A stretch of DNA of 64,000 bases from Squalus acanthias. Taxonomy: Eukaryota. The DNA is taken from positions 106,642,001 through 106,706,000 of the forward strand of contig CM059431.1 of assembly GCA_030390025.1 (NCBI GenBank), read 5' to 3'. The notes under the pieces were generated by a model that was not told where the DNA came from, ran no database searches, and worked only from the letters and a program-made list of their open reading frames with translations. This document shows, in pieces, positions 1 to 64,000 of the stretch. The position numbers and the translations under genes were made by a program. How positions within the stretch are numbered: the first letter of the stretch is position 1; each line of letters begins with the position of its first letter.

Positions 1-232
1 GTCAACCATGGTAGAGAGGAATCCTTGGTTGAGTAAAAAGGAAGACATGTCGGAAACACTAGTATGGAAGGTTGCATCGTCAGAGCAGATGCATCGGAGA
101 CGGAGAAACTGGGAGATTGGAATAGAGTCCTTACAGGAAGCGGGGTGGGAGGAAGTGTAGTCCAGGTAGCTGTGGGAGTCAGTGGGCTTATTGTGAATGT
201 TTGTCAATAGCCTATCCCCAGAGATGGAGACA
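1..232 (-). mobile_element. Penelope-like element fragment (RT C-terminal/linker region), cut by window edge
   Basis: Near colinear match to 29991-30221 inside the RT+GIY-YIG ORF of this window. Confidence 0.9.
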
Positions 233-499
233 AATACTTTGCTCATTATAAATTGAGAAACATGCCACAATATGATTCTGCACTTGTCATATTAAGGTAC
301 AATCTACATTCCTTTTACCACCATAACGCAGCGGTCAAGTTTTGTAATTTAAATGAACAGGTGCGGCCTTAACAGATTTTCATCAAACTTATCCTCATTA
401 CGCTGAAATATTAAAAATAGTTTAGAGTAAGTGAATTGCAATTTAATCTCAGGCTCCAGGAGATGTTCATGAGAGCATGACTTGGCCATACATTAACTG

Positions 500-710
500 A
501 AGGGGTTCAGGTGATTTCATAAGCCAGTCATGTGAAGAGATTGGAGAAATGGAGTTGTTCTCCTTAGAAGAGAAGGTTAAGAGGAGATTTAATAGAGGTG
601 TTCAAAATTATATGGAGTTTTGTTAGAGTAAATAAGGAGAAACTGTTTCCAGTGGCAAAAGGGTTGGGTACCAGAGGACACAGATTTAAGGTGATTGGCT
701 ATAGAACCAG
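500..710 (+). mobile_element. Degraded CR1 LINE ORF2 C-terminal fragment
   Basis: GGAGATTTAATAGAGGTGTTCAAAAT...ACCAGAGGACACAGATTTAAGGT matches the RGDLIEVFK..TRGHRFK motif seen at 27590-27720 and 5840-5870. Confidence 0.75.
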
Positions 711-714
711 AGTC

Positions 715-830
715 GACCAATTTCCGCACAGCAAGCTCCCACAAACAGCAATGTGATAATCGCCAGATAATCTGTTTTAGTGATGGTGGTTGATGGATAA
801 ATATTGGCCAAAACACTGGGGAGAACTCCC
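715..830 (-). mobile_element. Deu-domain SINE fragment
   Basis: Reverse complement matches 14495-14610. Confidence 0.8.
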
Positions 831-960
831 TTGTTTAGTAGGGAATTTGTAATTAGCAAGTCAGTGATTCGAACAAGGATTTAAGTTGTACTATTGTTAA
901 CCAGGCAAATGGAATTTGAAATGGAATTAAACATTCAATCAACATTTCCTTTTTTTTTTC

Positions 961-1298
961 CAAATCCCTCCATGGCCTCGCCCCTCCCTATCTCTGTAAT
1001 CTCCTCCAGCCCCACAACCCCCCCGAGATATCTGCGCTCCTCCAGAGCATCCCTGATTATAATCGCTCAACCTTTGGTGGCCGTGCCTTCTGTTGCCTCG
1101 GCCCTAAGCTCTGGAATTCCCTGCCTGAACCTCTCCGCCTCGCTACCTCTCTTTCCTCCTTTAAGACGCTCCTTAAAACCTACCTCTTTGACCAAGCTTT
1201 TGGTCGTCTGCCCTAATTTCTCCTTATGTGGCTCGGTATTACATTTTTTTGTCTTATAATACTCCTGTTAAGCGCCTTGGGATGTTTTACTACGTTAA
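961..1298 (+). mobile_element. L2-clade LINE 3' fragment
   Basis: Encodes a degenerate GGRAF..PKLWNSLP..FKTLLKTYLF C-terminus plus a tail also seen (reverse strand) at 24320-24810 and 57296-57520. Confidence 0.75.
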
Positions 1299-1389
1299 AT
1301 ATACTAAGGGAATCAAGGGATATGAGGATCGGGCAGGAAGTGGAGTTCAGCCATGATCTTATTGAATGGCAGAGCAAGAATTTTTTTTT

Positions 1390-1665
1390 TAATTTGTCGT
1401 TGTAGAAGGTGAGCCACCTTCTTGAACCACAGAGAGCAGTTAAGAGTCAACCACATTGTGGGTCTGGAGTCACATATAGGACAACAGATTTCCTTCCCTA
1501 AAGGACATTAATGAACCAGATGGGTTTTATACAACAATTTTCATGGTCACCAGATTTTTATTTTAATTAATTGAATTTAAAATCCCCAGCTGCCTGTGCT
1601 GGGATTTGAATTCACATTTCCAAATCATTACTTCAGTAACATAACCACTATGCTACCATACCCAT
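1390..1665 (-). mobile_element. tRNA-derived SINE sharing its 3' tail with LINE family A (degraded copy)
   Basis: Reverse complement matches the SINE at 52540-52610/53150-53430 (GTGACTCCAGACCC..GACTCTTAACTG core). Confidence 0.7.
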
Positions 1666-2335
1666 AGCATACTCCTGGTCCTATTTCTTATGTTCTTACA
1701 CAGCGAGCTGTTGTGATCTGGAATGCACTGCCTGAAAGGGTGGTGTTATAATGAAGGCAAACACAACAGCCAACCAGTAGTTTTCCTTTTGTCTTGACAT
1801 CATTGGATGAACATCTACCACCTGTGACTGCAGCCACAAACAAACATAGCTACTTTTGTTTTGTTTTCTCCTTATTTAAAATAGTTGTGTATGGAGTTGG
1901 GTTCTGAATAAAACTGAAGATAAACTTCATCCATAAAATCATTAGATCTGTCCTTATTGTATCAGCAACTCATTTTCTAATGTGTCGACCACCAATATTT
2001 GAGCCAAGAGGTCATCCCATGAATGATGGGATGACCTCCAAGACTAGCTCCCTCTTCTGGTTACAGGTGTCTTTGTATAATGTAGTCTTAAACACTACCC
2101 CATGCTTTTCTTCCAAAAAAAACAAAGGTGACATTAAACATTCAAAGATGACTTAACTACCAAATATTCTGACTTATTGGGCACTTGATAAATAGCAATT
2201 GACTTTGAGGTAATTAACACAAAGACAACATGCTTGTATACAGATTTACACTAAACCTTTATAAAATACTGCAATTAGAAGCAATAATAATACAGTAATA
2301 CTATACCGATACTAGCTGCACATTAACACTCAGAT

Positions 2336-2599
2336 GGCCCTGATTTTAACTCCAGGTGGATTCCCCGCTCAAGCCTGAGTTAAAATTACAGTTGGGTCTC
2401 AATGATGTCATCAGGCCGCAACATGCAGATGTAAAGAAGGACCCTGTCGGCTCCGGGCGTGTGTCCTTGCCGCCTGCTCAGGAGAGCGGGTTAAAATTGC
2501 AGATGTTGCAATTATGGCGGCTTTCGGACAGGTAACAGCCAGGGCGATTTTAACTGGCCACCAGGTTTATGCTGAGCGAGTAGGGTTAAAATCACCCCC
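2336..2599. mobile_element. Small Harbinger-type MITE
   Basis: Imperfect TIRs GGCCCTGATTTTAAC / GTTAAAATCACCCCC with internal GGGTTAAAAT repeats; TIR resembles that of the 40396-43176 Harbinger. Confidence 0.7.
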
Positions 2600-2723
2600 T
2601 TTACTGAAGTCAATCCATTACTGTTTTATTCTATCTTGACTTGCTAACAAGGGCTTAACTAATGAGTAAAATTTTCACCTTCAATATTAACTGCATCATT
2701 TAATATATATGCAATTACATATT

Positions 2724-3486
2724 GGGGCAGAAATTCGGGTCCCCATGGGTGAGTACGCGCTGTGTACTCACCCGTAGGGCCACCGGAAGTGCCGGTTTTG
2801 CGCATGCACTGCACATGCACGGGAAACCGGTACTTCCGGTCTCGTGAAAGAAGGGGTTCGAGGTCAACCGCGTGCGCCGGAGAGGCAGCGCGCACGCAGC
2901 GAACTTCGTTTTTTTTTCAGGTTTCTCCATGAGGGTAAGTATGGAGAAGCTGCGCAAGTAAAAAGGAGGCGCAAGGCCTGCTTTTAACAAGGTAAGTGGT
3001 GAATTAAATACAATTTAAACATTTTTTCAACAGGTTTATCTTGTTTACATACTTTAAAGAAAGGTACGTTTATTTTTAGCACCGTTAAAAAGTGTAATTA
3101 ACTTTTTCAAAAATTTAAATTTTTGTTTAAAGTAGTGAATTTACGTAATTTATAGTTATTTTAAAAATGTGATTTTTAAAAAAAATTATTTGAAGTTTTA
3201 GTGAGGTTTTGGGGGGTGATCTCTATTCATAGATTTGACAGGTCTTCCTGTCAAAATCTATGAATAGAGATTCCCTGCTCCGATTGGCTCTCCATGGCCC
3301 ACGTGATCCCAGGGGACGCTTCGAAATAACTACGCCCCTGGGATACGCAAGCACTGCGTGCCGGCAGCTGCAGGAGGCCCAGGAGCCGAAGTCCACGCGG
3401 GCCCAAAGCACAATGGCAGGCGCGGTAGGTAAGTACGCGCGCGAGCCTTGCACCCGCGGGAAGCCGGAGAGCCGAATTTCTGGCCC
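2724..3486 (+). mobile_element. Harbinger-type MITE family M1, copy 1 (763 bp)
   Basis: TIRs GGGGCAGAAATTCGG / CCGAATTTCTGGCCC, flanks ATT/AAT, GC-rich arms with AT-rich core; homologous to 14918-15942 (inverted) and 28221-28964. Confidence 0.9.
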
Positions 3487-3679
3487 AATATATTCTTGAA
3501 CATTACAGTAGGGAATGTGCAGCCAAATCCTCATCGATCTAATGACAGAGTACACACCAGATCTCCATGGTGTTGGTATGCTGGTCATTGCAGAAGGTGA
3601 CAGTCTCGGCATCTGATCTATAAAGTTACAGAGCTGTTTGCATCCACTTTCTCTGGCTGGATGGTGGTGAAGGAATGTA

Positions 3680-3992
3680 CTTTCTTCGACGGCACCTCCC
3701 AAACCCGCGACCTCCACCACCTAGAAGGACAAGGGCAGCAGGCGCATGGGAACATCACTACCTCCAAGTTCCCCTCCAAGTCACACAGCATCCTGACTTG
3801 GTCATATATCGCCGATCCTTCATCGTCGTTCAGTCAAAATCCTGGAACTCCCTGCCTAACAGCACTGTGGGAGCACCTTCACCACACGGACTGCAGCGGT
3901 TCAAGAAGGTGGCTCACCACCACCTTCTCAAGGGCAACTAGGGATGGGCAATAAATTCTGGCCTTGGCAGCAACGCCCACATCCTGAGAATG
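3680..3992 (+). mobile_element. CR1/L2-group LINE family A, 3' fragment
   Basis: ORF 3675-3941 LRRHLPNPRP...HHHLLKGN and tail GGGATGGGCAATAAAT..CCCACATCC match 11930-12230. Confidence 0.9.
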
Positions 3993-4879
3993 AATATCAA
4001 GTCTGTGTTCTTGGTAGTCTGGGGAGCTCACCACTGTCAGAATTATGATTGAATCTTTGCATTCAGCCTTGCGAATACCAGAAGCTTGAGTCTCCAAAGC
4101 CAAATCTGATGCTAAATCTCATCGGGATTGAATTCTAACTACAAGCAGACAGGGAGAATTTACCTCTCGATGGAGGCAGGGAGATACACATTAATATAAT
4201 GGCATGAGTGACTGAACTCTGCAGGTTTGTAAAGTGACAGTCTGCTGGGAATCAAACTGCAGAAATGTCATAATCCTGTTATTGACCCACAACCAAGGAG
4301 AAAAACAATATTATCTTACTGGTAGGTTTTATTTTGTCTAACGGCTCTGTATAGTTACCAACTGTGCAGGTTGGCAGACTTAAAAAAAAACGCTCCAGGC
4401 AGAGAGGCTTCTGTTCAAGTGCAGCTACCTTTATTAATCAAATAATTCCATGTCCCAAGCTGGTGGTGGATAATCTAGCAGATAAATCTACACTGGTACC
4501 TCAAAGCCCTCTGGTGCAATGACAGAGCTTGTTTCTGGAAGGCAAGTGCTGTGTCAAATCAACCTTACAGATGGTCCCAGTGAATAAAGGGGCCTGCTCC
4601 ATCCATCCAGTCAGAATTTATATGAAAATATACTACTTTTCTGAGAACTTAAAGCTGTAAAGAGCCACAGTTGATGAATGAGAAAGAAGTGCACATTTGT
4701 CAAAGAATCTTTTCTTCACAATGCAGTGAAGTGTAAATATTGAAAAAAATGATTGAAAATGATAACCATACAAAGGGTAAAACAAACATAAACAACCCAA
4801 ACAAAACTGTGTCAGACTTGAAAGTCTATGTGGGTAATTTTGATATTCGGTAAAGTTTAAAACAGGCAATATTGATTTA

Positions 4880-5430
4880 GCCCATAGAACGTACAGCACA
4901 GGAAAAATCCATTCAGCCCAACTGGTCTATGCTGATGTTTGTGCTTCACACGAGCCTCCTCCCACCCTACTTCATCTCACCCTATCTGCGTAACCTTCTA
5001 CTCCTTTCTCCTTCATGTACTTCCCCTTAAATGCATCTATGCTATTCGCCTCAACCACACCATGTGGTAGCGAGTTCCACATTCTAATCATTCTCTGGTC
5101 AAAGAAGTTCCTCCTGAGTTCCCTACTGAATTAATTAGTGTCTATCTTCTGTTTATGGCCCCTAGTTTTGGTCTTCCCCACAAACGGAAACATCTTCTTC
5201 AAGTCCACCCTATCAAACCCCTTCTTAATTTTAAAGACCTCAATCAGGTCACCCCTCAGCCTTCTCTTTTCTAGAGAAAAGAGCCCCAGTCTGTTCAGTC
5301 TTTCCTGATAGTTATAACCTCTCAGTTCTGGCATCATCCTTGTAAATCTTTTTTTGTACTTTTCCAGTGCCTCTATATTCTTTCTGTAATACAGAGACCA
5401 GAACTGTGCACAGTACTCTAAGTGTACCAT
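4880..5430 (-). mobile_element. CR1 LINE 3' fragment
   Basis: ORF 5131-5469 HLEYCAQFWS..RLNRLGLFSLEKRRLRGDLIEVFK..TRGH. Confidence 0.9.
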
Positions 5431-5431
5431 A

Positions 5432-5469
<38 letters not shown>

Positions 5470-5496
5470 GTATATAAATATATATATATATATATA
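5431..5496. repeat. Compound (TA)n/(CA)n microsatellite
   Basis: Directly visible. Confidence 0.95.
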
Positions 5497-5829
5497 AGTG
5501 GATAATAGAACTAATGAGCAATTATAAACAGCGATGCCACTTTTCCAACCGTGCCTATCTTATTTTATCAAAGCTAACAACCTTCATCCGAGCTGATCAT
5601 TATTCTTCTTCACCCACCCCATGGCCCTCAAAAGAACCTACCTTTATAGTTAAGTTTTCTATTTGGTACTGGTTTAGGGAAGAATAACACCTGCCAGGCC
5701 ACGTTTAACCATTTTGCAATCCACTGCTCGCTCGTGGCTATTTTGTAAGCAATTTAAAAAAAAATAAAAGCTTTGCATAAACATGCAGAATAGAATTATT
5801 AAGTTATTCATTATTATTAAAACTAAAAT

Positions 5830-6130
5830 TGCTGAATCGGTAACCAGAGGACACAGATTTAAGGTAGTTGACAAAAAATCCAGGGGAGAGATGAGGAGAA
5901 TTTCTTTTACGCAGCGAGTTGTTGTGATCTGGAGCGCACTGTCTGAGAGGGTGATGGAAGCAGATTCAATAGTAACTTTCAAAAGGGAACTGGATAAATA
6001 CTTGAAAAGGAGAAATTTGCAGGGTTACGGGGAAAGAGCAGTGAAGTCCGACTAATTGCATAGCTCTTTCAATGAGCTGGCACAGGTACGATGGGCCGAA
6101 TGGCCTCCTTCTGTGCTGTACGATTCGATG
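5830..6130 (+). mobile_element. CR1 LINE 3' fragment
   Basis: TRGHRFKV..FTQRVVVIW..FKRELDKYL followed by the GATGGGCCGAATGGCCTCCTTCTGTGCTGTA tail. Confidence 0.9.
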
Positions 6131-6804
6131 AGACCGGAAACATTCCCAGAATCACCCCCAGATTGCTGGAGCAATGCAATTGGGCTGGGAATAATGCCCA
6201 CTCCCCCTGCAGCACAATTCCTGAAGATGATTAATGAAGTGAAAGCCAGATGGATTTATTAATCGCCTTCTGTGCTGTATGATTCTATAATAGACAGAAA
6301 ATAATAAAGCACAGTCAAGAAATATCGAGTACAGTTCACGTCCACAAGAAATGACCCTTGCACCTGGAGCTGTTTTTCATGAGCAACTCAGTTCATTGGC
6401 AGCAGAAAGATTTAAAAAAATATATTAATATAGCTTGCTTCAATATGCTTAATCAGCATTTTTATTCTTAAATTCTCAGAGTGTCAGTTAAACAAATGTA
6501 CAATTGGGAATGGTGTTATTAACATATCAGAAAAGAAACTAGTGATTATCAATCATCTGCTATGATATCTATGGCTGTTTAGTAATGTTCATGCAAAGCT
6601 TGTCATATTTTAAATATGAAAAAAACTACAATGCCTTAATCAAATGAAATGATGTGCGACTAGCTGAGAGAGTCGGTCAGCATTTCAAATGTATCGTTGA
6701 TGGTTTAATTAAATATTTCTGATATAAGATTTAAGGTCTTTGGCATGCTGTTAACATACCTGAAGGTAAAATTCATATCTGGTCATATTCTATGCTATCA
6801 ACAC

Positions 6805-7560
6805 TCAAATTCGCGCCACAGAAGTGCCAGGCAATGACTATCTCCAACAAGTGAGAGTCTAACCACCGCCCCTTGACATTCAACGGCATTACCATCGCCG
6901 AATCCCCCACCATCAACATCCTGGGGGTTACCATTGACCAGAAACTTAACTGGACCAGCCACATAAATACTGTGGCAACAAGAGCAGGTCAGAGGCTAGG
7001 TATTCTGCGGTGAGTGTCCCACCATCTACAAGACACAAGTAAGGAGCGTGATGGAATACACTCCACTTGCCTGGATGAGTGCAGCTGCAACAACACTCAA
7101 GAAGCTCGACACCATCCAGGACAAAGCAGCCCGTTTGATTGGCACCCATCCACCACCTTAAGCATTCACTCCCTCCATCACTGGCGCACCGTGGCTGCAG
7201 TGTGTACCATCTACAAGATGCACTGCAGCAACTCGCTAAGGCTTCTTCGGCAGCACCTCCCAAGCCCGCGATCTCTTCCACCTAGAAGGACAAGGGCAGC
7301 AGGCGCATGGGAACACCACCACCTCCAAGTTCCCCTCCAAGTTACACACCATCCTGACTTAGAAGTATATCACCGGTCCTTCATCGCCGCTGGGTCAAAA
7401 TCCTGGAACTCCCTGCCTAACAGCACTGTGGGAGTACCTTCACCACACGGACTGCAGCAGTTCAAGAAGGCGGCTCACCACCACCTTCTCAAGGGCAATT
7501 AGGGATGGGCAATAAATGCTGGCCTTGCCAGCAATGCCCAGATCCCATAAACGAATTAAA
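6805..7560 (+). mobile_element. LINE family A 3' fragment
   Basis: Colinear with 11465-12240, with an internal deletion near 7020. Confidence 0.9.
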
Positions 7561-7899
7561 AAAAAATTTGAGTACAACTCCTCTCCCCGCCCCACCCTCG
7601 CCACCGTCCCTTATTTCCAGATTTTTTCCCTTTCTCTCCTAAAGATGCATGCCCACGGCTGGGGCACAGGTCCACGGGCACCAGCTGCCCACTGCACCTG
7701 GTTTAGAGAGGGGTAAATGGAGCGGAATTATTCTGGAGACACTGAAGGGCAGGAGAACGACTGACGATGAGGTGTGATGCTGGAGATTCTGAAGGAGCAA
7801 AAGGGAATGAGAAAGATATCCAGCTGAGAGAAGCATTGGAGGATCTGAGAGCGCGATTGTCAAATGAAGCAGGGCTGGAGAATCTGAGGGTGCAAAAAC

Positions 7900-8090
7900 G
7901 GATAAATCAGTAGGAGGACAGAAATTGGTCCAAATTAGAAGAGTAGCAAAATATAAAAAGAACGAGTAAAGTGCCTAATCGAAAGATGAGGTGCTGTTCC
8001 TTGAGCTTCTGTTAACCTTCATTGGAACAGTGTAGGAGGCCGAGGTCAGAGAAGGCAGAGTGGGAGTGGAACAGGCAATTAAAATGGCAA
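7900..8090 (-). mobile_element. Penelope GIY-YIG C-terminal fragment
   Basis: Matches 29340-29460 (KLKEQHLIFRLGTL on minus strand). Confidence 0.75.
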
Positions 8091-8342
8091 GCCTTTTGGG
8101 TTATTTTTTGTATCTGACCATTACGCTTTAGTGATCTGTGTACACGGACCTCACACTGAAAATGAATGAATAAATTTACATGAGTGGCAAATGACCTGAG
8201 CAGCTGCCAGCGAGAGTTGGGTTAATAAGGAGGATGTGGCTGCATGTGATTAAAAAAAAACAAGCACGATGACAATGCATCAGGTTTCGATTTATTGAAT
8301 AGAAACCCTTTGCTGCTATGGTTGACGAGTCCCCGCAAGGAA

Positions 8343-8553
8343 AGTGTGTGGATGAGTGTGTGGATGTGTGTGTGGATGAGTGTGTGGATGTGTGTGTGGA
8401 TGTGTGTGTGTGTGGATGTGTGTGTGGATGTGTGTGTGTGTGGATGTGTGTGTGGATGTGTGTGTGTGTGGATGTGTGTGTGGATGTGTGTGTGTGTGGA
8501 TGTGTGTGTGGATGTGTGTGTGTGTGTGTGTGGATGTGTGTGTGGATGTGTGT
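8343..8553. repeat. Interrupted microsatellite/minisatellite (GGA(TG)n) array, about 210 bp
   Basis: Directly visible; accounts for the spurious HT- and CV-repeat ORFs at 8176-8804. Confidence 0.95.
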
Positions 8554-9464
8554 GCCGGTGGCTGGAGAATTGCAGGAAAGCAAACTTCTGTTTGTTTCTG
8601 TTGCTGTTGCGAGAACACGAGGTGGTGAAGGTGAGGATGGTGAAAGATCCCCGAGCAACACGCAAGAAGCAAATCACAATGTAGCCGTAACCAACGCAGG
8701 GCTTTGAACATCACTGACTGACTCATCTCGGAGCAATCATTCCATTTGGGGACTTCTATGATACTGTTTGGTAGCGAATAATTAGTGGATGAATGCCTCT
8801 CCAAATCCTCCTTTAATTCCTCCTAGCATCTGTTTGTTGAATCTCCAAAGATGGTACAAAGATTAGACTAATCAAAATGTGCATTCCTTCTGTGTCCTGA
8901 GGGGTATTAGTCATTCCATGGCACGGCCACAATGCTATCACGGCAGCCTGTGCTAAGGAACTGGGTTTTTTGTGCTGTGCAGAGCTAATGTGCCACTTAC
9001 TGCAGTGTAACCAACTACACCAAATAGATTAATGCCCCTGAATTGTTTAATGGAACAACTCTGGTTCATAATGTATCAATGCGAATTATTTGCATCAAGT
9101 GGAATATGTAGCCGTGCACCACTGCACATGGTGGATGCCCTATAGCAAGGCACAGCAATAGAATGCAGCGAGGTGCAATTAAAATGTGTTTTGCACCACA
9201 TTGTGGCACATAATACCAACTACAATAATAAAAAATAGTATGCTATTTAGTCAAAGGTCTATGAAATCATACATACGAAATTGGCGAGCATACGAAATTG
9301 AGGGCCGGAAAAGACCAGCTGGTCCCACAAGCATGCCCCACACACCATGATGGCCGGAGCATCAGGACTAGACGCATAATTTCTCTATAGCTTGATGGTT
9401 TTTACTACTGGAAGGCTTTCCCTATATTTAGTATCAGCTTGGAGTTTGCTGGCCTGTATTTTTT

Positions 9465-9830
9465 TAATTTGTGCTTTGGATGTGGAGAATGCTGGCAAGG
9501 TCCAATATATTGACCATCCTTAATTGCCCTGAGAAGTTGCTGGCAGGCCTGCTACTTAAACCGCTGAAAGTCTTTGTGCTGGTGATGTTCCCAAAATGGT
9601 GTTAGGGAAGGAGTTCCAGGATATTGACCCAGCGATGAAGAAGGAGCAGCAATATATGTCCCAGTCAGGAAGGTGTGCGACTTGCAGAGGAACTTGATGT
9701 GGCTGGTCCAGTTAAGCTTCTGGTCAATGGTGACCCCAGGATGTTGATGATGCGGGCTGTGCTCCATTACAGGTCAGAGATAAGTGGTCAGGTCTTTCCA
9801 TGTTGGAGATGGTCATTGCCTGGTACTCAT
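9465..9830 (-). mobile_element. Degraded LINE family A fragment
   Basis: Reverse complement matches GVTIDQKLNWTSHI and the family A 3' tail. Confidence 0.75.
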
Positions 9831-10372
9831 CTGGCATAAATCGTTCGGAAGGCCAGCAGGAAAGATTGCATCAAGGAATCCATTGTATGTTCAGGACTCC
9901 ATTCTGTGGGCAAAAGGTGTTTATTGCAGAATCTGTTGAAGCAAGCAGCATCTGTAAAGTGTCAGCAATAAGCTTGGACTGCCAAAGCCCCTTGCGAGGT
10001 TGGCACCATTGTCACCATATGAGATAGTTTTCTGATTCTTTGGGGGTGAAATTGGGTCTCCTGGAACTCCTTCCCTAACTTTTGAAATGTTGAAAATTTA
10101 GCGCCAGGCGCTAAGGATTCTCAACTTCTACTAAATTGGGTGTTAGCGCCCCAGGAAGGAAGTGGGGCGCTAAATCAAGCGTTAATGACCTCAGTAGGGT
10201 GCTACAGGGGCACTACCAGCAGAGCGCTAATGAATTTCAGGAGCAATGCATTCAGCATTGATCCTTCACACTGGTTCCTTCCAGCTCTTAAAGGGGAGGT
10301 TGCATCATTGTGCAGATGCTCATTTTCAGCATTGCTGGCTTTGAGACGACCTGCGAGCAAGTGAATCCCCTG

Positions 10373-13319
10373 ATGGCTACGGTTATTCCCACTCCCAGGG
10401 AGAGAGCCCGTCGGTTCACAGACGTGCCATTGGAAGCATTGGTGGCTGGAGTGGAGCGAAGGAGGGCAATGCTGTTTCCGGCCACTGGAAGGAGGCCCCC
10501 CACTGATGAAGGTGGAGCCGAGCACATGAGTGCAAAAGACAAGGCTGAAGCATTTGCAACAATCTTCAGCCAGAAGTGCCAAGTGGATGATCTATATCGG
10601 CCTCCTCCTGAGGACCCCACCATCACAGAAGCCAGTTTTCAGCCAATTCAATTCACTCCACGTGATATCAAGAAACGGCTGAGCGCACTGGATACAACAA
10701 AGGCTATGGGCCCCGAAAATATCCCGGCTGTCGTGCTGAAGACTTGTGCTCCAGAACTAGCCGTGCCTCTAGCCAAGCTGTTCCAGTACAGCTACAACAC
10801 TGGCATCTATCCGACAATGTGGAAAACTGCCCAGGTATGTCCTGTCCACAAAAAGCAGGACAAATCCAATCCGGCCAATTACTGCCGCATCAGTCTACTC
10901 TCAATCATAAGCAAAGTGACGGAAGGTGTCGTCAACAGTGCTACCAAGTGGCACTTACTCACCAATAACCTGCTCACTGATGCCCAGTTTGGGTTCCGCC
11001 AGGACCTCTCTGTTCCAGACCTCATTACAGCCCTGGTCCAAACAAGGAGCTGAATTCCAGAAGTGAGGTGAGAGTGACTGCCCTTGACATCAAGGCAGCA
11101 TTTGACCGAGTCTGGCATCAAGGAGCCCTAGTAAAACTGAAGTCAATGAGAATCAGGGGGGAAACTCTCCACTGGCTGGAGTCTTACCTAGCACAAAGGA
11201 AGATGGTTGTGGTGGTTGGAGGTCACTCATCACAGCCCCAGGACATCGCTGCAGGAGTTCCTCAGGGCAGTGTCCTAGGCCCAACCATCTTCAGCTGCTT
11301 CATCAATGACCTTCCCTCCAACATAAGGTCAGAAATGGGAATGTTCGCTGATGACTGCACAGTGTTCAGTGCCATTCACAACTCCTTAGATAATGAAGCA
11401 GTCCATGCCCGCATGCAACAAGACCTGGACGACATTCAGGCTTGGGCTGATAAATGGTAGGTAACATTCGCGCCACACAAGTGCCAGGCAATGACTATCT
11501 TCAACAAGCAAGAGTCTAACCACCGCCCCTTGACATTCAATGGCATTACCATCACTGAATCCCCACCATCAACATCCTGGGGGTCACCATTGACCAGCAA
11601 CTTAACTGGACCAGCCCCATAAATACTGTGGCAACAGGAACAGGTCAGAGGCTGGGTATTCTACAGCGAGTGTCTCACCTCCTGACACCCCAAAGCCTTT
11701 CCACCATCTACAAGGCACAAGTAAGGAGTGTGATGGAATACTCTCCACTTGCCTGGATGAGTGCAGCTCCAACAACACTCAAGAAGCTCGACACCATCCA
11801 GGACAAAGCAGCCTACTTAATTGGCACCCCATCCACCACCTTAAACATTCTCTCCCTCCACCACCGGCGTACCGTGGCTGCAGTGTGTACCATCTACAGG
11901 ATGCACTGAAGCAACTTGCCAAGGCTTCTTCGGCAGCACCTCCCAAATCCGCAACCTCTACCACCTAGAAGGACAAGGGCAGCAGGCGCATGGGAACACC
12001 ACCACCTCCAAGTTCCCCTCCAAGTCACACACCATCCTGATGGAAATATATCACCGTTCCTTCATCGCCGCTGGGTCAAAATTCTGGAACTCGCTCCCTA
12101 ACAGAACTATGGGAGTACCTTCACCACACGGACTGCAATGGTTCAAGAAGGTGACTCATCACCACCTTCTCAAGGGCAACTAGCGATGGGCAATAAATGC
12201 TGGCTTCGCCAGCGACGCCCACATCCCAGGAACTAACATAAAAAAAGAGAGTGAGGAAGGAGAAGAGGAGGAGGAGCAAAGCACCACGTCACTGCATCTC
12301 TCAACCGCAGGCAGCACCTCAGATGCTGGCACTACGCGATCTTTAGAGGCAAATTTAGTGGAGGGGTCTGCACTGGGTGATGCACCGGGGACGAGCAGGC
12401 TGCAGCAAGGCCAGGGCGAAAGGGCAGCTTGGGAACCAGCTCCCTGGAGGGCGAGTTCACATGTGAGTTCTGCTGCACACGACTCAGATGAGGACCTTGA
12501 TGGCGAAGCACTCACAAGAAGGGTGATGGGCATGCACACCGAGATGATAGATGCAATGGCAAGGGGGCCCGAGAGCCTCTCGGCAATGGTAAGAGTGTGG
12601 AGGAGTCCACCTCCAACATTGCACAGAGCTCTGCGTACACCATGGAACCCATCATTTCCACTGTGCAGAGGATGGTGGACGCCCAGAGAGACCGTGCGGA
12701 TCCAGACCTCATGACGCGTGTCATGGGCGATATGGAAGCTTCCATTGCAGCACCGTTGGAAGCAACGCAACGTCTTAGTGCTGTAGTGCAGGCAATGGTT
12801 GGTGCCATCGAGTCTCAGACTGCTCTCATGCAGTCTCAGCTTGATGCAGCGCAAGCTCTGACTACTGCCATCGTCACTGGGTCCACCACAGACCACCGGG
12901 GATCTCACGGTGTCTCAGCAGGCTAACAATCTGTGCTCCAGCAGATTGGTAGGGATGCTGAGGTGCTGCCCCGGGGGAGTGGGAGTGGGTCAGTGGAGCA
13001 GGAACCTGCTGTCCTCTCTCAGGATGACAGCATTCCCGATCCTACCATTGCCACTCCACTATTGCACTTGTCGCTGCCTGTCATCCAGCCAGCCCAGACT
13101 GCCGCCGCCCATGCTGAGGTGGTGCAGTGTAGAGCCGGGCCTTCCAGGCCCAGAGCTGGTCGAGGGCGTCCTGCAAGGCCATCTGTAGTTTCTGGCACTG
13201 ACACTCAGCAGCCTTCCACCCGCCCTGCTGCAGCCACTGAGGAGACACTACGTAGGAGCAGTAGATTAGGAAAGGGGACTATAAAGAGGGGAGGAAAGGG
13301 TTTGCACAAGGGTGATTAG
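10373..13319 (+). pseudogene. Harbinger Myb/SANT-like DNA-binding gene, disrupted by LINE at about 10503-12240 and by frameshift/stop
   Basis: N-terminus MATVIPTPRERARRFTDVPLEALVAGVERRRAMLFPATGRRPP resembles 42904 exon 1; ORFs 12358, 12597, 12933 end in ...QQPST..RRSSRLGKG..HKGD, also seen at 21250-21420. Confidence 0.8.
10503..12240 (+). mobile_element. 5'-truncated CR1/L2-group LINE family A with RT domain (pseudogenised)
   Basis: RT motifs [36 protein letters not shown]; stops near 11051 and 11458; family tail at 12170-12240. Confidence 0.95.
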
Positions 13320-14275
13320 TCAATATTGTTTTATATATGTGGTTAATAGTTTTTGATAAATTTATTACTGGAATGTTGCAGATTTGGTGCTGTGTCTCAT
13401 TTCAGTTCTGGGGTGTGATATGGAATCACAAAGTGATGGAATGATGGCGACGTGTTCGGCAACCGGAACGAGGACTCGAAGTCACTGGAAACGAAGTCTG
13501 ATGAGGCGGTCACGGACCGACCTTGCAGAATGCCGATTGAATGGCTGCCTCCTCCGTCGCTGCTGCTCGTCCTCCTGTTTCTCCTGCTCCTCTTTTCCAC
13601 CTCCTCCTCATCCTTCTCGTCCTCGTCCTTGTCCTCATCCTCCTCGTCCTCCTCCTCCTGAGGTGGTAGAGTTATGCCTGGTGGCAATGGCTGCACCCCC
13701 ATGATGGTCAAGTTGTGCAGCATGCAGCAGACGACGACGAAAAGGGACACTCGCTCAGCCGAGTACTGGAGGGCTCCTCCCGAGCGGTCAAGGCAGCGGA
13801 ACTATTGCTTGAGCACTCCGAAGGTCTGCTCAATGATGTTCCTGGTGGCAGCATGGCTCTCATTGTATGAGTGTTGGCCAGGAGTCTTGGGGTTGCTAAG
13901 GGGAGTCATGAGCTGATAGCCCTTGTCTCCCAGCAGCCAGCCACAAGCTTGATGTGGTGGCTGGAATAGAGCTGGCACACTGGTCTGGCGCAGGATGAAG
14001 GCATCGTGGCTGCTGCCAGGATAGCGGGCATTGATGGTCAGGATTCGCTGTGTGTGGTCGCACACTAACTGCACATTAAGTGAGTGGTTGCCTTTGCGGT
14101 TACGGAATACCTCAGGATTGTTATGAGGTGCCCGCAAAGCGACATGGGTGCAGTCAATGGCACCCTGCACCATGGGGAAGCCCGCTATCCTGGCAAAGCT
14201 ACATGCACGCTCGTGCTGCTTCTCTCTAGTCATGGGGAAGGAAATGTAATCCCTTCTCCTTTTGTACAGAGCATC

Positions 14276-14728
14276 TGGCTCAGTGGGTAGCACAACTCGC
14301 CTCTGAGTCAGAAGGTTGTGGGCTCAAGTCCCACTCTAGGGACTTGAGCACATAACGCTAGGCTGACAGTATAGTGCTGAGGGAGTGCTGCACTGTCGGA
14401 GGTGCCATCTTTTGGATGAGATGTTAAACCAAGGCCCCGTCTACTCTCTCAGGTGGACGTAAAAGATCCCATGACAATTTTTCGAAGAAGAGCAGGGGAG
14501 TTATCCCCGGTGTCCTGGCCAATATTTATCCCTCAACCAACATAACAAAAACTGATTATCTGCTCATTATCACATTTCTGTTTGTGGGAGCTTGCTGTGC
14601 GCAAATTGGCTGCTGCGTTTCCCACATTACAACAGTGAATACACTTCAAAAGTACTTCATTGGCTGTAAAGCGCTTTGAGACGTCCGGTGTTCGTCAAAG
14701 GTGCTATAGAAATGCAAGGCTTTCTTTC
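14276..14728 (+). mobile_element. Near full-length tRNA-derived Deu-domain SINE (SacSINE1/AmnSINE1-like) with L2-like tail
   Basis: A box TGGCTCAGTGG, B-box-like GGCTCAAGTCC, Deu-like core CAGGTGGACGTAAAAGATCCCATG..GAAGAAGAGCAGGGGAGTT, tail AAAGCGCTTTG..GCTATAGAAATGCAAG. Confidence 0.85.
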
Positions 14729-15449
14729 TGGCAGATAGAGCAATGGACGGCAAACTGGGAGATGTTGGAGATGTCGCCTGTCGCACACTGGAATGATCCA
14801 CTGGCGTAGAAATAGAGGGCGACGGTGACCTTGACTGACACTGAAAGAGCCGTGGTGGTCCTGATCTGAGGCTCGAGGTCTGGCTGCAGGAGGTGGCAGA
14901 GCTCTGTGAGGTGCATTGGCCCAGAAATTAGGCTCCCTGGCTTCCCGCGGGTGCAAGGATCCCGCGCGCACCTACCTACCGCGCCTGCCGTTGACCTCTG
15001 GGCCCACGGGGACTTCAGCTCCTGGGCCTCCTGCAGCTGCCGGCGCGCAGTGCTTGTGTATCCCAGGGGCGTAGTTAGTGCGATGCATCCCCTGGGATCA
15101 CGTGGGCCATGGAGAGCCAATGGCAGCAGACCATCTTTCATTCATAGATTTGACAGGAAGACCTGTCAAATCTATGAATACAAATCGGCCCCAAAACCGC
15201 CCTAAAACTACAAATAAATTTTAAAAAAAAGCCATCGCATTTTTAAAATAGCTATAAGTTAAATAAATTAACTACTTTAACCAAAATTTTAATTTTTGAA
15301 AAAATTAAAATACTTTTTAACAGTGCTAAAAATAAACTTACCTTTCTTTAAAGTATCTAAAAAAGATAAACCTGTTGAAAACATTTTGAAATTGTAATTA
15401 ATTAACCACTTACTTTGTTAAAAACGGGTCTTGCGCCTCCTTTTTAAAA

Positions 15450-15696
15450 ATGAGAAGTCGCACAACACCAGGTTATAGTCCAACAGATTTATTTAATTTT
15501 ACAAGCTTTCGGAGCTGTCACTCCTTCCTCAGGTAAGTTAGCAGTGAGAGAATCTCTCACTGCTAACTTACCTGAGGAAGGAGCGACAGCTCCGAAAGCT
15601 TGTAAAATTAAATAAATCTGTTGGACTATAACCTGGTGTTGTGCGACTTCTCATTTTTGTCCACCCCAGTCCAACGCCGGCATCTCCACATCATGA
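15450..15696. mobile_element. Palindromic Penelope-terminal-repeat element with 13-bp TSD CTCCTTTTTAAAA
   Basis: Inverted repeat 15446-15658 (106-bp arms, 1 mismatch); TSD at 15437-15449 and 15697-15709; absent from MITE copy 1; right arm matches 51330-51440. Confidence 0.85.
15568..15605 (+). ncRNA. Minimal type I hammerhead ribozyme motif (family X); mirror copy on - strand at 15499-15536
   Basis: UUAC-CUGAGGA-A-GGAGC gaca GCUCC-GAAA-GCUU-GUAA: stem I UUAC/GUAA, stem II 5 bp, palindromic AGCU in place of stem III. Confidence 0.8.
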
Positions 15697-16936
15697 CTCC
15701 TTTTTAAAAGCGCAGCTTCTCCATACTTACCCTCCCGGAGAAACCTGAAAAAAACCCGAAGTTTGCTGCGTGCGCGCAGCCTCTCCCGCGCACGCGGTTC
15801 ACCTCTGAATCCCTCCCTTCAGGGGAACGGAAGTTCCGGTTTCCCACGCATGCGCAGTGCATGCAGGAAACCGGCACTTCAGGTGGCCTTATGGGTGACT
15901 ACACAGCGCGTACTCACCCGGCAAGTGCCGAATTTCTGGCCCAATATCCTTGGTCAAGCGGAACCTTCTAACCCACTGGTCCTCAGTGAAGTTCATGTAG
16001 GAGAACTGCTGCCGGAATACCCTGGGAGGGTAAGGCCTCCTGTTGAGAGCCCTGTTGGCCCTCCTCCCTCTGGCCACATTTTGCACTCTTTCTTTGTGCC
16101 TCAGTTGCTTCCGATGTTGACGCTGGAGGGTGAGGTCGAGTGCCAGTACAGCCCCCATGAAAGGATCCAAATATTGCACTTTCAGGTCTCCTGTCAATGA
16201 ACCTGAAGAATCTTTATGTGCCAGAACACTCGTTAAAATGCAATACGCTCAAATCGGTCAAAAGGCCTCTTTGCCGACGTGAAACTTACAACGCAGCATT
16301 GTTGGTCAACGGAAACTTACCTGGATGTTGCGCCTTTAAATAGCGCTCCTCCAGGGGACATCCGAGTGAAAACCGCCTCCTCTACCTGTTAACGGCAGAT
16401 GCACAAGCAGGGAGCGAGAGGAAAATTTTCATCCGCTACCGGGGTGCTGCGCATGGCAATGATGTCATGATCTCTGGGCGCAGGAGATCAGGGCGCAACG
16501 TATTACTACCGTTGCAAAATTCCCGCCTAATTTAGCGGGAGGCGTTGATATCGCCGCGCCCGGTTACAAACCCATTTGTGCCCCGTTAACGACCCCCAGC
16601 GGCGCTAACGGGAGGCGCAAAGGAGCACAATTTCTAGCCTTTTGTGTAGTTTTGACCTTCTGGTAGATAAATCTTTTCTGTACATGTAAGGAGACAAAAC
16701 AGCTTATGTTCTGCCTTGAGATCCACTATGTAACTTGCAGCCACTGATAAGACACAGAGACAACAACTCTGTGGAATGAGGAGCTAATGGTAGTTGATGT
16801 AACTGAGGGCAAAGGTGATGGAAGACATCTGAGGTAATGACCTTTAGCTTAGGGTATAATTGCCTACATTTGTCATAGGACATGAGGAAGACCAGGGTTG
16901 GTCACACTGCTCCTGAGCACAGTAACTGTAACATGA

Positions 16937-18680
16937 GGGCCGCGATTTCACCTACCGAGGGGGGTCCGGGACGGCCGGGGTCGGTGGCGCAGTGCGACCC
17001 CACTTCTGGCTCCTTCCCGCTCTGTGAAAAGATTTTATGTTGATTGGGCTTGTTAAGCCTGCCCAGCGCGTTTCCCGGCCAATTGAAGGAAGCGAGTCTG
17101 ATGACCTCATTTGATGATGCGTCATCAGCCGGTTTCCTTAATTCCACATTCATTTTGACAGTTGTGCTGTCAGTGTTCTACAACATTGAGGTGCTGCAAA
17201 CACTGACAAGCACTGCACAGAGGTGCACGGCTGTACCCAGGCTCTTCCATGACTCCCTCCATATGCAGGGAGGTTCTCTTCCCTTCCCATTGGCGGAAGA
17301 GACCTTTCCAGGACACCAATGCAGCCTGATTGCACATTGCACAGGAGGATACAAGCAGGGATGTTGTCAGGAGGACCAGGCTGCAGTGGCGCAAACCTTT
17401 CAATGATCCCAGTAGATTATGAAATGTTACTGCAAAGCCACACTCAACGTCATCTTACTGTGACACTCATCACATTCCCATCACTCTACCTTCCCTACCC
17501 TACTCCTGCACATCCTTACTCACAATAACTTACCTTGCACCTCCACCCATCCCTCTCTATCTACATTATATCGTCCCCATCTCATTAGCCACCCCTCACA
17601 CTCACCCTCATCCTTGTCCAATCATACCAACTAACAACACACAAGGGCAGGCACTTGGGTGTTTTAGCCAATGTTCATGTAAAGTTTCTGTTGATGTGCT
17701 GTCAAACATTGAAATCTTTATTTTCAACACTGCATTCTTGGACAGATTTGTGTGCACCTTTGGAAGTGGCTTACTGAGTTGCAGTGAATGGTGAGACATA
17801 ACAGTACCCCCCGCAATAGCGATGAGTGTGAAAGGAATGGTTTGGACATTGTAGCGATGCTTTATGATTTTGGTGTGGGGTGGTGCCAACCTGGCCCATC
17901 ATGTGACAGCCAGGGTGTACAGCATCAAGTGAAGTAAATCTGGCTATGGTGAGGCCATCCCTGGCGTCCTGGGTAGCAATGTGGTCTGGTGCTGATGCCC
18001 TGTGTCCTGTGCAGCATCAGTTGATTGCGGAGAAGGTTGGTGTTGTTGTTGGTGCTGCTGGTGTGCCTGGTGATGCTGGTGTTGGGGCTGATCATGGTGG
18101 GATTCTGAAGACCAAGGTGAGAGAGTGTAAACCGTACCCATTCTGATATAATAGATGGCAGGTGAAGGTGAGATGACAGACGCAAATCTGTCAATGCTGA
18201 GAGAGGTTGTTCCAATGAGGTGGCACTGGAGAGAGAGTTTGCTCCAAACACTTGCAAGCAGCATAAAGCTCAATCTGTCTTCCAAATGCAGTAAGCAACA
18301 GTTTCTGAGCTTGGAAAGTGAACAGCTGTGAGACGGGAGCTTTTATGCAACTTTTACGGCTATCAGGTAATCAGATAAGTCAATGCTGAATCCACTCACA
18401 ACATGCTGAGCTGACATGTTCCCCGAGCAGCGTGTAACCCGTTGGGGAATACGTAAAATTGAAAGGTAAGCTTAAGCCTCTTAACAAGCTCTCTAATGAT
18501 GTAAATTGCCTCCCCTGCCGTTTGGTTTCGGGTCTGTTCAGCGATGACAGACCCATCATCTGGGAGACTAGCGTGGCAGCGGGTTGACAGCAGGTTCCCT
18601 ACCCACTGTCAAAAAAAATAATTTTCCCACCCGACCCGCCACCAAACGCACCCGCTGACCCCCTCGATATCTCCCGCAGC
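16937..18680. mobile_element. Internally deleted Harbinger derivative B
   Basis: Degenerate Myb (REVLFPSHWRKRP..LHIAQE..RRTRLQWRKPFND, about 17210-17415, +) and transposase N-terminus MGTVYTLSPWSSES..QPQHQ..DAAQ (18141 to 17940, -) homologous to 40937; GC-rich subterminal arms; exact ends uncertain. Confidence 0.75.
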
Positions 18681-18899
18681 CGTCAAAGCACTGCTGCATG
18701 TGTTGTCTGTGAATATAGTTTCCTCTAGTAAATCTATAAGCACGTTCTTTATAAGCAAACTCTCATTCCTGACACATAGGCAACAGCTCCAAGCTTGTCT
18801 CGAGCAGCATATCTACCCGAAATATTACCTGTCACTTGTCAGCCCAAGATGCAGACTGGTCCTGGACCAGCTATTGTTGACAATGTTTCCGAATATCAT

Positions 18900-19600
18900 G
18901 ATGAAGTTATTCACACTAGAATGTCTTTGAAAATGACAAGTGATGTAAGAAAGTGATGGAAGGATAACATTCGGAGAATGTCATAATATTAACAATTGGG
19001 TGAATGAGGAGCAGTTTGTATTTAATGTTGAAAAATGTAAAGAAATGCACATTCGTGCTCAAAATAGCAACAAGGATTATAAAATGAGTGTTAAAGGGAT
19101 CATTTTCTGGGCATGCAATGGTCCCGGGAACCTCACCCACTATAAATATGTACTGGAAAATGACCACCCAAATTCATAAATAAAGTAAATTGGGAGAAAA
19201 TGTTGTATGGTAATTGGTGAAATTTTGAAAGCATCACATAATATGGGAATGCTTACAGGGGCAACTACATTGTTGGGTGTATAAGTATTCAGTGCAATAT
19301 TTAAATTGAAGTCAAAAAGGCCACATGTGGAGAATTGTGCCCAATACTTATAAAAATACATATCGACAGCGAAAGGATTCAGAGAAGAGAGACAATTTTG
19401 ATTCCAGTTTTTTAAAATTATTATTGAACGAGGGAGGCTAAGGAAGCCAACTCAGTTCCTCTTGAGAAAAAAAAGATCAAGAAGAGCATAATGAATGACG
19501 GTAATCAATAAGATGGATGTAGACAGGCATATTGTACTGAACCAAGGGAAATCAGTAGGAGCGAACTAAACCATAGGTTTTAACCTAAGGAGATGTTAGC
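18900..19600 (+). mobile_element. Very old CR1 ORF2 remnant
   Basis: Traces of FNVEKCK..H, RPHVENCAQ and IQRR motifs across frameshifts. Confidence 0.5.
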
Positions 19601-19610
19601 GATGTTCATA

Positions 19611-19810
19611 AGGGGAGCTGGGCATGTGTTGGAACAGTGTCATTTCACCTCTGGGTCTTGGGCTTGAATCATGCTCATACTGATGTGATGAACATCTTAA
19701 TGTACTAGCTGTGAGAGTCTCATACTTGGGCAGTCTCAACCCAGTTCCCACATTGTATCTGGCTTGCATTATACCAGACGTGGCATGCTTTGATAGTGGC
19801 ACTGAGGACA
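19611..19810 (+). mobile_element. Possible degenerate LF-SINE-like tRNA SINE
   Basis: TTTCACCTCTGGGTC..GAATCATGCTCA..GTCTCAACCCAGTTCC resembles my recollection of the LF-SINE 5' half; not verified. Confidence 0.35.
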
Positions 19811-20309
19811 GAAAGAAAGAAAGGGTTTTATTCCCCAGCAGTCACATCCTTCAACATGATGAGCTGTAAAACCACTCCTTTTTCTCTCATGGGTAAGAGA
19901 TCCCATTAAAGAGTCAACCTTCTTGTAGAGAGCCCCTCAGATGACATTAATTATGGAAACATTGAGTTTAAAGTGAGACTACCAGTCATTTCCCTTGAAA
20001 TACATTCATAGTTGGGGACAAGGGTCATGCTTAATTGGTTGTTGCGCAAATGTTGTGTTATACTGGTGCGCTGTTTCTGGTTATACACACAGTGTAGAAT
20101 GATCCTCCAAGTTATTCACTTAGTATTTATATTAATGTAGAAGTTGCATAGAAATGCATTTTTATGTTTATTTTAAAGCAATTTGGTTGTAAACAATTTG
20201 TTATTCTTGGATGTCAGGTCAGCAAGTTCAGTTTAACAAATAAATGACAAAATCCAAATGGAGGGTTGAAAGCAGCTACAGGCCCCAGAATCTTTCTTGA
20301 GCTATTGGC

Positions 20310-22345
20310 TTTCTTTGCTAAGAAATTGGGTTAAAGTTTGGAGACCGTTAAAAACCTGCCGGTGCCACCGCGGGCCGGAGTTAACGGCCACTGGAATCAA
20401 TGGCGCTGGCAGGACCAGGATATTGGTGCTGGCTGCTAATTAACATTAGCCCAGCGCTAAACTTACTGTGTAAAGCTGGTTTTCGGGCAGTAGTCAGAGC
20501 TCAACTGCCTTCTGAAAAAAAAAATTAACGTTAAAAAGAATTCCCAAATGGCCCAGTCTCAGCTCTTAAAGCTGAATTGCCTTCTGCACCAAATAAAAAA
20601 GGGACAAGTGCTTCAGCACTGACACAAATGGCTCAGCAAGCCAGGGAAGGAAGGGGCACCCAGCATTTTGTATGCGGCACTCCAGCTTTGTGCAGGGGGT
20701 CAACACTGCAAGAGAGGTCCTCTACCCACAGGGGCCAGGAGGCCCTCTAGAAATAACGATGTGGGAGTACATCACCGAGGTCGTCACTGCCAGCAGTGCT
20801 GCCCCCACGACCTGGCTCCAGTGCCCAAAGTAGCTTCATGACCTCAGACCAGTGGTCAAGGTCAGTGAATGCATCTTCAAAAGCCGTCTCCTACCAACTG
20901 CACCACTAGCCTCAGACATTTCTCAATGCACAATTCCCCCCCCCAATCACTCACCTACCAACAATCTGTACCAAACAGGAGGCACACCTCCCATTCCTAG
21001 CTTCACCTCACCCCCTTGGAGGAAACGGTGCTGCCATTCTTGGAAAAAAGATGCTGCTATCCTCATACATTATCCTCCTTCTGGCATGCACCTCTTGCTT
21101 TCCTACCCTCCCCTCACCACAACCCCACCCTTGTGCCTTCCTCATTTCACACACCCAAGAAATGCAGCCTGCTCAGCCAATGGTTGACCAAGAAGAGAGA
21201 GAGAGGAGAGTAAAGAAGAAGAAGAAACACCGTCATTCGATTTCACACTCCCAGCCACCAGCCCCTCCAGCAAGGCCATTTTCAGTGTCCCCCACTGAAA
21301 GTCAGCAGCCTTCCACCAGCCATGCTGCAGCCACTGGGGTCGCACTGCGTGACATCAGTAGGATAGGCAAAGGCACACACAACACAGCCACTAAGGGAAT
21401 GCTTAAGGGTGATGAGTTGATTTCTTGATGTCATATTGGATGGATAGGTGTATAAAGTTGGATTGGAAAGTTTACTTTGTGGTGGCTTTTATTTCAGCAT
21501 TGTGGCCAAGAGGATGCTGTAATAGTCAGTAACAGAGGGACGGTAAGGTGTGGGACAAAGGTTGAAAGTGGAATTGGGGTTGTGGTCACTGGTACCGCAG
21601 GTGGATGATTCCATCCCAGATATCCCAGCCAGAAAGGGGCTGTCAGAGTTGCATCTTTCCTTCTGCATCCTCCTCTTCCGCTTCCTCCTCTTCCACTTCC
21701 TCCTCTTCTGATTCCTCCTCTTCTGCTCCTTCCTCTTCTGCGACTCTGCGAGTCGATGCTGGAAATCTGAAATAAAAGCAGAAAATGCTGGAAATACTCA
21801 GCAGGTCAGGCAGCATCTTGACCTGAGACGTAAACTGTGGTTTTCTGTCCACAGATGCTGCCTGACCTGTTGAGTATTTCCAGCATTTTCTGTCTTCTCA
21901 GAGGCCTTCCTTTACCATCTGAGGCCTTGCAAATTTCCAGCAGCACTCCATTCACACTTAAAAAACTTTTAACATGGATTGCACCAAGCCACTACTTCAA
22001 TAAAATATAAAAAATTCCAGTCCAAAAGCTTAAATGCAAACTTACCTGAAGATGTGTGTGTCCCTTTAAGAAGTGCTGACAGCGTCTCTGTCAGTCTGCT
22101 GCACGCTCGCTTTTCAGAGCGAGCTTAGGACCCAGCGCTGAACTCAACGCAAAGGTCCAAGTTTGCAGAGCATGGCGTTAAGTCGGCGTGCACGTCACGC
22201 TCTCCATATTTGCATGTCCAGGGCCACTGACCCCACCAAAATGGCGGCCGCCGATTCCCCCGGCAGAGAATGGCACTACAGTGGCGGCCGCCATTTTTTT
22301 CAGGAAACTGGTGGTAACTCGTGACGGTAATCTTTCCCCCGAAAT
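20310..22345. mobile_element. Internally deleted Harbinger derivative C
   Basis: Degenerate Myb exon 1 at 20628-20860 (REVLYPQG..WEYITEVVTASS..TWLQCPK..HDLRPVVK|GTCAGT), Myb C-terminus at 21250-21420, acidic transposase tail on - at 21600-21740; ends approximate. Confidence 0.7.
21755..21895. mobile_element. Hairpin remnant of Penelope terminal repeat (family Y)
   Basis: CAGAAAATGCTGGAAATACTCAGCAGGTCAGGCAGCATCT and its reverse complement around a partial hammerhead 3' half. Confidence 0.8.
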
Positions 22346-23162
22346 TCAACTGACTACAAAATGCTATGGACAATATTTGCAGATTAAAGTTTAGGGTATT
22401 CACATGACACCCCTCTATGTGCTATTTTAATGAGCCATTAACCTATTTAAAATAAATGAATTAATACCTCTGTTGAAATACAGACAGTGAAATATCAGAC
22501 GAAAATATCGAGCATTTGTCTTTCTAGATTATGTTCCTCCTGTCTAAGTTAATTAGTACCTCTAAAACATGCCTATTTGCCATTTACATACACAGTAAAC
22601 AACACCTGTAAAAGATGGGAAAATGTGCAAATTGCATCTGTGGGTTTTTCTGTGGTGGAAATAGATTGTCTGATAAATTGGTTTAACTAGCGATTTGTTA
22701 GCTAATTGGGATGAACATCAAATCCGAAGTATTGATTAAAATTGGTCTGAATTGAAGTGATTTAAGTTATTTCACAGACTGGATGGCTTGCTACAGAATG
22801 CCGATGCATGTATAGAGAGGCATAATGCCCCCAATCTTCCTGTGCAACATCTTACACTTAGCCCCTCTCTGAGCTTAAACAGAACGGATGTCTGTCGCTA
22901 CTCTAAGAATGTCTTCAAAAACTGAGTTGCAGTTGGCCGGGTGGCGCGGCAAATTGTTTTAGCAAGGCGCTGTGCTACCGAGTGACAGGACACAGGATTG
23001 CACCAACAACTGCTCATTTGTGCATTCTCTAGCTGTTTGTACTGAGAACCTCAAAGATCTAAAAGAATAGGAGATGAAATAGCCGGAGTTAGGTACTGGC
23101 AATCTTGGGTTTTAAAAGCTCCTAAGATGTAGGAGGAAGGGAAGAATACTGTGGGAGATAAC

Positions 23163-23940
23163 GGCCTGGATTTTTCGGTAAAAGTAACGCTGAGGCTAAC
23201 AGCGTTCCCCGTTATTTTAAAGTGCAAACGGGGACAGCAAATTCCAGCGACCGTACATGCGCAGTTAAACGCGGAAATCAGGAAGTTGCTGTCCGAGTTG
23301 CCCCGCTTTTCCATAAGCTTCGCTACACCAGTATCTCGCCGAGAGACTCGACATCGAAGTCCATGCCTCAGCGTGAAGTTGCAGTGCTTACATGATAGAT
23401 ACCCTCTAAACTCATCAGAAAAAGTTTGGGCTTATTCATTCAAATGTAAGTTCATTTTTAATGGCATGATGAGTCTTAAATAATGCCAAACAACCTCACT
23501 GGCACTGAAAATTAACTTTTACAAGTGTGGAGTCTCATTCCTTCAGATTTTAATTATTGTTAGAGATTTAAAACAAATTAAATAACTAAAAATTAAAAGT
23601 TAATACTTTTTCTTTCTGTCTCTTTTATCTCTCTCTTAATCCCATATTTTTCCCCCTCTCTTTATTTTGCTTTCTGTACCTGATTTGACATTGAATTAAA
23701 TATTCTGACACTTCCTGGTTCAGACTCTGCGCTGCTCAATAAGGATTCTTCAATATGATTGGTTAAGGAGATATACAGTTGTCTGCCCTGTTCACTCAGG
23801 TCCCGGATCCCCTGTAGAGGGCGCTGTGCCAAAATGGCTTTCTAATCACAGCATGTTCCAGTGCAAAAGCCCATAGAAAGTGTGTGAGTGCAATGAACGA
23901 CTGGTGCTGTTCATTCGCTGCTGACTGCAAAGTCCGTCCC
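23163..23940. mobile_element. Harbinger-type MITE (about 780 bp)
   Basis: Imperfect TIRs GGCCTGGATTTTTCGGT / ACTGCAAAGTCCGTCCC; CpG-rich arms and AT-rich core as in M1. Confidence 0.6.
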
Positions 23941-24319
23941 AGTGATTTCCACAGTTTGTGGTCCTAGGAAAAAATGGGTTTGAATAGGATTTAGTCTTGA
24001 TTTAAGCACTCAGGATGGCAAAGTGTGTAGCACAGTATATTTGGAACTTCGGAGGAACAAGGCAGAAAGGCTGAGAGGAAAAATAACCATAGAGGTATTG
24101 ATAAAATATAGGAAGAAAAGTAAAATTGCAATGAATAGAGAACGGAGATGAGAGGTCGCATAGCCTATCAGATGCCAACCTCATTCCTCCTTGTCACACT
24201 CCCCACTCTGACCTCTTTCTCTTCAGGTTCCAATGAACCTCAACACAAGCTCAAGGAAGAGCACCTTAGCGTTCTATTAGGCTCTTTGCTGCTCTCTGGC
24301 CTTAATATTGATGTTACAA

Positions 24320-24810
24320 AAACTTGCATTACCTTTAACATAGTAAAATGTCCCAAGGCACTTCACAAGAGGCATTTGAAAAAAAATTGACACTGAGTCA
24401 CATAAGGAGATATTAGGACAGGTGACCAAAAGTTTGGGCAAAGAGGTAGGTTTTAAAGAGCACCTTAAAGGAGGAGAGAGAGGTAGCGAGGTGGAGAGGT
24501 TTAGGGAGGGAATTCCAGAGCTTAGCGCATAGGCAGCTGAAGGCACGGCCACCAATGGAGGGGTGATTAAAATCAGGGATGCGCAAGAGGCCAGAATTGA
24601 AGGAGCGCAGAGATCTCGGAGGGGTTTAGGGCTGGAGGAGGTTACAGAGATGGGGGCGGGGGGCGGTTCCATGGAGGGATTTGAAAATAAGGATTAGAAT
24701 TTTAAAATCGAGACATTGCCAGACCGGGAGGCAAAGTAGGTCAGCGAGCACAGGGGTGATGGTTGAATGGGTTAGGATACGGGCAGCAGAGTTTCGGATG
24801 AGCTCAAGTT
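24320..24810 (-). mobile_element. L2-clade LINE 3' fragment
   Basis: Reverse complement colinear with 961-1298 and 39380-39500. Confidence 0.8.
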
Positions 24811-25094
24811 GATGTAATATGCTTCAGACCTGAACTACAGCTCCAAATTTATCGTTGTCAGGAAATGCTGGCAATGCGACATGGGTGTGCTGAGATTTTG
24901 AGGGGAGAGATGGATTGGTGCTTATGGACTCTGTCGCAGCAACATATTACTTCAGGCTGTTAACCGTTTTCTGTTTTGCACTTAAGCACTTTACAGGTCA
25001 TTCTACTTCTTCCCTTGTGTGTGTGTGTGTTATTTCCCTCGCTCTTCGTTTTGTTCTGTTCCTCTTTAGACGTTGTTTATCTGTTATTTCTTCC

Positions 25095-25129
25095 AGTTCT
25101 GATGAGGGGTTTACATTGAAACGTTAACT
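25095..25129 (+). ncRNA. Degenerate hammerhead motif (family Y) in Penelope terminal repeat 25080-25222
   Basis: AGUU-CUGAUGA-(weak stem II)-GAAA-CGUU-AACU. Confidence 0.55.
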
Positions 25130-26429
25130 CACCTGCTCTCTCCACAGCTGCTGACTGGCCCGCTAAGCGTTTCCAGCATTTTCTGTTTTTGTTTCGGATT
25201 TCCAACATCTGCAGTTTTTTTCCTTGTTCTTCAAGCTTTTCTTCTATTCTACTCCGAAGAGTGACAAAGAAGTTTTCCGCCGACATTGGGAAATCACTTG
25301 TTAGAGGCCACTTTGGCAGCAGTTAAGAGCCTGTCTACCTTTTTAGCGGGGGATGGAGCGTAGTGCAGGAGCACACAGAAGAGAGGGTGAAGGGAAGTTT
25401 ACAAAATGACATGAAGAAGGGTTAGGTTGTATTATTTGAATCTATTCATTAGTGGCTCTGTAATTTGTGGCTGTTTCCTTTGGCTGTCTGATCATGGCGT
25501 GCTGGCGAATATGTTTTTATCCTTCAATGGTACAGTGCTGAGTACGAGTCAGACGGCCCTGCAATATGGCGGAGTCTCTCTCTGCTTGCATAATGTCTTT
25601 AGAATCCAAACTCAATTTAGAGTTGGAGCCCGAAATAAATACTGATCTCTACAACTGAGACACTAACAAAATTATGCTGTTGAATTAACCAACAACTTTC
25701 GGTCTTATTTTCTCTCACTAATTCTTTTTTCTTTCTATTTGATCTCTTCCTTTAGAATTGTACATAATGCCCGCAATAAAACAATACTAACTCAGATTAT
25801 AATCTACTTGTCTAACTTACAGCAATCATTTTCTAGAAAGAATAGTTATACACTTTCTTAGCTTATGACATGAGTTGTTATGTAACAAGCTCATCATATG
25901 CATAATTATTGTTTGTAGAAAGTGGTTTACTATAAATGTGTTACATGTATATCTCCAGCCGGGCAGTATTTCCAACCACCTTGAAATACCTTCTGGATGA
26001 AGAAGAGCTCAGGATCATATTTAGAGCCCGGAGGTTCCCTGGCCTCTGGCAGGGAGTTGCGTCATTCTGGAACGGAGAGATGGTGCGGCAGATCTTGAGG
26101 CTTTCCTACAGCAGATGAAAGAGGTGGCTAGCAAGTTGCCTGATCAAAAAACTGTGTTTTTAAAAAAATGCAAGCTTTATAAGTGTTGGATTTGTATGGC
26201 GGCGCTTTGAGAGTGCTTACACAGATCAATGTTCAGGTCCCAGTACACCTTCTGAATGCTGGGTTGTGGGTCCTAACAGGCAGCCCCTTAATCCAGCGTT
26301 TTGGCAGTGCAAATGGTAGGAAAGACAGTGGAGGCCATGTTTTCCTCATATGTATCTCTACCATGCACCCACAGATGGCCAAGTACGGTTTCCCCCAGTG
26401 CATATGCAATCTGTGTTTGGTGATTGTCT

Positions 26430-28046
26430 GTAGCGGTTTGATACAACTGAATGGCTTGCTAAGCCAATACAGAGGGCAGTTAAGAGTCAATCACATTGGT
26501 GTGGGTCTGGAGTCACATTTTGGCCACACCAGGCAAGGATGGCATGTTTCTTTCTCTAAAGGACATTAGTGAACTAGTTGTTTTTTTTTACCAATATCTT
26601 CATGGTCACTTTTACTGATACCAGCGTTTAAAAAAAAACTGAATTCAAATTTACCAAATGTCATGGTGGAACGAACTCACAGATTCTGGATTTCAAAAGC
26701 GAAAGTCTTGCTTCACTAACCTCATTGAATTTTTTGAAAAGGTAACAGAGAGAGTAGACAAGGGTAATGTAGTAGATGTAATTTATCTAGATTTTCAAAA
26801 GGCCTTCGATAAGGTACCACATCATAGACTGATGAATAAGGTCAGAGAATGCGGTGTCGTGCGACAAGTAGAAGAATGGATAGCTAGCTGGCTTCAAGAC
26901 AGAAAGCAGAGAGATGGGGTAAAGGGTAACTATTCACAGTGGCAGAAGGTGGGTAGTGGTGTTCCACAAGGATCAGTGCTGGGATCACTGTTGTTCACAA
27001 TTTATATTAACGATTTGGACTTTGGAATCAAAAACACAATTTCTAAATTTGCGGATGAAACCAAATTGGGGTGGGGGGCGGGGGGAGAGTCAACACTGAA
27101 CAGGACTAGAACAAATTACAGGAGGACATTAATAAACTTGCAGAATGGACATATAATTAGCAAATGAATTTCAACACAGATAAATGTGAGGTATTACATT
27201 TTGGTACGAGGAATAGGGAGCTCATTTATTACTTGGCGGGTGCGACTCTGGGTGGGGTAGAGAAGCAAAGGGATCTCAGAGTACAAATACACAATTCACT
27301 AAAAGTAGTGACACAGGTTAGCAAGGCCATAAGAAAAGCAAACCAAGTGCTAGGGTTTATTTCTAGAGGAATAGAATTGAAAAGTAGTGAAGTTATGCTA
27401 AACCTGTATCGAACCTTGGTTAGACCACACTTGGAGTACTGCGTACAATTCTGGTCGCCATATTATAAAAAGGATATAGAGGCACTGGAAAGGGTGCAGA
27501 GAAGATTTACAAGGATGATACCAGAAATGCGAGGGTATACCTATCAGGAAAGGATGAACAGGCTGGGTCTCTTTTCTTTTGAAAAATGATTGCTGAAGGG
27601 TGACCTAATAGAGGTCTTTAAAATTATGAAAGGTTTTGATAGAGTGGAGACAGAGAGAATGTTTCCACTTGTGGGGAAGAGCAAAACTAGAGGCCATCAA
27701 TATAAGATAGTCACTAAGAAATCCAATAGGGAATTCAGGAGAAACTTCTTTACCCAGAGAGTGGTGAGAATGTGGAACTCACTACCACAGTGGATGAGGC
27801 AAATAATATTGATGCATTGAAGGGGAGGCTAGATAAGCATATGAGGGAGAAGGGAATAGACGGTAAATCTGATAGAGTTAGATGAGGAAAGACGGGAGGA
27901 GACTCGAGTGGAGCATAAATGCAGGCATGGACTGGTTGGGCCGAATGGCCTGACCCTGTGCCTTTATATTTTATGTGATTATATGTAATCCTGTGGATTA
28001 TTAGTCTAGGCCTCTGGATTACTAGGCCAGTAATGTAACCACTGCA
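26430..28046 (-). mobile_element. tRNA-derived SINE (family A tail type) split by the CR1 at about 26692-27990
   Basis: Body 26430-26690 and head 27995-28046 match the + copy at 52540-53430. Confidence 0.75.
26692..27990 (+). mobile_element. 5'-truncated CR1 LINE with RT domain
   Basis: [56 protein letters not shown]; frameshifts. Confidence 0.95.
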
Positions 28047-28220
28047 TAATTGTACCTCTGTTCTATAGTAGCAGAGTTCTAATTAACTGCTTGCTTGTTC
28101 TTCTTAGCCAAAGAATGATGGTTGGTGCACATATACGAGGAAACATTGAAATAACAACAGAAAACGCTGGAAAAACTCAGCAGGCCAGGCAACATCCGTG
28201 GAGAGAGAAACAGAGTTAAT

Positions 28221-28964
28221 TGCCCAAAAATTAGTGCCGCTACGCGAGAGTACGCACTGTGTACTCTCGCGTATTCTGTCTCCAATTGCCGGTTTTCTGC
28301 ATGCACTGCGCATGCGCTGAAAACCGGCACTTGGTGAATCCAAAAGGGGGCGGTTCCTAGGTGCACCGCGTGCGCGCTACAGGCTGCGCGCACGCAGTGC
28401 ACTTAGTGCTTTGGACGCGCAGGTAAGCATGGAAGATTTTAGACATAAAGAAAGGAGGTGTAAGACCCTCTTTTAACAAGGTAAGTACTTAATTAAGTAT
28501 TATTTTGAATTTTTTTTAACAGGTATATCTTTTTTAGAGACTTTAAAGACAGGTAAGTTTATTTTTATAACTTTTTAAAAGATTTTAAATTTTTTCAAAA
28601 ATTTAATTTTTTGTTTAAAATGGTTAATTTATTTAACTATACTTATTTTATTAATGTGATGGTTTTTAAAAAAAAATTAATTGAGGTTTAGCTGTTCTTT
28701 TGGGGGGGTATAGTATTCATAGCTTTCACAGCCGTGCTGTGAAAGCTATGAATGAAAGATGGTGTGATGCCATTGGCTCTAACTGAGTCACGTGATCCCA
28801 CAGCTCGCACGAATTAACTACGCCTGTGGGATATGAAAGCCCTGCACAGCTGCTGTCCAGAACATCAAGTTCGTGCGAGCTCGGACTGAAAAAGCCAGCG
28901 CGCAGTGAGAGATCGCGGGAAGGCCTTACCCTCGCACGAAGGCTCACTCACTAATTTTTGGGCC
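28221..28964 (+). mobile_element. Harbinger-type MITE M1, diverged copy 3
   Basis: TIRs TGCCCAAAAATTAGTG / CACTAATTTTTGGGCC, perfect AAT TSD (28218-20, 28965-67), homologous to 2724-3486. Confidence 0.9.
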
Positions 28965-28997
28965 AATGTTTCATGTCGAAGACCCTTCGTCAGAACT
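28965..28997 (-). ncRNA. Hammerhead motif (family Y) broken at the cleavage triplet by the MITE
   Basis: AGUU-CUGACGA-AGGGUC uuc GACAU-GAAA-CAUU, with the stem I partner AACU displaced to 28214-28217. Confidence 0.7.
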
Positions 28998-29299
28998 GAG
29001 AAAAAAGCAGGAAATGAAACAGATGAAAAAGCAAGTTGGAGGCTGGGGGAAGGAATAAAAGAACAAAAGTGGGAGGAGGTCTGTGAGAAGTAGAGACATT
29101 AAGAGATGCTCAAGGCAAGACAAGATGGTAATAGGACAGGTTAAGAAAGAAAAGATGGCTCAGAAGTGTGAAATGCGCTGGCAGAATGAAAGACAGCTGC
29201 CACGTGGGAGAGAGAGAAAAAAGGAAAAAGGCACAAACCAAAAGTGTGGATAAAAAAAAGATATATATATATATATATATGGTAGGGACCGAGGTTATG

Positions 29300-30998
29300 A
29301 TCTGAAATTGTTGAACTCGATATTGAGTTGTAGGCTGTAAAGTGCCTAATCGGAAGATGAGGTGCTGTTCCTCGAGCTTACGCTGAGCTTCCGTGGAACA
29401 ATGCAAGAGGCCGAGGACGGTGAGGTCTGAGTGGGCGTGGAGCGGTGAATTGAAATGACAGGCGACCGGAAGCTCGGGGTCACCCCTACGGAATGAACGG
29501 AGGTGTTCCACAAAGCGGTCACCCAATCTGCGTTTGGTCTCCCCAATGTAGAGGAGACCACATCGTGAGCAGCGAATACAGTATACTAGATTGCAAGAAG
29601 TACAAGTAAATCGCTGTTTCACCTGGAAGGGGTGTTTGAGGCCCTGGAGAGTGGGTAGGGGGGATATATAAGGGCAGGTGTTGCATCTCCTGCGCTTGCA
29701 CGGGAAGGTGCCGGGCGAGGGGGAAGGGGTGCTGGGGGTGATAAAGGAGTGGACCAGGGTGTCGCTTCGGGAGCGGTCCCTACGGAATGCTGAAAGGGGA
29801 GGTGAGGGGAAGATACGTTTGGTGGTGGGATCACGCTGGAGGTGACGGAAATGGCGGAGGATGATCCATTGAATGTGGAGGCTGGTGGGGTGAAAGGTGA
29901 GGACAAGGGGAACTCTATCGTGGTTCCGGGAGGGAGGGGCCGGGGTGAGGGCAGAAGTGCGGGAGATAGAACGGACACGGTCGAGGGCCGTGTCGACCAT
30001 GGTAGAGGGGAATCCTTGGTTGAGGAAAAAAGAAGACATGTCAGAAGCACTGGTATGGAAGGTGGCATCGTCGGAGCAGATGCGGCTGAGACGGAGAAAC
30101 TGGGAGAAGGGAATAGAGTTCTTACAGGAGGCGGGGTGGGAGGAAGTGTAGTCCAGGTAGCTGTGGGAGTCAGTGGGCTTGTAGTGAATGTTGGTCAATG
30201 ACCTATCCCCAGAGATGGAGACAGAGAAGTCGAGGAAGGGAAGGGAAGAGTCGGAGATGGACCATGTGAAGGTGAGGGAAGGGTGGAAATTGGAGGCAAA
30301 GTGAATGAAATTGTTTAGTTCAGGGCGAGAGCAGGAAACGGCACCGATACAGTCATCAATGTACCGGAAAAAGAGATGAGAGAGGGGACCCGAGTAGGAC
30401 TGGAACAAAGAGTGTTCCACATATCCCACGAAAAGGCAGGCATAGCTAGGACCCATGCGGGTACCCATAGCAACACCTTTGATTTGGAGGAAATGAGTGG
30501 AGTCAAAGGAGAAGTTGTTCAATGTGAGAACAAGTTCAGCCAGGCGGAGGAGGGTGCTGGTGGATGGGGACTGATTGGGCCTCTGTTCAAGGAAGAAGCG
30601 GAGCGCCCTCAGGCCATACTGGTGGGGGATGGAGGTGTAGAGGGATTGTATGTCCATGGTGAAAAGGAGGCGGTTGGGGCCAGGAAACTGTAAACTGTTA
30701 AAGTGGCGGAGGGCGTTAGAGGAGTCGCGGATGTAGGTTGGAAGAGACTGGACAAGGGGAGAAAAAATAGAGTTGTGATAGGAAGAGATAAGTTCCGTGG
30801 GGCAAGAACAGGCTGAAACGATGGGTCTACCAGGGCAGTCCTGTTTGTGGATCTTGGAAGGAGGTAGAAGCGGGCTGTGCGGGGTTGGGGAACTATGAGG
30901 TTGGCGGCCGTGGGGGGAAGATCTCCAGAGGAGATGAGGTCAGTGACAGTCTTGGAAATGGTGGCTTGATGTTCGGTAGTGGGGTCATGGTCCAGGTG
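29300..30998 (-). pseudogene. Penelope reverse transcriptase + GIY-YIG endonuclease ORF (frameshifts near 30855 and 29330)
   Basis: PRTARFYLLP, MDIQSLYTSIPH, GVAMGTRMGPSYA, RYIDD, LPFLD, YKPTD, CxxxRCxTC, NLVYCIRCSRCGLLYIGETKRRLGDRFVEH. Confidence 0.95.
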
Positions 30999-32309
30999 GA
31001 GGTGTGAAAGAGGGACAGATTTTCCATGAAACAGCATTTCATTGCATGACTCATTTTGTGGTGTGTGTAATTTTCCAATTGTCCACTGAAGAGATTTTCT
31101 AGATTAGCTGCTTTATGTGTTTACACAGTTGATGGAGGATAGATCGGCAGTTCAAACAAACTGAGCTTTGGCTGGTAACTTAATAAGGGAATCACACCAT
31201 CAACACCCTTTGTGAAAATCCAACAACTGCAAAGAGTTATCATTAACTTTTAACATCCTTTTATTTGTTGCTGGCTTTTTTTTCGGTTGTTTTCTTGAAT
31301 TATATTCTGTTATGCAGTAAATGCAGATGAGCTACACGATCAGGGGAGCTTGCAGGAAAACCTATTGAGCCTTGACAGAGCAAGGGAGTTGAATTGCTAT
31401 CAACAGAAATAGTTATTAAGCACAGTGATATTTCAGCTTCGACTGTGCGAGTCAGTTCATCTCATTCACACCACCAAGGCAGTAGTTTTGACGATATATG
31501 GCATCAACACTCACTGCTTAAACAAATATAATGAAAGTGACTTAGGCTCTTAAAATTAACAATAATTATTTGCAATTATTGATTTTTTTGAAAGGTATAC
31601 TGATGGTGAAACAAGCTTAGCCATTAATAACCTTGCACCATTTTGGATTGATAGAATGGCTGGTTGAGTAGCAAGCATGTGAAAATACTATGGGCATGCA
31701 TTGCTATGGTACCATTGTTCTTTCTTGCCCACAATAGAAATCTGACCAATGCTCAGAATAGCTCATCAAGATAAATAGAACTGTGACAGCTTAGATTTTC
31801 CACTGACTTGGATTGACTATATCACCACAAACCCTGAAAGGGTTCTTCAATTTTTAAACATTAAGGCTAATAATCACGATTTCTCGAAAGATAACCTGGG
31901 ACCGGGAATATTTGTAAAATGTCAGAAATACAAGGCTTTTTGCTGAACATTACATTTCTTCACGAGCTTTATACAGCGAAATAAAACATTGTGCCTGGGA
32001 AAATGCAGCACATGTTTGGAATTTAAAAGGCCCATTCCTGTAAGCACTTTGCATTATTCATAACTACAGTAGCTTGTCAGCACTTAGAGTGTAGTCAAAC
32101 ATAAATGATGCAGCAACATCTTTGTTCAAATGCAATGTTACTAAATTATACAACACATTGTGTAGTCTAGTACTTTAAGTACAGTGCATTTTTAAATGTA
32201 ATATGAAAAATTAAAGTCTCATCTTAAAGGCTTTTCCTCTAGATAATCAGATTTGATTGCACTAATAGTTATTTGCTCCATTTATATAGATATTTTTTAT
32301 TTTTTTATT

Positions 32310-32888
32310 TTTATTCGTTTTATGGGATGTGGACGTCACTGGCAAGGCCAGCATTTATTGCCCATCACTAATTGCCCTTGAGAAGGTGGTGGTGAGCCGC
32401 CTTCTTGAACCGCTGCAGTCCGTGGGGTGAAGGTGCTCCCAGTGCTGTTAGGGAGGGAGTTCCAGGATTTAGACCCAGCGGTGATGAAGGATCGGCCGAT
32501 ATATTTCCAAGTCAGGATGGTGGGTGACTTGGAGGGGAACTTGGAGGTGATGGTGTCCCCATGCACCTGCTGCCCTTGTCCTTCTAGGTGGAAGAGGTCG
32601 TGGGTTTGGAAGATGCTGCCGAAGGAGCCTTGGCGAGTTGCTGCAGTGCATCTTGTAGATGGTGCACACTGCAGCCATGGTACGCCGGTGGTGGAGGGAG
32701 TGAATGTTTAAGGTGGTGGATGGGGTGCCAATCAAGTGGGCTGCTTTGTCCTGGATAGTGTCGAGCTTCTTGAGTGTTGTTGGAGCTGCACTCATCCAGG
32801 CAAGTAGAGAGTATTCCATCATACTCCTTACTTGTGCCTTGTAGATGGTGGAAAGGCTTTGGGGTGTCAGGAGGTAAGACACTCGCAC
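32310..32888 (-). mobile_element. LINE family A 3' fragment
   Basis: ORF 32469-32888 RVSYLLTPQSLSTIYKAQVRS.. plus tail. Confidence 0.9.
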
Positions 32889-32904
32889 AATAAAGGAAAT
32901 GATT

Positions 32905-33325
32905 CATAGAAACATAGAAACATAGAAAAATAGGAGCAGGAGTAGGCCATTCGGCCCTTCGAGCCTGCTCCGCCATTCAACACGATCATGGCTAATGCTC
33001 TATCTCAATACCATATTCCCGCTCTCTCCCATGATCTTATTGAATGGCGGAGCAGGTTCATAGGGACGAATGGCAAAAGAACCAGAGGCGAGATGAGGAA
33101 AAACTTTATTATGCAGCGAGTTATTATGATCTGGAATGCACTGCCTGATAGGGTGGTGGATACAGATTCAATAGTAGCCTTCAAAGGGGAATTGGATAAA
33201 TACTTGAAGGAGAAAAAATTACAGGGCTATGAAGAAAGAATGGGGGTGAGACTAATTGGATTCCTCTACGAAAGCTGACTCGATGGGCCGAATGGCCTCC
33301 TTCTGCACTTCAAGATTCTATGATC
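32905..33325. mobile_element. Cluster of CR1 3' ends in both orientations
   Basis: (CATAGAAA)n tail on -, then + fragment F..QRV..IWNALP..FKGELDKYL. Confidence 0.8.
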
Positions 33326-33921
33326 GGGAACGAAGGTGTCGGCTGGTTAAACATCTGGCCGGGCGGGTCCTGTGGAGCCTCTTGAGGGAGCCGCTCTGAC
33401 ATTCTGAGACGTCCGCGGGGGTGGGTTGGGGGGTTTGGTGGGGGTGGTTTGGGGGAGGGCTGTGACACTGCTAATGCTCGGACGAAAGTTCCACACTTCT
33501 GCATGATAGCACTGGAATTCCAAACTCTTGTAACAATAGACTTAAGTATATTTAAAAAGGGAAATGATCTTTAATCTGTTTTGCACAGGCTATCGAGGCC
33601 GTAGACTGTGATTCCAACAGGCAATTGCTGTGATATCAATGACTCAAGATAGCATCGGCAGAAATTAATTAGCAAGCAACAAAAAACGAGTATGTCCAAG
33701 GAAGAGAGAGAGAAAGTGATCAGAAAAAGTTTAATGAAACTTTTAGTGTCATGCTTAAAATCTTGTATCAATTCTTATCTTATGACCTTCCTTTGTTGTC
33801 TACCTCTTCAGGTCCCTGGGCTGCAGATGCTCAACTCACTCGTTTTATCTATGACAGCAAAAAATCTTGCAGTGAGCAATCATACTTGTCCATGCTGCTT
33901 TCTAGTTCTCTCTCTCTCTCT

Positions 33922-34525
33922 CTGTCTTAGGCAGTCCCTCGGAACCGAGGATGACTTGCTTCCACACTAAAAATGAGTTCTCAGGTGACTGATGAGTCCA
34001 ATGTGGGACCTACAGTCTCTGTCACAGGTGGGGCAGACGGTGGTTGAAGGGGCGGGTGGGTGGGGTGCTTGGGTTGACGTGCGCTCCTTCCGCTGTTTGC
34101 GCTTGGCTTCCGCTTGCTCCCGGCGAAGAGACTCGAGGTGTTCGGCGCCTTCCCGGATGCTTCTCTTCCACTTTGTGTGGTCTTGGGCCAGAGATTCCCA
34201 GGTGTCGGTGGGGATGTTGCACTTTTTCAAGGAGGCTTTGAGGGTATCCTTGAAGCGTTTCCTCTGCTCACCTGGGGCTCTCTTGCCATGTCGGAGCTCC
34301 GAGTAGAGCGCTTGTTTTGGGAGTCTCATATCGGGCATGCGGACGATGTGGCCCGTCCATCGCAGCTGATTGAGCGTGGTCAAAGCTTCGATGCTGGGGA
34401 TGTTGGCCTGCGCGAGAACACTGACGTTGGTGCGCCTATCCTGCCAATGGATTTGCAGGATCTTGCGGATGCAGTGTTGGTGGTACCTCTCCAGTGCTTT
34501 GAGGTGCCTGCTGTACATAGTCCAT
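33922..34525 (-). mobile_element. RTE-clade LINE 3' fragment, open frame
   Basis: LERYHQHCIRKILQIHWQDRRTN..QLRWTGHIVRMPDMRLPKQALYSEL..RKRFKDTLK..CPTCDRDCRSHIGLISHLRTH. Confidence 0.9.
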
Positions 34526-35244
34526 GTCTCTAGTTACCTCACTGGTTGCAAGTGAACTTGTGGTTAACTGGATTGTTCTGCAGATCGGTTGGCTTCTATC
34601 AACTGATAGGACAAGTTATTGAGTCAGATTTGCAGCATTTTCCCCTTGTTATTCAGAGCTTTCTGGCCAGATCTCAGTCTCGACTGTGCAGTCGAGAACA
34701 GGAGATGAGTGCATGCCAGCTGCTTCCCCTGGAGGCAAGTCGCACCAAGCCACCCTTGTGCACCCCAGCAACCATTCAGCAGAGTTGCTCTTGTCATTGT
34801 TACTGAGCCTTCTTTAAGTATCTAATGACAAATTGTTATTTAGGCTTTTATTTAAATGTTTCTAAGTGTGAAGCTGCGAATATTCAAACATCCTAACCCT
34901 GCAGCTTATATAATGGGGATTGATCCCTGTCCACTCTGATGTTCCCTTTCCTTTCCTAATTGAGGCATGACTTTCACCGCTCCTGGTAAATGATGAACCT
35001 ATCTCTGTCCACATGGAATCCGTTGTCTCGCAGGTATACTGACGGCTGTTACTTTCTACATCATTTCAGAAAATCAGGTATGAAAATAGACTGTAAAAAG
35101 GAAAAACTTGCAGGGTTATGGGGAAAGAGCAAGGGAGTGGGACTAATTGGATAGCTCTTTCAAAGAGCACAATGGGCCGAATGGTCTCATTCTGTTCTGT
35201 AAGATTCTATAATTCTATAACAGGTAGTCCCCTCTACACAACGT

Positions 35245-35515
35245 CTTCTTCTTCTTAGGCAGTCCCTCGGAATCGAGGATGACTTGCTTCCACATTAAAA
35301 ATGAATTTGCAGGTGACTGATGAGTCCAATGCAGGACCTACAGTCTCTGTCACAGGTGGGGCAGACGGTGGTTGAAGGGGCGGGTGGGTGGGGTGCTTGG
35401 GTTGACGTGCGCTCTTTGCGCTGCCTGCGCTTGGCTTCCGCTTGCTCCCGGCGAAGAGACTCGAGGTGTTCGGCGCCTTCCCGGATGCTTCTCCTCCACT
35501 TTGTGCGGTCTTCAG
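35245..35515 (-). mobile_element. RTE-clade LINE short 3' fragment with (GAA)n tail
   Basis: Nearly identical to 33926-34185. Confidence 0.9.
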
Positions 35516-37102
35516 CCAACGTCACCTTATAGGTGAAATCCAACAGAGTTACTGTTGTCATTGTTGCTAAGAAAGAGCTATACGATTAGTCCCACTCCCC
35601 TGCTCTTTCCCCATAGCCCTGCAATTTCTCTCCCCCTTAAAGTATTTATCCAATTCCCTTTTGAAAGTTACGATTGAATCTGCTTCCACCGCCCTTACAA
35701 CTCGCTGTGTAAACATTAAAAAAAAAGATATATTACATTTGTCTGGCATTAGCCTGATGCACGCTTTCATCTAATTTGTTAACAGTGTAGAATAGTTGAG
35801 GCTCAGCAGGTTACAAGAAGCAAAAACCAACTTCTGTCAGTGACAAAGTCGAACTTTTCAAGCACAAACAGCAGGCTTGCTTGCCGACAAATTGTGACAA
35901 CAAAAAGAGTTATAATTATAATATTAAACAGGACAAGGCAGTTAGTTGTTTCAGTAGCACCTGCAGAGCAATGCAACCGATTGTATACAACTCAGAGAAT
36001 TAATAGTATCTTGAAAAAAAGTCATTATGTTTTCTATATACTGTTGTTTAATCATAAAACAGAATGGTATAATAGCAGCAGCTCCGAGAAGTGCCCGTTT
36101 CATGACATGACCGTTAAACATGCATTGTAGAATTTAACTGTACATTTCATATTTTGAAGGCCTCTATTATCTTAAATTATGTTGGCATATTACATTAACT
36201 TGTGGCTAAGCCATATATTTAGGAACCGATGGCAAATTGCTATTTAAGACTTGGGTCATTTATTTTGCTCATACAAGGCAGTATAAGTATATAACAACAT
36301 CATAGGAATGCACAAACTGTACGAGTCAGTGAATCTTGAAATCTTACCTTGATTATTTATGGATACAAAACAGAATCCGTGTATAGCAAAATCATGAGGG
36401 GAATTATGCGTTCTTACAGTGTAGGTAATAGAAATGTGATATAAAGACAGAGGCATAAATGGCAGAATTGCTTCTAGGAATCTGATAAATGTCAAACATT
36501 AATATACTGTACATTCTTCTGCGCATTTTGCAGGAGTCTGCTGAAATATTTTATCGAAATAAGGACTTGCAGACACCATAACATCAGAGAAATGCAACTT
36601 TAAAATCTGGATTGATGAAACACAAACCCAACCAGCCCTGGTTTTGAGGAGATAACTTTGTATGAGATTAAACCCATACCACGCAGCCATCAATCCTGCG
36701 ACACTCAATTGAGATGTGGGTTATGTGTATCCTTGAAACAATTTGCTGTTTGCCTCTTGTTCGGACTGATTTCTAATTTAAAAAAAATATTTATGCAATG
36801 TTAAATTCAGCATTTTGTTAATTAGCTAGCCAGAGAGGGAATTGCAACTAGTCAATTGTAGATATTCCAGTACTAGCATTGCTTATTTATACAGGTTACT
36901 GTAGTTTTTAAAAAATGGAAAGAGACTAGGAGGTCAGTCCGCTGAATTGTTTACTCATTGACAAGCATCTTAGGTGATCAACAAAGATTGATTTTGTTCA
37001 ATGTTGACAGGCAACCATTCTGGGTTATTTAAACAATGAGATATGCTGTTTGCTCAGTCTGAGGCTCTTGGTGGTTGAAAGCTCGACCGAATGAACACTT
37101 GC

Positions 37103-38120
37103 GGGGTTAATTTTGGTGGAAGTGTGAAAACAGGTGCTAAATGGGTGCTACACGAATAAGACACGCCTTTTTGAATGTCTGGTTTTAGCATGCAATTTAG
37201 ACCCTAATTGCTGATTTGAAGGTGCCTGGAGGCGCTAAATCAGACACCTGCAGGTATAGCACTCAAGCGCTGGTTAGACGCAATTTTCATAGAGCAGTAT
37301 ATGTGGGCACCACGCACCCACTTCCACTGAAGGTGTGGAGTGGGCTGGCTGACAGACAGCCGCAGGTTTCAGGGTGGCTCAGGGACCGAGGGAGAGGGTG
37401 CACAGGTTCTCTGAGGTCCTGGCGAATGTGGTCCAGAGGAGGAGGGATGTCTTGTACCCGCAGGGGGGAAGGAGCCCACCTCGCCCTCCTGTCCCTCTCT
37501 CCTGCAGCAGCTGGTTCTGCTCTACCTTGGCCTCATGTCCTCCTTGCATTCCTCCTGCAGACCAAGGGGGACCCCTAGCAAGATGCCGGTGACCAAGCAC
37601 TCCCTTTCTCCTGGTGACTCCTATGAGGTGTCCAATAAGGTAGAGCAGCACGGCACTCACTCTTTTTTGGTGAAGCCCTCAGAGAATTTCCAGAATAAAT
37701 GTTGATAGAGTGTTGGTGAAGTGTCCCAGAAAGTCTCCCAATGTGTTTCAAAAGTCCATTTCAAACCTCCAGCAACAAGTGGACATTAAACGGTAATGTA
37801 CCTTTAAGTAGTGCTCGAATTTCTCAGCAATGGCTTGTTTACTCCTGTTCAGCTGGTCACTGTTAGGCGAGGTCGTTAAATGAAGTGTTATCCACCAAAA
37901 TGGCGTGCAGCCTCTTTAATGATCGCTAGCAGGCAATTTAATTGTCAATCAGTCCCCTTAACAATCCTTCGGGTGGCCATTACTAGCGCTGGCTTCAACT
38001 CCTTGACCAAGATAGCATCTTGCGCGAAACGCAGGCAAAACCAGCGTTGCAGCTTAAGACCCCATCTTGGCCACATCGTTACCTCTTTAGCGCCTAAAGT
38101 ATTCAGCCCAAATCACCCCC
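37103..38120. mobile_element. Short Harbinger derivative D
   Basis: Termini GGGGTTAATTTTGG / CCCAAATCACCCCC; Myb start GPRERVHRFSEVLANVVQRRRDVLYPQGGR at 37374-37470; TAGCGCC motifs shared with element A. Confidence 0.7.
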
Positions 38121-39379
38121 TTGACCTCCAAGCCTTAAGGAATGCTGTCGCTTAAACAGAGTGGGCAAGATTGCCTGAGCAGTCAGTAACACAAATTCCG
38201 GACCAGCTAGCTTTAGAATAGCTTAACTTGAAAGTAAGCCTATGCCTGGGGGAGTCAGTAAGGTTGAAAATTGTCCGTTCTCACTGTGATAAATGTAATC
38301 TGTTCACTTTCTTACTTTATGTCAAAAAGTCTGGTTTGCTGATTTGAGGTCGTGCCTCATCTCAATAAATGTCTTCTCAATCTGCTTTCCATGAAGAGAG
38401 AACACACATGGCAGTATATATGATATTACAATAGCTGCTATATGGCACGAGAGGTCTCTGTTATGATCCTTGGGTCGTGCTGTCATTTAGCTAGATATGG
38501 TGCAGTAAGAGTTACACTCCAGATCATAGGGAGAATGAGGTCCACTTACGGGACTGAGCAGTGATGCTGAATCCAAAAGAATATCTTGTGTGAAACCTGA
38601 GTATTGTTACTATTGTAAACACCTTAATTCAGAGTGAATCACAGGCACATTTTAATTCAACCTAGGATTTCTTGGAGTGTGGTGTAATAAGATTCAGTGC
38701 TCAAATCCCCAAGCACTCTCTCTCCTAGACCCCTTTAGTCATTGCACTCAGGTTAGTATGGACCAAGAGATGAGAGAAAAGACATTTATTCCAGCAAGGT
38801 AACGGGTAACGTCTACCCAAACGGAGTAGGGCCCACTCAGTATGTCGACTAAAATCATTACGTTATTGACAAACACCATTTCCAATCGTACATTCTTAAA
38901 GTGTAGTGCAATTATATTGCCAATGGTTCTGCTTGGTTCTAGTATGAGTACAGCTGGAAAGAGATGGGGTGAGAAAGAAGGAAAGATAGAAAGAGAAAAA
39001 AGTGAAGAAAAGAGAGCCAAGAGGCAACAAGCAGTAGGAAGGTCTAGGTCACTTCTACAGATATATACATCTCCGTCAATTCCTTCTCCTTTACTCCCTC
39101 CCCCCGTTTGCCAGAGGACAGGATTTGATGCTCAGCTCCCTTGATGGCTTGTTTTAGTTTATTGGAATGTTCCAGGGGCCTGAATTCCCACATTACAACT
39201 CCCTAATTAGTACTGAGGCCCTACTATTGTCATGGCAATAGTGCTACGTCCAGCCATTCAAACATTTTTAAAAATCCTTTCATATAGATTTAACTTTTTT
39301 CAGCGTATCTTGTCGATTACAGTGGCATTCTGGAAGGAGAATGCACTCAGTGTGGTTCTGTTATTATTGGCGATAGCAA

Positions 39380-39500
39380 GCCTGAACTCCTGTCATTGGT
39401 TCCCGGTTAAGCGGCGCCTTGATTTCGAAATTCTCATCCTTGTTTTCAAATCCCTCCATAGCCTCGCCCCTTCCTATCTCTGTAATCTCCTTCAGCCCCA
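39380..39500 (+). mobile_element. L2 fragment
   Basis: HWFPVKRRLDFEILILVFKSLHSLAPSYL, typical L2 ORF2 motif. Confidence 0.75.
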
Positions 39501-40362
39501 CAGTTTTTCCCGCATTTTCTGTATTTACTGGGATATATTTGCGCCTTTTTAAAGGTACATAAAAGCATGAAGAATTACCAACTACAGTAGTGACTTTCTG
39601 TACTGTTCTACTGTTCAGTATGATTGATGAATCAGTGAACATTTCCTAATTCAAAGTATTCCATGAATAGAACACAATATAATCATTTTAAATATACAAT
39701 CCCCAACATGATTGGTGTTAGCGCAAGTTGCCCGCTATAAGTTACACCACAATAGGTTAAGTCTCCTCATTTCGATCTCACTGATAAGCCTCCTCATTTC
39801 GTTGCTCTAACAAACTGAAGCTAGCCAACATATTCTCGACGGGCTGAAATCAAACAATATTCAGGCGCTAAGGATTAAACGGGAGCCTATGAATCCACAG
39901 CCAGTTTCGATTGTGTTTTTCTCTCTTCCTCTCTTCCTTTTCACGGCTCTATTTTGATGCCTTTGATGAATCCAATTACTAAGACAAAGGGCCGATTTCA
40001 CAAATGCAGGGGATTAACGAGGTGCAAACTTATTGAAGAACCTATTGATTTGCCCAAAATAGCCAGCGCCCTTAATATGCTATACATGGTGCCTTTGTAA
40101 TTGACTCTTGTGGTACTGGCAAATGGTTAATGCTATTTTCCCAATATGGGCAGCTGCCCATGATAAGCATGGATGGTGTAAGTGGTGGGGACCGAGTTAA
40201 ATGTGTGCTCAATGGTTGGTTTAATTCATTATTGTGATAAAGATAAACAGCTTGCCAGTGCTTTTAAACACCAACAGAAAATGCTGGAAATACTCAGCAG
40301 GTCAGGCCGCATTGTGGAAAGAGAAACAGAGTTAACGTTTCAGGTCGATGACCCGTCGTCAG

Positions 40363-40395
40363 AGTTCTGATGAAGGGTCTTCGACCTGAAACGTT
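40363..40395 (+). ncRNA. Hammerhead motif (family Y); mirror copy on - strand at 40330-40366
   Basis: AGUU-CUGAUGA-AGGGUC uuc GACCU-GAAA-CGUU; minus copy CUGACGA-CGGGUC auc GACCU-GAAA-CGUU-AACU. Confidence 0.75.
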
Positions 40396-40936
40396 GGGCT
40401 AGATTTTAATGGACCTCAGAGGGTGGGTATGGAGGCAGGTCGGCAGCGAAAATTTGAAAAAATGGCGGTTGGCGGTGAAACTCGCCGCCAACCCGCCCCC
40501 ACGCTAATTCCGTAAGTGTCGGGTCAGCCGCTCCCGAACTCACCCAACACCAAACGGCGGGACAGGCAGTTAAGGCAGTTAACAGCCCGTTAACTGCCTT
40601 GCTAATCCTATTTTAATCTGCGATTCTGATTTTGGTGCTTTTGGCTCCTGTTTCCCGTCTTCGGAGAAACACGCCAGCTGCAATGAGTCGGGTTTCTCAA
40701 GGACATGATTTGTTGTCAGTTGCTGCAGCAGCTTAAAAGCGCTCCTGCAACATGGCTGCCATTCAAACGCCACAACTTTGTTGTTGGAGGTTTGGGATAA
40801 GATTTTGCAAATCTACTGACCTTGTGACTGTTCAAGCTGACACCCATCTGCAGTGTTATCTGATTGGAATAATTTCAGGCCACTTTGAGTGTGTGCTTGC
40901 AAGCTTCTTGCCTCAACTAAAATCTATAGCAACGGG

Positions 40937-41935
40937 ATGGGAACCATTTATATCCTGTCATCCTGGTCATCAGATTCGGAGGAAGAGCAGCCTTGGCAGC
41001 ACCACAACCAGCCACAACAGCAGCACCAGCACCAGGAGCGCCAACCTCCTCCTCACCCACCTGATGCTGCACAGGGCGGAGGGCCTCAGCGCAGGGCTGC
41101 ACCGCGCCGCAGGAGATACCCCCAACACAGGGTTTACAGGCCGAGGATCAGCTTCCTCAGCATGACTGAGCAGCAGTGCCAAAGGAGGCTGAGACTTTCG
41201 AGAAACGTAGTCGCTGACATCTGCGCAATGCTGCACCAACACCTGGAGCCCAGAGGAGCGTGTGGACACTCCTTACCAGTGGCTGCCAAAGTCACCACTG
41301 CACTCAACTTCTTTGCTTCGGGCTGCCTCCAGGGATCAGCTGCAGACATAAGTGGCACCTCCCAGTCGGCCGCACACGCCTGCATCACGCAGGTCACTGA
41401 TGCACCCTTTGCAAAGGCCCACAATTACATCCACTTCTCCAAGGATGGTCCAAGTGTGACCGCAGGTGCGGTTGGCTTTGCCAATATGACAGGCTTTCCA
41501 ATGGTGCAGGGCGTCATAGACTGCACACATGTAGCCATTAGGGCCCCCTATTACAACCCAGCTGTATCTGTCAACCGCAAGGGATTCCACTCCCTGAACG
41601 TCCAGCTGGTGTGTAACCACAGCAAGATCATCATGCATGTTTGCGTTAAATATCCTGGCAGTTGCCATGACTCCTTCATCCTGTGCCAGTCTACTGTGCC
41701 TCAGCTCTTCCATCCAACAACCCAACTTTGCGGATGGTTACTTGGTGACAAGGGCTATCCCCTGAAAAAGTGACTTATGACATCGATGAGGAGGCCATCA
41801 AACGAGGCTGAGGAGCACTACAATCTTAGCCACTTATCCACCAGAAGCATCGTCGAGCAAACCATCGGCTTGCTCAAAATGTGCTTCCGGTGCCTGGACA
41901 GATCTGGTGGAGCCCTGCAGTATGTACCAGACAAA
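40937..41935 (+). pseudogene. Harbinger DDE transposase (in-frame stop at 41771, C-terminus truncated)
   Basis: [58 protein letters not shown]; after the stop RSIVEQTIGLLKMCFRCLDRSGGALQY. Confidence 0.95.
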
Positions 41936-41953
41936 TGACTACCCTTGTAACTA

Positions 41954-42904
41954 TTAGTGCTTTAACTTCCTCTTACGCATGCTCCTACGTGGTATTTCCC
42001 CTGTGGCTTCAACAGATGTAGAGGCACCTTGCTCACTTTGGTGATGCGCCTGCTTAGACGCCTTTGGCATGCGTCCTCTGGGTTTGGGAGCCTGTGAGGG
42101 CTCCTCCACAGTCTGCTCTTCCTGCGTCTGTGCAGGGGCTGAGACGGCCATCTCAGTTGGGTGAGGAACCTGGGGCTCTGACCGAGGGCTCCCCCACTTC
42201 CAGCTCCTTGCTACCTCCCATTATGTTATGAGCAGCCTCCTCAGCGTGAGTTAATGTGGCGGGTGATGGTGTGCTTCTTCCTGTCTTGGCTCTCTCCCTC
42301 TTATTGTGGGCTCTCTTTTCCTGCAAGGAGGGACACAAGTGGAGTTTCAGCGAGAGTGATGGAGTGAGTGTGACGAATCCCTAAGGTAGAATCTTAGAGG
42401 GAGACCAGGATGGAGTGAGGTGGCAAGAGGAAGGTGCCTCCCTGTGCCTTGTTAGATGTTGTCATTGCATAACAGTGAGAGCGAGTGTGAGGGGTGCATA
42501 GCAGGATGGTGAAGTGATTTAGTACAGAGAGAGAGATAGAAAGGTAAGGGTGCAAGGGAAATAAGGGTAAGGTGGGATGTGGAGGAGCAGGCTGACAATG
42601 CAGTGCTGGTGATGAGAAGAGAAGGGAAGCAGAGTGAAGGTCAGTGTGATGTGAAACTCACTTTTGATGTTCGGACAAGATCATTGAAGTGTTTGCGGCA
42701 CTGGAGCCAGGTGCGTCCACACAGCGACCTTGCGCTGACCTCCTCAGCTATCTCCAGCCAGGCTGCCTTCGTCTGTTGAGGAGGCTTCCTGCGGCCATCG
42801 GCAGGGAACAGAATGTCCCTGGGCCCTCTTCCACCCTCTAGAAGAGCTTGCAGGGAGTCGTCATTGAATCTACGAGTTGCCTTCCTGCCTGTGGCAGCAC
42901 TCAT
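41954..42904 (-). pseudogene. Harbinger Myb/SANT-like gene: exon 1 42904-42662, intron 42661-42321, exon 2 from 42320, basic C-terminus
   Basis: RRFNDDSLQALL..ILFP..KAAWLEIAEEVSA..RTWLQCRKHFNDL; GTGAGT donor, TTGCAG acceptor, in-frame EKRAHNKRERAKTG; frame break near 42153. Confidence 0.85.
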
Positions 42905-43289
42905 GGTGATCCTGACCCTTTCCAGCAGCAGCAGCGATGAGAAATGAGAGGCTGAGGCTACACGGAGCCCTTAAAAAACAAGTGCAGCAAAGACCTCATC
43001 AGTGCAGACCAACAGATCGACTGCAACTCATTGCAGCAGGCAGCGCGCACAATGGGACTAATTGGACCAATTAAGTCAAAATGGGACACTGGCAGCGGCT
43101 GAAACCGGCAGCGGGTCCGAAACCCACCCACCAGGCAACCCGACTCCCTCCCGCCTCCTCCGTTAAAATCAAGGCCGTTAAATCTGTTTCTCTCTCCACG
43201 ATGCTGCCTGACCTGCTGAGTGTTTCCAGCATTTTCTGTTGTTGTTTCAGATTTCCAGCATCCGCAGTATTTTGCTATTGTGCCAGTGA

Positions 43290-43500
43290 TTTTAGTAGAG
43301 GGATAAATATCGGCCAGGACACCAGGGAGTACTCCCCTGCTCTTCTTTGAATGGTGCCGTGGGATTTTTAGCTCCATCTGAGAGGACAGACGGGGCCTTG
43401 GTTCAACTTCTTATCCAAAAGATAGCACCTCTGACAGGGCAGCACTCCCTCAGTACTGCACCGGGAGTGTCAGCCTGGATTCTGTGCTCGAACTCCCTGG
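43290..43500 (-). mobile_element. Deu-domain SINE fragment
   Basis: Reverse complement matches 14340-14535. Confidence 0.8.
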
Positions 43501-44444
43501 ATTGATAAAGAGGCATAGCTGAACTCAGCAAAGATACCAACAGTAAGTATTGCTTCTAATGCTTGGGAAAAATTGTTGGTGCAATAGAGAAGTTCAATTC
43601 TAAACTCTCAATGACATGGAACATCAGTAGACTGAGCCTGAACTTGTCATGTTGAAAATATATAGAGATGTCAAACTTGCTTAGCTCGACTATGAAGGTG
43701 CACCATTGTTCTGGCTATGCGAGGACACAGGTTAACCTCTGAAAATGCTAGTTAGAAGAACATAAGAACATAAGTAATAGAAGCAGGAGTCGGCCATTTG
43801 GCCCTTCGAGCCTGCTCCGCCATTCAACAAAATCATGGCTGATCTTCTACCTCAACTCCACCTTCCCGCACTATCCCCATATCCCATAATTCCCTTAGTT
43901 CCCAAAAATTTATCGACCTCTGTCTTGAATATACACAACGAATGCGCATCCACAGCTCTCTGGGGTAGAGAATTCCAAAGATTCACCACCCGCTGAGTGC
44001 AGAAATTTCTCCTCATCTCAGTCCTAAATGGCCGACCCCTTATTCTGAGACTGTGACCCCTGGTTCCAGATTCCCCAGCCAGGGGAAACATCCTCCCTGC
44101 ACCTAACCTGTCAAGCCCCTTAAGAATTTTATATGTTTCGATGAGATCACCTCTCATTCTTCTAAACTCTAGGGAATATAAGACTAGTCTACTCAATATC
44201 TTCTCACAGGGCAATCCCCTCATCCTAGGAACCAGTCCAGTGAACCTTTGTTGCACTCCCTCTGAGGCAAGTATATCTTTCCTTAGGTAAGGAGACCAGA
44301 ACTGCACACAGTACTCTAGGTGTGGCCTCACCAATGTCCTGTATAATAGAAACATAGAAACATAGAAGATAGGAGCAGGAGTAGGCTATTTGGCCCCTCG
44401 AGCCTGCTCCGCCATTCAATGCGATCATGGCTGATCATCCAAAT

Positions 44445-47282
44445 TCAGTACCCTGTCCCTGCTTTCTCCCCATATCCCTTGATCCCCTTAGCCTTAAGAA
44501 ATATATCTAACTCCTTCTTGAATATATTTAATGAATTGGACTCAACTGCCTTCTGTGGTAGAGAATTCCACAGGTTCACCACTCTCTGGGTGAAGAAATT
44601 CCTCCTCATCTCAGTCCTAAATGGCTTGCCCCTTATCCTTAGACTGTGACCCCTGGTTCTGTACTCCCCCGCCATCGGGAGCATCCTTCCTGCATCTAGT
44701 CTGTCTAGTCCTTTTAGAATTTTATAAGTTTCAATGAGATCCCCTCTCATTCTTCTAAACTCTAGCGAATACAAGCCCAATCGACCCAATCTCTCTTCAT
44801 ACGTCATTCCTGCCATCCCAGGTATCAGTCTGGTGAATCTTCACTGCACTCCCTCCATGGCAAGAACATCCTTCCTCAGATAAGGCAAAGAAACTACACA
44901 CAATACTCAAGGTGTGGTCTCAGCAAAGCCCTGTACAACTGCAGCAAGACCTCCTTGCTCCTGTACTTGAATCCTCTCGCTATGAAGGCCAACATACCAT
45001 TTGTCTTCTTAACCGCCTGTTGCACCTGCATGCTTACCTTCAGCAACTGGTGCACAAGGACATCCAGGTCTCGTTGCACTTCCCCTGTTCCCAATCTATT
45101 GCCGTTCAGATAATAATCTGCCTTCCTGTTTTTGCCACCAAAGTAGATAACCTCGCATTTATCCACATTATACTGCATCTGCCCAATCACCCAACCTGTC
45201 CAAATCATACTGGAGTTTCTCTGCATCCTCCTCACAGCACACACGCCCACCCAGCTTTGTGTCATCTGCAAACTTGGAGATATTACATCTAGTTCCCTCG
45301 TCTAGATCATTAATATATATTGTGAATAACTGGGGTCCTAGCACCGATCCCTGCAGTACCCCACTAGTCACTGGCTGCCATTCGGAAAAAGACCCGTTTA
45401 TTCCAACTCTTTGCTTCCTGTCTGCCAACCAGTTTTCTATCCAAGTCAGTACCTTACGCCCAAACCCATGTGCTTTAACTTTGCATGCAAATCTCTTATG
45501 CGGGACCTTATCGAAAGCCTTCTGAAAGTCCAAATACACCACATCCACTGGTTCTTCCTTACCTATTCTACCAGTTACATCCTCAAAAAATTCCAGTAGA
45601 TTAGTCAAGCATGATTTACCTTTTGTAAATCCATGTTCACTTTGTCCGATCCTGTCACTGTTTTCCAAGTGCTCTGCTATTACATCTTTTATAATGCACT
45701 CTAGCATTTTCCCCACTACTGATGTCAGGCTTAATTCCCCGTTTTCTCTCTACAACCTTTTTTAAATAGTGGGGTTACATTAGCTACCCTCCAATCCATG
45801 GGAACTGTTCCAGAGTCTATAGAATTTTGGAAGATGACCAGCAATGCATCTATTATTTCTAGGGCCACTTCCTTAAGTACCCTAGGATGTAGACTATTAG
45901 GCCCTGGGGTTTATCGACCTTCAATCCCGTCAATTTCCCTAACACCATTTCCCTACAAATACTGATTTCATTCAATTCCTTCTTCTCATTAGACCCTATG
46001 TTCCCCGACATCTCTGGGAGGTTATTTGTGTCCTCCTTTGTGAAGACAGAACCAAAGTATGTATTTAATTGGTCTGCCATTTCTTTGTTCCCCATTATAA
46101 ATTCCCCTGATTCTGACTGCAAGGGACCTACGCTTGACTTCACCAATCTTTTTCTCTTCACATATATATAGAAGCTTTTACAGTCAGTTTTTATGTTCCC
46201 TGAAAGCTTACTCTCATACTCTATTTTCCCCCTCTTAATTAATCCCTTTGTCCTCCTTTGCTGAATCCTAAACTGCTCCCAATCCTCAGGTTTGCTGCTT
46301 TTTCTGGCCAATTTATATGTCTTCTCCTTGGATCTTATGCTATCCCTAATTTCCCTTGTTAGCCACGGTTGAGTCAATTTTTTGTTTTATTTTAATGCCA
46401 AACAGGGATGAACAAATTCTGTAGTTCATCCGTGCGATCTTTAAATGTTTGCCATTGCTTATCCACCGTCATCCTTTTAAGTAACGTTCCCCAATCCATC
46501 CTAGCCAACTCACGCCTCATACCATCATAGTTTCCTTTATTTAAATTCAGGACCCTAGTCTCTGAGTCAACTACTTCACTCTCCATCTTAATGAAGAATT
46601 CTATCATATTATGATCGCTCCTCCCCAAGGGGCCTCGCACAACAAGATTGCTAATTAATCCTTTCTCATTACATAATACCCAGTCTAAGATGGCCTGATC
46701 TCTAGTTGGTTCCTCGACATATTGGTCCAGGAAACCATCCCGTATACACTCTAGGAATTCCTCCTCCACAGTATTGTTACTAATTTGGTTGGCCCAATCT
46801 ATATGTAGATTAAAGTCACCCATGATAACTGCTGTGCTCTTATTGCACGCATCTCTAATTTCCCATTTAATGCCATCCCCAACCTCAGCATTACTGTTTG
46901 GGGGTCTGTATGCAACTCCCACTAACATTTTCTGCCCCTTGGTATTTCTCAGCTCTACCCATACTGATTCCACATCATCAGAGCTAATATCCTTCCTTAC
47001 TATTGTGTTAATCTCCTCTTTAACCAGCAATGCTACCCCACCTCCTTTTCCTTTTTGCCTGTCCTTCCTGAATATTGAATACCCCTGGATGTTGAATTCC
47101 CAGCCTTGGTCACCCTGGAGCCATGTCTCCGTAATCCCAATTATATCATATCCGTTTATATCTATTTGCGCAGTTAATTCATCCACCTTATTACGAATGC
47201 TCCTCGCATTAAGACACAAAGCCTTCAGGCTTGTTTTTTTAACACTCTTAGACCTTTTAGAATGATTGTTTACTGTGTCCAT
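44445..47282 (-). pseudogene. CR1 ORF2 (APE endonuclease + RT), frameshifted
   Basis: [54 protein letters not shown]. Confidence 0.95.
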
Positions 47283-47404
47283 GTTTGATTTACACCCTTG
47301 ATTTCTCTGACTTCCACTTTTGCTTTTCTCCTTCCTGTCTTTTTCTTCTATCCTTGCTTCCCTTTCCTCTGTCTCCCTGCACAGGATCCCAACCCCCTGC
47401 CATT

Positions 47405-48355
47405 TTAGTTTAAACCCTCCCCAACAGCACTAGCAAACACTCCCCCTAGGACATCGGTCCCAGCCCTGCCCAGGTGCAAACCGTCCAGTTTGTACTGGTC
47501 CCACCTCCCCCAGAACCGGTTCCAATGTCCCAGAAATTTGAATCCCTCCCCCTTGCACCATTCTTCTAGTCACGTATTCATCTGAAATATCCTTCTATTT
47601 CTACTCTGACTAGTACGTGGCACTGGTAGCAGTCCTGAGATTACTACCTTTGAGGTCCTATTTTTTAATTTACCTCCTAACTCCCTATATTCAGCTTTTA
47701 GGACCTCATCCCGTTTTTTACCTATATTGTTGGTGCCTATATGCACCACGACAACTGGCTGTTCACCCTCCCCCTCCAGAATGCCCTGCAGCCGCTCCAA
47801 GACATCCTTGACCCTTGCACCAGGGATGCAACATACCACCCTGGAGTCTCGTTTGCGGCCGCAGAAATGCCTATCTATTCCCACTACAATAGAATCCCCT
47901 ATCACTATAGCCCTCCTGCTCTTCTTCCTCCCCTCCTGTGCAGCAGAACCAACCATGGTGCCAGGAAGTTGGTTGCTGCTGCCTTCCCCCGATAAGCCAT
48001 CCCGCCCAACAATATCCAAAGTGGTATATCTGTTTGAGAGGGGAATGGCCACAGGGGACCCCTGCACTACCTGCCTGCGCCTACTACTCTGCCTGGCGGT
48101 CACTCATTCCCTTCCTGCCTGTGCAGCCTTTACCTGTGGTGTGACCAACTCATTAAACGTGATATCCACGATGTCCTCAGCATTGCGAATGCTCCAGTAT
48201 GCATCCATTCGCAGCTCTAGCGCCACAATGCGGTCTGCCAGTAGCTGCAGCTGGATACACTTCCTGCACACATGGTCGTCAGGGACACAGGAAGTGTCCC
48301 TGATTTCCCACATAGCGCAGGTGGAGCATGCCACGGGGCCGAGCTGTGCTGCCAT
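47405..48355 (-). pseudogene. CR1 ORF1 (zinc-finger/coiled-coil + SGNH esterase), internal stops
   Basis: CSTC..CRKC, LELR heptads, IGDSIV, PGA, HIGTN motifs typical of CR1 ORF1 esterase. Confidence 0.9.
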
Positions 48356-48807
48356 GACTTACCCTTTAATTAATTTAAATTAAATTAAATCAAATCAATA
48401 CCACCAATTACACTACAATTAAATGTTATACTAAAGAGCCCTTGTTTACTAGCACTCCCTGCTACACAACAGAGACCTTAGAAACTATAACCACAAAAAT
48501 TAAGACCCTTCTAAACTTTATAAACTATTAACCTTAACTGTCAAACTATAGAGTAGCATAAATACTCACCTGGCCGTACCCCCCCAATCAGCTGCTTCCT
48601 CTTGCCCGCGTCACTTTTTGAATCGTGACGTGGCTCTGGAACGCCGCCGCCGGTCCGCGAGATTGGTAAGCCTTGAACCGCCGCTCGCTGCTCCTCCCGA
48701 CTCCGGCCTCTGAAAAACAGCCTGCAAAAGTGAGTTTCAGTACTCACAGATCCGCCGCTCTCTGCTCCTCCCGATTCCGGCCTCAATAATTGCAGTAAGA
48801 CTTCTTC

Positions 48808-49464
48808 GGGGAAAAATTGAGTCGCGCCCCCAAAAAAGTAGCGCACCCGCAGCCGAAATTCATTGGGAGTGCCCCAAGAGGGAAGCGGGAAGCTACTAGA
48901 AGCGCTACGAGTGAATATCGCTGCACTATGTGCCACAGCGCCATGCTCTGCAGCACGTCGCGCCGCGGTACTGCAGGCCTTCCTCCCCTTCTTAAAGGGG
49001 AGGGGCCTTGCGCAGTGCGACCCGGGGCCCAGATGGGCCACCAGGAATTGGAGTGCCGGCAATAGAGCCCGGCACTCAAGAAAAGTGCCGGGCTCATGGA
49101 GCGCAGCCGGCACGCCGCGGGGGGGGCGCTGGTCAGGAGGCCGGGGACGGCAGAGGGGGCAGGTGCTGGCAGGCGGCCCACAACAAAAATGGCTGCCCGG
49201 CACCTCGCCTTTAATTAGCGCCGCCCTGGCCGCAGGTTGGCCCCCCTGACCCCGTCGGACATAGCGTCTGGCGGTAAGTCAGGGGGCGCTACCGAAGATC
49301 GCGGCCGGGGCGCAAGCGGGGCGCTGCGCATGGCGATGATGTCATCGGCGCCGCAGCGCCGCAGGGTGCTAACGGTTACCACTGCCGCTAAATTTCACGG
49401 GAGGCGTTGGCGGCGCCGCTTAGGGCGCTAACGGGAGGCGCAAAGTAACCGAATTTTTATGCCC
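48808..49464. mobile_element. GC-rich Harbinger-type MITE related to element A
   Basis: TIRs GGGGAAAAATT / AATTTTTATGCCC, flanks TTC/TTT; 49323-49445 matches 16445-16622 (GGCGCTAACGGGAGGCGCAAAG). Confidence 0.85.
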
Positions 49465-51030
49465 TTTACTCTTATACTCGAATCCCATTGTAACAAAAGC
49501 TAAAATATCATTTGCTTTCCTAATTGCTTGCTGTACCTGCATGTTAACTTTCTGTGATGCTTGTACAAGGACACCCAGGTCCCTCTTAGTGCAAACATTT
49601 CCCAGTCTTCCACCATTCAAAAAATATTCTGCTTTTTTGTTTTTCCTACCAAAGTGGATAAATTCACACTTCCCCACATTGTATTTTATTTGCCATGTTC
49701 TTGCCCACTCAGTTAACCTGTCTATATCTCACTGCAGCCTATTTGAATCCTCCTCACAGTTTAATTTCCCATCTAACTTTGTATCATCAGCAAACTTGGA
49801 TATGTTACACTCAGTCCCTTCATCTAAGTCATTAATATAGATTGTAAATAGTTAAGCACTGATCCTTGCAGTACCCTGTTAGTTACAACCCGTTTATTCC
49901 AACTCTCTGTTTTTTGTCCATTAACCAATCCTCAAACCAGGCTAATATATTACCCCCAATCCCATGAGTCCTAATTTTGTGTAATAACCTCTTGTGTGGC
50001 ACCTTATCGATGCTTTTTGAAAATCCAAATACACCACATCCACTGGTTCCCCCTTATCCATCCTATTAGTTACATCTTCAAAATATTCTAACAGATTTGT
50101 CATTCACAATTTCCCTTTCATGAAACTATGTTGACTCTGCCTAATCATATTATGATTTTCTAAGTGCCCTGTTACCACATCCTTAATAATAGATTCTAGC
50201 ATTTTGCCTACTACTGATGTCAGGCTAACTGGCCTATAGTTCCCAGTTTTTACTCTTCATCCTTTCTTAAATAGTGGGGTTATGTTTGCTACCTTCCAAT
50301 CCTTGGGGACTGTTCTAGAATCTAGGGAATTCTAGAAGATTAATACCAGTGCATCCATTATCTCTGCAGCTACCTCTTTTAAAACCCTAGGATGCAGATC
50401 GTCAGGTCCAGGGGATTTGTCGCCACTTAGTCCATTAATTTCTCCAGTACTATGTCTTTACTTATACTGATTTCTTTAAGTTCCTCATTCTCTCTAGACC
50501 CTTAGTTCCCCATTATTTCCAGAATGTTTTTGTGTCTTCTACCATGACGAGAGAAAGTATTTGTTTAATGTCTCTACCATTTCCTTATTGCCAGTTAATT
50601 TCTCCTGTCTCTGCCTCTAATGGGCCCATTTTTACTTTCACTAATCTCTTTCTATTTACATACCTATAGAAACGTTTACAATCTGTTTTTATGTCTCTTG
50701 CTAATTTACTCTCATATTCTTTTTTCTCAGTCCTTATCAATTTCTTGGTCCTCCTTTGATGAATTCTAAAATCCTCCTAATCCTCAGGCTTACCACTTTT
50801 TTGGCAACATCATAAGCCTCTTCCTTTGATCTAATACTATCTTTAACTTCTCTTGTTAGCTACGGTTGGAGCACTTTTCCTGTGGGGTTTTTGTGCCTTA
50901 AAGGACTGTATATTTGTTGCAAATTATGTATTAATTCTTTAAACGCTAGCCATTGCTTGTCTAACATCATACCTTTCAATGTAGTTTCCCAATCTACCTT
51001 AGCCAACTCGTCCCTCATACCTCATACCTA

Positions 51031-51442
51031 CAGATGCGGCCTGCTGTAATTTCCAGCAAAAAAAGTAAAACATCTTTTTGTTTTCCATACAGACCCAGCA
51101 TCTGCCACATTTGACCCATTGTGACCCCACCTCATTGTCTTTGTTGTATTTTGCTATCGTCTTTGATGCAATGTCTTCCTGACTGACCTGGTTGGACACC
51201 ATCCACACCTTTGATTGCCGTGATTGTCTCTCTGCCGAGGTGTGATAAAGGGCAGTTAGAAAGATTAACTGTAGTCATCTGGCATTGTTCTCTGACTATA
51301 TATGCTGTGCCTATATGCATCTCTTCACTTCACCTGACGAAGGAGCAGCGCTCCGAAAGCTTGTGATTTCAAATAAAGCTGTTGGACTATAACCTGGTGT
51401 TGTGCGACTTCTCACTTTTGTCCACCCCAGTCCAACTCTGCA
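51031..51442 (+). mobile_element. Non-coding Penelope 3' terminal fragment (family X) with 9-bp TSD TCATACCTA
   Basis: TSD at 51022-30 and 51443-51 within older CR1; 51330-51436 matches 15568-15675. Confidence 0.8.
51330..51366 (+). ncRNA. Minimal type I hammerhead motif (family X)
   Basis: UCAC-CUGACGA-A-GGAGC agc GCUCC-GAAA-GCUU-GUGA. Confidence 0.8.
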
Positions 51443-51559
51443 TCATACCTATGTAGTTTGCTTTGTTTAGATTTAAGACCCTAGTTTCAGATTTAATATC
51501 AGCCACAACTAGGAATTAATATTTCTGGTACCAGTTGCTGGCAATGATTCTGGTTTTGT

Positions 51560-51850
51560 CATTTTCAGCTCCTCTAGACCCATCTTTTGTTTCTTTTATT
51601 GTCCCATTACCATCCCCTTTTGCCTTGCACTATCATCCCTTTTGTCATTTAATCTCTCCTGCCTTCCACCCTATCACAGACCTTCCCTTTTGTTCTTTCC
51701 TCCTCTCGCCCTTTTCCCTGCCCCCGCACTTGCTTAAAACCTGTTACATCTCTAACTTTTCCAGTTCTGATGAAAGGTCATCGATCTGGAACGTTAACTC
51801 CGTTTTCTCCCTCCACAGATGTTGCTGAGCATTTTCTGTTCTTGATTTAG
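51560..51850 (+). mobile_element. Penelope 3' UTR/terminal repeat (family Y) with hammerhead motif at 51763-51799 (GAAA changed to GGAA)
   Basis: AGUU-CUGAUGA-AAGGUC auc GAUCU-GGAA-CGUU-AACU; upstream pyrimidine-rich UTR like the reverse complement of 29000-29170. Confidence 0.75.
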
Positions 51851-52539
51851 GAAGTAATATTGCTTGATTCGTGTACAGTGGAGAGAATGGGCCCCTAAAA
51901 ATGTAAGAGGTTTGAAGTAACATTTTCAGTGTGTTTGGTTTTTCAAGCAGCTGGATTAGAACTTTACCTTTACGAAGAGCCCTTGCCCCACAGCACGTAC
52001 TGTGCTGTAGCCTCTTATGCTATACACACTCAGATTTGGCTGTCATTTTCTGATTTCCCCCCCATTTTTCTTTCACCCACCCCCCACTACATGGGATCAT
52101 CTGTTTCTTTCTATCTACGCTCCCTTGCATCCTAATTCTGGAAATCAGTCAAGAGAGCTGACAAATTCTCTGTGACTTTAATTCAAAGTGCGGCTCCATG
52201 CTGCAGCACCACTGCTGGCTGAAGGGAAAGGGACTGTTAGCTATTCATTTCGATGGCATGCACTGAACTTCCACCGGACATCTCATCTGCTGTTTTAGCT
52301 GAAAGATGCAATATCAGCACGCACAGGTTTTAACAGCAGCCAATTCTTATTCTTATTTAGTCTGCAAAAGAATCGCCATCCCATAAGCACTGCAATAAGT
52401 ACATCAGTCGTGCTATGGGCAGGAGAAGGACACTTGAGGCACAAATGGGGCTGTCAAGTTGGCGCTTTCTCCCTGTTCCTCGTGAAAACTTCCTGCACTA
52501 TACAAGATGTTTTTACCAGCAGCTGGACAAAGCTCAGTA

Positions 52540-53430
52540 CGGTAGTGGTTATGTTACTGGACTAGTAATCCCGAGGCCTGGACTAATGATCCAGAGACGT
52601 GAGTTCAAATAAGAACATAAGAACATAAGAAATAGGAGCAGGAGTAGGCCAATTGGCCCCTCGAGCCTGCTCCGCCATTCAATAAAATCATGGCTGATCT
52701 GATCCTAACCGCCAATCTACTATCACAGAACTATCTCCTGAACCTAACAGAATTAGACACACGAAATAGGAGCAGGATCAGGCTACACGGCCCCTGGGCC
52801 CGCTACGCTACCCACAGGGCCATGACCGATCCGAACCTAGACTCATGTCCAAATTCCTGCCCGCTCCCCGTAACCCTTAATTCCCTTTACTTCTAGGAAA
52901 CTGTCTATTTCTGTTTTAAATTTATGTCATGATGTAGCTTCTACAGCTTTTTGGGGCAGCATATTCCATGGACCTACCACCCTCTGAGTGAAGTAGTTCC
53001 TTCTCATCTCAGTTTTGAAAGAGCAGCCCCTTATTCTAAGACTATGCCCCCTAGTTCTAGCTTCACCCATCATCGGGAACATCCTCCCCGCATCCACCCG
53101 ATCCAACCCCCTTCACAATCTTATATGTTTCAATAAGATCGCCTCTCATCAGCTGGGGAATTGAAATTCAGTTAATTAAATATATCTGGAATAAAAAACT
53201 AGTATCAGTATTGGAGACCATGAAACTATTGGATTGTCATAAATGTCGATTATGACAATTATTACCCGGTCTGGCCTATATGTGACTCCAGACCCGTAGC
53301 AATGTGGTGAACCCTTAACTGTCCTCTGAAATGGCCTAACAAGCCACTCAGTTGTATCAAAGGGTAATTAAGGATGGGCATTAAATGCTGGCCATTGCCA
53401 GCGACACCCAAATCCCATGAATGAATAATA
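52540..53430 (+). mobile_element. tRNA-derived SINE with LINE family A tail, split by CR1 fragment 52611-53149
   Basis: Head GTAGTGGTT..GAGTTCAAAT, core GTGACTCCAGACCC, tail AAGGGTAATTAAGGATGGGCATTAAATGCTGGCC.. Confidence 0.8.
52611..53149 (-). mobile_element. CR1 3' fragment with duplicated 3' UTR
   Basis: RGDLIETYKI..SRTRGHSLRIRG; two AATAGGAGCAGGA..GGCCCCT modules at 52630 and 52764. Confidence 0.8.
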
Positions 53431-53504
53431 AAAAAAAAGCTGCAAATGTTTGGACGACTTTCAAAAACAACGCTGGACTGTAAATTAAGTATCGACAGGG
53501 CCAA

Positions 53505-53690
53505 GGGTAATTTTAACCTAATTGGCCAGACAGGAAACCCTACGGGATCGGGTGGAACGCCGGATTTACACCCTACCCTATATTACACACCACTGACTGC
53601 AGTGGAGAATATAACCGGGCAGTGTGTAAAACCAGTGTTGCTCCTGATCCCATCAGTTTCCCGATGGGCGGGGTTAGGTTAAAATTGCCC
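53505..53690. mobile_element. Small hairpin MITE (186 bp)
   Basis: TIRs GGGTAATTTTAACCTA / TAGGTTAAAATTGCCC with further internal symmetry; flanks CAA/CAG. Confidence 0.8.
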
Positions 53691-53934
53691 CAGGCCATAT
53701 GTCAATCCAATCAAAAAAATGTACTTGCATCCTGTAAATCTTATAACTGGACTCTGATTGACTAAAGCACTTGAGCACTGGAAACATATAAAACAGTTCT
53801 GTTGTGAAGTGCTACGTACAATTTCATTGTAAAATATTGATGAAAAATCAGATGGACCATAAGTAATTCTGCCTCAGAATTATGAGGAATAAAATCTAAA
53901 ATACAGACATGAGGAAATATGCCATTTCTAGTTT

Positions 53935-54403
53935 TTTTATTCGTTAGTGGGATGTGGTCATCGCTGGCAAGGCCTGCATTTATTGCCCACCCTTATTGCC
54001 CTTGAGAAGGTGATGGTGAGCCCCCTTCTTGAACCACTGCAGTCCGTGTGGTGAAGGTACTCCCACAGTGCTGTTAGGGAGGGTGTTCCAGGATTTTGAC
54101 CCAGCGACGGTGACGGATCGGCGATATACTTCTAAGTCAGGATGGTGTGTGACTTGGAGGGGAACTTGGAGGTGGTGGTGTTCCCATGCGCCTGCTGCCC
54201 TTGTCCTTCTAGGTGGTAGAGGTCGCGGGTTTGGGAGGTGCTGCCGAAGAAGCCTTAGCGAGTTGCTGCAGTGCATCTTGTAGATGTTACACACTGCAGC
54301 CATGGTACGCCGGTGGTGGAGGGAGTGAATGTTTAAGGTGGTGGATGGGGTGCCAATCAAGCGGGCTGCTTTGTCCTGGATGGTGTCGAGCTTCTTGAGT
54401 GTT
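53935..54403 (-). mobile_element. LINE family A 3' fragment
   Basis: ORF 53980-54462 TLKKLDTIQDKAARLIG..HHHLLKGN. Confidence 0.9.
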
Positions 54404-55434
54404 CTAGTAATACACCAGGAAGTTGAGTAAATTAACATATAATGCAAAATATATTTGAGCATTTAGACTTAATTGCTATATTTTTATGAAAGACTTGGGC
54501 TTTTCCGGGGAACTGAGGACCACATTCTCCTAGATTTCACAATTTCTTGCTGTTATCAATGGTCTGGATGCAGTGGCGGAGTTTTGTAAGTAGCCTGTTT
54601 GGAATTGGCATTAACAAAAATGAAGATTCCATACTGCTGGGTCATAAGCACAGTCACTGTGCATACTCTATTCATTCCTTATTCAGCTTCGCGACCACTG
54701 CCAAAAATAATTTGTGTGGACATCATTTCAGTAAATAAAACATCCTATCTTAATCCCCCAAAGATTACACAAACTGAAATTCTATTGTATGCAACAGCTA
54801 GTGTTTATTGGGTGCATGTGAAGTGAAAACTTATCATATTCACTGAGTTATAGGGTAACAAATTGCTGCTTTATTCCATGCTCATCACCTTTGAGATTGT
54901 TATGCATGGCCAGAATTAATATGCATTTCCAGTCATGATATATCTTTCCAGCAATTTGTCTACATATTCCCTTGTGTTTTTGGACATGGCATGGAACTTT
55001 GCTCACACAAGATGGCAAACAAGCAAAAAGAATGTATGCTTATCAGGCGACATGAATCACAAAAGGCATTTGAGTGGAAAGATGTTATTGTGCATTTTCA
55101 CATTCCATATGAGCTCAACATTATTTGTTCAAAAATGACAATGCTGGTGTGACTAATTATTTCATAAAAGTGAAATCTAATGAAGAATGAATTTACTTCG
55201 TATGTAGACATATCCCACGGGGGCCTACTAAATATTAAATTTGCATCTTGTGCTTTTGTAGAGGTCTCGGTCGGTATTTTTTTGAACATATGTGCTCAAC
55301 TGTGTGAGAGATGGCAGATCAGGGAAATAGAAGAGTTGCTGGCTTTGCGCTCTTATATAGCACAAAAAGTGCTCCTATGTCACATACGGGCAATAAGACT
55401 GACGCCATACAAGTCCCTGCCCTTACAAACGCAG

Positions 55435-56062
55435 ATTGCAAGGGGTTTTGGAGTATAAAAGCAGGGAAGTCCTGCTACAACTGTACAGGGTATTGGTGAG
55501 ACCACACCTTGAGTACTGCGTACAGTTTTGGTCTCCTTATTTAAGGAAGGATATACTTGCATTGGAGGCAGTTCAGTGACGATTCACTAGGTTAATTCCA
55601 GAGATGAGGGGGTTGGCTTATGAAGAAAGGTTGAGCAGGTTGGGCCTATACTCATTGGAATTTAGAAGAATGAGAGGTGATCTTATTGAAACATATAAGA
55701 TACTGAGGGGTCTCGACAAGGTAGATGCAGAGAGGATGTTTCCCCTCGTGGTGAAATCTAGAACTCGGGGGCATAGTTTCAGAATAAAGGGTCGCCCTTT
55801 TAGAACTGAGATGAGGAGGAATTTCTTCTCTCAGAGGGTCGTAAATCTGTGGAATTCTCTGCCCCAGAGAGCCGTGGAGGCTGGGTCATTAAATACATTT
55901 AAGGTGGAGATAGACAGATTTTTGCAAGATAAGGGAGTGAAGGGTTATGGGGAGCGGGCGGGGAAGTAGCTTTGAGCCCAAGATCAGCCATGATCTTATT
56001 GAATGGCAGAGCAGGCTCGAGGGGCCAAGTGGCCTATTCCTGCTCCTATTTCTTATGTTCTG
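55435..56062 (+). mobile_element. CR1 LINE 3' fragment
   Basis: ORF 55604-55969 YEERLSRLGLYSLEFRRMRGDLIETYK.. plus tail. Confidence 0.92.
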
Positions 56063-57295
56063 ATGTTAGCTCAACCCAAAATCAAAAAAGCAACACGGCC
56101 CACTGCTTGGATTCTCTCACCATGAGCAAGATTGTGAATTTGGTGCATGAGAGTTTCAGATGTCTTCTTGCATTGTTGTTGTTGTTGTTGTAGACTGCCT
56201 TGCCTTTGATTGCCTTACAATAGAGAGAAAGAGAGACTGATGAGGGCCTTTGATTCCTATTTACTCGACAGGACCTTGAATCCATGTGCCAAGATTGAAA
56301 GCGCAGAGGGTCCCCTTGTATCACCCATTGGTATCAAATTCTAAAGGCAAGGTTTTGAACAACAGAAGCAATTTATATTAATTCGGTGGGGAAGAGAATT
56401 CTGAAGAAGTATTCAGTGGTTTCAAGGTTTTGCTGAGCTTCCACCTACAATATCATTCACTTCACTGTTCAAATCTTTGCTTATCTGATTTTTAAGTTTT
56501 TTAAAAGCATCACTTTTGGCTTGTATTGTCCAACGTAAATAATAACAAAGCCTGTGCTATGCCAAGAAAATAAGAATAGGTAGACTGATGAAAGACAAGG
56601 TCATAGGCCAAATCTCCACTGTCCTCAATTCCCTGCTCCACGATCACTCAAGCCCATTTTCTTTTCAATCGCAGTTTTGCTACGGGTTGAGCCAAGGCTT
56701 TATTTCTCTGTTCCTATATGCTTTTCAAAATTCCTTGACCCTAGCAGGAAACTCTCTATTGTCACTAACACACTGAGTGGTGTGAGAGGACTGATATCCT
56801 ATCTCACGAGGTTTGTGCAGGCTTCAACAACAGCAACATGCATTTACATAAGCACCTTTAATGTAGTAAAACGTCCAAAGGTGCTTCACCATCACACACA
56901 GGCAGCTGTCATTGTGTAATTCCAATGTTTTATTGATAAGTGCATTGGAACCTTCACCTTCCCACCCACCCGCCCCCAGTTTTGTCCCTTTCTCCCGATC
57001 TCTTCTTCCACCTGAGTGAGTTATTCAAGGACGTCCAATATCTGTCAAATTGTACCGAATTGTGCTGTGGGTCTGTTTCACACATACCAGCCATCCTCCA
57101 ATAGCTCACCCAAGTGGTCATCTGGGATATTTGACAACGAGTATTAATCAGCTATTCAATCACGGAAGGCATGACAACCAAGCCCAACCTTGACCAGACC
57201 TGACGTCTACATTTCAACACGATACTGGGAACGTGGCCGATTTGCTTTCTGAACGTAAAAGCCTGCAAGTCAATTTTAAGCCCCAATTGGTGCAC

Positions 57296-57520
57296 CAACA
57301 ACAACAGCAGCAACTTGCATTTATATAGCGCCTTTAACGTAGTAAAACGTCCCAAGGCACTTCACAGGCAAAATTTGACACCGAGCCACATAAGGAGATA
57401 TTAGGACAGGTGACCAAAAGCTTGGTCAAAGAGGTAAGTTTTAAGGAGCGTCTTAAAGGAGGAAAGAGAGGCAGAGAGGCGGAGAGGGTTAGGGAGGGAA
57501 TTCCAGAGCTTAGGGCTGAG
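57296..57520 (-). mobile_element. L2 3' end with (TTG)n tail
   Basis: Matches 24320-24525. Confidence 0.8.
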
Positions 57521-58007
57521 CCGCCTCAATCAGAGGGCTGTGTTTTCAATAACGTGATTTGTGTGCAAATTTGTTTTTGTATTTTTGTATTTGCGAACAC
57601 AAAACTATAACATGCACTGTACTTACTTGGGATTATTTACTATTTTTTACACAATGTTAGCACCATGAATTTGGAAAAGGTTAGTCCGAAGGGGATTTGT
57701 CTGAATGTTTTCGTGCTGAAGGGTGCCAGCATGGTAGGTTGAACACGAGATTATCTACACTCCATCTGTTGCATCAAAACACAGCATAATATCTGCCATG
57801 TGGAGCGACAGATTAGGATGAAATTATTTGTTGCACGAGCTGAGCTGGAGGGAAACACTTAGCAAGGTTTTGCCTTTTGTATCGGGACCAGGACGCTGAG
57901 ACACATAAAAGATTCCTAGCACAGGCGATGATGAGAGACAGACAGTTTTGAATCGACAGTAAATGTCCTATTAGTAAAAATAATGACCATGGGCATCCTC
58001 ATGGAAA

Positions 58008-58478
58008 AAGAAAGACTTGCATTTATATAGCGCCTTTCACGACCACTGGAGATCTCAAAGCGCTTTACAGCCAATTAAGTACTTTTGGAGTGTAGTCACT
58101 GTTGTAATGTGGGAAATACGGCAGCCATTTTACGCATAGCAAGCTCCCACAAACAGCAATGTGATAATGACCAGATAATCTGTTTTTGTTATGTTGGTTG
58201 AGGAATAAATATTGGCCCCAGGACACCGGGGATAACTCCCCTGTTCTTCTTCGAAATAGTGCCTTGGGATCTTTTACATCCACCTGAGAGAGCAGACGGG
58301 GCCTCGGTTTAATGTCTCATCCGAAAAACGGCACCTCTGACAGCGTACTGCTCCCTCAGCACTGCACTGGAGTGTCATTCTAGCTTTATGTGCTGCAAGT
58401 CCCTGGAGTGGGACTTGAACCCACAACCATCTGACTTCAGAGGTGAGTGTGCTACCCACTGAGCCACAGCTGACAGCT
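58008..58478 (-). mobile_element. Full-length Deu-domain SINE
   Basis: Reverse complement colinear with 14276-14728, including A box, B box GGTTCAAGTCC and tail. Confidence 0.88.
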
Positions 58479-59102
58479 CGGGTTATATTCTGTCTCATTC
58501 ATCTTTTTCAGGTTATTGCCACTTGTTAGCTTAATCTGCACACATTGCGCAGGGATCTATCAGTTTGCTGTGGTGCAGTGCGTGGAATAACCTCTTGTTT
58601 AGGAACCTATATCACAAAAAAAAACAACAGGTCCTTTATTCCCCTTGAATTATCGATGGTGCTGGGTTTCAGTCATCTGCCACCTGGGAGGGGAGCTAGA
58701 ACAAGAAGGTAAGCTTGCATCCAACGTGCTAAATGCAATCAGTGGGAGGTTATATTTTTTCAACATTACATGTAAAACGGTTTAGAATACATAGCAATGA
58801 ATAAAAGTATATACACCTCCCTCCCAGATTTATTCAGTAGCTGTATCTGAACTAATTTTGTGATATGCAAATAAGCTGCTGTCCTAAATTACCTTCTAAA
58901 TTGCCTAAAAATGCTTCTAACAGTTGCCTGTTTTCTAAGGATTCTCAGTAGTCCTAAAATAAAATTATGCAGAATCCAAGCAAATCAATTAAGAAGGGAA
59001 CCATTCTGCCAGTTTCGGAGGCATCTTTTCAGAGTACAGGCGCTTGCTAAGAAGTGGGAGTGTTTGACTATTTAGTGATGTGTTTGAAGAAAGAAAGTTC
59101 AT

Positions 59103-59976
59103 GGCCGGAAATTTCCTATAAAAACACGGTGGGGGGGGGTTTGGAGCGTGGGGGCAGTTAAAGTGTTAAAAATGTGAATCCCGACCTGATCCCGCCTCAA
59201 ACCCGCCCACTTCCGGTTTTACCGGAGATGGGACGGGGGCGGGCGACCAACCAGCTCCCAGGGGGTGTTACCTCAATTTAAATATTGTAATGAGGCTGGA
59301 AGCCTCTATTTTCCCCGTCCATTTTGTGTTTAACTGCCTGCGGGCGGGTTTCACACAATTCGTGAAACCCGGCAGTTAAACCGAGGCGGGGATTGCTGCA
59401 TCCAGGAGGTAAGTGGCTTTATACCCACCTCCTGGATCCAGGGTCCCGACTATACCCACCCCCAGCGATCGGAGATCCACCCCCAACGAGGCCTCCGATC
59501 GCATTCCCAGGCCTTCCCCCCCCCCCCCCCCCCCCCGCCCTCCCAATCTGATGATGAGGCTGGCCACTGATCCTCTCTACCCCGCACTGATCCCCGGCCG
59601 ACCCCCCCACTCCGATCATCAGCCGACTGCCCTCCCCGACCCTCCCTCGTGATCCCCGCTTGCCTGCCGATCCCCGACCTCCCCGATCCCCTAATCGCCT
59701 GCCGATCCTGCATCAACCCCGCCGATCCTATCTCCACCCTCCCGATTCCCACCCCCCGCCCCCACCAATGATTCCCGACCACCCCCTCCCCCTCGCAACT
59801 GAGGCCTACCCGCCCGCAGCCAGCCAGCCTCTCAAGCTGGCTGGCTGCGGGCGGGAAACCAAGACCTCACATTCAAATTAGGCCCTGCCGGTAAAGTTGG
59901 CAGGGCCTGCGGGAAACCCGGCCTCCCGCCTCAGAACTCCCCCCGCCAGCCCGCCTCCCCGAAGAAAATTCTGGCC
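59103..59976. mobile_element. GC-rich Harbinger-type MITE with C-rich CCGATC/CCCC core
   Basis: TIRs GGCCGGAAATTT / AAAATTCTGGCC, flanks CAT/AAT. Confidence 0.75.
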
Positions 59977-60692
59977 AATGTTTCAATAATTTATATTTAA
60001 GAAAAACAGAATGTATTATGGGCTATAACATAAAATAAATCAATGGCAAAGCTTTTACATTGTGGCACCTTTACCCAAAGTATTGCACTAATTTGTGCCA
60101 CATATATATTTAAAAATTAGAGCACAAAATTACTGAGAACTCTGTCATTTTGATTATTTTGATGTTATTAATTCAAAATGAATACAAAAGCAAGTGTTGG
60201 AGAGAACCAAATCTGTGGCCATCCTACCCTGGCACTCCGGACAAGAAATGAGAATGACGAGTGCCAGTGCGCTGGCAATACATGAGAATCGTTGCTTACA
60301 TAAACACAACGGCAACACTTTTCCCCATCCACCCACCCCCATTTTCTCCCCTCCTCTCCTGAAGGAAGTAATTCATGCTTGGGGAAGTGCTTCCTCAAGT
60401 GCTCGGCACCCTCCTGCACAAGAGGCCGTTCTTCATCAATGAGCGTGGACGGTAAAGTTAGCCGGCTCTTCAACCTTGGGATCAGCTTGATGTTATCCTC
60501 AGTTGACATCCGCTCGCATACACCTTTGCAGCAAGGGGGGTCACTGGACAAGCGATGAGGCTAGGGAAGCTGAGGCCAATTGTAACATACTACACCACTG
60601 CTGAGTGCCTGAAATCAGCCAGCTGAGCACAGAACAGGGACCGCATAAGGGACCTTCTTGGGACCGTGTGCATCTCCCCATCAGCGAGCTCA

Positions 60693-60719
60693 CCTAACCC
60701 TAACCCTAACCCTAACCCT
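60693..60719 (-). repeat. Short interstitial telomeric repeat, about 4.5 perfect TTAGGG units
   Basis: CCTAACCCTAACCCTAACCCTAACCCT. Confidence 0.85.
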
Positions 60720-60740
60720 CACGTTTGCTTATTCAATATA

Positions 60741-61335
60741 GAGGCTGGGTATTCTGCGGCGAGTGTCTCACCTCCTGACTCCACAAAGCCTTTCTACCAT
60801 CTACAAGGCACAAGTAAGGAGTGTGATGGAATACTCTTCACTTGCCTGGATGAGTGCAGCTCCAACAACACTCAAGAAGCTCAACACCATCCAGGACAAA
60901 GCAGCCCACTTGATTGGCACCCCATCCACCACCTTAAACATTCACTCCCTCCACCACCGGCACACTGTGGCTGCAGTGTGTACCATCTACAAGATGCACT
61001 GCAGCAACTCGCCAAGGCACCTTCGGCAGCACCTCCCAAACCTGCGACCTCTACCACCTAAAAAGACAAGGGCAGCAGGCGCATGGGAACACCACGACCT
61101 CCAAGTTCCCCTCCAAGTCACACACCATCCTGACTTGGAAGTATATTGCCGATCCTTCATCGTCACTGGGTCAAAATCCTGGAACTCCCTCCCTAACAGC
61201 ACTGTGGGAGTACCTTCACCACACGGACTGCAGCGGTTCAAGAAGACGGCTCAGCACCACCTTCTCAAGGGCAATTAGGGATGGGCAATAAATGCTGGTC
61301 TTGCCAGCGATGCCCACATCCCATAAAACGAATAT
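60741..61335 (+). mobile_element. LINE family A 3' fragment
   Basis: ORF 60763-61278 and tail. Confidence 0.92.
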
Positions 61336-62309
61336 AAAAAAAACATGTTTTGCTCTGCAATCAATGAGGCCCCAATAGCGTTGGTCTGAGCAGATATTAT
61401 GAGACTGAAATGTGTAAAATACACTCACTTGTTCCAAGCATCAATATATATGTTTCAATGCAAATGAAGTGTTGGCAGATCTCTCCAATGCCCTATCCAC
61501 ATTGCCTGCGTTCCTCAATATTTCTGGATATCTGCATTCTCCTCACCCCTGTGCAGCCTAGTCCCCAGTGATTCTCTTCCAGCCAGCCCCTGTGTTATCA
61601 TTTTCTGGTCTGAATTCTAGAACCTAAAAAAGATTTCATTTGGAAGGCAGCTCATTCTATACAGCAATGGTGGGAGAATCGGTCAAACGACTGTATTTTG
61701 GGTTCTCGCTATTGCATCTTCTATTTGAGGATGCTTCAGCCTTGATTTTCCAAGTCTATTAAGCAGACAGCTTATGAAATGATAATGACCCCACAATTGC
61801 CGTGGTCTGATATTACGTGTTGCAGAGTCACCAGAATCTTAGCAATGTGTTGTAGCTGCAGGCTGCGTAAGGCCAACTCTCAGTATGTCAGTTTAAATTA
61901 TATATTCATATACATATCTAGTCATGGAAAATTGTTTCTTTGCAATGAAAATGCTAATGTTTCTTCACATTGCTTTTTACTCTCTAATTTTCTCCTGAAG
62001 AAACTGAGTTGAATAGACAGCGCTCTTCCAGTAACTTCACCCATGTGTGTTCTTAGTTAACAGCAGCAGGCTACTGGAGCATGGGGTGCATCACGGCACA
62101 GCTCTATTTTGCCTTCACCTCATACCAATTATATTTTTGACTGTTTAAGGGTTAATGATTAACATTCAAAGTCAGCAGTTGGATTCCAAATGCTCCTTCC
62201 CATTTGTAACCATTTTGTTTCTGTTACTCCCAGTCTGTCTGAGGATTAAACTCTCCCACTTATAACTGCTTTTTTTCCACTTCCCCCAGTCTGTGTGAGG
62301 ATTAAAGGT

Positions 62310-62545
62310 TGTCTTCACCTCACATCCGCACGCATTCACCTTCCAGTAAGAGTGATTGGATAGGCATCAGTCGAGGGAACCCCGATGGATGCTTCGTCTC
62401 CTGAATCCAAGGTGCTGAGGTAAATTGTCCTACTCCTACTGTAGTCAGATCAACTAATTCAGCACAGACTTGGGATCGATCCTGGGGTCTTCCCAGCCTA
62501 TATGGCCTTAGGCAGAGGGCAGAACAGTTATCAATTGAGCCATTG
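62310..62545 (-). mobile_element. Old tRNA-derived SINE (related degenerate copies near 60510-60690 and 38440-38620)
   Basis: Minus strand TGGCTCAATTG A-box-like and GGATCGATCCC B-box-like; shared GCTGAGG..AATTGT..CAGCACAGA between copies. Confidence 0.45.
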
Positions 62546-62957
62546 TCTCATGGCTATGTATTCTGCTGTCAAATCCACCCATTGTAGAGATATACTATTA
62601 GACTACTGACTTTGGGAAAGCCATTACATTTTTGACTGTTTATGGGTTAATAATTAACATTCAAATATGCAGTTGGATTCCAAATGCTGATTCCATTGTT
62701 TCCAAGACGCATAAACAATCTGTCGTAATAACTGACTCGTAACAGATTGACAATTTGAAGAAGTTTATTTATAAATATATACATATTCCCAGCTGCTGCA
62801 AGCTTGGGATCAAAGCCAACTATTTTGTGCAGTTGAATTGTGTATATTAGATTTTGTTTAAATTGTCTCTGAAAAATTAGTTTAAAAACTGGACAACACT
62901 AGGATTGGTTGGCACCATCAATCCCATGGCACTCGGTCACTGACTAAGAGAGGTTCA

Positions 62958-63275
62958 CAGCCTTCGACAGCACCTCCCAAACCCGCGACCTCTACCACCT
63001 AGAAGGACAAGGGCAGCAGGCACTTGGGAACACCACCACCTCCAAGTTACCCTCCAAGACACACATCATCCTGACTTGGAAATATATCGCCATTCCTTCA
63101 TCGTCGCCGGGTCAAAATCCTGGAACTTCCTACCTAACAGCACTGTGGGAGTACCTTCACCACACGGACTGCAGCGGTTCAAGAAGGCGGCTCACCACCA
63201 CCTTCTCAAGGGCAGTTAGGGATGGGCAATAAATGCTGGCCTTGCCAGCGACGTTCACATCTCGTAAATGAATTT
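62958..63275 (+). mobile_element. LINE family A 3' fragment
   Basis: Matches 11928-12230. Confidence 0.9.
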
Positions 63276-63279
63276 TTAA

Positions 63280-63610
63280 AAACATAGAATGATACAGCAT
63301 AGAAGGAGGCCATTCGGCCCATCGTGTCTGTGCCGGTTCATTGAAAGAGCGATCCAATTAGTTCTACTCTCCCGCTCTTTCCCGGTAGCTCTGCAAATTT
63401 CTCCTTTTCAAGTATGTATCCAATACCATCTTGAAAATTACCATTGAATCTGCTTCCACTGCCCTTTCAGGCAGTGTGTTCCCGATCACAAAAACTCGCT
63501 TCGTGAAAAAAATTCTCCTCATCTGCACTGGATTTTTTTTTGCCAATTACCTTAAATCGGTTACTGGTCCCTTGGTTACTGACCCCCCTGCCGGAGAAAA
63601 CAGTTTCTCC
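63280..63610 (-). mobile_element. CR1 3' fragment
   Basis: MRRIFFTKRVFVIGNTLPERAVEADS..YLKRRNLQ plus tail. Confidence 0.85.
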
Positions 63611-64000
63611 GATTACCATTGCTAATAAACACGCATCCTATTAGTCTCAAACTTTGGTAATAAACACTGAAGGAATATTTAAGCAGTTACAATGACTGGT
63701 CAACACAAAAGAATGAAAAGTATTGTGTTATAATGAATGCAAATGGAATACAGCAGTTTGCCTTCCAGCATTGAACTGTCAGCTGAACTTAAAGAAAGAA
63801 ACTCACCTTCAAATGTAAAAATGTAAAAAATGTATTAACATGTGTTAGATAATAGTAAAACGTTCAATGATCCCCAGTCTAGTAAAAGGTTGTCGTGTTA
63901 ATGTGATCTATATTTGATGACATGTTAACTATAGCTATTATATTGATGGTAGAACAAGGAGAGCTTTCAGGCCCAACTTCAATGATGTCCCAAATCAAGC

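Follow-up and report, generated by a model that had tools for sequence, protein, structure and literature searches.

A near-perfect palindrome lies at positions 15437-15709 of the window, by which we mean the whole 64,000-nt stretch of Squalus acanthias DNA that was analysed. It is bounded by two forward-strand copies of a 13-nt target-site duplicate, CTCCTTTTTAAAA, at 15437-15449 and 15697-15709, which enclose an insert of 247 nt. The two arms, at 15446-15551 and 15553-15658, are 106 nt each, are 99% complementary and have 1 nt between them; the sole mismatch, A at 15520 against C at 15584, is a CpG-type transition. The exact boundaries of the insert are blurred by microhomology, since the four left-arm bases at 15446-15449 double as the end of the left duplicate and match the element end, and 15697 matches the parent element as well as being a base of the right duplicate.

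The host repeat and the two arms

The palindrome interrupts a host repeat at 14915-15945, which has 19-nt terminal inverted repeats at 14915-14933 and 15927-15945. The repeat is about 770 bp long, contains internal palindromes besides its terminal inverted repeats, is AT-rich in the middle and has three copies in the window. The two sisters, at about 2719-3489 and 28225-28845, are both without the insert. The sister near 2960 aligns across the insertion site and is about 86% identical; it departs from the duplicated 13-mer at the final 3 nt. Because of this identity level and the 3-nt difference it represents a paralogous empty site and not the direct ancestor. The third copy, near 28460, likewise lacks the insert. 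Another palindromic insertion, which is independent and belongs to a different variant (locus L016, G000:C490, around 1655-1677), apparently occupies the same AT-rich site in a repeat of this host family, judging from flanks compared by eye; taken together with the window locus, it suggests a favoured target within the host repeat. Other repeats in the window are tandem and dispersed units of about 590 bp at 43759-44967, 52608-53149 and 55452-56067, and a 1.6-kb direct repeat at 44955-46529 and 49466-51026 with 70% identity.

Numbering positions on the parent element from 0 at the C of CUGA, the long tailed arm (15553-15696, plus strand) is identical at 144 of 144 positions to both pseudo-LTRs (pLTRs) of an intact copy, L072, described below. 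The short tail-less arm (15450-15551, minus strand) covers parent positions -19 to +82, or to +86 when the microhomology is included, and is an inverted copy of the long arm lacking its tail. That tail is an unpaired stretch of 38 nt (15659-15696, plus strand), which terminates on the parent's start codon at 15693-15695. The junction between the arms, GAGA-A-TCTC at 15548-15556, is centred on a mini-palindrome native to the parent, GAGA-T-TCTC, at parent position -20. A putative pLTR poly(A) signal, AATAAA, is found at 15611-15616 on the plus strand and has a mirror copy at 15488-15493.

An earlier note on this DNA, made from the window alone, had described most of this anatomy correctly: the 106-bp arms with one mismatch and a 1-nt centre, the unpaired tail of about 38 nt, the 247-bp insert with its 13-bp duplication, and the absence of the insert from the sister repeat near 2960, which our alignment across that paralogous site bears out. 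Its proposal of a recent origin is supported by the complete identity of the long arm to an intact copy. The statement that there is no coding sequence was nearly right, with the correction that the tail ends on the parent's start codon.

Each arm contains a minimal type I hammerhead motif by the criteria of PMC4209133. The plus-strand motif (15568-15605, cut predicted after 15601) consists of stem I UUAC/GUAA, CUGAGGA, an extra A, stem II GGAGC-GACA-GCUCC, GAAA, a palindromic G15.2-C16.2 and UU. Its minus-strand counterpart (15499-15536, cut predicted between 15503 and 15502) differs in having one U-G instead of a C-G pair in stem II. Both arms thus carry CUGAGGA, the extra A, a 5-bp stem II, GAAA, GC, UU and a 4-bp stem I, and show the conserved core, a helix I of 4-5 bp, an extra base between 9 and 10.1, the G10.1-C11.1 pair and the palindromic 15.2-16.2 that mark the minimal hammerheads of Penelope-like elements (PLEs); the CUGAGGA/stem II/GAAA series reported earlier for each arm is therefore upheld by motif anatomy. 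Rfam gave zero matches in the window at gathering score, and below threshold the 23 matches on 15400-15750 were chiefly to generic models of miRNA hairpins, with no hammerhead family among them. We rejected the miRNA matches as a reflection of the perfect hairpin. As Rfam yielded no hammerhead match, the hammerhead call is grounded in motif anatomy and the literature. The fold energy of single hammerhead units did not rise above that of shuffles (z of -1.19 and -0.50), and co-folding two units did not produce the dimer conformation under energy models that omit the tertiary core; neither result is taken as support for a hammerhead.

When growing prefixes of the plus strand were folded, as an equilibrium and not a kinetic calculation, the core paired with the opposite arm and stem II never formed. 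Since stem II never forms in these folds and no same-sense dimer partner is available in cis, self-cleavage from the 15437-15709 locus appears unlikely. Public sequencing runs over 15200-15950 (4 of 20 runs; contigs only, none of them spanning, with paralogues swamping the signal) showed a centre-bin depth of 89 and 302 in two runs guessed to be RNA, versus about 100,000-180,000 where the repeat is at its commonest; these depths indicate neither that the locus is transcribed nor that its presence is polymorphic. Elsewhere in the window, 51327-51436 holds a lone copy of a related family, 90% identical and with its own hammerhead at 51330-51366, where stem I has undergone a compensatory change from UUAC/GUAA to UCAC/GUGA.

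The parent element and its sister insertions

The 3.7-Gb genome was searched for related copies, which were located by sequence patterns. An exact match to the 30-nt ribozyme core is present 1,310 times. One of these loci, L051, has a 685-aa stop-free frame upstream of the core with an RVT_1 match, and the closest relatives of this frame are uncharacterised shark proteins at 84-92% identity. A pattern running from the tail into the next bases gave 162 matches. One tandem pair among them is L072, a complete pLTR-ORF-pLTR unit with a period of 3,031 bp and an 892-aa stop-free frame (RVT_1 at 36.8 bits, cut-off 29.6), and it has the partial-tandem organisation that forms pseudo-LTRs. The 685-aa L051 frame, which overlaps that of L072, contains DKG, YIDD and a CX4CxxC linker, together with a GIY-YIG-like motif that has two cysteines inside it; these motifs can be read in the L072 frame as well. 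In the protein P0001 the corresponding residues are DKG at 89, the CX2-5CxxC motif at 546 and the Cys pair inside GIY-YIG at 583, following the criteria of PMC8557442. The Pfam search of the parent protein found no GIY-YIG model, and the domain is called from the motifs and from PF01541 on some homologues. By the motif criteria given in the accessible text of PMC8557442, the parent is classed as an endonuclease-containing (EN+) PLE of the Neptune/Nematis type, a sequence-based assignment that does not tell the two clades apart. At L051:2636 about 52 nt of the 3' untranslated part are missing from the left arm and present in the right one, and by eye they are not a clean GT-AG intron.

For a closer view of the insertions, 46 loci were mapped on L051: 18 with the same centre as the window locus, all 25 divergent pairs and 3 further pairs. 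The loci come from the start of sorted lists and mostly from one contig, C1, so that the sample is non-random, and the exact patterns used favour young copies. Of these, 43 could be scored; L012, L051 and L053 gave no directly adjacent pair by script, and each of them also has one short and one long end. In every one of the 43 pairs, one outer end falls within +116 to +127 and the other within +72 to +94 (within +81 to +94 in 40 of them). Target-site duplications, counted with microhomology, are 12-13 bp in 32 pairs, 11-15 bp in 39 and 8-9 bp in 3; the one pair without a duplicate, L039, has a diverged partner. In the other 42 scored pairs the duplication encloses both arms, and so both arms must have arrived with the insertion.

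Whereas the outer ends are fixed, the inner ends vary freely: in the 26 pairs selected by their core they lie anywhere from -3 to -1,855, and most of these pairs are asymmetric and have a short overlap or some filler bases where the arms meet. Among all 43 pairs, 21 are symmetric within 3 nt (17 of which were selected for symmetry); in 9 the arm with the tail extends further 5', and in 13 the arm without it does. Ten single copies end at +121 to +124 (4), +82 to +86 (5) or +33 (1), and a flanking direct repeat of 7-14 nt was found in 7 of the 9 tested. Since the ribozyme is predicted to cut at +29, these insertion ends are not ribozyme cut sites. At L054 and L061 an arm stops at -163 and is followed by an identical short filler, possibly reflecting a variant form of the parent or another junction that recurs.

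The relative orientation of neighbouring cores is uniform. Among the first 100 of the 1,310 exact cores listed, all 25 adjacent pairs less than 10 kb apart are divergent, with spacers of 4-2,818 nt, and no same-strand pair was found within that distance; the spacer at the 15437-15709 locus is 39 nt. A looser anchor, which takes in several related families, gave 1,334 loci where the cores are divergent and separated by 22-52 nt, and many different centres are present among the 50 listed. The variable spacers and the varied centres listed indicate that centres differ between loci. The exact centre of the window locus is nevertheless found at 18 loci, the window included, and the parent carries a native mini-palindrome exactly at this recurrent centre. 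The unfolded native context is present in 7,717 copies by a pattern that admits one more variant, the matching folded count being 20 among the first 50 listed of 77. Of the three native centres with an arm of at least 3 between -45 and -11, the pattern can reach two, and these two account for 31 of the first 50 listed of 77 short-gap loci (20 at -20 and 11 at -30). Measured against an even spread over 31 gaps, which is a crude null, the clustering on native palindromes has a p of about 1e-24.

At 16 of the 18 same-centre loci (L012 and the duplicate L018 being left out) the arms differ by 0.31 changes within a locus versus 2.9 between loci. As the arms agree within loci and not between them, each hairpin was formed anew, and the same-centre hairpins scored in this way arose independently from at least 8 sequence variants. 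A variant in which 13 nt of the ribozyme core are missing is present at three places, namely in the two arms of L016 and in the single copy L069. L069 retains the native upstream sequence and the source of the core-deleted variant is therefore an ordinary element. The core-deleted variant has inserted at least twice, which we read as natural sequence evidence that an intact hammerhead core is not needed in cis for insertion. Two palindromes of a CATTGC variant with the same centre, at C1:62603942 and C1:62605459, are 1.5 kb apart and probably reflect local duplication. L017 (C676:20204) and L018 (C3729:1290685) are one insertion on two contigs with satellite-like flanks. They have opposite centre bases and one other difference in 420 nt, which can be a flip between arms or an assembly error.

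How the inverted pairs formed

The window palindrome combines identity to the parent's pseudo-LTR with an enclosing target duplication and a native mini-palindrome at its centre, and its sister insertions have two fixed outer ends and freely varying inner ends. We hold it to be highly probable that the palindrome is a PLE insertion and a by-product of integration. The fuller description, that it is one severely 5'-truncated insertion of an active EN+ element of the Neptune/Nematis type consisting of two back-to-back copies of the 3' end, is very probable. The Penelope integration with an inverted 5' end that the earlier note had offered as one of two readings is thus supported by the 144/144 match to the parent pseudo-LTR. 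Its wording of a "one-off" event has to be amended: the same centre recurs at 18 loci and marks a hot spot at a native mini-palindrome, where hairpins formed independently. Similarly, the centres vary widely, as the note had expected of an integration by-product, with the exception of this recurring centre.

For the route by which such pairs form, we lean somewhat towards a priming event on each of the two target strands. The GIY-YIG endonuclease would nick the two strands of an AT-rich target with a stagger of about 12 bp, and each nick would prime reverse transcription, one from a start site at the tail end (about +122) and the other from a site some 37 nt upstream of it (about +85). The two cDNAs would each stop early and be joined head to head at a short self-complementary spot, where either the two 3' ends anneal or one folds back and its copy anneals to the other. 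A hammerhead would be found on both strands only because the ribozyme lies within the copied part. Given the divergent arms, a read-through RNA would have its antisense arm made first, and the ribozyme core would consequently be trapped in a long duplex, so that the hairpin would be a dead end and not a replicon. Double priming explains why there is one tail per pair, why either arm can be the longer and why both centre bases occur. The counts in its favour are the tail-less arm lying further 5' in 13 of the 22 asymmetric pairs, the single copies ending at either site, and a centre base, with the tail set right, of A at 12 and T at 6 of the 18 loci, although this 12:6 split is no different from an even one (p = 0.24). 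A stricter version, to which we give a little less than even credence, has the two reverse transcription start sites used one per target strand, strictly one to one and possibly on the same RNA molecule, with the cDNAs joined at short self-complementary spots.

Self-priming offers another route to the same element and the same by-product status. Here a single strand would prime itself at the mini-palindrome and copy itself, with only one target-primed event, as in the model of Arkhipova et al. 2013 (PMC3846280), who argued for an antisense template and interpreted palindromic PLE junctions in this way. The clustering of junctions on native palindromes and the near-identical arms within loci agree with it. 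However, if fold-back of the tail-primed cDNA acted alone, the tailed arm should extend further 5' in every pair and every centre should be T; 13 of 22 pairs and 12 of 18 loci, respectively, show the opposite. Self-priming also fits poorly with the asymmetry, short junction overlaps and filler of most core-selected pairs, and with single copies that use the short end on their own. Later flips of the centre, as L017 and L018 may illustrate, make the fold-back test a soft one and could blur the first two of these counts; a flip or a mis-assembly at this locus weakens the arguments from the centre base and from the longer arm. The identity of the arms could also come from gene conversion after insertion, which is not separable here. 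On balance self-priming is the less likely origin of the pairs.

It is very improbable that a single inserted copy was later turned into the palindrome by an inverted duplication at the DNA level, or that the palindrome is an assembly artefact. The L017/L018 pair does indicate a centre that is unstable or mis-assembled in one case, but the target duplication encloses both arms in nearly all scored pairs, the arms in the window are separated by a CpG-type change, and the same anatomy is found on many contigs. L1-type twin priming on one copy was rejected as well: it inverts sequence and does not duplicate the 3' end.

The remaining reading of the earlier note, a non-autonomous ambisense-ribozyme family of retrozyme-like or viroid-like rod RNAs in which the palindrome is itself the unit that is transcribed, cleaved and re-inserted, has next to no probability: a common centre at 18 loci of similar overall size and an intact-looking core on both strands speak for it, but these loci span several variants whose two arms always agree, contrary to what descent from a common hairpin would give in the within- and between-locus comparison, their ends vary by a few bases with none at the +29 cut site, L016 lacks the catalytic core in both arms, the 18 loci are a small share next to the 7,717 unfolded copies, no head-to-tail repeat of the palindrome unit was found at any of them, and a minimal ribozyme needs a same-sense partner (PMC4209133) that the palindrome does not supply in cis.

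The window palindrome is real and young but ordinary, one among well over a thousand similar leftovers, with no sign of a function of its own. Its structure, its ribozyme and its palindromic junction are already in print. Neither a strict tailed and tail-less pairing as priming of both strands, that is, a PLE "twin priming", nor a count tying junction hot spots to native palindromes was found in the open-access literature. The pairing and the hot-spot count, taken from 46 loci sampled non-randomly, constitute a modest mechanistic lead. Being young and high-copy and having an intact source, the family provides a large natural sample in which models of Penelope integration can be counted, and if the pairing of one start site per strand is true, young shark insertions record how the inverted ends of PLEs form. 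For ribozyme screens these results advise caution, as a hammerhead on both strands of a perfect hairpin can stem from PLE integration and not necessarily from a viroid-like RNA.

Comparison with known systems

Animal non-LTR retrozymes (bioRxiv 10.64898/2026.07.22.740005, accessible text) resemble the window palindrome in being non-coding, in their type I hammerhead and in their origin from PLE pseudo-LTRs. They are head-to-tail tandems with a hammerhead per unit, whereas here a head-to-head pair lies between target duplicates. A retrozyme unit would be bounded by ribozyme cut sites; the ends here lie near +85 and +122, and the predicted cut is at +29. We rejected a retrozyme identity on account of the head-to-head arrangement, with no same-strand pair within 10 kb among the first 100 cores and no tandem of the unit at the 18 same-centre loci.

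The motifs match the minimal PLE hammerheads of Cervera and de la Pena 2014 (PMC4209133) in being type I, in the short helix I, the extra base before stem II, the G10.1-C11.1 pair, the palindromic 15.2-16.2 and the absent helix III. Opposite-strand hammerhead pairs 100-700 bp apart are described there for Schistosoma, and the accessible part of that survey includes no shark family.

Inverted pLTRs are a standard feature of PLEs (PMC8969392). According to Craig et al. 2021 (PMC8557442), typical PLEs have an inverted 5'-truncated copy beside their 5' end, together with a tail of 30-40 bp that may lie at either end, and the step that makes these inverted ends is called still undefined. The Neptune and Nematis EN+ elements covered in the same source are alike in 5' truncation, the partial tandem of pseudo-LTRs, the inverted 5'-truncated copy and the 30-40-bp tail at one end, and also in the pseudo-LTR hammerhead, the DKG reverse transcriptase, the CX2-5CxxC linker and, at the C-terminus, a GIY-YIG with an internal Cys pair. 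The window copy differs from them in being truncated down to the repeat alone.

The Pen2a, Pen2 and Pen3a elements of Adineta vaga, as presented in PMC3846280, are similar in that the inverted pLTR is 37 bp shorter than the full one, in an optional 31-bp tail and in palindromes at the junction. Their target-site duplications are 8-10 bp, in contrast to mostly 12-13 bp here, and their junction is interpreted as self-priming, whereas our counts lean towards priming of both target strands.

Poseidon of Anolis carolinensis (PAc) is the system in which a PLE protein has been seen to extend both target strands in vitro (Frangieh et al. 2024, PMC11167929). Its hammerhead cleaves only with the protein, and insertion works without a functional hammerhead. 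Poseidon has no CX2-5CxxC linker in the description available from PMC8557442, unlike the parent here. The PAc ORF starts inside the hammerhead and its start sites lie more than 100 nt into the ORF, whereas the shark element has its hammerhead some 120 nt upstream of the ATG and a tail that ends on this codon. The two systems are alike in their AT-rich targets, in a hammerhead that insertion does not require and, on the double-priming reading, in extending both strands and in a tail bounded by two reverse transcription start sites.

Follow-up and report, generated by a model that had tools for sequence, protein, structure and literature searches.

Dedicated site-specific or transposon-in-transposon targeting is exemplified by R1/R2 and Pokey, which insert into rDNA, and by Tx1L, which inserts into Tx1D; in these systems most or all copies lie in the target. 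For PIF/Harbinger elements, target preferences are reported to reach beyond the TSD, spanning 9 bp in plants and 15 bp in vertebrates (PMC2836001). In zebrafish, Harbinger3_DR integrates into the palindromic sequence AAACACCWGGTCTTT, and the Harbinger3_DR/Harbinger3N_DR system has two ORFs (DDE_Tnp_4 and Myb-like), duplicates 3 bp on insertion, and recognizes an extended palindrome as its target (PMC3016246). Our literature search found no paper linking Harbinger insertions with Penelope hammerhead ribozymes. We followed up such a link in Squalus acanthias, starting from a 64,000-nucleotide stretch of contig CM059431.1 (positions 106,642,001 to 106,706,000; here, the window), where two Harbinger-type insertions had been predicted in the same hammerhead-bearing repeat, Y.

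The window contains both uninterrupted and interrupted copies of Y. One uninterrupted copy lies at 25095-25220 (+), and another at 40265-40362 (−), head-to-head with one of the interrupted copies; their empty sites, at 25118-25130 (+) and 40329-40341 (−), both read GAAACGTTAACTC. The original prediction counted three intact repeats, and these two stand; the third, within the uninterrupted copy at 51763-51840 (+), reads GGAACGTTAACTC at 51789-51800 and has a mutated core (GGAAC). By inspection, the Y core is CTGATGA-A-GGGTC(WTC)GACCT-GAAA-CG-TT/AACT; helix II is present, helix I is short, positions 15.2-16.2 are palindromic, and helix III is missing. Y thus resembles the minimal hammerheads of Penelope elements (Cervera and De la Pena 2014, PMC4209133), which, in the sections consulted, share the CUGAUGA...GAAA core, the extra base before helix II, the short helix I, the lack of helix III, and the palindromic ACGU (15.1-16.1), and likewise are found in very many copies and as pairs on opposite strands. 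Genomewide, we estimated ∼83,000 to 85,000 Y sites (>80,000 copies), with 1,113 occurrences of an exact Y 29-mer; head-to-head pairs 40 to 60 bp apart were common, and among the first 100 empty sites, 82 had GTT as the triplet. Searching Y with the Rfam covariance models returned no hammerhead, whether the gathering threshold or a limit of E ≤ 10 was applied, as expected of the minimal forms, for which a separate descriptor was needed (PMC4209133). Folding the core with ViennaRNA, both as a monomer and as a dimer, recovered helix II and was otherwise uninformative. At the one copy examined for coding capacity, a Penelope-like ORF of 609 aa (29113-30939, −) lies on the same strand as the hammerhead at 28968-28993, ∼120 bp upstream. 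It scored 27.2 bits against RVT_1, below the 29.6 cutoff; a YIDD motif and a C-terminal GIY-YIG-like motif were recognized by eye, and its Atlas neighbors at 0.96 carry HTH_animal, RVT_1, and GIY-YIG. Judged by its core motifs and this upstream RT/GIY-YIG-like ORF, Y is a putative minimal hammerhead of a Penelope-like element, with self-cleavage predicted.

The first interrupted copy of Y is split by element E (40396-43176, +; 2,781 bp), whose first 20 TIR bases agree at 15 of 20 positions. To its left, the 5′ strand of stem I and the hammerhead core (40365-40392, +) match the pattern with 0 mismatches, the core reading CTGATGAAGGGTCTTCGACCTGAAAC; to its right the sequence reads AAATCTGTTTCTCTCTCCAC, and the Y tail resumes at 43180-43290 (+), as seen in the sequence and by BLAST. 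The TSD is GTT at 40393-40395 and again at 43177-43179 (+), the left copy being the NUH triplet itself. The transposase ORF (40889-41938, +) is broken by a single stop at 41771-41773, and the segments on either side matched PF13359 (DDE_Tnp_4) with 58.3 bits (40889-41770) and 31.9 bits (41774-41935). On the opposite strand, a second ORF (42644-42970, −) encodes a Myb/SANT-like DNA-binding protein (PF13873, Myb_DNA-bind_5, 27.7 bits). Identical 3-bp flanks were found in seven relatives of E (among them L024, itself located in Y), and the target preference of E-like elements extends past the TSD, with 3.2 bits per half-site across 113 flanks outside Y, mainly at −8, −7, −5, and −4. With its transposase, Myb-like ORF, TIRs, 3-bp TSD, and extended target preference, E is a genuine PIF/Harbinger element and shares its architecture with Harbinger3_DR. 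Two other candidates in the window, an E-like MITE at 2336-2599 and the end of a second Harbinger, showed no clean TSD and were dropped.

The other interrupted copy carries the third of three M1 MITEs in the window (28221-28964, −; 744 bp; TIR (T/G)GCCCAAAAATTAGTG). Read on the minus strand, the locus runs GAAAC-ATT, M1, ATT-AACTCTG. The hammerhead core (28968-28993, −; CTGACGAAGGGTCTTCGACATGAAAC, 2 mismatches to the pattern) is cut off from the Y tail, which begins with the 3′ strand of stem I and occupies 28147-28217 (−; BLAST, 90% over 73 nt). The two TSD copies, each ATT on the minus strand, lie at 28218-28220, at the NUH position and with the junction form GAGTTAAT-GG found in 25 genome copies, and at 28965-28967. 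At one end of this M1, T replaces G as the first TIR base. A reading with a 2-bp AT duplication and a T-extended TIR was excluded by genome copies of the form GAGTTAAT-GGG, which show that the first TIR base of this M1 has mutated to T. The remaining two M1 copies in the window both have flanks ATT...AAT: one (2724-3486, +) lies outside Y, and one (14918-15942, −) is nested in the transposase gene of the second Harbinger. Thus, E and the third M1 copy both sit at GAAAC-NTT-AACTC of Y, as had been predicted, to the base.

Genomewide, M1 has 9,936 pattern-matched termini, copy lengths of 650 to 1,030 bp, and TIRs of 15 to 16 nt. These features indicate a short, high-copy element with TIRs, putatively noncoding and a candidate for mobilization by Harbinger transposases (Tourist-like). 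Among 54 two-ended copies, the 3-bp flanks were identical in 23, differed only in the middle base in 14, and differed otherwise in 17; at Y sites for which the empty sequence is known, the flanks were consistent with a 3-bp duplication. No autonomous partner was found: the sole long copy examined (3.3 kb, bounded by M1 ends) carries a nested RT element instead of a transposase. The original prediction called E and M1 unrelated, which was too strong, as their TIRs have GGSC..GA..TT in common (GGGCCAGAAATTCGG versus GGGCTCGATTTTAATGG) and their flank preferences are similar.

Using pattern counts and fetched sequence stretches, we mapped junctions along Y across the genome, as the original prediction had proposed, and found a sharp peak at the NUH triplet. 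Where M1 junctions were sought within 15 nt on either side of the site, all six Y-type matches were exact. With an anchor in the Y tail (n = 41), 25 junctions were exact, 9 were on site in copies with 1- to 2-nt indels, and 7 lay elsewhere, giving 25 to 34 of 41 on site. Of 23 junctions between E-like elements and Y, 19 were on site, with two at +6, one at +8, and one at −3. The NUH site makes up ∼0.002% of the genome; raw enrichment over random positions was ∼450-fold for M1 and ∼900-fold for E-like elements, and the coincidence of the two insertions at this triplet is far beyond chance.

Inherited junctions could produce such a peak if one or a few ancestral units of Y plus insert had been copied by retrotransposition or segmental duplication. 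Five junctions on one contig, spaced 110 to 170 kb apart, do resemble a segmental duplication, and a stem II variant, GGGTCCCAGACC, is common to three junctions. However, M1 lay in the same orientation as Y at 9 and in the opposite orientation at 9 of 18 fetched loci, and therefore its insertions in Y are independent events. Type-B E-like ends, too, adjoined the left part of Y in 34 cases and the right part in ∼44. The three GGGTCCCAGACC copies also differ in orientation, triplets and Y flanks vary between junctions, and junctions were found on nearly all large contigs. Composite amplification is thus largely refuted, and we regard it as very improbable.

To what extent the site is chosen for its sequence can be read from insertions of the same families outside Y. 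There, E-like flanks (n = 113) had G/A at −8 in 95, A at −7 in 88, A/T at −5 in 98, and C at −4 in 69, and M1 flanks (n = 114) had A at −5 in 69, T/C at −4 in 100, A at −3 in 92, and T at −1 in 101. The resulting motif, R-A-N-W-C followed by the 3-bp TSD, also fits the Harbinger3_DR flanks AACAC and AAGAC given in the consulted part of the zebrafish report (PMC3016246), although just 37 of the 113 E-like flanks match GA..C. From these flanks we built matrices, excluding two flanks located in Y, one duplicate, and one near-duplicate (from the first 64 E-like rows), as well as L024. A further set of rows was reduced by 9 belonging to a tandem array, 5 sharing a repeated internal context, 1 duplicate, and the window's own row. 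Scored along five intact Y copies, the non-Y matrices gave the NUH triplet the top score among 123 positions, with an LR of 59 for M1 (next best, 10) and of 143 for E. The M1 matrix predicted an occupancy of 1.0 to 1.35 × 10^−4 for GAAAC-ATT slots outside Y, and ∼1.1 × 10^−4 was observed (∼27 junctions in ∼250,000 slots). A control repeat unrelated to Y, Z (CCCCACAAGTGGAAAC-ATT, containing GGAAAC-ATT; ∼25,700 copies), had an M1 junction at the equivalent position in 7 cases, a per-copy rate of 2.7 to 5.8 × 10^−4 versus ∼5.9 × 10^−4 for Y (∼50 in ∼85,000). A general local sequence preference, the fallback that the original prediction had offered, therefore accounts for the peak; the proposed preference for the ribozyme repeat survives as a real hot spot, but one driven mostly by sequence.

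Insertions in Y nevertheless exceeded the matrix expectation 2.5- to 6-fold in both families. For M1, ∼50 junctions with the left part of Y were observed versus 14 to 20 expected (computed from the matrix, which superseded a cruder, hand-tallied expectation of ∼3), and for type-B E-like ends, 34 versus 5.8 to 7.1. At GAAAC-GTT, E-like elements had 1 end (scaled, ∼1.3) over ∼36,000 non-Y slots and 19 over ∼75,000 Y slots, a ∼7-fold difference on the basis of n = 1; at GAAAC-ATT, the matched 8-mer ratio of Y to non-Y was ∼20-fold. The right half-site, GAGTT, was just ∼2.5-fold enriched outside Y. The E matrix also predicted a nearly equal second site at +8 (LR 114), where just 2 junctions were found, whereas the NUH site had 42 with CTGAAAC; E is therefore not faithfully described by a simple additive matrix. 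The triplet at M1 insertions in Y was mostly ATT or AAT (39 of 58), in contrast to the GTT that prevails at empty sites; either decayed copies may have been chosen or the triplets may have changed after insertion. M1 insertions elsewhere in Y were likewise overrepresented (7 versus ∼0.5 expected), so the excess is not specific to the NUH triplet. The residual 2.5- to 6-fold excess leaves slight room for an additional preference.

One candidate for that preference is an evolved safe haven, in which Harbinger lineages would have adapted their target motif to match the functionally constrained hammerhead core of an abundant Penelope element, so that some of their insertions fall harmlessly within another transposon. 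The residual excess in both families, the hot spot common to the two, and the raw enrichment would fit this idea. On the other side stand the small share of insertions that fall in Y, the presence of the same flank motif in zebrafish Harbinger3_DR (PMC3016246, in the part consulted), the similar per-copy rate at the unrelated GGAAAC-ATT repeat, and the off-site M1 excess, and we consider a safe haven unlikely. Its stronger form, in which the constant core serves as a stable, abundant, harmless landing pad and the few-fold excess reflects real coadaptation, with a Harbinger homing to a retroelement ribozyme and disabling it as a side effect, seems equally doubtful. Alternatively, a neighborhood or retention bias might inflate all counts inside Y, if Harbingers and Y share compartments or if head-to-head Y dimers favor integration. 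The excess at off-site Y positions is consistent with such a bias, as are the ∼2.5- to 5-fold excess of repeat Z over generic GAAAC-ATT sites, the AT-rich flanks of M1 (60%, versus 54.5% for the genome), and the frequent Y pairs at 40 to 60 bp. Yet a bias of this type, which we consider unlikely, would account for the residual alone and leave the exact insertion position unexplained.

The hot spot is likely a case of nesting driven by an extended target motif, with ribozyme disruption as a by-product. In this model, Y would be the terminal, minimal-hammerhead part of a Penelope-like retroelement present in >80,000 copies, and the E-like autonomous elements, their derivatives, and the M1 MITEs would belong to PIF/Harbinger lineages. 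Their transposases would select a roughly palindromic motif (R-A-N-W-C, the duplicated 3-bp triplet, and G-W-N-T-Y); M1 is less demanding of its flanks (A-Y) and strongly favors A-W-T as the triplet. The conserved GAAA-C of the hammerhead, together with the NUH triplet and the start of stem I (GAAAC-GTT-AACTC), makes a very good copy of this motif; every Y copy therefore offers a high-scoring target, and independent insertions stack at the cleavage triplet. We infer that it is the DNA sequence, and not any property of the ribozyme, that the transposase recognizes; ribozyme disruption touches ∼0.2% of Y copies.

Relative to known PIF/Harbinger systems, the triplet here is loosely A/T-rich (E-like) or A-W-T (M1), whereas Harbinger3_DR duplicates CWG and is highly specialized for its full 15-mer, according to the consulted sections (PMC3016246). 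Also unlike Harbinger3_DR, the best-populated single target here is a ribozyme core in another transposon. Plant mPing/Ping/Pong and maize PIF (9-bp preference) have the TSD TWA (TAA/TTA), compared with AWT for M1, and the flank motif here reaches 5 to 6 bp on each side. As for the hammerheads, insertions of DNA transposons at the cleavage site are not reported in the consulted part of PMC4209133, unlike in Y. Like R1/R2, Pokey, and Tx1L, the Harbingers described here insert repeatedly at a single base position of a repeat. However, most or all copies of those elements lie in their target, whereas 97 to 99% of the Harbinger insertions lie elsewhere: ∼50 of ∼4,950 M1 insertions (∼1%) and ∼78 of ∼3,796 E-like termini (∼2%) are in Y.

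The proposal that Harbingers target and inactivate Penelope elements as a system is at odds with these numbers; such a system would take more than ∼0.2% of ∼83,000 Y sites. The hot spot does not reveal a new defense or targeting system. Instead, it is a clean illustration from nature that a target motif of 13 bp can make a high-copy repeat an insertion hot spot, with >100 independent insertions at a single triplet. With the empty site known exactly, the nested insertions serve as a natural reporter of Harbinger integration chemistry, and they reveal an odd middle-base discordance in the M1 duplications. For annotation, they advise caution: in this genome, Penelope terminal repeats split at GAAAC-NTT usually conceal a Harbinger or a MITE.

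The repeat Y, an abundant Penelope-like sequence, is laid out as ...CCAGTT-CTGATGA-A-GGGTC(W)TCGACCT-GAAA-C-GTT-AACTCTGTTTCTCTCTCCACAGATGCTGCC..., an arrangement predicted to form a minimal type I hammerhead. The putative ribozyme comprises the cores CUGAUGA and GAAA, a NUH cleavage triplet reading GUU, a 5-bp helix II preceded by an extra base, and a 4-bp helix I (AGUU/AACU); helix III is absent and replaced by a palindromic ACGU. The same minimal features have been described for Penelope-like elements in an earlier study (PMC4209133), in which these forms required a descriptor of their own. Rfam gave no match to Y at the gathering threshold or at an E value of ≤10. A 609-amino-acid open reading frame (ORF) without internal stops (29113-30939, minus strand) shares its strand with the Y copy whose hammerhead M1 interrupts and lies ∼120 bp upstream of it. 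This Penelope-like ORF matched RVT_1 weakly (27.2 bits, below the 29.6 cutoff), and inspection by eye showed a YIDD box and, at the C terminus, a GIY-YIG-like motif; its Atlas neighbors (score, 0.96) fall in clusters with HTH_animal, RVT_1, and GIY-YIG. Given the layout and this ORF, "Penelope hammerhead repeat" appears a reasonable name for Y, with the coding-region link drawn from one copy. The strict Y word CTGAAAYRTTAACTC occurs 82,875 times in the 3.71-Gb assembly (82 CG, 11 CA, and 7 TG among the first 100 matches listed). Y copies are often arranged head to head, with minus/plus site pairs 40 to 60 bp apart (e.g., C1:1437234/1437272 and, in the window, 40265-40395 and 21755-21893), and such pairs make up near-perfect palindromes centered on their hammerhead cores.

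Element E (40396-43176) is a genuine PIF/Harbinger element: DDE_Tnp_4 matches at 58.3 and 31.9 bits are separated by one stop codon, a Myb_DNA-bind_5 ORF lies on the opposite strand, 15 of the first 20 bases of its terminal inverted repeats (TIRs) are identical, and GTT stands at either flank. Copy 3 of the Harbinger-type MITE M1 (28221-28964) is flanked on both sides by ATT in the minus-strand reading, and one of its TIRs starts with T rather than G. The original prediction placed both insertions at the NUH triplet of Y; rereading of the window confirmed this placement, and the coordinates were exact. The AT-rich center of each of the three M1 copies contains three or four motifs resembling the 5′ splice-site consensus (AGGTAAGT) (28420-28570, 2930-3070, and 15720-15340). 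Elsewhere in the window, a second, diverged Harbinger (∼13764-18680, minus strand; DDE_Tnp_4, 85 bits at 13805-14323) has its transposase gene split by M1 copy 2 after the stretch encoding FTEDQWVRRFRLTKD (15946-15990). A 264-bp E-like MITE (2336-2599) ends in GGCCCTGATTTTAA and GGGGGTGATTTTAA, and a clean 3-bp duplication sought at this element was not identified. The ORF at 46395-47429 (minus strand) encodes an endonuclease domain of the apurinic type (Exo_endo_phos, 50 bits) and presumably derives from a LINE.

Genome-wide, 9,936 M1 termini matched GGSCCAGAAATTMGG with a one-letter filter. Anchoring on the Y core (CTGATGAAGG, gap of 4 to 34, TIR) gave seven matches, six of them in Y, and all six Y junctions read GAAAC+RWT|TIR. 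With the tail anchor (GCAGCATCTGTGG, same gap), 25 of 41 M1 matches were exactly on site, 4 were on site where the Y copy differed slightly in length, 5 were within 1 to 2 nt with indels, and 7 were elsewhere, so that 25 to 34 of the 41 mark the triplet. The pattern CTGAAAYRWT|GGGCCAGAAATTCGG matched 71 M1 junctions, 58 with GAAAC (26 ATT, 18 GTT, 13 AAT, and 1 GAT); subtracting ∼4 expected to be non-Y and 4 in an apparent segmental duplication on contig C30 leaves ∼50 independent events. For E-like elements, CTGAAAYRWT|GGSCNNGATTTTAA matched 59 times, 42 with GAAAC (25 GTT, counting the one in the window, 14 ATT, and 3 AAT). Where upstream context was displayed, 34 of 87 GAAAC-NNN|GGGCTSGATTTTAA junctions were Y type, as were ∼44 of 57 GAGTT-NNN junctions on the other side. 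In the tail-anchored scan, 19 of 23 E-like junctions were on site, with two at +6, one at +8, and one at −3. At one locus (L024), a 1,741-bp E-like element has GTT and intact Y on either side. The junction peak at the Y NUH triplet is thus a real hot spot. Tandem 35-bp arrays (G000:C16:41723373-41723687 and C1:119566396-119566567) hold an E-like TIR word (CCCYGAGGAGGCGGGTTT-GGGCTKGATTTTAA) in every unit, which inflates counts of E-like termini. The Y-plus-M1 loci are recurrent insertions rather than a copied composite, since M1 and Y point the same way in 9 of 18 fetched loci and opposite ways in the other 9, and the triplets and Y flanks vary between loci.

Such recurrence could reflect targeting of the ribozyme or a general local sequence preference. 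Insertions outside Y showed the same flank pattern as those at Y in both families (113 E-like flanks; 114 M1 flanks from 60 loci). Among E-like flanks, position −8 was G or A in 95, −7 was A in 88, −5 was A or T in 98, −4 was C in 69, and −3 was G in 5; among M1 flanks, counted from −5, A occurred at −5 in 69, T or C at −4 in 100, A at −3 in 92, and T at −1 in 101. The left half-site of GAAAC|GTT|AACTC fits this motif perfectly, and the right side (GAGTT, read inward) fits partially. When the non-Y matrices were applied position by position to five intact copies of Y, the NUH triplet ranked first of 123 positions for both families, with likelihood ratios (LR) of 59 (GTT) and ∼930 (ATT) for M1 (next best position, 10) and 143 for E. 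The flanks AACAC and AAGAC shown for zebrafish Harbinger3_DR (PMC3016246) have the same R-A-N-W-C form, and the superfamily is described as having extended target preferences, spanning 9 bp in plants and 15 bp in vertebrates (PMC2836001). Preference outside Y therefore predicts the position of the hot spot, leaving a few-fold residual.

Raw enrichment was large: ∼50 of ∼4,950 M1 insertions and ∼78 of ∼3,796 E-like termini fall in the Y site, which makes up ∼2.3 × 10⁻⁵ of genome positions. Calibration of the M1 matrix is good: it predicts an occupancy of 1.0 to 1.35 × 10⁻⁴ at non-Y GAAAC|ATT slots, where ∼27 junctions were observed in ∼250,000. Observed counts at Y nonetheless exceeded matrix expectation, both for junctions on the core side of the triplet (M1, 14 to 20 expected and ∼50 observed; E-like type-B ends, 5.8 to 7.1 and 34) and for tail-anchored M1 on site (∼9.9 and 25 to 34), so a 2.5- to 6-fold excess remains unexplained. 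Three findings speak against a specific link between this excess and the ribozyme site. First, M1 insertions off site within the same ±15 nt were likewise in excess (∼0.5 expected, 7 observed). Second, a repeat unrelated to Y, CCCCACAAGTGGAAAC-ATT-CTCTC... (∼25,700 copies, about half with ATT; e.g., C1:441161 and C1:857028), carries seven M1 junctions at the equivalent position, GGAAAC|AWT, a per-copy rate of 2.7 to 5.8 × 10⁻⁴ versus ∼5.9 × 10⁻⁴ in Y. Third, E-like elements used a second GAAAC in Y (other strand, +6) at about the frequency expected from the matrix (2 versus 15 to 19 on site; predicted ratio, ∼0.09). A further M1 context, ACTAATCTGNGGAAAC|AAT, recurs four times. Two results count against the simple sequence model: the E matrix scores a near-equal site at +8 (LR, 114), yet only two junctions lie there, and matched 8-mers are less used outside Y than in Y (∼7-fold for GAAAC|GTT, with n = 1, and ∼20-fold for GAAAC|ATT). 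The right half-site GAGTT was only ∼2.5-fold enriched outside Y. The true specificity is probably sharper than an additive matrix derived from ∼100 noisy flanks can show.

The M1 flanks (window copies 1 and 2, 2721-2723/3487-3489 and 15943-15945/14915-14917) differed only in the middle base (AAT versus ATT) in 14 of 54 copies and were identical in 23 of 54 (loci L026 to L085). At Y, AAT stands at 13 of 58 left junctions, though the empty sequence is GTT or ATT. Simple duplication cannot produce this discordance; one idea is that an overhang might bring flank bases along from the donor site.

Taken together, ordinary sequence preference is quite probably the mechanism, and the behavior exemplifies the extended target preference already known for PIF/Harbinger elements. 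Two hits among the Y loci of the window amount to a rare local coincidence, selected by the scan. As for the suggested inactivation of Penelope, insertion at the triplet moves the 3′ strand of stem I 0.7 to 2.8 kb from the core and would abolish the predicted ribozyme of the copy that is hit. Of the Y sites, which number at least 83,000, roughly 150 to 200 (∼0.2%) carry M1 or E-like elements, and 97 to 99% of the Harbinger insertions lie outside Y. A literature search by titles and abstract openings returned no paper linking Harbinger insertions with Penelope hammerheads. Ribozyme loss is negligible at the level of the Y family; what is new is the target motif of these Harbinger families and its coincidence with the ribozyme core.
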